Of a stretch of 64,000 bases of DNA, positions 1 through 64,000 are shown in pieces (the first letter of the stretch is position 1; every line of letters starts with the position of its first letter). The DNA comes from Bugula neritina. Taxonomy: Eukaryota > Animalia > Bryozoa. The stretch spans positions 9,293,408 through 9,357,407 of the forward strand of contig OZ037771.1 in NCBI GenBank assembly GCA_964035545.1. Direction: 5' to 3'. The position numbers and the translations under genes are program-made. The notes under the pieces are model-generated. The model had not been told where the DNA came from and searched no databases. It was given only the letters and a program-made list of their open reading frames with translations.

Positions 1-603
1 GACTCCGGGGTGACATCCGCTAGCCATGTGTGCGGTAACGGGGTATGGATAGGATAGCAGGTAATGGGCATTCACGTTCATCTTTAGTGCACGAATAGAC
101 GAACAATCCTCCTGGCACACTAGACATCTGGTACTTCCGCGCGGCCCCCACACGGCTTCTATCTTTCTTTCCGTAGCCGGCAACACCCACCGCCAACGAC
201 GGCAGAGTGGCGCCGGTAGCCCTCCGTCTTCCTCCATGAGCGTGGAAGGATGTGGGTGAGGTGCGTGGTCTTGTGACCCTTTGGTAGCAGGTCGAGTGTT
301 ACCTGAAAGAGTTCAACAGTGTTAGTTACATACACTGAAGTGCCGCCAGCGTTAGACAGCCTGACAGCCCCCCTCTCAGTTAGACACTCGCGATATCTAT
401 GCCAGTGAAAAATTGGCCGAAAACACGAACTGCAACCGAGAATCACTAAGATCTCCTAGTCAGTCCGTGTTCTCACCACTTACTTTCACTGACGGTATAT
501 CCATCCTAGTTAACTAAGTTGAGTTAGAGCTGACTGATGCAATTTAGTTTCCATACCAGAAGAATATAGTTAACTCACCCCTCGATCCGGTATAGCCAGA
601 CAT
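1..603 (-). CDS. Putative spliced accessory ORF downstream of pol with degenerate C2H2-like zinc finger (partial, runs off window)
   Basis: Exons 603-579 (MSGYTGSRG, donor GTGAGT) and 302-1 (acceptor CTCTTTCAG, upstream TAACTAAC branch-like motif) join in frame. Open to the window edge with CLVCQEDCSSIRALKMNVNAH. Confidence 0.5.
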
Positions 604-766
604 ACTGAATTTTGGAATGATTACTATGAGTGACTACTAGCACGTCTGCTCTTAACTGCATCAGCATAAGAAAAGACCGGGCAATGTGGTTGTGGCGTGT
701 GGTTGGGGCACTTCACAACTGGCGGATTAATTTCGCTCGTGGTTCCGCACATGTAAAAGTCAGTTT

Positions 767-3700
767 TTACGTGGAGCCCACAACTCCCACAATTAACTGA
801 TGGTTCTTCCGTATGGCACCCGCTGGACTTACATACTTGCCGCTTTGAACACAGTCACATATGGAGTCTTGTAAGTACGCTGGAGGTTGTCTGGTACGCT
901 GTCCTCGTTCCAGAGGAGGCGGTGCACTCACCGATGGACTATCAAGTTCCACTGGTGGGACTTCTGGCTCATTAGTGACTATTTCTTCTCTGATTTCACC
1001 GGACGCAGCCCCTCTCTCCGTGGGGGTTTCCACTTCTGGGCCCAGCTCAGGCTCCGGAAGTGACGGTGTCAGACCTGGCGCTGGAGGCGGCGGACCCACT
1101 TCTGCTGGGGGAAGCGGTCATTCGTTTCTTGCCAGGTCCTTTGCCCCCGGCACGACCACCTCATATTTGGGTCCACGCCGCTGTCGCCCGCGCGTTGTTG
1201 TGTGCCTCTGGGGCTCCAACAATGGGGGGCTTCTCCCACCGCGTCGGGGCTGGCCCAATACGGCTTCAAGCTAGCCTCATTCTGGACAAACACCTGTCCT
1301 GAGCGCTCAATCTTGTAGGTATGGTTGGGCCTCGACCACTACGTAGGGTCCCACGAACTTGGGCTGTCACTTAGCCGCCTGTCCGCGACGCATACGATGA
1401 TTGACCATCCACACCCAGTCTCCTACCTGGTAGAGGGGTGGTTCTTCTGAGTCTTCACGCCGCACCTGCCACTGCTTCTCTCGCAGCATTTCGTGTGCGG
1501 CCTTCATCCATTCCACCAGTTGGCTGGCGTACTCGTGGACCAAGTTGTCCTGCTCAGGAACATGGTGGGTAAGGTAATCGGGCACCCAAGTCTCTCGACC
1601 GAGCATTAGGAAGTTGGGAGTCTCACCAGTACTGGTGTGTGAGTATTACGATAGGTACACATGACTTGCGGCAGTATCGTATCCCTTTCCTCCTGACTCC
1701 GGCGGAGGAGCAGACTCCGGAGGGCATCACCCAGCATCCGGTTGTTGCGCTCCACCACTCCGTTACCCTGTGGATGGTAAGGGGTGGTCCTGGTTTGATT
1801 TACTCTCCAGAGGCGGCAAAGGTCGCTCATCAGCTGAGACGGGAATTGAGCGCCTTGGTCTGAATGTATCTGTTCCGGGAGGCCGAAATAGCAGAACACA
1901 TTTTGATCCAGAACCCTGGCCACTGTCGGAGCCGACGCGTCTGGGATAACCAAGGTGTCGGCCCACCTAGTAAAGTGGTCGGTCAATACTAAGATCCAGC
2001 TGTTGCCTCTGGGGGTTGGGGGGCATGGGTCTGACCAGGTCGACAGCTACCACTTGCCACGGCTGTCCAGCATACAGTCTCCGTCGTCCCGCTTCACCAG
2101 GGAGACGGCCATGCTTACTGGCCTGGCAGATCTCGCACTGTCTCACTCACGCCTCATTTTGGGCCAATACCACCGGAGTTGCAGTTTGGCGATCACCCTC
2201 TAGATTCCTGCGTGAGCCTGTTTGTGAGTATCCTAGATTATCTCCCGGCGTATGGCAGCAGGACAGACCACCCTCCTCCTCTCGGGGTGTCGGCTGCTGG
2301 CAGATAGTGTGATAGTCAGTAGCCCATCATCTCCAATCCGTAGCGAGTCCCAAGGCTGGCAGAATAGCCGGAGTTCGGTGCACCCCTGCTTCAGTTATTC
2401 CTTGCTGGGTCGCCGCCCTTCCTTTTTGGCCCGATACACGTCGGCTACCACCCCAGGGAGATTTTCCTGGAGTTTCCTTAGCTCTGTGACGTTATCGGCC
2501 AAAACAGGGTTGGCGCGGAGGCCTTGTACCGCCTCCGAATCCTCGCCAGCTGTTGGTTTGAGTTGACCCTGGTCCTAGTCATACTCTGCTTCTTGGTTAG
2601 CCCGTGTCTCTAAATCGGATCGTAAAGGACCTCCGTCCCTCCTTTCAATACTGAGACACTGCTTGCATCCTTCGTCTGGCCACCGGCTCAATCCATCCGT
2701 ATTGCCGTGTTTCCTATCCGGCCGGTGTTCAATCCGGTAAGAAAACTCGGCCAGGATTTCAAGCCACCTGGCGACTTGGCTGGACGATTCTGCTCTTTTA
2801 CACAACCAAATCAACGAGGCGTGGTCCATACGCAGCCGGAAATTCCTGCTGTACAGATAAGGTCGGAAGTGTTTCACTGATTTGATTACTGCCAGCAGTT
2901 CCTTTCGGGTAGTGCAGTAATTTCTTTCAGCGGGTGAGAGACTTGCTGTAGTAAGCTACTACAACTTCACGGCCTTCCTGTACCTGTGACAACACAGCGC
3001 CAATATTATGGTCACTGGCGTCCGTGTCCAGGATGTACTCCTGAGTGGGGTCGGGGTACGCCAAGACGGGCGCTGCCAGCAGGCAACTCTTGAGGCGATC
3101 GAAGTCTGTTGTTCGACCGGAGACTACTGCCATGCTACCCCCTTTGTGGTGAGCCGGTTTAACGGCTGTGCTATTCCCGCAAAGTCTGGTATGTATTGCC
3201 GGTAATACCCTATCAGGTCCAGGAATGCCCGGAGTCCAGTCAAATCCTGGGGGTAACCCAGTCCTTTGTTGCCCGCACCTTTTTGGGATCCGTCGCCACG
3301 CCGTTTCGACCGATGACGTGCCCCAGGTACTTGACCTCCGCCTGCAACAGAGCGCATTTGAAAGGTTTCAGCTTCAGACCGGCACCTCTGAGTCCTTCGA
3401 AAACTTCCCTCAGACGACTGACGTACGTCTCAAAGTCTGGGGAGATCACGATGACGTCATCGAGGTAGATCAACAGTGTCTTCCAGTGAAGTCCGCTAAG
3501 GACTTTCTCTATCAGCCTCTGGAAGGTGGCCGGGGCGAAAGTCAACCCAAACGGCAACACCTACCACTTCCATAGGCCGTCCCGCGTGATGAATGCCGCC
3601 TCCTCTTGGGCATCGGGACTCAAAGGGACCTGCCAGTACCCGCTCAGCAAGTTCAGCGTACTGAAGTACTTGCTGCCGGCTAGGGCGTCAAAGGATTCAT

Positions 3701-4860
3701 CAATATGGGGCAGAGGGTAAGCGTCCTGTATGGTCACGCTATTGAGTTTACAGTAATCCACACAGAACCGCCAACTTCCGTCTTTCTTCCGGACCAAGAC
3801 GACCGGAGAGCTTCATGCACTATGGACTGGCTCTATGAGGCCGCGGTCCAGAAGTTCCCGGACTTGTCGGCTTACCTCTTTTTCCTTCTCCAACCCCAAC
3901 CTACGTGTGGGTTGCCGGATAGCAACTGTCCCCGCAGCCAGCAGTATCTCATGACAGATGGCTTGTGTCAGGCCTACGTCATGGTCCCCACTGCTGTCAT
4001 TGTACTCGCGCAACAACTTCGCCATAGCCTGGCGTTCCTCATTGCCCGCGTAGCCGTGGCAGGCCGCCTTGTACAATTCCTTGACGTGTGGTGGGACGGT
4101 CCCCCGCTCTCTGCGCGGGCATTGCTGGGGATCTTCCGTCGTATCTCCCAACGACGGTCCCACGTCTCCTTCCTGAACGGAGTGGAAACGGCCCACCATG
4201 GACTCGCCTGGTAGCTTCGCTGACTCCGTGAAGGGGTTTGACACACTGCACTAAGATCTCTCCTCGCGCAGTCAGCTGGTTTAGACTGCTGGCGAGTTGG
4301 ATTCTATCGTGCGCGCCCTCTACCACCCCTAGTCCGGAGATCTGGCTATTATTTACCTTGCAGTGAATGGTAGCCCGGGAGCGACCCGGTGTCGTACAGT
4401 TCCGTACTACCTGCACACCTCCCACTAGAGGGCGGCCGAACTTGTCGACACAGGCGAGCTCTCGCCCGGACATCAATATCGCAGACTTACTGAAGTCAAT
4501 GTGACACCCGTGTTGTTTCAAGAACGGCATCCCGAGGATAGCGTCCTCCTTGAGTTGGCTGACGATGAACGTCTCCTGGATAGCCTGATCTTGGACGCGT
4601 CCTGTCAGCTCTACTATACCATAGAAAGGGATACACAACCCGTCTGCTAGGGTGCCGTATTCCCCATTGTATGGTTCCATCTTGCCTCGGAGTGTAGTGC
4701 TGAGGGTGTCAAAGAGTTGGCGACTTATGAGGTTCGTGGTGCAGCCTGAGTTTATTAAAAAGGTTACAGCTTTACCCGCTATCTTGCCGGGTAAGAAGTA
4801 GCTGTTCCCGTGAGGCTGCACCCTTACTCTTTCTTCGTGCCGTACCTTTGCAGGGGACAC
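767..4860 (-). pseudogene. pol: Gypsy pol (protease, reverse transcriptase, RNase H, integrase), disrupted
   Basis: Protease FLINSGCTTN (D>N) and AILGMPFL; RT WRFCVDY, DAYPLP, LPFGL, YLDD; RNase H ILDTDASD, HFRPYL; integrase DHFTRW, IHSDQG, TPYHPQGNGVVER; C-terminal RTRQPPAYLQD. Split across many ORFs. Confidence 0.95.
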
Positions 4861-5086
4861 CTCTCTCGCTGTGAGTCTGGGGCAAGATGGCCTGCGACGG
4901 TTGCGGACCTATCTCGGTGGGCGAGACGGTGCCTTGTTTGGTGTTTGCACCGGTCCCCATTCAGACTTTGGTGTCGGCAACCCGTCGAATCTGTTATGGA
5001 GTGGCATAGAGAAGGTAGCAGTTGGGCGGTGCCACTTGCCTACCCGCCGTGGCTGTTGCCACTCCCGTGAATTGGTACGCAGCACC

Positions 5087-6067
5087 CTAGGGGGTGGTCT
5101 GCGTTTCTTCTTCCCAGGAAAATTTATCTCCGGCCCGCAGTTGGCGGGAACATCTGCGGGCCGTGTAGTTCAACCTTTGAGATAAAAGAGGACAGTATCT
5201 CCGGAAGTGTCCAGGGTTTCCGCATTCCCAGCAGAAGTTGGTTGATTTCCCCGGTGGTCTCGCCAACGGCCGTGAAGGCTCATAGACGGTGTCTTCTGGG
5301 GGTTGTTGTGTAAGCGCCACCAGCAGCTTGGCCATCATGTCGGTCAGTTGTGCGACCTTCGATGTGAGGATTAGCTGTTCCTCGGCGGCAACTGTGGGGA
5401 GGCCCGCTTTGGTGTCGTCTCCAGTGGCCAGCGGCTCTACTTCCACCTGGCTGGAGACCCCGCGATTTCTATGCATCTGGTTCGCCAGAAGATAGGCTTC
5501 CCCTTCAGCAAGGGCGTCTTCAATCGTCGTGACTCCCCTCGCCAGAAATTGGTGATGGAGCCTTAGGTCGTTGACGGACTGTACAAAGGCATCAAAAGTA
5601 TACCGTTCACGGTTAACTTGAGGCAGATCGCTGTAGGCGATCTGTGCCAGCTTCATCACCGTGGTGGCGTGCTCTTGTAGCGGGGTGCGTGGGTCACGCC
5701 GCAGCCCTTGTAGTCGGGCCCGGGCGTCTAAGGCGGAGATGCCAAAACAGGCCCGCAGCGAAGCAAAGATGCTGTCGATGTCAGGTCCCAACCCATAGGG
5801 TTTGGCCTTGTCCATCAATAACATTCTCAGCTTCAGCAAGGCCACCCGGGCTGGCCATTGGGTGACTTCCATCACATCACCAAACTTCCATATGAACTGC
5901 TCTACTTCTTCCTCACCTGTGAAGGTGGGGGCCTTCAAACGGTACCTGTCAGCGACCAGCTTTCTTTGAACTCCCCTTTCTTCTATTGCGGGGTTCATGG
6001 GAACAACATTATTTTCACGCTCACCTTCTGCCAGCTGTGGGTGTAGTCCAACATTGTTCTCTGCCAT
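5087..6067 (-). CDS. gag: Gypsy gag-like protein with CCHC zinc knuckle
   Basis: 326-aa ORF containing CWECGNPGHFRRYC, directly upstream of the protease and starting 17 nt after the PBS. Confidence 0.9.
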   Translation of the reverse strand: MAENNVGLHPQLAEGERENNVVPMNPAIEERGVQRKLVADRYRLKAPTFTGEEEVEQFIWKFGDVMEVTQWPARVALLKLRMLLMDKAKPYGLGPDIDSIFASLRACFGISALDARARLQGLRRDPRTPLQEHATTVMKLAQIAYSDLPQVNRERYTFDAFVQSVNDLRLHHQFLARGVTTIEDALAEGEAYLLANQMHRNRGVSSQVEVEPLATGDDTKAGLPTVAAEEQLILTSKVAQLTDMMAKLLVALTQQPPEDTVYEPSRPLARPPGKSTNFCWECGNPGHFRRYCPLLSQRLNYTARRCSRQLRAGDKFSWEEETQTTP

Positions 6068-6083
6068 TTCTGATATACACCGT

Positions 6084-6101
6084 ATCCCACTGCTGCCACC
6101 A
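6084..6101 (-). promoter_or_regulatory. Primer binding site (tRNA-Leu-like)
   Basis: Minus strand TGGTGGCAGCAGTGGGAT, 1 nt after the LTR end ...CATAACA. Confidence 0.8.
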
Positions 6102-6102
6102 C

Positions 6103-6516
6103 TGTTATGTTTTCTGTTATTGTGGGTGTTGGTGTATAATCAGATTAACGCATGACCAGTAGTTATGCAATCGACTTCACAGATGGGTTGCAGGAGAATA
6201 AGATAATATATTTTTACGATAGATACAACAATAAAACTTTACATTCACTTCAGACAATTTTACAACTCAATATCAAGTGTTCACTGTTTTCCTGCCCAGT
6301 AAGAACTGACGCGAGAGAAGACTGTCCCTGGTGACCTAATCAAGATCTTCATCCTGATTGGAGCTCAGACTGATCATATCACTAGCCACGTGGTCTCCCG
6401 CATGGTACGGGGAATATAGAAACACCGCGACCACCTTTAATCACAATGAAAGACGGAAGCGGCGAGCTCCCTCCTTCATCCATATATATATATATACGAA
6501 TCTGTGAGCCATCACA
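6103..6516 (-). repeat. 5' LTR of the Gypsy element (~414 bp)
   Basis: Minus-strand termini TGTGAT...ATAACA; PBS adjacent; minus-strand AATAAA not evident; partner LTR is outside the window, so the outer boundary is inferred. Confidence 0.65.
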
Positions 6517-6519
6517 TTA

Positions 6520-7240
6520 CTATGACGACTGTTATACTTATTAACACCTCGACTTTAATCATATCACTGAAATAACACCTAATTCTTAAACTGACACTAA
6601 CTGAACAAAAAGTAAAACTGAGACATAGTTGTACTAACTGCTAACTACTGCTGCTGCTGCCACTACCAGCACTACTACTAGCACTACTACTAGCACTACC
6701 AGCACTACTACCGGCACTACTACTAGCACTACTACTAGCACTACCAGCACTACTACCGGCACTACTACCAGCACTACTACTAGCATTACTACTAGCATTA
6801 CTACCAGCACTACTACCAGCACTACTACTACTACTAGCGCTACTACTACTAGTACTAGTAGCAGCACTACTACTACTAGTACTAGTAGCATTACTACTAC
6901 TAGTACTAGTAGCAGTACTAATATTTATACTAGACCTGTTGGTATTAATATTAGTGTTAGTATTGCTATCATCACAATGACTATGCGTAATAGTATTACA
7001 TTTACTATTACCATTACTATAAGTATAACGAACACCATAGTTAGTATAGTGATACTAATAGTCTATAGGGCTAGGCATAGGTGTAATTAGGATTACTATG
7101 ACTTATGCTTATAGTTATTACGTATTAGTATTAGTATTACTTATCACTTATTAGCTATTAGTATTAATATAAGTGTGACTATCAATATATTTAATAGCTG
7201 TTAGTATTAGTTCTACTAACAGTAATACTGCCACTTTGTC
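6520..7240. repeat. Low-complexity 3/6-bp periodic tract (ACT/AGT/AGC triplets grading into hexamer repeats)
   Basis: (ACT/AGC)n at 6634-6920, then ATTACT, AGTATT and AGTTAT type hexamers. Confidence 0.85.
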
Positions 7241-7284
7241 TCCTGTATTAAACTATATCTTATTTATCAATTAGTTCACTAATT

Positions 7285-7400
7285 GCTTTGAGATCGAGTT
7301 TCTAGATTCTAGAGTTTAGACAAAGCCAGTTGTGGCGCGGCTTATGTTACTCAGGGTCAAAGTGAAAAACACAATACCCTTGGCGGATGAATGGGGTAAA
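7285..7400 (+). promoter_or_regulatory. Probable promoter / non-coding first exon of RPP21
   Basis: Short complex, CpG-containing island between two periodic tracts, ending in a possible donor (GG|GTAAAT). The RPP21 coding exon has an acceptor TTAG just before its ATG. Confidence 0.4.
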
Positions 7401-7839
7401 TGGTGTTATTAAATTATTAGTAGTAGTAATACTAATAGTAATTGTAATTACCAAGTCTAATTAGCTAACTTTTGTACTTTAGTTTATTGTTATATTGATG
7501 CTGCTATAACCTAGAGGTGGGTCTTTCACAAATTATTTGTTGGCATTATCATTTAGTTTTACTTTTAGCCATAGTCATACTCATAGTGATTTACTTTTAG
7601 TTTCAGCCTATTATCATTAGTATAATTAGTACTACTCAAATACTGTTAGTATTAGTATTACTATTAGGCTATTAAATTTTCGTTTTACTTTTTATTTTTC
7701 AATTGTATGAAACTTATAGTTGTAATAGTACTATGGTTAATAAGTTATAGTTGTTTATTTTTAAACTCACACTTTGACGAAATGTCGAAGATAATGTCAA
7801 AAACATAATTGCAATGCCATTTTGTTTTGTCATCTTTCT

Positions 7840-9120
7840 CCCTCCCTCTCCCCCCTCTCTCTCTCTCTGGAATTTCTCTAGATAGAGTATGATGTCTGCA
7901 TGCAAGTCATTAGGTGGCTGCAGAGTTCAATCCGTGACCTGCATATATGGTCACACTATTGGCACCGGAGGTCATCATTCTTCGAAGTGTTTGTTAAGCT
8001 GAACCTATCCTTGTGTCCTGCTCTTAGCTTTCCTATGTTTCTATGTCTCTCATCTTCAAAAGTATGTACGCCGCTATGTAACAGATCTCTATCTGATCCT
8101 TCTGGTAGCATTCCATTCCCAGGTTTCTGTTCTGATATGGCAGCGCTTCATGCTATCTTTGAGACAGTCTTTGAAATGCTTCATCTGTCTACATTGGGAC
8201 CTCTTTTCAGTTTGCAGCTTCCCATAGAGGATTTGCTTCGGTATGCATTTTTTGTCCATTCTGACCAGAGGTCTTGCCAATCGAAGTCTGTTTTCGACGT
8301 TAAGATAATGCTTGGTATCTTTGCTGGTGCATGCCGTTATTTTGCATGCTTAATTTTCCGTAGACCTCATAATTTCCTCATATGGTAATCCTCCAAATTT
8401 TTGATCTTCATACTGTAGGTGGTCTAAACTTCTGAGATGTAGAGTAGTGTTGGAATAATGATCGCTTTATACACCTTCAGTTTTGTAGTCATTTATATTA
8501 TAAATCATTGTCGAAAAAGACTCGCTGCCTCAGTTTGCTGAAAGCAATACTGGCAGCCAGGAGCCATCTGTCGATCTCTCTTCCTAGATCAGCCTTTGAT
8601 GATAGTTTGCTACCTAGATAGACAGTTACCAATCAAACATAGTATTTCACCACCAGCAGTAATCCATACAAGTTAGGTCTAAGTGCGTTCCTGGTCTTGA
8701 CTGACATACAAACTGGGTCTTTTTTGCATTTAGTCGCAGTCTAGGAGCATTATAAGCCTTCTCAAAAGCAGTCATAGCAATCTGGAAATGCTCCTCTAAG
8801 TTAGCTACAAGAGCATTGTCGTTAGCATATTGAAGCTCAAGGACAGAAGTTGCTGATGTTAGTGTCTTTGCTCAAAGTCTGAGTAAGTTAAACAGGTAAT
8901 CAAAAGGTAGTTCAGTTCTATGCCTATGGGTAAATCCTTTTTCACAAGGTATGGTACAGCAAATAAGGATATGGAAAACAGTGTTGAGGCAATTACACAG
9001 CCTTGTTTGACACCAGTTTGCTCCTTGAAAGATTCAGATTGCTGACCATCAACTAAAACCGAGGCCGCCATTTCATCATGAATAAGACGAACCATGGTTG
9101 CAAATTTTGGAACACAGCCA
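7840..9120 (-). mobile_element. RTE-clade LINE, 5'-truncated and decayed
   Basis: TGVKQGCVIASTLFSI, ELQYANDNAL (degenerate YADD), VRMDKKCIPKQILYGKL...FKDCLKDSMK; GA-rich tail. Confidence 0.88.
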
Positions 9121-9931
9121 CATCAGTATCCCTTTACAAGTTACTATGAGCCAAGCCTACTACTAAGCTAATCTCATTATTGATTAGTCATCAAATATTT
9201 ATAATGATTAAGTAATACTAATACTACTTATATTAACAATTACAATAATGGTGACATTTATGGCAAAACTGGTCTCTTATTTTCAAAGCTAAAGATAAAG
9301 CATTGAAGATAAACCTAAAAATAAGGGTAAAACTAAAAATGAATCTAAAAGTAGTTTTGAACTTGAAGCCCATTAAACTCATCTTCCAACTTCAATCTGA
9401 AGCAAAAACATATTTTATCATAAACAGTAATAAAATGAGAAACGAGTACCTTAAATACAGTACATTAATTTATATATTATAGTTGATGCCTTAATCTTTC
9501 AAACACTAATAAAGTATTAAAATCTTACAAGTTTATTTGAGAGTATGCTCTAGCAGTCTAGCTGCTGGAAAATATCAATTAGTTGAGCAGGTCAAGTCAA
9601 TCAAGTCTACAAGTACTTAAGTCTGCAAGTAATTAAGTCTGCAAGTACTTAAGTTATTTCAATTTCGACCCAGCTCCAATATACTGTTCCGCAAATTGCA
9701 ATAATTTCTGTGAATTTTCGACATGTGAAATTTAAAGCTCCCTGGGTTCTTCCAGAAAAAGATGCAACAGTTAATGTACTTTAGGTTACTTGAGCTTAAG
9801 TTTTAAGCAGGTGCTAGGGCTTGTTCAGATGGGAATATTGATGAAAGTTTCACAATACTGTGTTGTACAGAATTTGTATTCTATGCATGCTGCTATTTCG
9901 CTCACGTACTACATGTTTATTAGGAGTTGCA

Positions 9932-10725
9932 ATGTCAGCAGCAGTGTTCTCAAGACTCAACTTCCTGTACCACGCAATTGAGGAGCTGGTTAGTAGCGGT
10001 ATTGAGGGCAAGCTAGCTCTGATTCACAGCTACTGCAAGTCATTCGCTCAAATAGCTCAGAAGAAAGTGTTGAGGTTGGATCCTACCATCAGACGAAGAA
10101 TATGCAGGAAGTGTGTGATCTTGCTTATTCCGGGAGTGACTGCTATAGTGAGGTAGGGATGACTTTTCTAGTGGCACTCCTAGTGTGCGGGTGTTACATA
10201 TGGATGTTGGGGTTGTTTCAACTGCTGTAATCGCATCTGACAAAGTCAATAGTGTTGTCAATGTTGAACTTTATTGCTCAGTATTACTTTCTTACATGTT
10301 GTTTCTCTAGTGATGTTCATTGTAGTATTAGTTTCACTATGTTGTAGGCACCGGTCAAAGCGACAGAAACATAAGGTGGTGACTTGTCAGCTTTGTGGAA
10401 CCATGAGGAAATATTATGACCTCTCTGGAAAATCATTTAGCATTGAAGCAAATACTGCAACAGGTATTGTATTCACTAGTATCATGTTGTGTGCAATAAG
10501 TATGGCCAATTTGTTATTTTCTTTCACTAGCAATGTCTCTTGGAAAACAACTCTAATTGAGAAACTGCTATAGTTCAATAATTCTAACCATGTATGTTCC
10601 ATTAGTTGTTTTCATTGCAGTTTCTCTAGATTTCAAAACTTGTATTTTGCAACCTGCTGTAATTTCTTTCAGTTGTTACTAAATTTAACCTCATTAATAT
10701 TTTTAATCTTTTAGGCAATGGTTGA
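9932..10725 (+). CDS. RPP21: Ribonuclease P protein subunit p21 (Rpr2/Rpp21), ~115 aa
   Basis: Exons 9932-10152, 10348-10463 and probably 10715-10725. Motifs RLNFLYHA, KKVLRLDPTIRRRICRKC..LLIPG and VVTCQLCGTMRKY (two CxxC zinc-ribbon pairs). Confidence 0.9.
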
Positions 10726-11177
10726 TATAGTTATGTTCTTCCTTACAATGCTTGCAAACTAGCTACATGAAGTACTTCGTGGGTATTTGGAGTTGTCTCT
10801 CCTCTTATAGCTGAAGACGCTCATCTAATTATCAATTATGTGAGTGTAGGTTGGGTAACGTTACTGCTGAAAATAGGACTTTTGAACATTTATATTATGA
10901 TAACATAGGAGTTTTATAAGCTTATTGAAGCGTTGCAATACATTGATAAAGGTTGTAAGCTTTAATATATGTATTATGTTTATTACTGAATATAATACAA
11001 ATTTACTCTCTTGGAGTTGTCATATTTATGTTTTGCATCAACCAATAACTTAATAAACCTATATTTTGCTTCATAATAACCTTGGTATGTTCTACGAAAC
11101 AGAATGCAATCCAATAAAAATATTAGCTTAAATCAAAATATTATATTGATCTGTTAAATAAAAATTTCTCACCACTT

Positions 11178-14100
11178 TCAAACGCAACTATTTTTTTTTT
11201 GATAGTCACAAGTGCAAATATCCACATTAAACTGCAGTTGAGCTGGACATCGGAATGTTCCCATTATATTGAAAAACTGTCCCCCGTAAGATGGTATTGC
11301 CTGATGAAATTCTTGGCATTTCGTGCTTCTTTTTACTATATATCTGTAATCATAAAAAGCTAGTTAGATATTTTGCTGTTAGTTCGACACAACATAAAAA
11401 ATTTCTGCTTCATTAGCTATGCATAATTGGCAAGGTTCAAGTGTGAAAGTTCCAAAACAGTGAAGTAAACTGTTTTGGAAACGAATTTTTAGAACTGATT
11501 AGCCTAGTCAAGTTTCAGTCTCCTGGTGCCTTTTCGTGTCGTAAGAAAATCTTCCAGAAAGGAGCTACAAATTTGGAATTGTTTGCCCTTTACATAATTC
11601 ATGTGGAGTTTATTTTTACGATGAACTTGAATCCTGTATTAAGTATAAAATTTAATGTTTCCACATTATTTCTAAATTTTTTTAAAGCCAAAAGATACTA
11701 TAACTACTCATCTATGAAAAGTTGTACCTAAAGCTCTCAATGCTTTTTGTTTCATTCCTCAACAAATATTTTCACAACTCCATATGTCACCAGAACAAGT
11801 TTGTTTTATCATAATAATGGCACAAAGATTTATCGTTGAATATTAGTGCATTGAAAGAGATATTTATATTTGTAATGCAACTCTTTTCATAATCAATCTT
11901 TTTGTCTGACCGACATTGTTAATATTGTGTATATTTATTCTGTGATACTGCTGATCTATCTCTATTTGCAAGATAAGCAATATGGCTGTTGAAGAGGGAT
12001 AAAACTAAAGCTAACTCACATGTTTCCATTCTCCTCGCACCATGACATGGTTGCTAAATCTTTTTCCATTAGTTTTCCTGGTTGTTGACCAACTTGCGCT
12101 ACGAAAAGAGGGCATTTATTTTATACTACATCGTAAAATTCTCTGCAATGTCTGATTATATGAAAACTTCCAGATTTCATCACATGATTCAAAGTCACTT
12201 ACGTTTGTAATGTTGCCTAGCAGGCATGACAGAACTAGGTGAGGCATACTGTGCTGACTTTCTTGCCATCTCATAGTTTGTGTTCCATCGCTGTGTTGAA
12301 GTCTGCTTGTAAGGGTGTTTGCTTGCCTCACCATACTCAGTATGACTGGTTCTACTACTTGGTTTGATGGCCGTGTTTCTCATTTGAAGTCTTGGTAGAG
12401 AGGTGTGGGCTGATACAACTGCAGAGACATGCAGTGTCTTTGTTGTGAATTTAGTTTGTAGATGTTGCTTGTTTATTATTTGTCGCGGTGCTGCGTTTGT
12501 TCTGAGATACCGTGCTGTGGTTGTATAGGGAGACCGTGTTGTGGTTGTATAGGGAGACCGTGTTGTGGTTGTATAGGGAGACCGTGTTGTGGTTGTATAG
12601 GGAGACCGTGTTGTGGTTGTATAGGGAGACCGTGTTGTGGTTGTATAGGGAGACCGCGTTGTGGTTGTATAGGGAGACCGTGTTGTGGTTGTATATGGAG
12701 ACCGCGTTGTGGTTGTATAGGGATATCGTGTTGTGGCTGTATAGGGATATCGTGTTGTGGTTGTATAGGGATATCGTGTGCCTGATACATGGTGTTTGAT
12801 ATGTTGTTGAGTTGTTGTAGGATATTGTGGTGTTGTGCTACCCAAAGAGCTTTTAAATGTAAGAGGAGAGTTGTGAGGGAAAGTAACTGGTATAATAATG
12901 TCATTCCAGTACTTGAAGGGGGTCTGTGCCAGCACATACCTGCAATATTCTACTTCTCTTGAAAATGTGTGATGAGGCATAATCTAGGGAAGCATGACAA
13001 ATGCTAATATCTATGTATTATATTACTATATGCTTGCATATAATGAAAGTATTGCATCTAATATGACACTTGTTTGCTAAAATTATTGTAATGTTATAAT
13101 TAATAATAATAAAACAATATAAAAAACTAATAAAATAACAACCGGCTACAAAAACTATCATTGGTAATGATCTTTGTGTGAAAATCACTGGTGCTGAGTG
13201 TAATAATTCATATAGTTGCATATATAAAGTTTATGTATAATATTTATGTATCATACACTTTATTATGTGATATGACCATATCAGCAGTATTTTACCAGGA
13301 TACATAGAGGTAGGTGCAGTAATGGAGAAATTGAGAAAAGAAGTTATGTTCTCGCAAAAATTTCAACCCCTGCCCCAAACCAAAATTTACTAATAAAATT
13401 ATAGAGCTTAGGCTATCTCAATTTCTCTACTACCACTCCTAAATGAATACACAGTTTCATTGCTCTGCTTTACCTGCATTGTATATCAGTTACATTGGTG
13501 CCTCTGGGAATCTCCCATTCAGCACGAAAATATGTAGAGTTGGTCCACAAATACTTCACCACACTGGCAACCTAAAGCAGTCGATGAGCAAATAAATCAG
13601 CTATGAAATATTAAAATTTACTTAATAGGAAAATGGATTTCTTTCACACAGACTTTTTCACCAAAGCGTGTTTAGTTGTGAACTGTCATTTTAATTATGA
13701 GCTGTGCATTTATTTCAGATAACTAGTTGTTTGATATATAAGCATCTAGTAAAATTACTCAGTGAAAAAGTGTTTCCAATATATTCATTTAGAAAGAAAC
13801 TAGATTAAATATCAATATCAAAAACAATTTACTTTTTATTTGATTGCATATTTAAAAAATGGCTAATGCTTCTAGTAAAGTTGACACAGGTCAAAGAAGA
13901 AAACAGAAATTCCATCCATATATGAGTAAGCAACAGATGGAAAAGCTGGTATATTTTATTCGGAATAAATGGAACTGGTTGATGTATGCAGCATAGAGTT
14001 GACCTCAGAGATCTTCAATTACTTTCTCATGTGTCATTTTATTGGCATAAGGCTTGAAAGGCTCTTCTTAATGTCATAGTAATTAACATATTGAAATGGC

Positions 14101-15766
14101 GCATTGCCTCATTGAACAGTTGGATTGCAATTCACTAGAACCAATATCTTCTGTACATCTGCACAGATATCGATGCTCTTCATAAATAAACAGCATTTAC
14201 GTTGGCTTGTAAACATAAATAAAAGTAACAAAATACCAATAAAAGAGTATTAAAAACTGTCTATTTTACATGCATGTAGTGATTGTCTTAATAATGAGGC
14301 TATATAAAGCATGTATAGACCTTGTTTGCTTATAATGTTACTATGTTATTTGTTTGTGGTAATTAATGATAGTCAGCATAAAAGGACGCTGGTGCATCAT
14401 TGTGTTATAGTGCAAAAATGAACAAATATTAAATCGGTTTCATGCATGTACAATGAAATTGAAACTTCTATAAAATTTATTAAAACATATATTGGGAAAT
14501 GAAGCACGAGATTGAATTGCAAATTTTTATAAATAAATTGTGGCAAACATAAAAGATAGGCAACTACTAAGCTTACCAACTACTGCAATGTTTGGCTTAT
14601 ATATAATTGTACAAGTACTAACAAAACAAAGGAGTCTAGCGAAATTTCAAACTATAACTGCTACCATTGCATTTGTAGCATATTGGTTACAACTTATAAA
14701 TATTGTCCCCAACCTGCAGATATTAGCTAATGTTATTATAACAAATGAGTTTAAGTTTTTAATGTTTTTAGAGTACATCCTTCAAAATAATTTTCACTGA
14801 GAAAGTACTTGATCCTCGCAATTAAGTTATGTTTCAAAATTAATAAGAGCAACTTAATTTCGAAGCAAGGCACATGGATCCAACTTAAGGGAGTAACCCC
14901 AATGCTACCTAAACTGTAAACATTTGCTAAATTCAAACATTTAGAATATGTTGGCTATTTAGTAGATACCATTCTGACGACTTACCCCATTAGGGCATCT
15001 TACAACTCGGTATTCACCAGACAGCCCTTTGTACCACCCTCGGAAAGTAGCATCTCCGTTGGAATCCACAACAGTCAATACTAATCCAGAAAACAATATA
15101 TCAGGTGACTTGGACTTCACTTCCACTGTAAAGAGATTGCAACTTTTTGTTTTACATATTTATTTGACAAGTTACTTACAGTTGCAGCCCACTATATGCA
15201 GAGCTGAAGCAATGTTGAACCCCCAACAACTCTGAAAATATATGACAGGTATTTTATACAGATAAGAGAGTGGATATTGTACACATGCAGAGAGGTAGGT
15301 ATATTTTACACAGGTATGTATTGTACACAGGTAAGTAGGTAGGTAAATATTGTACGTAGGTAGAGAGGTAGGTATTGTACACAGACAGGGAGGTGAGTTT
15401 TGTACATAGGTAGGTAGGTAGGTAGGGAGGTAGGTTTTGTACACAGGTAGGTATTGTATACAGCTAGGTATTGTACACAGCTAGGTAGGTATGGTACACA
15501 GGTAGATATTGTACACAGCTAGGTAGGTATGGTAGACACAATAACTTACTTATAATATTGTCAATATCAGGAGATTTTCTACAGGAAGCTGAGTAAGGTA
15601 AGGTTTCCTCTGGTTGAGGGTTTTTACCCAGTGGGGTCCAAGTGCTGCACACTGGCCGATCCATCAGCAGTCTTGGCTGATCTGGTGACAGCATGATGAC
15701 TTGGGAGTTGCACACCATCGCAAGGAGCAGAACTAGCAATGGAATTATGAGCCTGCTCTTTTCCAT
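11178..15766 (-). CDS. Secreted protein: signal peptide + Reeler-like domain + Thr-rich repeat linker + C-terminal chitin-binding type-2 (CBM14/peritrophin-A) domain, ~463 aa
   Basis: Exons 15766-15550, 15125-14986, 13571-13474, 12939-12203, 12053-12020, 11343-11178; all GT-AG and phase-consistent. Signal MEKSRLIIPLLVLLLAMVCNS; Reeler-like PQPEETLPY..LFSGLVLTV..AEWEIPRG..CRYVLAQTPFKYW; CBM14-like FRCPAQLQFNVDICTCDYQKKNSCV. Confidence 0.8.
12507..12780 (-). repeat. Coding 24-bp tandem repeat (~11 x PYTTTTR[S/Y])
   Basis: Plus-strand unit GGTTGTATAGGGAGACCGTGTTGT, inside exon 4 of the secreted protein gene. Confidence 0.95.
15275..15540. repeat. Intronic minisatellite (TGTACACAGGTAGGTA-type units)
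   Basis: Irregular 18-26 bp units beginning about 10 nt after the donor of the first coding exon. Confidence 0.85.
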
Positions 15767-16008
15767 TCTGCTATTTGTTAAATATAACAAAAAAATCATA
15801 TTTATCAGTTGATTAAAGAACTCAAGATAGCTTCGAAAAACATTTAATGTTAAAAAATAATTATTTACAGAAAGTGAGCACACTTAAATGCATTCATGAT
15901 AAAAAAAGTTGGTGACAATAGCTATGAGCTGGACTAATGCATAAAATAAATGTACTAACGTTAGAAGCAAACGGGATATTTTAGGTATAGTAGAAGTGAA
16001 GGTCTCAC

Positions 16009-16110
16009 CTGCAAGTCTTTTTGCTAGCTAAGAAAGCAGCGTAATATCACAAAGACCGTAGGTATATGAGATGTTTAGTGTCTCTGTAAGTGGACAATTT
16101 CTCATTTATA
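16009..16110 (-). promoter_or_regulatory. Putative TATA promoter and non-coding first exon of the Reeler/CBM14 gene
   Basis: Minus-strand TATAAA at 16110-16105; strong donor CAG|GTGAG at 16009/16008; acceptor CAG immediately before the ATG at 15766. Confidence 0.5.
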
Positions 16111-18812
16111 TTCAATATTAAGCGCTACAGTTTGCAATATGTGTGGAGCAATCCGTAACCATGGCCACTGGTAGCTATATAGATGATTCATCTAAAATAT
16201 GCACGCAGGTTGCTACATTAAGATTAAAGTATGTTTTCAACTATTAAAAGATACTGTTGTGGGGTAAAATACCTCTACTGACCTTAAAACGCATCATTAA
16301 TCTTACATATTTTATGCTAAATATTTACGATATACAACATATTTTTAGTAACTAATGTCAACATTAAACACTAATTATAAGCTGAACTATTTTATTTTTT
16401 CCCTGCAAACCTCAAGTTTGAAAAACAAAATTTTAGAGAATTTGATATTACAAGGTTTGAACCAATTACTTCACACAAAATTATAGTCCCAGTTAGAACA
16501 AACCAGTAAATCTGATGCCTGATAATGAAGTGAATCCTTGTTGATAGATTAGTTAGCCTGAGCGGCTTCCTAAGCTTGCATATTACAGGCATAAGCAGAA
16601 GTCGACAATTGTTTTATTTAAAAAAAAGATCTTTGAGCTTACTGGCCACGTTTATAATGTGTGCATGAAAAATATCACTATTTAATAGGTATTTGATACA
16701 GGTTGTATTGCTGACAATGAATTGATTAGTTATATCTTGAAAACTTGCTATTTACAGATAATTCCAATACTCACTCAGCTCTATGCAGTAAATAAACTAC
16801 ATTGGCTAAACTTTGAATTTGAAATTGAGTAGGTGGTGAATTTGCGCAAGTGTAAGCTGTAGGCAGAGACTTCTGCCAAGAATGTGAGCTAAAGAGGAAG
16901 ACCATGACTCTACTACAAACTCTCAATTAGCTCATGTGTTGCTTATGATAAAACATTGAAATAGTAAAATTTAATCCAAGTAATTGCTGTTAAAGTGTTA
17001 TTGTAAAACTATAATAGTATGATAAAGCAATGTGCCCAAATTTGCCTGATTAATCTACATACAAGAAAATCAACAAAACCTCACTGTGAAGCATACAATT
17101 GTACTATAAACATACTTGAGTGTGATAACAGTTACCTAGTCTGTAATGAAGTAGTAGTTTGTCTGGTATTATAAACACAATTGCCTTCTGAATGGCATGT
17201 ATAGTGATTGTGCAGGAGTAAAACTGAAGGTAGTACCTGAAACAAAATGATATATTGTGGACATCTTCATGTACAGAAATAGCTGAATCAATTAAAAGAA
17301 AAAACAAAAATTTAACTTTTTCTGTATACATGTGGGAGCATATAATTAGCAATACCTCTGCAGTTTACAAGTTATGAAACCAGAAAGCTTGTGGTTCAAA
17401 GAAATGCAGAGCGGTTATTGAATGTCAGAATTAATATCTGAGTTGCTAGAAACATCTGGAAACATAATTGTTAGATATTGGCTATATTACAGTAATACAG
17501 TAACTGAGAAGCTTCTTGCTGAATAATGTGGGAGATGTATCCATTCAAGTGTAGGTATGTAAAAATAAATTGTTTTAACAAATATTTAACTACTCTAGTA
17601 ACACTTGAATTAGAAGAGTTTAAGTATATTAATTATTTACTATGTTAATAACATCTTAGACAATTACTGATAATTGAAATAAGGAAAGCAGCATGCTTAT
17701 CACACAGTATGAACTATTTCAGTGTCAACTCGCTTTGCAGTGCGAGTGGAGCCTCATTCACCTGTAACAAAGGAGGGGTTGATGGCTCACTAAGAGCTCA
17801 GTTTATACCACACATGCTACTCTTCAAGAATATGCTATTTAGTAAACTGATTTCAATTTGACTGTATAGGGCTAAGGGTGCCCTGTAAACGCACTCTCAA
17901 GTTAATGGAATTGTTTCGATTGCAGAAATTTGTTGCAAAACACCAGTTTTTCTAGATATTTGAAGATATGCATTTCTATTAGACAAAATGATAGCACTGC
18001 ATATTTGGCCAATTAAATTTGATGACTTTATTGAAGACGAAGTGTTTTACTTTTCTCCTAGTGAAATGTGCGATCAATCAAACTAATGCTTAGATAAAAG
18101 AGTTACTCTTATGAGGTTTGCTTAGTAGTTCGAGACCTTCGAGTAAGCTGGCAGCAGTCTGTGATGCATCAATTAAAGATAAATTCAACACAAAAATGAC
18201 ACAACTCCTCCCCATTGTGCAAGGTGACAGAGTGCTAAAAGAATATACTTGCTTCTGAAGGAATTACAGACTGAAAAGAATGCAGTAGACAAATTAATTG
18301 TTATTTAAAATATTATAAATATTTATTTTACAAAACAAACTTTGCAGGAATTACGGTTATTAGAATCAAGACTGTCTCTGGACAAAATCACAAAAATATT
18401 TTACAAACAAATAAATTCAAAACAGGTAGATAAGAGTTAGATTGGACCGGAAAAGGGCAATAACTTGTATAAATCACAATATCAGGCAACATGTACAATG
18501 TGTAAAGAATCCAAAAGATATAAAATATTTGAAAAAAATAATAGCAGAGATCAAGCTTATTATTAGGCATAATTATAATAATTAAATTTCACTATCAAAT
18601 ATATTTAGCTATTTTAATATTCTATTTATTGCAAGGTCAGATAACTCTACATAGTAATTGAGCAAACACTAAAGAGAATATGGACACAGAAACTTTAAGC
18701 CAGAAGATATGTCTACAATCTCAGTAAGAACTTCAAAATAATACTGTAGCACTAAGAATGAGTGCAGCAACACACATATCACCTACAAAATAGCCTGGAC
18801 CGAAATATTTAC

Positions 18813-21800
18813 TCATGTATCAGTTATGATGTCATCAGTGATGTCACCAACTTGGATATCTTCAGGTTCCTCAGAACAAGAGGAAGTTGTCTCCACGTTA
18901 GCAGTAGACGAGACATCATTCCAGTCTGCGAACACATACATAATGTTATTATATTTCTGTTCATCATTTTCCTGGCTAACAGAGTGCATATTAATGTTAT
19001 GAAGCTGTATGTTGATGTGGGGTAACTCCTAATGTTGATTCAATTTCAATCAGTAAAACATGATCAAGTTATCACCTATGCTTATCAGTAACAAGCCTCT
19101 ATACCAAAACTTATATAACACAGAACAGCAGCTGCTTAGTCCGGAAAAATGAAAATTTGAGACCCACTTCTTGGTGGTCTTCAATGTTGATAGTTGATGC
19201 CTTATGAGCATGTCATATAGCAAAGTATACCATCCAGCGGTAAAGCGACTCTATGTAGTTATGCTAGAGTAGCAGTTACATTGCATTGTGGTATATATAA
19301 ACACACAGGCTCATGTGTGCAGGCATGCACACACACACGGAGATTACATGACCATAAAGGTTAACAGAGCACAAAATTGTCCATGTTATGTATTTGAAGC
19401 ACTAGAGTCTAGAAGAAGCTACATTTGAATACTTCAGCAGTTTATGCCTTCACAATGAGCATGGAGTGAATGATTTCAACGAAAGAGCCGTAAATGAGTA
19501 CACAAAACTAAGTCACCCAAGCCAATTGGTTGGCATCTAATATACTAACCAATCAAATTCGTCAAGATTTGATCAGGCCACAGCCATGGCATGTATTCTG
19601 GATTGTTCTTTTTCTTCCAAACTTCATAAACTCTGCAGGCCTTCACCATCTTTTGTATAACCTGCCCAGAAGAAACAAGTAAGTTTAGTAACAACCCTGC
19701 AGGCATGTGAGGTGTGATATAACCTCCTCATCTACTAATCATTAAACAAACAATCTATGACCTCCCAGATAATCAGTTCCTATAAACATGGTTAGAGTTA
19801 TTATATATTATCAATAGGCCTACCTTTGGAGCAACAACTGTGAACAACTTGTTAACCAACAAAGCTGGAATTTTCCCTATAACACAGCAGAGCATGTATA
19901 TAGTATAATAACTACTGTATACATTTTCAAAGAGAGGAGTGAAGGGAAAGCATATTACTACCTTCCTCAACAGCTTCCTTCACACAGCTGAAGATTTTCA
20001 ACAACATTTTATACATTGATATAGCTTAACATTTACAAATTCAACAAACAATGCCCTTCAACACTGTAGGATACAAAAGCATACAAAACACAATGCTGAT
20101 AAGCATCAATGAATGAACGACTACTTGGTGATGCAGGAACGCAGATAACATATCAGTTTTAAACTGCAGGCAATAAATTTTTTAAATGTGGCAGTTAATG
20201 TTTTACATTCCGGGATGCTAAAACAGAGACACCCATAAAGTGAATATAGTCTAGGTTATTTCAAACTTTCTGTCTCTAGAAGATTTTATATAAAAAAAAC
20301 GTTTTTATAAACTTGATAGGAAATTAGACTATCATAAAATTTATTATTTCATCATTACACTACTTTCATATGTATATATAAATTTGGGCGAGATACCAGT
20401 AGCTGAAACTTTAACTAAATGGCTATAAGCACAATGGTAAATACCAACTATAAAGGGATAAAATACATGCTCACCCCCAGGATTTGATTGACTGATATAA
20501 GTAAACCTGGTTGCTTGTAGACCAATAACTTCCATGACATAACCTGTATAGTATGAGGTTCCTCTGATAATATTCTTTCTAGGAGGCTCTTTCTAAACAC
20601 AACACATTTCTTATGAAGCACACCGAGTTGCTACTATGACATATCAAACCCACTTTGTGGTACACAGAGTGGCTCAATATCTCATATTATACTTACTTTG
20701 TGGTATACAGAGTGGTTCAACATCTCATATTATACTTACTTTGTGGTACGCAGAGTGGCTCATTATCTCATATTATACTTACTTTGTGGTACACAGAGTG
20801 GTTTATTATCTCGTATTATACTTACTTTGTGGTACACAGAGTGGTTCATTATCATGTACTGATTGCCATCATGTCTCCAAGATCTTTGGGTGACAAAGTC
20901 TCGATTTCTCAGAGGAGATGGCGTCTTGACTACAACAGAACACTAATTTGAGTCCAGGGCATGAGTATAGTCAACATTAGTATGTCAGTAACATAGATTA
21001 GACACAAGGACCTGCTAATACACTAAAATATGGAACTGTGGTACACTAGTGCTAGAGTTCAATCAACTATGTACAAATACGGCCTTTAAATTGTAACATA
21101 AACAAATTAGAAACCTGGACACATGATTTAAACCACAAAATATAAATTAACCAATTAAAAATATATTACTGGATATAAGGTGAAAAATGGCGTTAGAGAT
21201 AATACAAATGTTGAACACATCAAATTCTAAGGACAACTATTATACACTAGTTTGCAAGCTTATACACATGGATTTTTCATTCAATGTTTAGGAACAGTTG
21301 CGCGAATGAAACCACAACCATAAGTTAATGTAAACAGCGACCACAAGCCCACCCATTCAAAACAATAGAAAGGCAGTGCTTTTGTAAACTTAAACTGTCA
21401 CTCATAGTATACACCACATAGCATACAACAATTCTTTTGAGAAGTGCTGAAAACAGCTCAAAATTTAAAAAATAAATTGGTCTTATCGTAGTAGCTAAAA
21501 GTCACCTTGATAGTAGCCGATATCGTTGTTAGAGTCTATAACACAGACCTCTCTAGACTCCACCATTTCCTTATCCCACACTCTCCTATATGCTGCATCG
21601 TGGAGAGCATTGTACATGGTTGAGGCAGCTACATCAACTGAATCAACTATAATCTACATGTAAAGAGGTAGGTCAGTGCAATTCTACTACAAAACTATAT
21701 AAGTATATATAAGTATAACAAGTATATATAAGTATAACAAGTTTAGCAAAAGCAAAATGCTTTTATCGGCACACCATTCATAAAAGATGCCGAAACTTTG

Positions 21801-22619
21801 CATGCTGTGAGGAAATCACAGAAAGGTCATTACTAAAAGCACCCACAAGACCTCATCAGAACGAGTAGAACTAATAGTTTTAGTGAAGGGCATAGAGGGG
21901 TGGGCAGTATTATGGTTGTAGCAGTTATAGTATAAGCAGTAGGAGCTGTACTAGCTAAAGAAGTGTACCCCAAGCAATGGTATATATTAGTAGTAAGATT
22001 TGTAATTACAATAGTATTTTAGTACCCATTAGTTGATATTTATTCATGTTTTATTACATACAAGTAAGATACAGAGATTGTATCACATCCACTGGCCACT
22101 GGCTAAAAATACATTTCAAAGTCTTATCAGTTGAGATATAATCTATTCTATTTACTATAGAATTCAAAAGGCAAATGATATGAAACGGAGATGGCCTGTT
22201 GATAAACTTATAGTCTTCCAATATTAGTTGTGGGTTAGAATTTAGTTATACAGGTCTGCACTTTGCACTTTAGATTTTAGTCAATTGACAGCCTTTTAAA
22301 TTGTAAATACTTCTGTGTGTTACATGTAATGCATGTATGCACATGAGGTAATGTATATATGTCATTGGCATCAAAGCATCTGAGTATATTAATCTGCATA
22401 ACAACATTGAACATACGCAGAATATAATTAGAACCCATATCAAAAAAGAAATGAACTTACTTTAACCATTTTAAAATTACAAATTTCATTGGTACAAGTA
22501 TAGACTGAGCAACTGGACTTTTTAGCCGACAGAATCCATCCTGGGCTGTCACTAGAAGCTAAAGAAATGAGACGATCAAAGTCAGATCTGACAGCTGCAC
22601 GCACTTCGCCAACTTCCAT
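18813..22619 (-). CDS. STARD10: START domain lipid-transfer protein STARD10 / PCTP-like, ~268 aa
   Basis: Exons 22619-22461, 21653-21506, 20929-20826, 20592-20475, 19876-19824, 19661-19550, 18925-18813. Motifs LHDAAYRRVWD, NNDIGYY, PSPLRNRDFVTQRSW, IMNHSV, SNPGGKIP, MPWLWPDQ. Confidence 0.92.
20650..20852 (-). repeat. 43-bp tandem repeat x5 spanning a STARD10 exon end and splice donor
   Basis: CTTTGTGGTA recurs at 20653, 20696, 20739, 20782 and 20825. Confidence 0.93.
21243..21360. repeat. Dispersed repeat fragment with an inverted copy at ~31228-31346
   Basis: ATGGATTTTTCATTC..ATGAAACCACAACC..CACCCATTC matches the reverse complement of GAATGGGTG..GGTTGTGGTTTCAT..GAATGAAAAATCCAT. Confidence 0.7.
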
Positions 22620-23539
22620 TGCAACTTCCCTTGAACTGCTACAATACTAGCCAAATGGCAGCAAAAGCCTGGTAGACAAGTGAAACAAGGTTTTTTAAAA
22701 AAAAACATATCCTGAGAACAAGACGGTTTTTTACTATTACATTACTATTATTGACAAATAAGAGCAAGTTTGAAATAACAAACATTCAAGTCTTAATAAA
22801 TATTGATGATTTTATTAAGTTTACATTTCTTGGAATGTTCGGTAAATGCAATAAGTTGCATTATCATTGCTTTATAATGAGTTTTATAGTCATTTCTCAC
22901 AAGTTTTGTTTAAGAGGTTAAATTTTTTAATAAAGCCTCGCCATCAACACCCAATAAGTATAAGTTCACTTGTTACTTGCTTTTTTAGCTTTGTTGGAGT
23001 GGGCAAGACATATCAATACCTAAATTGCGGTGCATTTTTTGTTATTTTTCAATTGAATCAAAATTTATAACTTTATCTTATCGTAGATTGAAATAAGCAA
23101 TTAATAAATCAAAGTTTAACAATTGCATGGTTTTATCATTATTGGATTTAACAATGCTGACAGCATGCTCACTGACTCAGTGTCACAAAATATGTAGTGA
23201 AAGTTGGATAACCAAAATGAAAAATATAAAAAAATTTAGCTTGAATTTCCCTAATGAAAATATTCGAAAAAAGTTTGTCCTTAGTCCATTTTTCATTTTA
23301 ATCATGTATAGTATATAACTATAACAGAAGATTAAAGCAATGCACTTTACAGTTGATTCAATTTCAGCAGATATGGTTGTTCCCGCCATTCTGGATATAA
23401 AAACACAAATAAAATATTTAGGACCATCAGATGACATTGTAGCGAAAAAACTGAAAATAAAACTAGAGAGAATGTACACTGAAAAGAAGGCTTACTTCAT
23501 ATACTTTAACATTACAACCATTAAGGACTAAAACGGATA

Positions 23540-24430
23540 TTGCAGTAACGGTCACGTTATAGTTACTCACTTAACTACAAACTTATAAAATAATAGTAAT
23601 AGTAATAATGGGAAGCATCTATCTGGGATGACACCAAATATAATTAATAATTATAATGATGCTTTATATTTAACAGGTTCCTTTTCAGCACTGGTTGGAG
23701 TTTTCAAAAAGCTAAAAACAAATCACACAAAATGAGAATGACCTTCATCTTCACTTGTAGAATAGATTTAGCTTCTACAGTTCTAGTAGCAATTCTAACC
23801 GCAACAGTAACACTGAGTAACACTAATACTAACAAATATTAATAAAGGGTGTCAGGTGCTGTGCGTAATAAAACTAAAAGTAAAATGCCAAGGGTATTTG
23901 ACTAATTCAGAAAATGCCCTGAAAGCGTTTCAGTATCAGTATGTAATACTGTCATGTAATAACTTATAAGTATAACAACTACACAGAAGCAAACGCTTCA
24001 AATTCAAGACTAAAAGAGTTGAATTATCAATTAAAATAAAATCATATCGGCTCTAAATACTATGAATATCAATATGTAGTTGTACTACTAATTACTAGAC
24101 CTAGTACTAGTAGTACAGTACCAGTAGTAGTAGTAGTACTAGTACTTGGCTTAAAATTCTGTATATACTGATAGTGATTGAGTGATAGTGATACTCATAC
24201 TGATGCGCTTTGACTTACACTTAGAGTTGGTCTTACAGTTACAGTAACAGTTAGACTCAGAGTCAAACTCATAGTCATAGTGATAGTTGACTGTTGAGTG
24301 TTGAGTCATACTCATACTGATACTCACAGTGATAGAATATAAATGTTCATGTTTATGTTACTGGCTAAAATTTGAATTTGAGGTTTGAAAATATACTAAA
24401 ATTAAAGGTTTACTTTCACATCACTAATAG
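23540..24430. repeat. 6-bp periodic low-complexity tract (left flank of promoter)
   Basis: e.g. ATACTGATAGTGATTGAGTGATAGTGATACTCATACTGAT and AGTAGTAGTACTAGTACT. Confidence 0.8.
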
Positions 24431-24690
24431 ACATTAGTAGAACCCACTAAAACAGCCCACAGTGCACCGAAATGAAACCAAATGGTCTAGGGCGTTCTCG
24501 AACGTGCGAATTAACATTGTGATTGTTATTGTCAATTTCGAGGGAGAAACTATAAACAAATCTAATGAATGCGTTCGCTGTAATAGTTGTAATTTCACTC
24601 TTAAATGTTTTGCGGGTGCGCTTTGTTGGTGATCCATTAAGAGTTGAAGAGAGCTTGCTACGAAAATTTGGGTCAGGGTTTGCTCTATAA
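24430..24690. promoter_or_regulatory. Probable bidirectional promoter for STARD10 (-) and the IQ-SCHIP1 gene (+)
   Basis: CpG-enriched complex island between two divergent genes whose first coding exons both begin with splice acceptors. Confidence 0.5.
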
Positions 24691-24699
24691 CATTGATTA

Positions 24700-26210
24700 T
24701 AATATTATTTAAATAATTTATAATAGTTCAATTATTTCACCAATTCGTTAATGGTCAACAACATCTACTTTTAGTTTAAAAAATTGTATTACAAATATTG
24801 CATTTTTGCATGACCATCAGTATCACTATGAGTATCACTATCAGTATGACTATGGTAATAGTAGATCACTCAAAGTCAATCACAGTGACAGTCTGAGTCA
24901 CACTCAGTCACTGTCAGTGTCATTGTGAGTATCATTGTCAGTGCCAAACTCAATCACAATGTCAATATCAGTATCACTTGCACTTACACTTACAGCTACA
25001 CTATCAGTGCCGAAGGCGAATGATTCTATAAGTATAAGCGGCTCCAAGCTGGTGGTGACTGAGTGCAATAGTTTAACTTTAACTTTAAGTTATTAGTTTG
25101 CGGTTCTCGAGTTTGGAGTTGGGGATATTAATTGGAACTTGGAATCCCAACTTTAAACTCGAGAACTGCAAGTGCAACTGCAAGCTATTGCATTAGCACT
25201 CAGTTGCCACCTACTAGTACTAGGAGCTGCTTACAGTTATAGTTATACTTTATAGAACCATTCATCAGTACCACTTACAATTGCCCTAACTCTCACTCTT
25301 AATCTTAGTCTTATTCTAATTCTTAATTCCTACGAGTATGAGTATCAGTATGAAATTAAGTGTCAGTCAGTATCACTATCAGTTGGAGTTACGCTTACAC
25401 TTACTCTTAGTCTTGCAGTTTCAGTTGCCGTACTGGTACAAGTACTACTAGTACTAGTAGTACTAGTAGGATTCTGAATTACCAATATGAATATGGATAT
25501 CATTATGATTATCATTATAATTATTATAAATATAAGTATTATTATCATTATGATTATGGTTATGGTAATTAGGTGATGGTACTACTGCTAGTGGGCAATC
25601 ATCCAATAACTCACTAGTCTTATGGGACTAGGTAGTGTTACACTTGCAGTTTAGTTACTGTTGTTTCATACACAATATGCAAAATGGTTGCTTTGCACAC
25701 AAACTGCTGTCTGTCTATTTTGTATAAAAAATGAATAATAAATTGATCCACTGGATAACCTCTTGAATGGTACTAGTTCACTTATTTATTGCATCCCAGC
25801 TCCCTTACTCTTCCAGCATGTTTTAACAAAAAATATATGCAGTAACTATGTGCTGCCATCTACTGATAACAATATCTAAACCAAGATAGCAGTTCTCCCC
25901 TAACATCTACGTTTCACAATAATCAATAAGCATACAGTGAAATGAAATGTGCAAGTTACTTGTGAGCAGTTCTGTATGACTCAAACTTCAAATAAATAAA
26001 TATATCAAAAATATGTATTTTAAGTAATTTAATGTGTACAAAACGACCTATAAAAATGTCTACGAAATGACCTGCTCGCTAACAGTTACTGTCAGTCATC
26101 AATAAGAATATGAGTATCAGTATGAGTATGATTTAGAATATTACTAGTACTATGAGTATCAGTATGACTATCACTGTGAGTATGGCTATATACTATTACT
26201 ATAGTGGGTT
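24700..26210. repeat. 6-bp periodic low-complexity tract (right flank of promoter), interrupted by ordinary sequence at ~25660-26080
   Basis: e.g. ATCAGTATCACTATGAGTATCACTATCAGTATGACTATG (from 24815) and ACTCTTAATCTTAGTCTTATTCTAATTCTT (~25295). Confidence 0.8.
25018..25263. repeat. Imperfect inverted repeat (hairpin / MITE relic)
   Basis: Arm 25018-25126 aligns to the reverse complement of 25144-25263 (GAATGRTTCTAT..GCRGCTCC..GGTGG..ACTGAGTGC..GTTCTCGAGTTT..AGTTGGG). Confidence 0.85.
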
Positions 26211-26810
26211 AATCAGCACACATTTTTAAAGAGTTCAGTTTTTTTATAATGTTGTTGGTGAAACACAAAACAAAGATCTGAAAAGAGCACATACTCGAGT
26301 AAAATCTTATTCATTTCATATGATAAAAATTCAATAAAAATATGAATTAAGAAATATGTAAAATGCAAGAAAACCAAATTAACATTATTTAGTCTTTTAT
26401 TTATGACAGCTTATTATTAGTTTCAGATCAATTCAACCAAATTTAGTGTGAATTTGCAGCTGTTTTGATTTAAATATCGTTCATCACATTAAGCGTTAAA
26501 TAGCCATTTTTAATGTCACATATATTAATAAATAATTTTGCCTGAAATGTGGTGGGATTTTTTATTTCTTATTGATCACAAACCACTACTTTTCGTCATC
26601 ATTATTTGGGCCATTGCAAGGATTTTGTTTTTGAAATTGCCTTCTCCAGAATTCTCAAGTCTCTCGGTTTTGAATTACCCATGAAGTCTAATGTTTATGG
26701 GCTGATTTACTAATAAGCAATAAAAAATTATCTTTAATGTATTAGTGTTTCCCCGCAAAAATTAAAATAGTTTTGGTGGGAATTTATCTTTAAGATTTCA
26801 TTCTAGCATT

Positions 26811-27030
26811 AGGGAGCAGTGGTGGTCTAGGGGTTAGATTGTTTCTTTAGTAAACACGAAGTCATTTGTTCAAACTCCAACAAAGGCCATTGGTGATGTT
26901 AGGAAGAGCATCCAGTCATAATTGCTCCTGTGCCCCATCTGAATAATTAGTCCTTAGCCTGATTTAATAAAAAAAAACTTTTCATCAGGGGTTTTCTCAT
27001 AGAAATGGCAACTATAAGCTTGCGTGAGAG
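26811..27030 (+). mobile_element. tRNA-derived SINE
   Basis: A box TGGTCTAGGGGTTA, B box GTTCAAACTCC, conserved-core-like GGTGATGTTAGGAAGAGCATCCAG; second decayed copy at ~46420-46640 shares GTCATAATTGCTCCTGTGC. Confidence 0.75.
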
Positions 27031-27718
27031 TTTCATTCCAGCATTAAAAATCGAACAAATTTTCACATAGTAAAAGACACAAAAATAAATAACTAAGTTT
27101 TCAAAAACTGAGTATATGTATTTTAAATTTTATTATAAAAGTGCATATATTGAAAATGAGCAGTCATTATAGTTTTATGCGTGATTTATAATCAATTTAG
27201 CACCTTGATCATGTTTGTGCTAGTACCTACCTATTTGTCTTTGTTGTTTTCATGAAATGCTATTGCTAATCCTTATAACGATAGCATGAGTTTAAAGATT
27301 CAAACTGTCCTCTGACACATGTAGCATTTGATATGTAAAAATGTGCTAGAAAAGTCAAAGTGAAATTGAAAATGAAAAAATCGTCACATTTTGACTAGTT
27401 TAGATTTTTGCCCAATTTGCCAAACCAGGCTCCATTTTTGTGACAACTTTCTATGATATAGCAACATTAGTGTAAGCATGACACTTCGTAATTGTGGGAA
27501 TTCTACTTCAGTCACATTGTTAAATTATGCTGCAAGGCTTAACCTTTTCTCTGTAGTTTCTTTCAGGAAAACATAATTGCTCACTTTTTTGTGTTTAATG
27601 AGGAAACACATGCTTCTTTACAGATAGAGCGCTAAATTGTTTAAAATGTCATTGTAATCCAAAAGTTTATGCACCAGGATATAATTTACTTTAGGTGTAG
27701 AACTGACAATCCTCTGGG

Positions 27719-30700
27719 ATGGCAGAACCTCTTCAAATAAACCACGATGCCATAAACAATCTCATTAGTTTCTCAAATTCTGCAAGCACAGAGATGAAGA
27801 AATCTCTAGAATCAAGTTCTGATTTTGACACTTTAGATCATGATCGTGCTAAACGGAACTACAAAGTTATGGAGGTATTTTGTTTTGAGGTCCTGTGAGA
27901 GTAACTTTTGGTTTTGATGTTTTAGGTATTCTACTAACTTTTAAACAATTATTTTCATATATGGTTTTAGATTCTGGATCCTAAATTGGCAAAAGAAACT
28001 CTTCCAGAATGTTCTCAGGTAGTAATTGGTTTTATATTCTCATTTTTGTTCCGGACCGTATTTTAAGTAGATTTTGTTTAAGCTTACACTGTAATGTCTA
28101 GACGATGAACCACGTCAAGCTTACTTAATCAGATGTGTCTACAACTGTTATATCTAGTTTGTATAACATTCTGTAAGCTGTGTTTCTACTAAATGTATGC
28201 TTTCAAACATAGTTTTACACTTTTTATTGCGTGCATTTTGTCGTATCTCAAGTTCGTTATTTTGGGTTGCTTTTTAATATTCTAAATGTTCATACGTATT
28301 GTAAATTTGCAGTGAGATATTATATATTTTCACCGCAATAACTGCGTTTGGGTTTCCTCACCTAAAAACTAACCAATTCATGCTGTATCAATACAGAACC
28401 ACAAGGCTATAAACTCTATGGCAGAAATTGTTATTGTAAAAATCCATCTAGGGTTAATCTTATCAAGCAATTTCTATAATTATAATTTTAAGATATCTAA
28501 GTTATCTTGGAAAAGTAATTTAATAATCATATATTTAATCTATGGAGAGAAGTAATAGACGTAAACAAAACTTCGCAACTATTCTTAGAAGAATGTATAA
28601 AGGTGAGATATAATTGACGGAACTTCACATGGTGTATTCTAGTGATCATGTATGATAAATATGGTGGGGCATTATTGGATTTAAATTTGATAGATTAACT
28701 GCTTTAGTAAATTTATATCCATATTCTTTGAATGTGACTGTGTGGTGCTTATTTTCACAGCAGATGGTTTTTATGCAGGGAGAGAAAAGTGAAGGCCATT
28801 CCAGAGACAGAAACGAGGAAATCCGTTGTCGTGCCGCCATTGTTATTCAGTCGTACTATAGAGGTTACAAGGATAGGCGCAAGTTTGTGGAGCTACTTTA
28901 TGATTTGTATGAAAAGGTAAACTAAGGCATGAAATTATATAAAATAGTAGGGTGTTGCTTGGATGTAATTGAAATGTCTGTATCCATTGAACATCGGGAT
29001 CTTCTAGAAAAATGATATCTTTCAACTTCTTTGCACTGAATTTTATCCTTTTTAGTTTATCAAGTAGCAGTCAGACTTGTAGTTCATAAATTTCTGTGTT
29101 TTAATTGTACTGTAGATGTTGTACAAATTGATATTAAATTAAATTTGTTTGAGATCTCTACTTCATATAGTTAGTTACAATATACTTTAGTAGTAGACAG
29201 TCATGGTTTAATGAATAAAAGTATATACTATCCCTGTTGTCTGATTTTCATAACGGTCATTGGTGATGTCTGAAAAGTTACAAAGGTTACTGTCTCACTC
29301 ATGCCCTTATGTAATATTGTAAACATATAAAAAGTATATTACTCTCTAGTAGTAAGTTGAGTCCTGTTTCTTGTTTATAGGAAGAAGAAGAAAGAAGAAA
29401 TAGGGCTGCCCAACAAGTTGAAGAAGGTGAACTACTGGTAGCCAATCACACGCTTGAAGTTGATATCGAGGATGCGGAGTTGATTGCGAGGAATAAACAG
29501 CGGAGATTTGAATCTCAAGTAATCACGTGAGTCGATTAGCCACAGTTAGTCTGTGAATCAATCAGTTAGTCAGTCTAAACCAGTCATTGAGCCCAATTTA
29601 GTTTAGTTGTGTAGTTGAGGGTATTGACTGTAAGTAGCTTGTGTTGTATATCATTTTCAGACTCTAGTGTCATTAGTATGACGTTGAAATGGCTTGTCCA
29701 TGTTTCTAGTTCATAACAAATTATTTGATCTAAAAGCTGCATGCAGAAGCTTGTCGTTATGTCATGAGAATACCCTTGAAACACACATTTTATTGTTGCA
29801 GAATACAGCGAGCTTGGAGGTCGTACAGGCTGCGGCACAACTCATCCCGTCTACCAACAGGTTTGTTTTCAGACAAAACTCAACCAACTCATTCTATTAA
29901 TGTTTGCTATTGATAAAGCATAATATTTTGTTGAGATATCCTAAAACTAAGGAATATTATTTTAAGGTAGTTTAATTTATAAAATTTAATTTTTCATTTG
30001 TAATTATGTGCTCTAATATTTTCTAAAGATATTAAACTATCCCTTGTTACTTATTGCACGAAATTCAATTTGTATTTTATAGTGGTAAATGATGACTTAG
30101 CATGCGAATGGTAATTTGTTTATTCTCTTTGGTTTTTGTTGGTTTATTTGGATTTGAATATTGGCTGAGACTACTTAGCGTGTGATATATAAAACTCAGA
30201 CATGTTAAATGCCTGAGTTTTAAATGTTACTAAAGCCATTGTCATGTATTTGCTAAGATATGGTACCAGGTTTTAGCAATTAATAGTTGTATGCTGATTT
30301 GTCAGGTTTTCATGCTCCTATTATATTTCCATAGCCATACATTTTTAAATCATTTTTTGTTATAGTGTTGCAATAAATTCTTTACTGTTTTGTAACTTTT
30401 AAAAGGTGGCCACAAAATTAGATTAACAATTGAAAGCCTACTAGATTAATCTCAAACAAATATTTTAAGATACTGTAGTATTCAGCAGGAAGACCCAGTG
30501 CTAATCTCATTCTGTATTTCTCAGGAATGCTCTTCAACTATGCAGTGTTACAAAAACTTGTGTTTATCGTGTACCTTGTAATCTGACAACACTGAGTGTC
30601 TCTGTTACCATATTGCATACATGTGTAGATGTGTTCCATGCTGAAACTTCCACCACACCCAGTTTGTATAGATTCTTACTTTGTTCCAAAAAGGCATAGA

Positions 30701-33700
30701 TGAGGGGACGGTGCCGCAGAGCCCCACCTCTCTAAGGAAAAATACTTTACTCAGCCAAGCTCAGCATTTTGCCGATTTGAAAAAACAGAATGAAGATGCA
30801 CTTCCATACAATGCTCACTGGGCCACACTGTTGAGTGATAGGTAGTTTGTTTATCATAAAATCAAGTTTTTATTACTAACAAGTGAAAGATTCATAAATA
30901 ATACTTGGGGCTTGGCGTGTGTACAGCCAGCATACAATGCTTGTTCTTTTTATTTTGTTATCAGGGAGGAATACTGAACATAATTATTAGCTAAGCAGAT
31001 GAAGTTATGGATAATCTTGCATGAAGCTCAGCTATTCTCCCATTGCTCATACATACTGAAGTATAATTGATGACTTTTTAAATGTATTTTTCAACTTGGC
31101 ATTTAGTATCAATTTGCTTCATTTAGTTTGAAATTACCGAAATGAAAATATTTGTTCAATGATTGTTGGTGATATGAAAAGCATATAAATACTACAAACA
31201 CTGCTTTTCCATTCCTTCTCAATATGCGAATGGGTGCTCCTACTGATGAATTTTTGGTTGCGGTTTGCATGAATTTAAGGTTGTGGTTTCATCCAAGCAT
31301 CGAATGAAAAATCCATTTGCGTAATTCGAAGCTTGGAAACCCAGTGAGTGTTGATTAAGATAGCATTGCACTGTATATTGGGTAGGATGATATCTCGATC
31401 TGGCAGTACGTCTATGTTAGTTTTATATATTTAGTAGTTACCTTCCTCACTTACAGTAATTTACCTTGACTTCAATATAACATTATGTAGGTAAAGTGTA
31501 CATTCACTCCATTTCATAACCCATAGACACACGACATGCTTGGAGAAACTTATAATATCCCAGCATACACTGTTGGTAGATGTGTACATATAGTAGACAC
31601 AGTGTGCAGATTGTGAGATCATATACCTGTAGCACATGCACACCATAACTTTGTAATATTGTACAATTAGACCAAAATGTCATATAATTTTATACACTTG
31701 CATGTTGTCATTGATTATGCTCATTATTCCACTTTCTGTCAATAGTGATTAGAGTTATTGCCATCCTAGGTTTGCTATTTGCCATGTATGCAATATAATG
31801 CAGTTTAAAGTGTGTTTACTTATTATACAAATGGGCACTATTCGCCTCAAGATAGAGTAGAAGCAGCTGGTATAACTCTCATATAATGTGTATTATAATA
31901 TAGTTCACTGTTGCGTTAGTTTGTAATATTAGTTAGTAATGTTAGTTGGTAGTGTTAGTAATGCTAGTGGGTAATGTTAGTTGGTAATGTTAGTTGGTAA
32001 TGTTAATTATCAATTTTAGTTAGTTATTATTTGGCAATGTGAGTTGGTATAGCCAAGATGGACCATTGCGATTTCATCGGACATGGTGACTTTAGTAATT
32101 TATTTATTTCATAATAATTCTTGCAATAATTTTTTTTCACTATTAGATGTAGTTCTATATTATTTTTAGTGACTGCTATACAATCCTAAAAATCTAAAGT
32201 TATTTTGATTTTTCAGTGAATGAGTGCATGAGCTTCCTAATACTCACTGCAATCTTTGCAATAAATCTGTACCATGATTTAAGCTATAAATAGGTGTATT
32301 TTTTGTAGTTTGTTGTACATTAATATCAGTTTTTGTGTATCGCTGAATTACATGCATGTGTATATTGCTGTAGCCGTTGATGTATTTGCTGTAGTTAAAC
32401 CCGAATATGTGTGTGCTAATAGTTAATGCATATTTATTGGATGCCATGTGTAAAATATGTATGATTGCATTGAGATATTTAGTAAATAATATGATCCTAC
32501 GATGATGTCTGTATACTTCAATCAATTGAACATGTGTTACTGTGTTTGGACAAATGTATCGCCATGATGAAAATGTACCGTACTGTTGCTGTAGCTCATC
32601 ATCTGACGGCAGTGCTCTTTCAAGTCCTGAACACTTACCTTACAGAAAAAAAACTGCCAACCCTTTTCGGAAGGTTTGTTGTTATCTTCTAGCCTAATCA
32701 TTGTTGAGCTCTTCTTAAATTTGTCACACACATTCGCTGAGATGTTATATATATATGCATATACATATACACATATGCATCTATGGATACGTACATGGAT
32801 GCATGTGTGGGCTTTAGGGGCTTAAGGCTAAGTCTTTGTGTAAAACTACTCCTATATCTTCTGTCTCTCCTACTACTGTGGACATCTTGTCTTGCACTCC
32901 TTATACATATCCTGAGTAATACTGGCAAGCCTTTGGGGCGACTTGTTCCCTCAAGCAGTGCCATATTACGTCTCTGGGTACTGTGTCCTATGCTTTCTCT
33001 AAGTCCACAAATACTAGATGTAGCTCTCTATCAAACTCTCTAAAGTTTTCCTGTAGGATCCGAAAGCAGAACATTGACTGTAGTAGACTTTCCTTTCTGG
33101 AAGCCATACTGCCTTTCACTAATCTTCACTATATCTCTTAACCTCCACTCAATCATCCTTTCCCACAGCTTAAGTGAGGGGCTAAGGGGTTTAATTCCCC
33201 TGTAGGTGTTGCATTGAAAAAGATCTCTCTTCTGTTTGTAAGGTGGTGTTATAGTGTTTTTCTCTAGATGCTTGATATCCTTTCTCTTAAACTTCTGCCA
33301 ATATCAATTACATCTATTCTATCCATGTATGTCTTAGAGCTTTCACAACCTTAGGTGAGAGTTTGTTTGGCCTGGTAGCCTTGTTGCTAGCCATAACTTC
33401 TAGTTGTTGCTCAATCTCCTGCAATGTAACCTCCGGTAGTAGTCCTTCTGTTATTTCACTCAACTCATCTCTGGTGTTAGTGGTATTTGATAATCTGTAA
33501 AAATTTGGTTTTAATTTTTTCCTCCTCAGTCAGCATCCTTTCCTGCTGGTTTTTCACAAGCACCAGACCATCAATATCCTGAGCTCTCTTTTTCCTAGTC
33601 TTGGCCAGCCTGTAGATCATTAATGGCCTGTTATTTTCCAACTCCTGATACGATCCCTCTTTTGCTAATCCCACAGTATGTTTCGCACTCACACCTGCCT

Positions 33701-36700
33701 TCCTATAAAGCTCATGGTTTTCCTCTGAAGTTGCTGCTCACCACCACTCATATATGCATCTTTTCTCGGTTATCTTTTCTGTAATATATAAACTACTCTG
33801 CCGATTATATTTAACTAAACAAACTTGCAGATCGATTCTGACAGCGGTGAGTTGACGCTGCCTCAACTAGACTGGTCAAAGCTGGAGCACTGTCGCGGTC
33901 AAGACTCTGCCAAGTCTTCCAGCCTTTCAAACAAGGTGAAACTTTTGTGTGAACTGCAAACTTGTCTAATTATTTTTCCAAGTTATGAAGTTTCCGGTTG
34001 AATTTTGCACTGCTTGATGTTGTGCTGGTGTACTAAAATAATCTGATCAGCATAAAAAAACGAAAAAATATTTTAAAGCATTACAAGCCATCTGATTCCT
34101 AAGTTTTCTAGTATTAAAATACAGGTGAAAGTGTTGGTACAATGGGCTGTAAATATTCTTCTATTGTGCAGGTTATACGGGATGCGCATCGAGAAGATGT
34201 GCGGAAGAGGCTGGCCATGAGTACACCTGCTGATAGTACTTACGGGGACCTTTATTCACGCACTTCAAACAAGCCTTTGAGAGGCCAGAACTCAGCTATG
34301 GAGCTTTATGTAAATGAATGCAATGACGAGGTAAGCTCTCGAACAGTTAAATATCCTGTTGGTAATGGAGAAACTAATTTTATGACTAGAAAAAGCTTTT
34401 AGTCAAAGGACTAGTTACTCAAATATTGTAGAATGTAGCCAAGCTTATTTAAATATCTTCTATTTGGCCCGTCACATAAAACAATTGTTTCATCATTGGA
34501 TAACTGGTGTCAATCTAGATAGAAGACCCCCAGTTAGACGGCCCCCAGCTAGACGACCCCAAATATATGTACAGATGACATTCAAATATATTTGACTACT
34601 TTAAACTTTGAAATTGAATTAATATAATTTAGAAGAATAGTCCAAAAAGGTTATATTATTTCAAAAAATTTAGGCATCTTATGGATAATGACTGCAGTAA
34701 ACTGTTAGAGCAATGGCTTCAATGAGTCATATTATTATGCATATGGCTTCAGTTATTTACCTATGCATAACTTCAGTGAAACACCTGTGCACATGGGTTC
34801 ACATGAAATTAAAATAAATGCAACTTAGCATCAAAAGTCTTTATTTTTTTAATTCCTAGTTTTTTTAAATAAGTCGTCCAAATGGAAGTAGTTCAGTTGA
34901 AGGTCGTCTAAGTGGGGATCGTCTATCTGGACTGAAACCGAATAACTGCATGGCTGCACTGTTTTACTGAAATGTGCATTCATAGACAATCTATGTCTCA
35001 GCTGCTCTTCTCAAAAGAGTCAATTCTTGTATGCTAGTGAGAGGCTCTGCAAGCAACCTTTTTGGAAAAGACCCATTGGGTAGGGTGCAAAGCTTACTCA
35101 CAACTTTGCTGAAAAATATCACACAGCTGGGATTTGAACCCGCAACCTTTTAGTGGAGTAATATGTGTTCTATTAGCTGTATAGTAAAGCATTCGTATTT
35201 AGATTATTGCATTAAACTGGTTTTTCTTGAAGACTTCAGGCACGAAAGACTTATCTCGTGTTGACTTGGCAACAAGGCAAAAACAGTTGCAGACAGAAGC
35301 CACCATAGCTTACAGTCAGGTAATGAAAACTCTAATTATTATTACTTATATTTCGATTGCTTTCTACAATAACTTTGATGAAGTGAATTGAATTATTTTC
35401 TATATTTGTAGTATATAATTAATATAGTCCATTATGCTTCTCTTTTCCCAAAGTAGGGTTTGCTAGTCGTAATATTCTATATGAATAGTTTTGGACAAAC
35501 TTAAATTACATTAAAATTTTGTTGGCGGATATGTGAAGTGAAGTTTGTATTCAACAGATAAAACTGAATTAATTAAACTGTGGTGATTTATGCTGACCAA
35601 CGTCATGTTTTTGCTAATGAGCCATTCACAGTTTAATTACCATCGCTTTCCAGTTACTTTTCTGTATACCTTTTACATTTATGATTATTCTAATGGCTGC
35701 TGCAGGCTGGACCAATTGCTAAAAAGATAATCGCTGTGGAGAGAAAAGCTGAAGAGCCATCACAAATAGCCAGAATGGTAACTGTGTTTTAGTGATATTA
35801 TAGTGTGTAGTACGATAAAAGTCAAATTATCTTCTGTGTAGTAACTTTCCCTTTTGTGATAATATTGTCTTCTGTGTAGTAATAATATCTTCCGTAATTT
35901 AGTATATTTCATTTTTGTTGCAGCTCGGAATCTCAACATTTAGAAGTCAAGGTGAAAGAGCATTGAGTAAAAAGCGTTTGGAGTCACTCACTCTTGCTCA
36001 GCTGCAAGTTGTATATAATGCCATACAAAATGAAATTGAACGTAAGGCAATCTAATTTTTATAAATAGCTAAAAGATCAACTATTAGCATATTTAATAGA
36101 TTGATTATATTTTTAATCAATCTACTAAATGTACTAATAGACAATTTACTAAATATTTATATTGTAAGTTTAACCTCTTGTTGGCGCTAAGGTATTATGA
36201 TAGAAATAACTTCTAGAGGTTTTTCAACTCTTTATAGTTTGCAATGTAACTGTGCACTACATTTACTGTGCTGTAATACAGTTTAACCAAAAGTATTTGT
36301 TCTGTTAGGTCTCAACGAAGAGCTTGTAGAGGTGGTGGTGGCAAGAGATGAACTGCATATGCAGCAAGACTCCATTCTGGTGAATGTAGAAGACCTGCAA
36401 AGGTAAAATGTGCTCACATAATGGTATTATTTCATGACTCAATCTATTACTAAACGGGTAGTTTTTATAAGCCTTAATGGGGAGAATTTAATTTCTTTTC
36501 ACCACAACCGTATCTATAAATCATTTTGCAGTCTCAGCCTGCTACAGTTATGGTTTAGCAGAATTCACGTTTTATTCTGCACTGTTGCATTTTTGGGAAT
36601 AGTATTACTATTTTTTGGGTTACATGGATTATGTAATTAGACGTGATAAAATGCTAACTGACTTGAAAACTTCTGCTTTTTTCCATATATTTCAAGATGT

Positions 36701-37154
36701 CTGTTGGTTCATCTAGAAAGCTCTTGAGCAAAGAAGGTAAGATAGTGTAATGATTTAAAGTTTAAACAAACAAAAAAGATGGAGCACGTGGTTCAACTAG
36801 CCCAGTGGTTAAACTAGCCCCACTCTCCCCTATTTGTGTATTTAAAATTTTAGCCTGGAAGAATACCACTGAGGTTTTATGCTACATAACATAATGATAA
36901 TTCATTTTGGTTAGAAAACTGAGTTGTAGGTCTTCAACTAGCTCATGCTAAAGGTGTATGACTGTAAAATATAGGCAAATGCACCTATATAAGTTGTATG
37001 ATTAATCATTTTTGTACACAGACGCATAGAGGAGTTGTCTAAAAGACATCAGAAAAAAGTGGCTGCTAAAGAGTCTAAAAAGGCTGCAAAGGAGTCTCAA
37101 CCACGATCTGCTACTAGTCGGATGAGCCGGCTGTTTGGGCTTGGAAAGACGTGA
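27719..37154 (+). CDS. SCHIP1: IQ-motif-containing schwannomin-interacting protein 1 (IQCJ-SCHIP1-like)
   Basis: Exons 27719-27874, 27971-28018, 28779-28916, 29381-29526, 29802-29860, 30694-30841, 33845-33935, 34172-34330, 35233-35319, 35706-35777, 35924-36041, 36309-36402, 37022-37154. IQ motifs IQSYYRGYKDRR and IQRAWRSYRLR; SCHIP1 motifs LPQLDWSKLE, TRQKQLQTEA, QLQVVYN, LNEELV...RDELHMQQDSILVNVEDL. The exon 6-7 junction is the least certain. Confidence 0.87.
32780..33760 (-). mobile_element. RTE-clade LINE fragment in an intron
   Basis: Minus-strand remnants IYRLAKTR..QDID and KQKRDLFQCNTYRGIKPLS..LKLWER..VKISERQYGFQKGKST. Confidence 0.85.
34506..34939. mobile_element. MITE with imperfect TIRs and ~8-bp target-site duplication
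   Basis: GGTGTCAATCTAGATAGAAGACCCCCAGTTAGACG ... CGTCTAAGTGGGGATCGTCTATCTGGACTGAAACC, flanked by GGATAACT / GAATAACT. Confidence 0.75.
36640..36832. mobile_element. Terminal fragment of the pogo-like element family also found at 50125-51832
   Basis: AAAACTTCTGCTTT..GGTTCATCTAGAAAGCTCTT..TGGTTCAACTAGCCC..CCCCACTCTCCCCTA matches 51688-51830. Confidence 0.8.
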
Positions 37155-37946
37155 CTCAAGTCTTTGCAGCATATGCATTGTAGTTAGGGTTTCTATATTG
37201 TAATTATATGTACATGTTCAGATTAATTTATTTGTTTTTTTTTTCTTGTCAAGAATTTTGAATCTAATCTCTGTCAAACTGAACATTATAGGCTCAGTTA
37301 TACATTATATATCAATAGAGCTGTAATCTTTATATTTTATGTTATTGTTCAATTTTATTTATTTGTATTTTCAACAGTATGTGTGCACAATACTTATATT
37401 TGTAAAAATACTTGTGACCTCCAATCCACCATCGCAGAATTGGTGAATCAAAACTATCATGTTAAGCATCTTATTTGGACAATACTTGGACAATAATATT
37501 ATGTTGTCAATATATTCATTGTTTATTTCTTTAAGACATGGGAATTGCAAAATTACTCATTGAATAACTTAATAATTTTTTTCAAATTTAGTTAGTTTCA
37601 AAACTTTATAAATAATATAGTATCTATAAGTATTAAGAATGAAATGTGAGCAGGATTTCTTTCATAGAATTGGTAGGTAATTTACCAACTTCTTAAACAA
37701 TGAAATTACAATAGGAAATTGTGAATGAAAAAATGAAAGCTGATGATTGTTATACCAGGATTGGTATATAATGATAAATTATGAAAAAAGATGTGATTTT
37801 ATATAACAATTACATTTCACTGCCATAAACTTAATAAATCAATATTATTCCCACAACTTTTTTAGAATCGTTACTGTTGCCGCAAGTAGTGTGGTCACAG
37901 GAATGCAAATGTAAATTTCAATCAATTGAATATTAATGATAAGGTA

Positions 37947-38681
37947 TCAATTAAATATAAATGAATTTGTTGAATATTCTTGTGAGGTATAGTTTGTTCT
38001 ATATGTGTACACTGAGCCATCAGCTGGAGTAACATAGCCAATGGAAATTAGGATAACATCTATAAGTGTCCAGACACCTAATCCTCCAAAGCTAAATAAT
38101 TTACCTATTCCTTCTTGCCAATGACCTAAATAGAACCGATCTGCACCAAACCCACCAGCTGTAATGCTAAGAATCATGGTGGTGGTCCAACTATATCCAT
38201 TAGTCCAGTAACACAGTTTTCTTTTGGAAAACTTCCTTTTCCCTAGGCAAAGGACATTTGGTTTCACTTCACATGTAGCAGTATAAACTCGGGTAGAATG
38301 GGTGCCTATTGAGTTACAGGAAGTGTTCGTTGAGCAACTATAATATTCCTCTGGAAGTTGGTAGCAGAACTGACATGTTAGATTGCGTGAATGGTTTCTT
38401 TCACCTGAACATGGAACAACGTTCAACACTTGCACAGCTACTTCTGTTATTTCTCCATATTTACACGTTACATTGCAATTGGTGATTTCTTCTAAGCAGT
38501 TGGCTCCCAGCAACTCACAATTGGCATTACTGGGACAATCAGGATAAGATACAGGGTCAGCAGTTGTAAAGACAGCAGTGGTGTTGGAGGCCATTGATGT
38601 GGCATTTACTTCACCAGTTATTGAAGTGTTCATAATTGATGTAATCAAAAGCAAGAGAATTATGGTTGAATAAGAGCCCAT
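37947..38681 (-). CDS. TM2D3: TM2 domain-containing protein 3 (almondex-like), single coding exon, 244 aa
   Basis: Signal peptide; Cys-rich ectodomain (CQFCYQ, VLCLGKRKFSKRKLCYWTNGYSW); TM2 domain LSITAGGFGADRFYLGHWQEGIGKLFSFGGLGVWTLIDVILI..PADGS. Confidence 0.95.
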   Translation of the reverse strand: MGSYSTIILLLLITSIMNTSITGEVNATSMASNTTAVFTTADPVSYPDCPSNANCELLGANCLEEITNCNVTCKYGEITEVAVQVLNVVPCSGERNHSRNLTCQFCYQLPEEYYSCSTNTSCNSIGTHSTRVYTATCEVKPNVLCLGKRKFSKRKLCYWTNGYSWTTTMILSITAGGFGADRFYLGHWQEGIGKLFSFGGLGVWTLIDVILISIGYVTPADGSVYTYRTNYTSQEYSTNSFIFN

Positions 38682-39579
38682 TGCACATGATGCTTTTGAA
38701 TGCTATAACACATCAACATCGTGCATTCTAAAACAAAAATATCAAAACATAAACAAATGAAGTAACAGTATTTTGACTGGTTCTCAACACCATTTAGCCA
38801 CAGGAACATCTATGATCATTCAACAAGACGGCTAGTCTATGGCCCCTGCCTTTCTCTGATTTTAGAAATATGCCGTTTTTGCATACCACCTCCACTTTCA
38901 AAAGATGATGATAAATAAAGAATAAAGTATTATATCTGTGTAACAATTACAAGCTTAAAGTGCAAAGAATTTTAAAATCAAAATTAGCTAGATGACCTAA
39001 CAGGATATTGACGTCACCATCCAAATGAGCTTCAGCCACTAAATAGTTCTACTCACAGCTTTCAATTTGACTTGAACTTAGCAAATACTCATAAATCATA
39101 TGCTAACCCGCTAGTAAATTGAAGCAAATAGATGAAGAAAATATATCATATCGTCAAGTAGATTTGAGAGTATCAGCTGATTTAGCAATATGGAGCATGC
39201 ATTTATCTACTGCATATTGAGCCAAGAGGTTGGCCTACAGATCAAATATTACAAAAAAACTAACTCATGTGTTTTGTTACAATAACTCTTAATTAAAACA
39301 CTAACTTTACATACCCATAAGTGATAAAATTGCCAGCGTAAATTCCCATTACTATTATATAACATATCATCAATATCATTTTGGTGATTTCTATGCAATA
39401 GCAACTGATTGTTACCTAATTCAGCAGTTTAAATTTACTATACAAGCAAATTAGAAAGACATTATTAATGCGCCAACATTTTAATCATCAATTGAAACAA
39501 CATGGTCAATCTAAACTTCCACCAAATAAAAATGACTATGTTTTGTGTTTAAGTGGTTTATCTTGTTTTATTTAATTTT

Positions 39580-40590
39580 TCAGAAGACTAGTGCTCCGAA
39601 ATGTACTAGTAATGTATTAGTGATAGTAGTACTACTACTAGTAGTAGTACTAGTAGTGGCAGTGCCAGTAGATGTGGTAGTAGTAGGAGCAGCAGTAGTA
39701 GTATTAGTATTACTACTCTACTACTAGTAGTATTAGTAGTAGAAGTAGTAGTTACTGTTAGTAGTAGAAGTAGTAGTTACTGTTAGTAGTAGAAGTAGTA
39801 GTTACTGTTAGTAGTAAAAGTAGTAGTTACTGTTAGTAGTAGTTACTGTTGGTAGTAGAAGTAATAGTAGTAGTAGCAGTAGTAGTAGTACTGGCAGTAG
39901 TAGTAGTACTGGCAGTAGTAGTAGTAGTACTGGCAGTAGTAGTAGTAGTAGCAGTAGTAGTATATGTAGTAGTAGTGGTGGTACACTTACAGCCAGTGGT
40001 TGTATTAGTAGTAAGAGTCGCCCACTCAACATAAATATAATTACTGATTACTATGGTAATCTCAACGTTTAATGGCCATGATGATCATGATGATAAAATT
40101 AAATCATTATAATAATGATTATTATTATCATTATGGTGATGGTAATGATTATAATAATTATCATCATTAGACTTAGTGATACCCTTACCCACAGTCAGTG
40201 ACTGTGAGTGATACTGATAGCAAAACTCATAATCATAGTGATACTGATAGTTAAACCCAATGTGAAACTCAAACTGAATGTCATTGTCTGATTGTCATTG
40301 TGATTGTCAAATTCAAAGTCAATGTCTTGGTCATAATCACTTCATAATCAAGCCACCATACTCATAGTGATAGTCATACTCATACTGATACTTATACTAA
40401 TAAATACTCGCACTAGTGAATGATACTGATAGCTATACTCATAGTCAATAGTCATAGTGATACTCATAAGTCATACTGATAATGATAGTGAAACTGAGTG
40501 CCAGTCTGATTGCTCAACCGTGATTGATGATGACATTTTGATTTACTGATACTGATAGTGATGCGAGTGATACGGATAGCGATTACGATT
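39580..40590. repeat. 3/6-bp periodic low-complexity tract (left flank of promoter)
   Basis: (AGT)n with a 24-bp higher unit at 39730-39850, then ATACTC/ATAGTG/ATAGTC/ATACTG hexamers. Confidence 0.85.
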
Positions 40591-40599
40591 GTTTTATTT

Positions 40600-40900
40600 T
40601 TACCTTATTTGTAATCTTTGGAACGTAGGATTATTATTACAATATTTTTATTCAATCTATAAAGGTACAACTAATAAGATTAAAACAAAATGTTAGCGGA
40701 TTAGGCCTCATAAAAATTTGATTCTTAGAGTATGACGTAACTGTAAGCTAGTCACTTTAAAAGTAAAACTCTCAACAGAAATCAAAACTTTCCGGAAACA
40801 AATTTTATGATAAAGTTCTGTGACGGAATCGCTGCTGTGATTTCGGGTAATGTTGTTGAGGTTACAAAATTTTCATTCGCAATACGAGGCGAGTACGTGT
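40600..40900. promoter_or_regulatory. Probable bidirectional promoter for TM2D3 (-) and WRAP53 (+)
   Basis: CpG-enriched island with TGACGTAA (CRE/ATF-like, ~40733) and TTCCGGAA (ETS-like, ~40790); minus-strand donor AAG|GTA near 40603; both genes have acceptors upstream of their ATG. Confidence 0.55.
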
Positions 40901-41039
40901 GATAAAAATTAATGTATTTCTAATTCACGCAGTATTGAGGCATAGTTTCATTTTAATCCAAGTTCAATGTCTTAGCTTTGCGACTTTCACTTTGGGTCCA
41001 GGCGAACTTTTCACAAAAAGTTATGATGGTTATCACTTT

Positions 41040-41780
41040 TTAATATATATTGTTGTCACAATTGTCAATTACTATAAGTATAACTATAAGTATAACTTAA
41101 ACTAAATTACTGTAAATGTAAGCATTAGATTTAGTTTAACTAACACTAAATCTAATACTAATAGTAATACTAATAGTAAGACTTTTACTTTTAGCTTTAC
41201 TAATGCCAATGGTGATAGTTATAGTAAGACTAATGTAAAACTAAATGTAACACCAACTCCAAGACTGGTACAGTGGTAGTAATAGTAATACTAAGAATAA
41301 GTTCAATAGTAATACTAATAGCGTAATACTAATAGTAATAGTGATACTACTAGTAAATGTAATACTAAGACTAAAGTACCTAATAATAGTATTATTAATA
41401 AATAAATTTAGTATTAAATGTAGTACTAGTACTATTCTATAAATTATAACTATAACTTATAGTACTACGTTTAATACTTATAGTTATAGTATAAGTATAA
41501 CTATATAAATTCTAATGGGTATGAGTATCACCATCAGTAATGACTACGAGTAATATTTTAGTAATAAGCATTGGTAATACTAATACTAAAACTAATAGTA
41601 TTAGTAATACTAATACTAATAGTAATACTATAATGGATAATATAAATATCATATTATAACTAATAATTAGTTGCTATAACTATAAGTATAAGTTTAACTT
41701 GTACTTGAATAAGATACTCGCACTGAAAGTCAACCTCATAATGATGATGATAATTCACAATATTTATTAATGACTTAGAC
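41040..41780. repeat. 6-bp periodic low-complexity tract (right flank); resumes at ~45180-45400 after the TE block
   Basis: AATACTAATAGTAATACTAATAGT and ACTATAAGTATAACTATAAGTATA. Confidence 0.85.
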
Positions 41781-42335
41781 TGATGATACAAAACTTTTTA
41801 AAGCAGCAGATAGTATTGGTTACACTAAATTGTTGCAGGAAGATCTTAACACTTTATGCACTTGAGCGACGGCTTGGCAAATTTCTTTCAACGTAGAGAA
41901 ATGTAAGTTAATTCATTGTAGATATACGTAATAATCATCTTATCGAGTACCAGGTGTATGATATACCGCTTGCTTCTTCCACTGAAGAAAATATCCATGG
42001 AGTGAGCGTTAAGCGAAATTAGAAGGACCGTCACATTAGTTCGTGTGTAGTAAAAGCAAATAAAATATTAGCAATGATAAAAAGGACTTTTAGCACTAAA
42101 AGAGGGATATCTTATTGAAACTTTATAAATATCTTGTTTGGCCACGCTTAGAATGTGCTGTTCCTGCCTGGTCTCCCAGTTTGTTAAAGGACATTAAGCT
42201 TATTGGAGGAGTTTGGAGAAGATTTACAAAATTAGTATCATCAAACAAAGAGAAAGACTATAATCTATGTAAAAGAGGACTTAAACTAAATACCCTAGAA
42301 GTTAAAAAGATTAGTTGCAACTTTATACAAACTCA
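41778..42335 (+). mobile_element. CR1/L2-like LINE fragment (end of RT and C-terminal region)
   Basis: DDTKLF..LLQEDLNTL..WQISFNVEKCKLIH, KANKILAMIKRTF, LYKYLVWPRLECAVPAWSP. Confidence 0.85.
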
Positions 42336-45178
42336 ATCGTCTGCGGGAGATCTTTGACCGCCACCGGGCAGCAGGATTAAAGTTGAAGCCCACCAAGTGT
42401 GCACTCCTACTGCAGAAAGTCAAGTATCTTGGAAACGTGGTCGGCCAGGACAGTGTTGCTATGAATTCAGACAAGATACAGGCTGTGAAGGAGTGGACTG
42501 TTCCCCAAGATCTCCACAAGTTGCAGGCATTCCTGGGCCTGGTAAGGTACTACAAGCAATAGGTATCAGTATTCGCTTGGGTGGCACAGCCTTTGAGTTG
42601 GCCAACTGCCAAGAGGGTCTGGTGGCCGTGGACACAGGAGGAGCAGCAGGCATTTGACCACCTCAAGGACTGGCTGGTAGAGGCACCCATCCTGGCCTAC
42701 CCAGACCCAGCCAAGAAGTGCATCTTGGACACAGATGCCAGTGACCACAATTTGAGGGCTGTGTTGCTCCAAGTTTAGGGTAGAATATAGGTGGTAGTGG
42801 CCTACTACAGCAAGGCTCTTTCGACTGCCGAGAAGAACTGCTGCGCCATCAAAAAGCAGCTCCTGGCAGTAGTCAAGGCGGTCAAGCACTTCCGGCCATA
42901 TATTCATGAAAGAACGTTCAGGTTGCGAACTGACTATGCATCACTGATATGGCTGTGTAAATAAGCCAACCTTTTAGTCAGGTGGCCCGTTAGTTGGAGA
43001 TCCTTGCTGACCTCTAACACATTGAGCATCATGCTGGTAAAAAAGCACCGGTATGCCAATGGTTTGCGCAATTGTCTGGGGGAAAACTGTGAGCAGTGCC
43101 TGCATATAGAGAAGCAGGACAGGAGACCCGCTTGCCTTGGCGTCAAGGAACAACTGGGTAAGGCAGGTGCCTACAGCTGGAAAGAGGGCCACTTGTGGTC
43201 TGAAACCCACTCTGATACTGTCAACGCCCTTCGTGCCAACCCCACTCTGTCCCCAAAAGGTCAAGGAGCTGTGCCAACTCCAGGAGACGCTGCTTGGCGT
43301 AGTGGCGGACATGCCCCAGACCAAAAAAGAGAGAAGATGACCTAGTAACTAGGAGCAGCAACAGAAAGACGTTGAGTTTCAACATTTCTGCCGCCGCTTG
43401 GATCCCCTCCGGTTCAACCAAGATGGATTGTTAACCATATTGCTGGCAGCCGACACCTGTCACCAGGAGAGAGAGTGGTCTGCCCACTCACCCGCCGACG
43501 GGAGTTGATCAGGGACACCCATAAGTAGACCCATAACTGGAGCCAGTCCAGTGACCAGATGCCTCCAGCTGTGGTGGTACTGGCCCAGATTGACTCAGGC
43601 CGTGCGACTGCGGATACGGCAGTGTGAGATCTGTCAGGCTAGCGAGCTTGGCCAATGCCCGAGACCGCCGGTCAGCTCTGGCTCTACGCTGACCTACTCT
43701 GGTGCTCACGGACCACTTCACCCAGTGGGCAGACGCTCTAGCTTCGCCAAACGCGTCAGCCTCCACAGTGGCTCGGGACCAACAAGTTTTCTGTTACTTC
43801 GAGTTGCCCAAACAGATCCACACAAGCCCGACTGCCCAGCTCTAGTCTCAGCTTATGAGTGACCTCTGCCGGATATGGGAGGGGGGGTTCAGAGTCGGGC
43901 AACCCCATGTCGCCTGCAAGGGAATGGAGTCGTTGAGAAGAACAATAAGATGTCGGGTGACGCCTTGAGGAGCCTGTTATTACGCAAGAGCCAAGAGGGA
44001 TGGGATGTTGTGTTGCCGCAAATCATGTGGATATACCGCAGCTCACCACACTCCAGGTCACAGGTGACTCCCGACCTCTAGATGCTCAGCCGGGAGACCT
44101 GGGTTCTGGATCACCTAATGTATCATGTTCCTGCGCCCAAGGTCCCCGTACATGAGTATGTGGAGAAACTGATGGACTGGATGCAGACAGCCCATGAAAT
44201 TCTGCGAGAGAAGCAGTGAAAGGTGCATGGAGAAGATTTAGAAAAACCTCCCCTTCCATATCGAGTCGAAGATTGGATTTGGTGCCGGCAGCGCTGACTG
44301 GGACAGATGGCAAGGAGCTCCCGGCAATAGCCACCCCTTTTCATCTGTTAGATATATTGTGTCTGTTTTCTGATTTCCTTTATATATATATAGTTGCTTA
44401 CATGTGTTTTCTTTTAGTTTTGATCAACTAGTCATATAACATATTTTTCCAGTTAACTTTAACCTATGCTTTTTTTCTTTTTTGCGTTTTTAATATGTTT
44501 TGTTTTTGTTTTCTGTGAGACCGAATTTTCTTCTATTATTAAAAAAGGTAGTAATTTTCGATGGGGAGAGGGTATAGTCAATTTGAGGATCTATTCATGC
44601 CTTAATTGTTTATGTGAATGCCTTAACTATTTACTTTGTGTGAATGCCTTCATTATGTTCTTTGTGTGAATGCCTTAACTATTTACTTTGCATGAATTCT
44701 TTAACCATAATTATTATAGTTAATCTATTGGCATAGTTTTTTTGTTCTGTAAATCCAGCTTTGGCTGGGTTCGAACATCCCGAAATTTGAGATGTTCGTT
44801 TCGGGAAAACTCGGGCATCTGAACTGGGTTCGAACGTCTACCTCTATCCGTTTTGGATTTTGATTCCAAATCGGATGTCCGATTCGGCCGTTTCAGGCGC
44901 CTGAATGCCATTTGGACACTCCGATTTCGGAAGGTTCTGGAAGTTTAGAGTTTCTAAGTATATAAGGGCAAGCTTTCTAGAGTAGATTCAGTCTACTGCT
45001 GGAGCTCAAGGATTACACTACTACCAAGGCTGATTGTGCAAGACTGCACCTGGGTCTCTTTTACTACAAGTGGATCAATAAAGCTATCTACAACCGAAAC
45101 TCTGTCTTCTCTCTCTAACTGTAAAGACCTTATGTTTACCTAGCTTAAGTTCTGATAACAACCCGCAAGAACATCACA
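42336..45178 (+). mobile_element. Second Ty3/Gypsy element, 5'-truncated and heavily decayed, with 3' LTR
   Basis: AGLKLKPTKC, APILAYPDP..ILDTDASDHN, KHFRPY, DHFTQW, QGNGVVEKNN; colinear with and clearly related to the pol at 1300-3420. PPT GGGGAGAGGG at 44563-44572. Confidence 0.92.
44573..45178 (+). repeat. 3' LTR (~606 bp)
   Basis: Follows the PPT; TATATAA at ~44959, AATAAA at ~45077, ends ...CATCACA; contains three ~26-bp TGTGAATGCCTT.. repeats. Confidence 0.7.
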
Positions 45179-46016
45179 ATAGCTAGAATTGAGTAAATAG
45201 TAAATATAAGCTTAAATTTATTGTATTTTTGCTAAGCGACAATGGTTTACAATAACAATCAATATGATTATAAAATTGAATTATCAATCATTATCATCAT
45301 GATATTATTATGATCACTTATTACTCAAACTAAAAATTGAAACTAAGTCTAGGTTTTAAAGTAAGAAAAAATTTTTCTAAAACTAAATCATTACTCTTTT
45401 GACATGATTATTTTCAGAATTTTATAAGTTTCGGTAGTATTATTTAATACTTCTATTTTGATTTTTTGCTTCATGTTATTAAAAAAGCAAGGACAACATG
45501 GAATGTGTATATAGTTGTGGATAATGTCTTATTTTGACTATTTGGTTATTCTTAAGCTTTTATTAAGGTGTAAATGGAAATTGGCAATACATTTAGACCA
45601 TTTTCAGTTAAAGCCCTGAGTTAAATTGATAATAATATGGATATTTTTGGTATTGAATGTTGCCGTAAGTAAATTTTTATAATACTCAAATTAGTAGCAT
45701 TTCACATTTCATGCTCAGAAATTCAAGTTTTTTTTCCTAACTTCAGATTGGGATGCTACTGCTTTATTTTATAATCTAGAATTTTTATTGGTTCTTTAAG
45801 ATTATGTTATCACAGTGACTATAGCTTTATCAATTGGTAGCACTTTTTTCTAAATATGAGATAACACTACTAATTTTAACACAAATTTATTGGCATAGAT
45901 ATGTATATGACTAAATATAAGAATACGTCTGTGTTTGGGTATTTGATAAATTTATATCAATTTATTTTGTGAATAGGCTTCACTTGCTATATAACTTTAG
46001 GCTAGGTTGTCAACCT

Positions 46017-49000
46017 ATGGATGCAGGAGACAAATACAGTGATGTAAATGTCGAAGTTGCAACATATTCGAATGATACCAGCACAGAGAATGAGTTGGGG
46101 CATTTAACGACAGATGAATGTGCCTTTATACTGCCTTCAAAGGGAAATGAAGATCCTATAACATGTATGTGATTGCTGATTAAAAACTATTAAAGCCACT
46201 GCTTTAGTGAAATTGTTGAGCATTTAATAGAGGTCTTTTAAAATGAAGTCAACAGCAAAAGCTAATAGTAGTTGGGGTTGTTACTTAAGATATTCAATAT
46301 ACATCTGGTACGGTAAAAAATTCGTTCACTCTCGTTTACAAGTGATTAAACCATTTGTCTTTTGGACTTATAATAAATAACATTGTTTTATATAGATCTG
46401 TAAGCAAGGATTTTAAGAGAACAGTTATGGTCTAATGATTAATACACTGGTTTAGTTATAAATCTTATTTTGTGGGTTAAAATCCTGGAAGAACCAATGA
46501 TGAGATAAAAAGCATGTGGTCATAATTGCTCCTGTGCTGTTTTGGCAACCCTCAAAATAAGTTGCTTGCCTGGTTAGCAGTTCAGTATTTAACCCTTGTA
46601 AAACCTGCACTGTTGGCAGTTCTCACAGGGATGAAGACTTGAAACTAATGGAATCTGCTTGTAGGTAATAATTCTAATAATAGTTTTGTTCATAGATGGA
46701 GGTGAATGTTGCACAGCACTGCCTGTGTATAATGTTTGTCCGGACAAGCAACCTTACGAACTTGCCTATTCTAGAAAGGAATTTGGTAGTTTCTTTCTCA
46801 AAGGTTGTAAATGGTATGATATAAATTGTTAAATATGTGCATTACTTTGTATTAAACTTTACTAACCTATGTTTTACTTATATCTGTTGTACTGTCATAT
46901 CAGCAAAATATTTTGTTTAATCGACTGCTGCGATTTAAATCTGGTGACTTTTCGAATTGATAAATGCTTTTGTAATTTTCTAATTTTTTAGGGCCATGAT
47001 TGGCTATTTGTTTAGTTACATTTAGTTATCTGGTGGTTCAAGAAAATCTAGTAGATTTTATAGATGAGTGAATACTAATTTTAGGATTATACCTTTGCCC
47101 CAGTACATCTGAATATAGAATGTTCTGTAGTGTCGATGGTTTAAATTTTAACGTGTATAGCCTATTTAGTTTTTATGTTGCTGCACTTAGGTCTAGAGAA
47201 GGGTCTCAGTTGCTCACTTGTGCTGATGATAAGAAGATAAGGGTGTTCTCTCTCCCACAGCAGTTTTATACTGGAGACTTTTCTCAAGCCATTCCTGAGA
47301 TGGTAACTTGTTTAAATTGTTAGCCATATCTTTGAGATCAATTGTCAGCCTGATGCATACCTAACTAACATGCTTAGTTTCTCACCAAATCCACCAAGTT
47401 TTCAAGAGTGTCTAATGTCTGTAGCTTATTATGTGCATTACTCTTTACTATGTATTAGATTAACAGTTTACAAATAAAATCAGCTCTTAAAAAGAATTGT
47501 AGCGTTGTGTAGCACTAAAAGTCCTAACGTCATGAATATTTCATGTGGCTAAAGATATAGAATTTTATTAGCAATGAATGAAATTTGCTAAAGCGGCAAT
47601 GTGAATAAAAATGGTGTTGTGTGAGGCTTTTTGTTTTTATAATAATAGAATCCTTCAGTGGCAGTGAAAGAAGGAGGCACAATTTATGACTACGCGTGGA
47701 ATCCACTAATGGACAGAGAAGATGCATGCACCTGCACTTTTTTGACATCAGCTCAATTGACACCTATACACCTCTGGGACAGCGTCATTGGGGAACTCAA
47801 GTCTAGCTATAAAATTGTCAATCAGATGGTTGGTGACTCACACATAGTTTAAGAAATAGTTACTAATATTTAGTACTAGCTATTAATATTTTCTTGGCAA
47901 TAGTTGATTAGTAACAGCTGGGTAATGATAGTTGTACTGGTAGTTAGTAATTGTTAGTCAATAGTATCACACTGCAAGCAAAAATATTAATCACAATTAT
48001 TTTCATAGCAAAAATATTTTGAGTATTGAAATGTTCCTCTAATTAAAGTATTTTGTAGCCTGCTGCCACTTTTGAGGTCCATGTTTTTTTCAGGCCTCAG
48101 CTTCTATTGTATAAAACATCCTAAAGTTTTCCTCTGCTAAATAAAGCTGTGCAGATTATCTGTTGCATTGGAGTTGTGTCACACCTCTTTTTACAGGATG
48201 AAATTGACACAGCTTACAGTGTAGCATTTACTCCAGATGGTTCCTTCATATTTGCTGGTTCAGCAAAACAAATCAGTATATTTGATGCTGCTCAGCCTGG
48301 TAAGCAGCTCGAGTCGTTCAAGACACACAAGAAAAGACAAGCGGGTCAAATCGGCATCATTTCCTGTTTTGATTTTTTCAACCAGACATTTGCTGCTGGG
48401 AGCTACTCAAAAACTAGTAAGTAATCAGACTTTTCCTGAAAATGGCACTTCTATAGTAATTAGTTGGTTATTCAACAGTGTGTAGTCGGTATTGTTTTAT
48501 ATATTTAAATAATATTTTTAAATACTCATGATTTGCTTCCAAACCAAATTTCAAAGAGTCGCTTCTATGTCCATTACTCTCATAACTTGTAGCTGTTGTT
48601 ACAGATATGGAGGGGTATAGAGGGGAGATTGTGCTGGTAATAGTTATGGCATTGATGTTGCATGCGTTTTAATATATTTGATTGTCTTTCTTTTGAGTTG
48701 CCTAGCCATAATATGGGTGATTTATATCTTTTATTAGTACAGTAGTTTTGTATCTGAGTTGTGTCCTCTTACTCTGCAAACTTTTCCCTTTACCATTCTC
48801 GACTAGTTGGTATATATGACCAAAGGAACAACAAGCAGACTATGATACTTGATGGACATTCTGGTGGAGTGACTCATATTAAATTTTCACCAGATGGAAA
48901 TTTGTTGTATAGTGGAGCTAGGAAGGTTTGTTAGTCATTCACCTAATTCAGCCTAACCTTTTTCATATATATTATCTTGATTCTATTCTCAATGCCTAGT

Positions 49001-52000
49001 GGAAAGGCAATGCTTTATCTATGTAGTGTAGTTGTATGTAGTGTGGTTGTATGTAGTGTGGTTGTATGTAGTGTGGTTATATGTAGTGTGGTTGTATGTA
49101 GTGTAGTTGTATGTAGTGTGGTTGTATGTAGTGTGGTTGTATGTAGTGTGGTTATATGTAGTGTGGTTGTATGTAGTGTGATTGTATGTAGTGTGGTTGC
49201 ATGTAGTGTGGTTGCATGTAGTGTGGTTGTATGTAGTGTGGTTGTATGTAGTGTGGTTGTATGTAGTGTGGTTATATGTAGTGTGGTTGTATGTAGTGTG
49301 ATTGTATGTAGTGTGGTTGCATGTAGTGTGGTTGTATGTAGTGTGGTGGTTTGTAGTGTGGTTGTATGTAGTGTGGTTATATGTAGTGTGGTTGTATGTA
49401 GTGTGGTTATATGTAGTGTGGTTGTGTGTAGTGTGATTGTATGTAGTGTGGTTGCATGTAGTGTGGTTGCATGTAGTGTGGTTGTATGTAGTGTGGTTGT
49501 ATGTAGTGTGGTTATATGTAGTGTGGTTGTATGTAGTGTGATTGTATGTAGTGTGGTTGCATGTAGTGTGTGTGTGTGTGTGTAATGATCAATTCAATAA
49601 TGCAATGTAGTATTCAATAGAACTCAATGCTATATAATACATTACATAGTATCAATATACAATATACAATATATATTACACTCTAGTATACAATATATCT
49701 TACAATTCAATATACAATATATAATGTAACATGCAGGATAATGAATTGCTGGTCTGGGACATGCGTACTCCTGGCAATATTCTCGCTGTGCTTCAACGGA
49801 ATGTACAAACTAATCAGAGGATGTACTTTGACCTTGACCCTTCTGGCAGGTAAGCAGAGGCTTTCATTTATGATTTAGTTGACCTTTTGTGTGCAACTGA
49901 TATTTAAAAGTCTTGTTCAGTTGGTTTAGTTGGTTGAAGTGGTGACAATTGTGTTACAATTGTCACTGATTAAACTCATTTCTAGCAGTGTTTATTTGTT
50001 GGCTCTTAACATGTTGAATTTTGCTTTGTGTAAAGGCCTTGTTTGTTGTGTATGTAGCACAAATGTGTAAGTGTAGCCATAATTGGGATCTCTTTTTTAG
50101 CTAGTTATATATGTTATTTTCAAGTCGGGTAGAGTGGGGCTAGTTGAACCAAAAATTGTGTTTTTGAACATAAGTTTTGAAGAATTTTGTTGCCAATCGA
50201 AAGACCTGCACCATGAAAGTCAGTCATTTGTTGCTGTCTTTTTCTGTTAAAACTAAATGCATAAATATTTTACTTACTAAGATGAGCCAATTTTTGCCAT
50301 GTAAGGTTTTTGGCACAATGCGCCCCAGTAGGGGGGCAAGTTGAACTGCCTTGTGTGAAAGTTGAACCAGTGTCATTTATCTTATAATATAAATTGTTTT
50401 ACCTATTTTGCAAATTAAAAAAACGATTTATTAAAAATTAATAATGAAAATCATTAAAAACAATTAGAATAAATTGGCATAAACAAATAACAGAAACTTT
50501 GGATATGATCTGTCATTGGAACCATTTAACTCTCAAAGTTAGGCAATGCAGAAGTATCTTTAAAACCCAAACAGTAGCGATAAACTGGTAAAAAAGCTTT
50601 CAAAAGTTAAGTTTTGTAATCCATACTAAAGTTGCGTTTATACCTTCGCGATTTTCGGTCAAAAATTTAATTTGGCCGGGTTGAAATTTCTCGGAGTTGC
50701 ATTGCATTGTAAAAGCCACTCGTTGAAGTTTTTGTGCTTTTTTTAGAATAGGAGTAATAATTTCTTGTAAACTTCGTTATTTAGTTATTACTTTGGCGAT
50801 TAGACAACGATTAGCCTACGCTTTCTCAATTATCGCTTTTATGCTTTCCGCTTGACTAATTCACGACGTTTACAAACGGCATCAAATAGCTATTATACGA
50901 GTCAAATTTCAATTTCAGAAAGTGAGCAACCGCATCAATATGATTTCAACGAGTTTCAGTTTGACTATAAAGGGGTACCCGGGCAAGCATTATTAACTTA
51001 AACTCGGTACTTTTTTCAGCAGAGGTATAAACGCAACTTTAAACAAATTGCATATATGAAGTGGGGTCCTCTTATATGACATCAGAAATCATAAGGTATG
51101 GTTGAGCATAACCAACTTTTCGAGGGCTGTTTGAGGGCTCCTAACAATGGCATATGATTTATGCCACTGCCTTGCTTTACCATGTTCATTGCTGTAGTTA
51201 AGCTTATATTATCTGTTCCCCTGGTTGTTTTCCCATATGTAATTTTGCACCATTCTCAAAACATTTGCAGAATAGTTTGATTACACTGTTGACCTACATT
51301 TTCATATGTTTTAGAATTATATACTGATGGCAGAAAAAATTAATTAGGAAAAATATAAACTTGCAAATTATGTAAAAATTGGTGCGCCCAGTTATAATGA
51401 ACATAGTGAAAATAATTAGTGGGGCATGTTGTACCTGGTTCAACTCGCCCCACTTCCTATGTGGTTCAACTAGCCCCACACTGTTACACTACAAATTGGC
51501 TTCAATATCTACTGTGAATGAGATATCTCTGCAACTTTAGGTTATTGCCCAACTTTGAAATCATGTTGAAAATACATGCCTGAACTTACTTGACTAGGCT
51601 ATTAAAACACGAGAAACTATGTAACTTTTTGTGAAAAAATGAATTTTCAGTTTGCTCATTTTTTATGTAAAAAACACTCCCTTACTTAAAAACTTCTGCT
51701 TTGATTCTATATATTTCCACATGTCTGGTAGTTCACCTAAAATGCTCTTAAGTGAAAGAGGTAAAATAGTGCAATGATTTAAAAGAGAAAATTTAGAGCA
51801 TAATATGGTTCAACTAGCCCCACTCTTCCACATTTGTTTGTATTGTATTACAATGTTCTTGTTACACTATGTCGTAATAGCTCTGTGAAAATTGAACAGA
51901 AGTTTTCAGCCCATTGCCTGTTTTAGCAGTCACCTTATCAACAGTGGTTATGTGTAGAGTTGCTTTCCTTCTGCAGGTATGTGGCTACAGGTCACTATGA

Positions 52001-54464
52001 TGGCAGTGTGGCTCTGTGGGACATGAACAGTCTAGACTACAGCAGCACTGAGCAAATTAGTCAGTCCCTCCTCAACTTCAATGCTCACCATGATTGTGTG
52101 AACGGCATCAGGTGATAAACTGTAAACTGTAACCTTACGCTTGCTTGTATTGTGACGCATATATATGTACTAGTCACTGGTGTATAGTGCATATACTGGT
52201 ACTATAGTGCATATACTGGTACTATAGTGCGTATACTGGTACTATAGTGCATATACTGGTACTACAGTACATATACTCGTACTATAATGCATATACTGGT
52301 ACTATAGTGCATATACTGGTACTATAGTACATATACTGATACTATAGTGCATATACTGGTACTATAGTGCATATGCTGGTACTATAGTACATATACTGGT
52401 ACTATAGTACATATACTGGTACTATAATGCATATACTGGTACTCTAGTGCATATACTGGTACTATAGTACATATACTGGTACTATAGTGCATATACTGGT
52501 ACTATAGTACATATACTGGTACTATAATGCATATACTGGTACTCTAGTGCATATACTGATACTACAGTGCATATACTGGTACTATAATGCATATACTGGT
52601 ACTATAGTACATATACTGGTACTACAGTGTATATACTGGTACTATAATGCATATACTGGTACTCTAGTGCATATACTGGTACTATAGTACATATACTGGT
52701 ACTATGGTGCATATACTGGTACTATAGTACATATACTGGTACTATAGTGCATATACCGGTACTACAGTGCATATACTGGTACTATGGTGCATATACTGGT
52801 ACTATAGTACATATACTGGTACTACAGTACATATACTGGTACTATAGTGCATATACTGGTACTATAATGCATATACTGGTACTATAGTACATATACTGAT
52901 ACTATAGTGCATATACTGGTACTATAGTGCATGTGCTGGTACTATAGTACATATACTGGTACTATAGTACATATACTGGTACTATAATGCATATACTGGT
53001 ACTACAGTACATATACTGGTACTATAGTGCATATACTGGCATTATGGTGCATATACTGGTACTATAGTGCATATACTGGTACTATAGTACATATACTGAT
53101 ACTATAGTGCATATACTGGTACTATAGTGCATGTGCTGGTACTATAGTACATATACTGGTACTATAGTACATATACTGGTACTATAGTGCATATACTGGT
53201 ACTATAGTACATATACTGGTACTATAATGCATATACTGGTACTCTAGTGCATATACTGGTACTACAGTGCATATACTGGTACTATAATGCATATACTGGT
53301 ACTATAGTACATATACTGGTACTACAGTGCATATACTGGTACTATAGTGCATGTGCTGGTACTATAGTACATATACTGGTACTATAGTACATATACTGGT
53401 ACTATAGTGCATATACTGGTACTATAGTACATATACTGGTACTATAATGCATATACTGGTACTCTAGTGCATATACTGGTACTACGGTGCATATACTGGT
53501 ACTATGGTGCATGTGCTGGTACTATAATGCATATACTGGTACTATAGTACATATACTGGTACTATAGTGCATATACTGGTACTATAGTACATATACTGGT
53601 ACTATAGTACATATACTGGTACTATGGTGCATGTGCTGGTACTATAATGCATATACTGGTACTATAGTACATATACTGGTACTATAGTGCATATACTGGT
53701 ACTATAGTACATATACTGGTACTATAGTACATATACTGGTACTATGGTGCATGTGCTGGTACTATAATGCATATACTGGTACTATAGTACATATACTGGT
53801 ACTATAGTGCATATACTGGTACTATAGTACATATACTGGTACTATAGTACATATACTGGTACTATGGTGCATGTGCTGGTACTCTAGTACATATACTGGT
53901 ACTACAGTGCATATACTGGCATTATGGTGTATGTGCTTGGACTATGATGCATATACTAGTGCACAAAGTAGTGATGTGGTGCAAATATACTGGTTTTACA
54001 GTGCATATACTGGTAATACTGTGCATATTCACTGTTAAACTTTTTCAGCATATACAGTTGTAAAATGATACAATTGGAATATGTAACCTCAAAAGCACTT
54101 GTGAAGACTTTATTTGAGTTAAATTTTGCAGTATTTGGTGTCAGTTGTTTGCGTTTCTAAAACTCAGTGTGAATTCACTTCAAGCTTATATATTCACTTC
54201 ATGCTCAGATGTTTACTTCAAGCCCATATTTTCCAAAGTATTGGAAACCATATATAGCCAACTGCTAATAAACTGCATAGCTGCCAGTAAGTTTTTGCCT
54301 CTTCTTGTAGTTTCCATCCTACACTAGCCATGTTGGCTACTACCTCTGGGAAGAGATCCACTACAGAAAGTGGTCTCTCTTCCAGTTCAGACTCCAACCA
54401 TTCAGGTGATGAAGATCTTGTAGTATCAGACAATTCAGTGAAGCTTTGGTGGCTTGGTGAATGA
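46017..54464 (+). CDS. WRAP53: Telomerase Cajal body protein 1 (WD40 repeat, WDR79/TCAB1)
   Basis: Exons 46017-46164, 46696-46813, 47191-47302, 47649-47828, 48197-48416, 48807-48925, 49737-49849, 51977-52111, 54311-54464; all phase-consistent. Motifs FLKGCKWS, EGGTIYDYAW, PIHLWD, GHSGGVTH..FSPDG..LYSGARKD, RNVQTNQRMYFDLD, HHDCVNGISFHP..LATTSG. Confidence 0.96.
49021..49570. repeat. 15-bp minisatellite (ATGTAGTGTGGTTGT) x ~36
   Basis: Direct inspection; lies in a WRAP53 intron. Confidence 0.97.
50125..51832 (-). mobile_element. Non-autonomous pogo-like (Tc1/mariner superfamily) DNA transposon relic
   Basis: Perfect 21-bp inverted repeat AGAGTGGGGCTAGTTGAACCA (50131-50151 / 51806-51826) with subterminal copies. 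A frameshifted N-terminal remnant MVQNY..KTTRG..TAMNMVKQG near 51250-51170 resembles pogo HTH-psq. Confidence 0.7.
50630..51038. mobile_element. Nested MITE, Kolobok-like (TTAA target, AG..CT ends)
   Basis: TIR AGTTGCGTTTATACCT / AGGTATAAACGCAACT flanked by CTAA and TTAA. Confidence 0.75.
52181..53960. repeat. 20-bp satellite (ACTATAGTRCATATACTGGT) x ~88
   Basis: Direct inspection; last intron of WRAP53; 120-bp higher-order unit at 53501-53880. Confidence 0.98.
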
Positions 54465-57394
54465 AGATATTTTGAATACTTGATTCCCTCAACAGTTTGT
54501 TGATGTCATTCACTCCATACACCTATCTGTAACATGATTGGTCCAGTAGATAGTCTCTCTACATGTGATTGGCTGGGGACATCCATTACCAGTGAATTGT
54601 TACCAAGTTTGATAGTCAACAGTGACTGTTTTAATGGAGTCATCACTAGGCAGGAATATTCTGTATCGCCTGTTGTAACAGAGCAGCAATAATTAGTTAT
54701 TGATCTCATCCAGCTCTGGCTTTTATCTTGTGCTATACAGTTGCATACCTTTGAGGAAATACTAATCATATGTTTGATCTTAGATTTCAAAGTTAAGAAA
54801 GTCCTTTTAAAAATTGCATCTTTAGTGCTAAATTTTAACTTTGATCTATATTTTCAATAACTTTTTTGTGATTAGTACTTAGCTTTTCCCTTTTGCTGTG
54901 CTGTGTTATAGTACGATGCTTTCTAGCACGTCTGTCAGTGTAACATTGTGCTACTATCAGTTGACAATAACCAAGTGAACTCTAATTATCATATAGGGAA
55001 TAATATTGCAACATGTCATGTAATAAAGCAATAATATGACATGATATTATACAGTGAATCTACTTACTTCACAGATAACAGCTACTGGACACTATATATC
55101 CTCATTCAAGTTATATACCTAGAAGTTGTAAAAACAGCCAAACATATTTTAGTGGATCTTCATTACTTCTTTTTATTCTAAAATGCTTAATATTTACCGA
55201 GTTTTGTTTCATAAAATAGTGTGTTGCTGCATGCATGGGAAGATAGATTAATTTAATATCAATAATATTTCTTTCTTTTTATGAAATTAATGAAAATAAA
55301 ATGTGTATAATATTATTACTGCCTAAAGAAGTTACTAATAGAGCTCTTCCCTTCCCAACTTTACTGATTTTGGTTTTTAGTCTTTGGAACTAAACCACCT
55401 AAACATATACAATTATGCAGCTCAATCAAGAAATGAAAATAGATTCAAAAATGTTGAATGATCGTATTAAAGCATTTAACCTGTAATGTTTATATTTGTG
55501 GAAAATTTACAGAGTGTTAAAGCTAATGCTCAGATATGTTGTGTATATGCTTAGCGTTAACCACTAAGTTTATTCATAAAACAACATAATGTAAGTAAAA
55601 CACTGCCAAAATTATCTGCTTGATAGACTGAGTTGATCACGTTGAAGAAATGAATGCATTAAATCTAATAACTTCTGCTTGCAGTTTCCAAACATCATGT
55701 TAATTTTAACAGCTAATGAAAGATCAGCTACTGGACAAAATATGTATTAAATTACAATAGCAGCATTGTCATTGGTTATTATAAAATAACAGTTGCATAT
55801 AGGCTACATATTTTTACGGAAAGTGTAACTTAAACTCTGGCCCATTTTAGCAGACACTACTTGATCTCAAAATCTAAAACATGCCATTTTTACTAAATTA
55901 ATTAGAACATGACTCTGGCAATAGGACCATTAATTGGTAGTAAGTTTTAATACAATGTGAATTGATTACAACCTTTCAAATGTATAAGTACCTGCATAAG
56001 TTTTAAGTGGTCCAAATCCAATTTCATTTTAGTATTTATAGTATTAGCAACACTATACTTGCATTCTAATTATAATTTGGATAGTTTTACGGATTGTTTT
56101 TAAATGTTATATTGATGACTACCTTCATATGTAGACCTGCAAAATTGTATGCAGGACACTGTTAGTTGACATGCTGCATGAATTCAAATACTTTTCCCAT
56201 TTTTGTTCTTAGTTATTTTCTGTATAGTGATAAAATATACAGAAAATACATTCTATACATTGCCTGTTTGTGTATGACCATGCATAATTTCAGAAGCAAA
56301 GCTACAAGAAATATGCTGATTTTTCACCCATGAGTTTTGAGTACGCTCAAATGAAAAATGGTGCATGTGATTTCCATCTATTTTGCTACAAATAGATTAT
56401 GGTGTTTTATGAGCTGCCCACTACCTATGCTAATAATCAGCAGTTATTATATTGATTTTATAATAATAATAATAACAATGAATGATAAAGACAAGTTTGT
56501 ACTGTATAACCTCGCATCTTTGCTGTGCTATTTTTGCTTGCTAAAATATAGTTTTAAACTTGAAGAATTTGTAATGTGATAAAATTATTAGTCTCATTAT
56601 TTTTTAATTGTATAAATATGAATGTTTTTATAGAAACTGTCCTAATTCGATTTTACATGCAGATTGTTTAGGAACTTGGTACTAGAGAGTGAGCTTGATG
56701 AGTGTTAGCTACAGTGAAGTTAAAGAGAAATGTTCTGTATCAACCAATATCTATGTCATGGGTTACATCTCACAACTATTGCAAATGTTCAACAAATAAA
56801 AATATTCAATTTTAATTTTTTCGCTCAACCAATTTGCATGTTATATCTTTTGTAAAGGTTTTGTTGATCAAATAGTAAGAACTACCAAAACTTTTCATTG
56901 TGACTTTAGTAACAAAGATTATTTTTCTATCCTTAGCGGTTTTACCATTTAATAGAAGAGGTTTTGAAGCATTGCATAATTCGTCCATATCTCTACAAAC
57001 CGCACAGTCTTAAAAACCTGCTTACATCCCTGGACCAGTTGCTCGTTTTCCAAGCCTTACAGTAGACAATGTAGTTAAAGAAACGCAACATCCACTGACC
57101 AATAAAATGAAGACGTATAAAGATAATTATGAAATGCTACTAATGTGAAAGATGGTGTCGCACTGACTGCCTAGCTTTACTTTATATAAATAATAATAAT
57201 AACAGACCCATATGAATAAAATACTCAACTTTGTAAAGAACTGTTGAGGTAAGTTATGTGCTAATTTGTTGAATGTAATTTTTATTTATATAGCTTTATT
57301 TGCACCTTTCACCAAATAGCAACTTTTGTTATTTGTTGTATTAGTTTTTATATTATATTATGTGCAAATATAATATATGGTCCGGATGCATAGT

Positions 57395-57730
57395 ATTCAT
57401 GCATGTGTGTTACATGTATGTTATTTGCATATTTTTTTGTAATTTTTTTGCATATGTGCTTTTAATACATTTGTGTTTTCGTATGCTTGCATGTTTGTAT
57501 GTGTGTGCATGCACGTTCGCATTTGTGTACATGTGCATGTGTTTGTGTCTACCTTTATCTGTGTGTGAGTTGGAATGTGTTTCTGTGTATGTATATGTGT
57601 GGGTATGCATGCGGTTATGTGTGTATGTTTATGTGTATGGTTTTGTGTTCATTTGTTCATGTTTGTGAATATGCCATGTGCATGGGCATGCGCATACGTG
57701 TATTTGTACATACGTGTGCATGTGTGTGCT
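57395..57730. repeat. Degenerate (TG/TA)n low-complexity tract
   Basis: Alternating purine-pyrimidine sequence. Confidence 0.75.
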
Positions 57731-59990
57731 CTCATTTTATTATGAATATAAACTAATACTTCAATTACTTAGAGCAGATTTTATCAACCTGCATCCTTGA
57801 ACTTTTTTGAAACTGACATAAGTTCAAAGCATGGTTTATAAAAATTGTTTAAAATGACATAGTCAGTAGAAACTTAGCAATCAGTTCATTTTATAAAGTC
57901 ACTTTGGGTTTGGAAAGAATCTTATGACTTAGTTAACACCAGCCTTGAAACTTTAAATAATTCAGTTATTCTCACTGCAATGCATACAGATATGTAGTTG
58001 AGCAATGCAATTAACTAATAATAGAGTAGCCGAGGAGGCATCTAAATATATACTAGTACTTGGTACAGTTAGTGTCACCGGAAAGGCAACACTGTTTGTA
58101 CCAACTCACAGCAACATCTGCTATCTCAAATCAATACTAAATAGCAGCACCTTATAATTAAATTTAATCAACCATCAAATAAAATTATGGAAGCCAATTA
58201 TTCAGTTATAAATGGTGAGAGTCAATCACTTCACTCAAGAATGTGTGGGTTTGTAGTAATTATATTTGAGTATAGTATCACAGAGTGATAACACAGGTTA
58301 GTTTTAAACAGGTGTAAAAGTAATATTTATGTTTATAAATTTTAATGTTTTTATTTATACATTAAATACCTAAAGAGCTTATCTTTGATATAAACAGCTG
58401 TTTCAGCGTCTTATTTGAGTTTTAAGAATGAGAAAATTTCAACATCAATTATAATGTAGCAGGACTTTAAGGAGAAGTGAGTATTTATAAAGTCAGTATA
58501 ATATATAAAGTCAGATGTTCAACAAAAATTATCAACTCTTTTTTCACAGCACTATTTAATTATCCAGATTTACCTTTTTGTTTCCTGTTGATGAATGTAG
58601 TTGGGTCAACATCATTTTATTTTATCTACCAGTGTTAAATGTTCACACTAGGACTGCACGTAACAACAGTAATACTTACTGTAAATATTCACCAGTCCTT
58701 ACACGTAAGTAAATTACCCTTATCACCTGAGTGCTATAATTACTTCATTGTATGAACTAGAACTTATATATTCAATATTTGTAAACCATGTAGCAGGACA
58801 TGATAGTTGTAGCCCTGCCTTGCACTAATCTCATATACTTAATAATTCATAACCTCATGCTATGACAGCTAAAGCAAAGTTATATATTTATAACGAAGTA
58901 TGACTGGATTAGACTAGCAATTTGCCTCTGTTGGTAAAAGATGCACATTTATTACCTGAAGTGATGCATTTTTCCTGTAGTACTATAAATAAATACTGGC
59001 GATACTTGCAATATGCTATTTGTCAGCAATCGAGTTTGCTTACAGCTATTAATAACTGTACCAAGGCAGCATTTTATTTAAATTTAGACTATATATAGAT
59101 CAGAAAAAGGCTAATGTAGTTCCTTATGAAACGACAGGGTATATGCTCTTCAATGTTTTAACATATTTTTTGCAAAGTTATCTTGCTGTGTTTTTCATGT
59201 TAGTTTATTCAAAGTTATATATTCTATTCATACTTGTCCAGCAATAGTTATTTGCAATCCACTGTCCAGTATTCAATATACTCTTTGAGTGGTGCTTTTT
59301 CTAATATTTTTTGTAAAAGAAATTATTATTATCATATAACAGCTAATTTCATTGTTGGTGAGGACACACAAAGCTACTTGCATGTGTAAGCTTCAACTAG
59401 CCGGTTGCTAATTCTAGTTATTTTGATGATAGAATAGGATACCTCCCCTTGTTATATACTCATCCATGTGAGTATGCAGCCTTCCTTCTCCAAGTAAAAC
59501 TACATCACTGGTTAGAAATTGCATAGCCTAATGCCGCACTGATAATAGTTTTAATTTCAATTCTTGTGGTGGTTTGGAAATGTTGAACAAGTTTTTGTTA
59601 ATGTTATATTGTGAGCTTTCTAAATTGGGGTTTGTCTATTACATGTTATAAGGCAAATAATCTTTTAATTTTTGCAATATATTTTAGACTAAACTGGTGT
59701 TAATTTATTCTGTAGTTATTGCATTTTGTTAAACTGCCTTTCCCGGTTCTATCTTATAACATACAAAACTAATTTATATATTTACCAATAGACAGCATGT
59801 GCTTATAGAAAATATGTACACCAGCCTATGGGGTTGCTGTTTTGCGCAGTAGTGACCGGCGCCAATAAGTAGACATAGATGAATATTCCTGTACATAATA
59901 TAAGAATATATCTGCGTATTTTAAATTATATATCATGTAATACAAATCTAATATCTTTCTGTGTGTAATATATATGCTGCACAATACATT

Positions 59991-60471
59991 GAATCCACGA
60001 CTATTGGAAAATGACAATTGGAAAACACTTATTTGGAAAACGGACAATTCACCAATAGACAATTGGGAAATTATAGACAATTATAAAATGGACATTTGGA
60101 AAATAGACATTTGGAAAATGACAAACATTAAACATGGACTAGTCTAGAGGGGCGGTCAGAATTTGGCCAGGTCCAAAATAGCTTTCAACAATAAATATAA
60201 ATTCCGAATCAGTTAGGCCTATCATGAAAGTAAAATAAGTTACCGAATAGTTTCAGTTTTAAATTGCACATATTTACAAAAAGCTATTTTGGACCCAACC
60301 AGGTGCAGAAAGCCCCCTCAAGATTAGTCCATGTTTAATATTTTTCATTTTCCAAATGACATTTTTCAAATGCCCATTTTCTAATTGTCTATTTTCCAGT
60401 TGTCTATTGGTGGATTGTCCGTTTTCCAAATAAGGGTTTTCCACATGTCATTTTCGAAATGTCGTGTCACC
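59991..60471. mobile_element. Foldback/Mutator-like MITE with ~160-bp inverted arms
   Basis: Arms built of GACATTTGGAAAAT subrepeats, mirrored at both ends; flanks CAATACATT / CAATAAAAT (7/9 match, candidate 9-bp TSD). Confidence 0.8.
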
Positions 60472-60696
60472 CAATAAAATACAACAACTTTACATCCGAT
60501 ACTAATAAGATTGGAGACTAGTACTTACAGGTAAGTAAAAAATTAATAGGCAGAATTTATAAATGGCTTGTAACAATAATTGCACTGAAAGTAGCAACTG
60601 TTTGCTTGTCTTTTATATTTGATCTCGCTGGAGTGTGTAGACAGCTCTTAATGTATAAAGATGGCAGCTGCTTACTGCTGCCCCTATACACTTTGT

Positions 60697-60727
60697 ATGT
60701 GTGTGTGTGTGTGTGTGCGTGCGTGTG

Positions 60728-60759
<32 letters not shown>

Positions 60760-60780
60760 TGAGTGCGTGCGTGCGTGTGT
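60697..60780. repeat. (TG)n/(TGCG)n microsatellite
   Basis: Direct inspection. Confidence 0.95.
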
Positions 60781-61755
60781 TAGATAATTACATTACATAT
60801 TGCGTTGTACTCAGTACTGTAAACTATATGGTAGTATTACAGTATATTATTGTCTATTATAAGCACACTTCCTTAATCTTTTATGCTAAAACTACCAAGT
60901 ATAATTTTGTTACTAAAATTTTTTTTAGTTTAGATGGCTTATTGCAACTCAGTAGTAAATATACACAAATATGGTACAAAGGAAATGCGTAAATAATTCT
61001 CTATTCAAATCAACATTATTATTTCAAGTTCTCATACAAAGGAAATATGTATTCCCAGGAGTAAATTCAAGCATATGCATTGTGTTACATTACACATGCA
61101 AAACTCACGTAATATGTATTCCCTACCTGTTCTGTATCATTGTATGTATCATTAATTTTAAATGTGTGCTTTAGTATTTGGACATACTTGATCAGAGTAG
61201 GTATATTAAATACATGTTTCTATTCAAACTTTTTGTGTACAAAACATAATACATTATTTATTCATAGAATGCTGCACTGCATTCTGGTGCATAAGTATAT
61301 CCAATGTAACTGATGCTATTTCAGTATGTTTCAGTATATATGTTACTAGCACAGCTCAATGAGTCAACTCTCTTAGCCTACGACTTTTTAGGAATCAATT
61401 GTAAAGTGTCAATACCACCCACTTGCTAAAAAGTGTTTAAGAAGAACAGCTTTTTCATTCATCAAAAAGTTGCTGATAGTTATGACTTTCTGGTTACTGA
61501 ATCATTTAGTCAACATCCGGGAAAAAATAAGCACTGTCATTAAAAATTGCTATAACTTCTACTTAAAAGTGTTTACTAAGAGTTATATTCACAAAATTTC
61601 CATAAAAGTTTGACAGACATGTTATTGGTGAACTTCAAATTGGTAAATAAATTTATGACAAAGAATTGCCCAAAATTATGTTCTCACATTAATGTTGCTG
61701 TTTGATTTGTACATATACATACATATTACCAACCAACTGAGATACACACACGCAT

Positions 61756-62012
<257 letters not shown>

Positions 62013-62479
62013 TACATTGAAAATTTGTTCCAGGTGCTGTCGTACTACTTTTACAACTTATATTTTCCATAACTTCTTGTTGAAGCAAAACGTTATAAAA
62101 GTATCAGTGATTTAGCCATCAGTAGAGGTCTAACTAGTATCAGGATTTCTATACAACTGAACAGTGAATCAGAATGAAAGATAAAGCCATGTTATTCGTG
62201 ACTAATTTTTCTGTTTCTACTAATATTAGGAAAATCACTACAAATCAGCTGTGATCCATTTAGTTGTACAGTTGAGTAGATTGCATAAACCTAATGAATT
62301 CTTACTTCTGGCTAATATTATGTTTTGTTAAAAAATACCAAAAGATGTACGGCTTTTTATTGCAGGATTAGATAGCATCTATACAACTATAAGTCAGTGA
62401 CTTTGTGTGCTATAAGTTCAACATAGTCTCAGCTGATACAAAGCAGGGGATTTAACGGAAACATCACTTTCTAATTGTG

Positions 62480-63121
62480 ATGTCCTCAACATCATCACCT
62501 GCACCTCACTATCCATCACAACTACAGTCTTATATTAATCCTTCAAATGGTAAAGTGGAGACACGTGTGCTAGGTCAAGGTTATGCTACTAGTTTGCTTC
62601 CTTCTCATACTCATGGCAACTTTATAGTATTTAATAGCTCTGACTATAACAATGATGTAAATCATAATCAAGTTGATCGAACTCATTTATCTCAGTATGA
62701 CTCATCATCACAGAGTCCACACTTTCAGTCCTATGATACCCAGTCACTACCTTATGGCACTGGTGCTCACTCTATGGCTAAGAGTTGTTACCCCCATCCT
62801 CAACCTAACGGTTTACCCCACAAGAATTCATCAACTAAGCTCAATGGAATTGACAGTAGATATGAAGATGGTAACTCGTTTTATCCAATTGCACATCTGC
62901 CTAGCAATTTGCACTTGACTGGTTCATCAGCACGAGGCAGCATGCTTAGCAACAATAAATGGTTGGAATTAATAGCAGAGAAAAAGCTGTCTGCAAATGG
63001 GACTACAGCAGAGAACCCAGGTGCATCTAGGAAAACAAGCGCTTCAGTTATGGCTCAAGTTGCTGCTGCCGCTGCTGTTTCTCCCAAGAACAGTTCAACA
63101 AACGCAACATCTAAAGTAAAA
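62480..63121 (+). CDS. First coding exon of an unidentified gene (Ser/His/Asn-rich, probably disordered N-terminus); continues beyond the window
   Basis: Acceptor TTGCAG at 62366, ATG at 62480, 214 open codons, phase-0 donor GTAAGT at 63122. A candidate upstream non-coding exon ends GAG|GTAAGT at ~57248. No domain recognised. Confidence 0.7.
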
Positions 63122-63555
63122 GTAAGTATTTATCTAAAAATATGAGCGGAGTTAGGAATCCTTTTGTTTCTAGTGTTTCAATTGGTATAGATGTTTAGTG
63201 CTCACCATGATAATATAATTTACTGGTGAAGATGCTAATGTATTTAATTTTTCTTTTGAAATTCGTAGTTGTTAGCTGCACACGCTTCACATGCATGTAT
63301 TGATTCATCATCAAGTATTATAACAAGCAGATACCAAATATAAAGGTCCAAGCGCTCACTCTACGTTAACATTTAGCTATATGCACTGGGTAGTGTTGCC
63401 TCTACCCTTGACTGTCATGAGAACAGCTAAAGGATTTGAGCTATCAAGTTTGCTGAAATGTGTGATTTTCACCAAAACTGCATTATGGTTTTAAAAGCTC
63501 CTGCTTGTAGTATTTATGACAGGGTGCCTTCCTGCATCACTAATTGTTGCTCAGA

Positions 63556-63661
<106 letters not shown>

Positions 63662-64000
63662 GTCACCAGCACACTGCCTGTCAACTAGCCTTTATTAAAT
63701 AACTTGGAATATACCATTCATAGGTCATTTACATCAAAGTATACGGAATTCAACTCAATTAACAAAGCCTGTTATTGTAGCTGTAATAGTAGTATAGATT
63801 TTGAATATTTATTTTTATTAGCTGCTGGGAGGAAACAGGCCATTGCAAGTGCAAAATTGTGGGTTGTTATTAGAGCTCAGCATAATTCTTTTATTTATCC
63901 TTTGGGTTTCAAGTGCCCTGGCTTAGCTTATTGACTGATTACTCTTCATTCAACAAAAATTTGCTATAGCCAGAAATTTACTGAAGTCTACTAACTTTCG

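Follow-up and report, generated by a model that had tools for sequence, protein, structure and literature searches.

Drifting hexamer tracts beside CpG-island-like cores in Bugula neritina: possible scars of recurrent local 6-bp insertion

The window, a 64,000-nucleotide stretch of the Bugula neritina genome, contains three coding features confirmed by their domains: an IQ-motif exon (28728-28925), an Rpr2/RPP21 exon (9860-10156) and an ORF with a TM2 domain, whose protein has no record in other assemblies. No tRNA genes were found in the window. The name STARD10, originally proposed for a gene beside the central core, could not be confirmed, since the candidate exons, searched singly, gave no Pfam or PDB matches. 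Three clusters of hexamer-periodic tracts were identified, and they are listed here with the elements within and beside them (S, C or G; W, A or T; strand is given where it applies).

6630-7675: cluster 1, a short core at 7231-7404 with (ACT/AGC)n and TATTAG-type tracts to its left and right; z 13.6
24077-24335: hexamer tract A, left of the core; units of the A-S-T-S-A-T and T-A-S-A-S-T types; lag-6 identity 0.577 versus 0.271 ± 0.030 in shuffles; WSTSW 16 versus WSASW 5
24336-24805: unique non-periodic core; 12 CpG, observed/expected (o/e) 1.07, G+C 0.31; one match in the 216-Mb genome
24806-25017: hexamer tract B; lag-6 identity 0.609, z 10.5; WSASW 16 versus WSTSW 7
25018-25263: palindromic MITE copy, flanked by ATCAGTGCC (25003-25011) and ATCAGTACC (25264-25272), enlarged by hexamer-type insertions
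25273-25580: hexamer tract C; lag-6 identity 0.646, z 15
25654-26075: second multi-copy repeat of about 420 bp, between tracts C and D, without hexamer enlargement
26097-26200: hexamer tract D, (TAT-SAS)n; lag-6 identity 0.633, z 7.1; WSASW 8 versus 0
37947-38681, minus strand: TM2 ORF, ATG at 38681
39600-40560: cluster 3 left tracts, between the TM2 ORF and core 3; an (AGT)n stretch that includes a 25-mer higher-order repeat, followed by A-S-T-S-A-T units; z 20.8; WSTSW 33 versus 5
40561-41059: core 3, non-periodic and CpG-island-like; 18 CpG, o/e 1.43
41060-41700: cluster 3 right tracts, units AST-ATA and AST-AAT; z 12.7

The hexamer periodicity predicted for this locus was confirmed. The four tracts within 24077-26200 showed lag-6 identity of 0.58-0.65 versus 0.26-0.30 in dinucleotide-preserving shuffles (z 7-15), and identity at lags 7 and 8 was at or below background. 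Lag-1 identity was only about 0.1, meaning that AA, TT, CC and GG are almost absent, and CpG is absent from the composition of the tracts. The claim that both flanks consist of hexameric DNA holds for tracts A-D, but periodicity is weak in 23540-24076, and the MITE and the repeat of about 420 bp are interposed. As predicted, the layout recurs at three sites: 6630-7675 and 39600-41700 are alike in build, and nothing comparable was found elsewhere in the 64-kb window, where other lag-6 signals came from ordinary (AC)n/(GT)n arrays and satellites. TRF resolved the tracts into numerous short arrays with differing units of 6, 12 or 18 nt at 65-90% match. The units drift, in tract C from TCTTAA and GAGTAT to ACTTAC, then (AGT/ACT)n and finally TATGAT, in keeping with the prediction that the tracts are not a simple microsatellite. 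Saturation of all frames with stop codons was considered as a description of the tracts and rejected, since ORFs of 40-60 aa traverse them. A single large foldback element was likewise rejected, since the palindromic element is confined to 25018-25263 and the core is unique.

The A-N-T triplet that had been proposed as the constant part of the unit holds in the form A-S-T, and the grammar of the tracts is (A-S-T + NNN)n. AST density is 0.104 per nt in tracts versus 0.041 outside, and the step from one AST triplet to the next measures 6 nt in 43% of cases and 3 nt in 26% (69% for either spacing), with 7 nt in 2%. T-S-A joints are also present, less often than A-S-T. From unit to unit the W letters are copied, and a C or G in A_T or T_A context differs between neighbours about half the time. 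In 8.9 kb of tract, 114 pairs of neighbouring hexamers were identical and 314 differed at one base; 158 of these 314 differences were C<->G, 117 in A_T context and 31 in T_A context. At S positions, 107 flips versus 127 unchanged letters were counted in A_T context and 43 versus 38 in T_A context. Flips were near zero in non-palindromic contexts, and C->T was not in excess at the flipping sites. In the minisatellites of the window, differences were almost only transitions (dozens), with at most three C<->G in any one.

A microsatellite is marked by high identity of neighbouring copies, by copy differences dominated by transitions and by length changes of whole units. The tracts share the last of these features, as seen in the AST spacing and in the insertions described below, but not the first two, given their lag-6 identity of 0.55-0.65, the excess of single-base differences over identical neighbours and the C<->G share of those differences. 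Ordinary micro- or minisatellite slippage and unequal exchange near promoters, joined to an unusual C<->G and A<->T substitution bias, would explain why tract length changes by whole units and why homogeneous (AGT)n/(ACT)n runs and higher-order repeats (a 25-mer in 4.4 copies at 97% and a 45-mer in 4.7 copies at 87%) occur inside the tracts. We consider this explanation unlikely, because identical neighbours are rarer than neighbours that differ by C<->G only. Homogeneous runs are also scarce: adjacent units were identical in 8 of 60 pairs in the local data, and among the first 100 genome matches listed for three T-S-A-S-T-A units, one had three identical units.

Direct evidence on how the tracts grow came from the element at 25018-25263, which is short, multi-copy and bounded by terminal inverted repeats and a target-site duplication, as expected of a MITE. 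Searching with the window copy gave at least 54 matches, and a clean copy as query gave 781 first-look candidates. Repeats of 9 bp flank the element: the pair is exact in copy L004 and carries one or two mismatches in three further copies. One of these three is the window copy, whose left repeat falls inside tract B. The family consensus is a 173-bp palindrome, non-repetitive and without hexamers, and the family median is 172 bp (162-199, n = 30) versus 246 bp for the copy in the tract. Measured against the consensus, this copy carries insertions of +6, +12, about +19 and about +25 bases, in which A-S-T flips occur. The units of the first two sets are TATAAG twice, and TTACAG TTATAG TTATAC T TTATAG; those of the other two are ACTGCA AGTGCA ACTGCA, and AGTTTA ACTTTA ACTTTA AGTTAT. 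The duplicated triplets are ATA, GCA, TAT and TTA. No hexamer blocks were found in thirty other copies of the family (162-199 bp). Because a MITE with a non-repetitive consensus gained hexamers only in its tract copy, we conclude that the tracts grow by local 6-bp events, for which this one copy provides direct single-event support. The recurrent +6-bp events that had been proposed are thus borne out, with their AGT/ACT alternation, and the insertions match the anticipated xxx-AST-xxx structure. They also weigh against slippage, which requires a pre-existing repeat, yet here a non-repetitive sequence was expanded at several sites.

In the same MITE copy, more than 10 AST sites lie outside any duplication and none of them has flipped between C and G; otherwise the copy departs from the consensus mainly by transitions. 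Flipping is therefore tied to the birth of a unit. This result is at odds with a substitution bias superimposed on slippage, and it bears equally on targeted hypermutation near transcription starts, in which a cytosine deaminase, uracil excision and REV1-type bypass would flip C and G in W-S-W. The dominance of C<->G transversions would suit such a process, and so would the location, since somatic hypermutation likewise reaches sequence near transcription starts. We nevertheless regard it as very improbable: the unflipped sites lie within the zone, the 6-bp duplications are left unexplained, and the flipping sites show no surplus of the C->T changes expected from deamination.

The periodicity spares the cores, as predicted. 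Both 24336-24805 and 40560-41060 are non-periodic and have a CpG o/e near 1 or above against a background of about 0.3-0.4, while most other 1-kb bins of the window lie at about 0.2-0.5, so that both resemble CpG islands in a CpG-depleted genome. With G+C of merely 31-32%, the "CpG-rich island" of the original prediction is rich in the o/e sense only. The core of cluster 1 (7231-7404) reaches an o/e of only 0.61. The core at 24336-24805 may be an unmethylated, possibly bidirectional promoter; its single match means that no second haplotype of it was found in the assembly, and a further assembly of the species was not found either. In the window, all three clusters adjoin CpG-island-like cores and 5' coding exons, as the proposed promoter linkage requires. 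At other loci (about 200 kb), 22% of windows within 700 bp of a tract had an o/e of at least 0.8, versus 6% otherwise. Taken from CpG o/e and 5' coding exons, these data support a linkage of the tracts to putative promoters.

Genome-wide, sites with five AST triplets at period 6 numbered 69,224 versus about 17 expected by chance (an estimate from base composition), and the 18-mer lattice of three T-S-A-S-T-A units gave 6,867 matches versus about one by chance. By extrapolation, arrays of tens of units would occur at roughly 10^4 places. The literature searched contained no account of tracts of this kind. The mirror arrangement that had been read as strand symmetry did not survive as a rule: lattice pairs with a gap of 470-500 bp comprised 67 divergent, 108 convergent and 116 + 101 direct pairs across the genome. 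A general mirror or transcription-linked polarity was rejected on these near-random orientation counts. Locally, the mirror orientation of the lattice is present in the window, where tract B, with T-S-A-S-T-A and T-G-T-S-A-S units, is oriented opposite to tract A.

Proximity to cores at thousands of loci is what would be expected if the lattice were a selected element of the promoter flank or first intron in which only W/S identity is required and C and G are interchangeable. Its role could be nucleosome exclusion or positioning, or that of an insulator, an unwinding or replication-origin feature or an RNA-level signal. The strict composition of the tracts, with W kept and S free, also fits. 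We hold this possibility to be doubtful, because units, lengths and orientation vary by locus, orientation being near random, and because the CpG-dense stretch at 50.4-50.9 kb has no tract. Known nucleosome signals follow the helical repeat of DNA, which a 6-bp period does not match. In addition, conversion of a newly arrived MITE points to a mutational origin, although selection and mutational origin can coexist, and selection may mould or preserve the arrays.

We propose that the tracts are piled-up scars of hairpin-type, transposase-like breakage and rejoining beside open promoters, an interpretation that we regard as evenly balanced between right and wrong. A local insertion process would act in the DNA flanking CpG-island-like promoter cores, probably in the germline, and the tracts would be its accumulated product. 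Each event would copy about 6 bp of resident sequence, in the unit frame T-NNN-A-S, with the A/T letters reproduced faithfully and the joint base left as C or G irrespective of the parent unit; an odd palindrome W-S-W', mostly A-S-T and less often T-S-A, would mark each joint. Repeated events at the same places, together with slippage and unequal exchange, could then yield drifting hexamer arrays, and the homogeneous (AGT)n runs and the 25-mer and 45-mer higher-order repeats may be products of the latter two processes. The likeliest chemistry would be a staggered double-strand break whose flanks are closed as hairpins, reopened beside the tip and rejoined. Such reopening would swap the flanking base for its complement and add its palindromic neighbour, in parallel with post-excision repair of hAT, MULE or Transib/RAG-type transposons.

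The original prediction had offered excision footprints with a 3-bp TSD and an AGT/ACT end remnant, or repair of staggered breaks. The first of these and the hairpin joint of a 5-7-bp staggered cut predict identical sequences at this locus. Neither an element combining a 3-bp duplication with AGT...ACT termini nor a mobile element or nuclease whose stagger would match at 5-7 bp was found. The near-exclusive C/G at the joint requires an extra assumption if the tracts arose by breakage and rejoining, namely a cut-site preference. Two further observations count against such an origin: the target duplication of the tract MITE is 9 bp long, and the repeat at 25654-26075, in the same cluster, shows no hexamer gain, its matches (at least 44, over query positions 95-515, at 73-84% identity) being of similar lengths. 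The interpretation put forward originally is supported in its recurrent +6 events and its promoter linkage and falls in its mirror rule; its mechanisms are candidates. That the arrays are a germline record of a host domesticated transposase- or RAG-like nuclease, or of a recurrent promoter-linked staggered break, with hairpin repair adding 6 bp, is a speculative and rather unlikely extension.

Several known systems leave comparable sequences. hAT footprints consist of deletions and of palindromic insertions centred on the complement of the element-adjacent base, and are explained by hairpin resolution (PMC5873905); flank hairpins are made by MULE, hAT, Transib and RAG (PMC5499845). The tracts resemble these joints in the short tandem duplication at the break, in a joint base that is either the base itself or its complement at the centre of an odd palindrome, and in their action in accessible DNA. 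The complemented base at the palindrome centre is represented by the roughly 50% flips found only in A_T and T_A contexts. The added length, on the other hand, is 6 (sometimes 3 or 7) in the tracts versus 8 or 7 for hAT, 9 for MULE and 5 for Transib; hAT footprints retain a duplication of the family length, 8 or 7, whereas the tract period is 6, and the lack of a period of 7 or 8 is unexpected for classical hAT scars. Unlike hAT-type footprints, the tract scars are stacked into arrays, and their joint base is almost always C or G. The canonical footprint of Tc1/mariner elements (Sleeping Beauty) is TAC(A/T)GTA, in which 3-nt overhangs left by both element ends pair with a central mismatch. The resulting constant triplet, whose middle base is either complement, formally resembles A-[G/C]-T between two target copies, the 3 + 3 bp layout of the original prediction. 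The tract events differ in that the target is not TA, as the duplicated triplets in the MITE show, in that the net gain is 6 rather than 5, and in the occurrence of T-S-A joints.

With respect to promoters, short-period repeats are reported to be enriched close to transcription starts in vertebrates and other eukaryotes (PMC3566118, PMC4725869). Short tandem repeats at promoters mostly repeat a single unit almost perfectly and evolve by slippage, whereas tract units drift along the array, seldom match their neighbours exactly and differ from them by complement swaps. In C. elegans, the periodic An/Tn clusters (PATCs) form a genome-wide, lineage-specific non-coding signal in the introns and promoters of a class of genes expressed in the germline; their A/T runs recur with a 10-bp helical period, for which selection against silencing has been suggested. 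The tracts differ from PATCs in their period of 6, in their avoidance of A/T runs and in the evidence for insertional growth.

A young hAT family resides in the genome, with three identical 563-aa ORFs and 382 identical termini. As the agent of the tracts it is unsupported, since its target duplications are of 8 bp (nTnnnnAn) and it has little preference for tracts: in this one family, tract-like flanks were seen in about 4-5 of 33 cases examined (two of three autonomous copies and about 2-3 of 30 ends). Its subterminal regions carry TAATTG/CAATTA hexamer arrays; an indel-length peak at 6 between paralogous repeat copies was discarded because it arose from these TAATTG repeats. The same arrays, and the palindromic MITE within the tract, would favour the view that the tracts are not host DNA but the decayed remains of transposons, either repeat arrays from foldback-like elements or the subterminal hexamers of hAT, derived from internal or subterminal regions. 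This seems to us scarcely credible, given that tract units lack AA/TT and obey the AST lattice, that cores and flanks are unique and the arrays share no termini, and that the MITE consensus is clean of hexamers.

If the tracts are indeed scars of breakage and rejoining, a large share of gene starts would be flanked by newly written DNA, added a few bases per break-repair event. The signature would be readable, with 6 bp gained and a joint base randomised between complements, and would naturally document, to great depth, the sites at which the germline genome is cut. Short-period repeats would have been born without slippage, by a new route, and the signature would offer a handle for tracing the responsible nuclease or transposon. 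If the nuclease version were true, it would reveal an undescribed promoter-linked mutational process that writes new DNA at roughly ten thousand gene starts. For annotation, the tracts are better treated here as promoter markers than as simple repeats or conserved regulatory motifs.

Other mobile DNA also lies at the clusters. Cluster 1 has an LTR retrotransposon adjoining it on the left and the Rpr2/RPP21 exon (Pfam) 2.2 kb to the right. An LTR-retrotransposon fragment adjoins cluster 3 on the right, with an integrase zinc-binding domain (PF17921) at 43551-43862 that scored below the curated cut-off. Since the three clusters contain or adjoin two different transposons and two LTR elements, these zones do accept insertions.

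Hexamer-periodic DNA that is not a simple microsatellite was found between 24077 and 26200, as originally predicted. Lag-6 identity was 0.58-0.65 in the four tracts of this cluster (cluster 2) versus 0.26-0.30 in dinucleotide-preserving shuffles (z = 7-15), and lag-1 identity was about 0.1, homodinucleotides being nearly missing. TRF split each tract into many short arrays with differing units of 6, 12 and 18 nt and 65-90% match; read in hexamer register, the units shifted gradually along the sequence. Two further clusters were built in the same way. The remaining lag-6 signals in the window, which is about 64% A+T, CpG-depleted and drawn from a 216-Mb invertebrate genome (assembly G000, C7:9293408-9357407), were ordinary (AC)n/(GT)n arrays and satellites.

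Hexamer-periodic DNA in the window
24077-24335, cluster 2 tract, by lag-6 identity
24806-25018, cluster 2 tract, by lag-6 identity
25273-25580, cluster 2 tract, by lag-6 identity
26097-26200, cluster 2 tract, by lag-6 identity
6630-7675, cluster 1, built as cluster 2
39600-41700, cluster 3, built as cluster 2

The original prediction placed this layout at three inferred promoters. All three clusters adjoined 5' ends of domain-confirmed coding sequences, and the spared cores of clusters 2 (24336-24805, unique in the genome) and 3 (40560-41060) had CpG o/e of 1.07 and 1.43; the window's other 1-kb bins mostly lay at 0.2-0.5. The gene name STARD10 was not confirmed, exons having been searched singly by reference.

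Domain-matched coding sequences beside the clusters
9860-10156, plus strand, Rpr2/RPP21 exon
28728-28925, plus strand, IQ-motif exon, an ATG-initiated ORF lying ahead of it at 27719
37947-38681, minus strand, TM2 ORF, its ATG 0.9 kb from the tract

Across unrelated loci totalling about 200 kb, non-tract 300-bp windows within 700 bp of a tract had a mean CpG o/e of 0.53 versus 0.37 for the rest, and 22% versus 6% reached o/e >= 0.8 (p = 4e-9, a value inflated by window overlap). No hexamer tract accompanied the CpG-dense stretch at 50400-50900 (o/e about 0.9, as many as 22 CpG in 470 bp), which could represent an unmethylated repeat or a different class of promoter.

Five A-S-T triplets (S, C or G) at period 6 occurred at 69,224 genomic sites versus about 17 expected by our own calculation from base composition. 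The corresponding T-S-A lattice occurred at 11,141 sites, and three T-S-A-S-T-A units at 6,867 versus about 1 expected. With about 10 distinct clusters over the initial 257 kb of contig 1 and three in the 64-kb window, extrapolation gives a total of the order of 10^4, which we would guess to be comparable to the gene number. The predicted strand symmetry held locally, the lattice being mirror-oriented around cores 2 and 3, but not genome-wide, where divergent (67), convergent (108) and the two direct arrangements (116 and 101) at 470-500-bp spacing were about equally common. This arbitrary orientation of the lattice makes a transcription-strand-specific process less plausible.

The predicted AGT/ACT rule was also recovered: A-S-T density was 0.104 per nt in tracts versus 0.041 outside, and 43% of successive triplets lay 6 nt apart, 26% lay 3 nt apart and just 2% lay 7 nt apart. 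When each base was compared with that 6 nt on, A/T letters were largely retained, and C/G was swapped 107 times and retained 127 times in A_T context (43 and 38 in T_A). A selected lattice of A/T and C/G positions, a reading compatible with a mutational origin, appears quite unlikely as the explanation. In non-palindromic contexts C<->G swaps were almost absent and differences were transitions. Successive hexamers were compared over 8.9 kb of tract, taken from this window and from other loci: 114 neighbours were identical and 314 had one difference, which was C<->G in 158. Four ordinary minisatellites of the window served as internal control; their copies differed almost exclusively by transitions, and no array had more than three C<->G differences. 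We regard deaminase-type hypermutation as a very improbable source of the tract spectrum.

Control minisatellites
52183-53957, 20-mer x89
49020-49570, 15-mer x37
12509-12779, 24-mer x11
20652-20853, 43-mer x4.7

Slippage combined with an odd substitution bias is a possible but unlikely alternative. Identical adjacent T-S-A-S-T-A units were scarce (8/60 pairs), and a genome search for three such units in a row gave only one match with all three identical among its first 100, which is the opposite of the outcome of slippage.

A palindromic MITE at 25018-25263, inside cluster 2, recorded the growth of a tract. Its family gave at least 54 matches with the window copy as query and 781 first-look candidates with a clean copy; four copies including that of the window were flanked by 9-bp direct repeats, which matched exactly in one and had 1-2 mismatches in the others. 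Built from 26 copies, the consensus is non-repetitive and 173 bp long, and it seems extremely unlikely that the tracts are transposon-internal arrays. The window copy measured 246 bp versus 162-199 bp (median 172) in thirty others, its extra length consisting of blocks inserted at several sites.

Expansions of the window MITE relative to the consensus
CTATAAG to CTATAAG-TATAAG
GC-TTATAG-AA to TTACAG TTATAG TTATAC T TTATAG
AACTGCAAG to ACTGCA AGTGCA ACTGCA
AGTTTG to AGTTTA ACTTTA ACTTTA AGTTAT T AGTTTG
CCCAACTCGG to TACTAGTACTAG

The unit T-NNN-A-S fitted the three cleanest events, and two of only five S-T-NNN-A-S sites in the consensus were among the expanded sites. More than 10 unduplicated A-S-T sites had no C/G flip, other differences being mostly transitions. 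Because the MITE gained hexamer-type blocks and its unduplicated A-S-T sites stayed unflipped, the process adds about 6 bp per event to any DNA present in the zone, with the flip arising at the birth of a new unit; the recurrent local +6 bp events of the original prediction are supported. Six additional bases, GAAGGC (25012-25017), separated the left 9-bp target duplication from the first MITE base; they could represent a further 6-bp insertion or the terminus of a subfamily. Another copy (L003:1501-1520 region; C3:14542355) had a 7-bp insertion, TTATATA, at an AGT-AGT site expanded in the window copy, hinting at a preferred site. Cluster 2 contains a second repeat (25654-26075, about 420 bp, at least 44 copies, 73-84% identity), which showed no hexamer gain; it had a 9-bp direct repeat, AGTTACTGT, near both ends and no obvious terminal inverted repeats.

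We give about even credence to the tracts being serial break-and-rejoin scars that a hairpin-forming, transposase-like reaction left in open promoter-flanking DNA and that slippage reshaped afterwards. Flank hairpins are formed by MULE, hAT, Transib and RAG (PMC5499845). Closing a cut flank as a hairpin and opening it off the tip yields a joint base that is either itself or its complement, central in a short odd palindrome (A-S-T, T-S-A), as at the joints of these tracts. Published hAT footprints comprise deletions and palindromic insertions whose centre is the complement of the base adjoining the element, and hairpin resolution accounts for them (PMC5873905). The tract events could come from a 5-bp stagger to which one palindromic nucleotide is added, from a 7-bp stagger whose ends are rejoined with 1 nt overlapping or, as originally proposed, from a 3-bp duplication together with an AGT/ACT remnant of the element end. 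That remnant would carry a mismatch at its centre, as Sleeping Beauty footprints do. All three schemes reproduced every clean event and fit the sequence alone equally well. We found no description of anything like these tracts in the literature. Excision or repair scars are of a known kind; here they would form arrays beside promoters throughout the genome. A host nuclease is a less likely agent that, if true, would be new in kind.

Since two transposons lie inside cluster 2 and LTR-retrotransposon pieces adjoin clusters 1 and 3, the tract zones accept mobile DNA. The LTR pieces (1-6100 and about 41750-44300, G+C about 55%), with weak, below-cutoff Pfam matches to zinc knuckle, aspartyl protease and integrase zinc-binding domains, lie directly beside these clusters, suggesting that tract-bearing putative promoter flanks are also favoured landing sites for retroelements.

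Intact hAT transposases were present in the genome, three being identical open 563-aa frames.

hAT copies with the identical frame (loci L040-L042)
C1:30460867
C3:28903730
C5:1592417

In this family (loci L040-L042 and L046-L075), the element terminus was CAGGGTTGGGGTCAA, flanked by 8-bp nTnnnnAn target duplications, with subterminal TAATTG/CAATTA hexamer arrays. Termini matched CAGGGTTGGGGTCAATTACA within 2 mismatches at 382 sites, and 100/100 of those listed were exact; the family is very young and probably active. It is not supported as the tract-making agent: few insertions lay in tract-like DNA (2/3 autonomous copies, 2-3/30 ends), and an 8-bp duplication is the wrong length. Separately, on small contigs (C101, C110, C66 and C33 among them), Ras-family genes had many in-frame TAA/TAG codons, consistent with a ciliate contaminant that uses a reassigned code.
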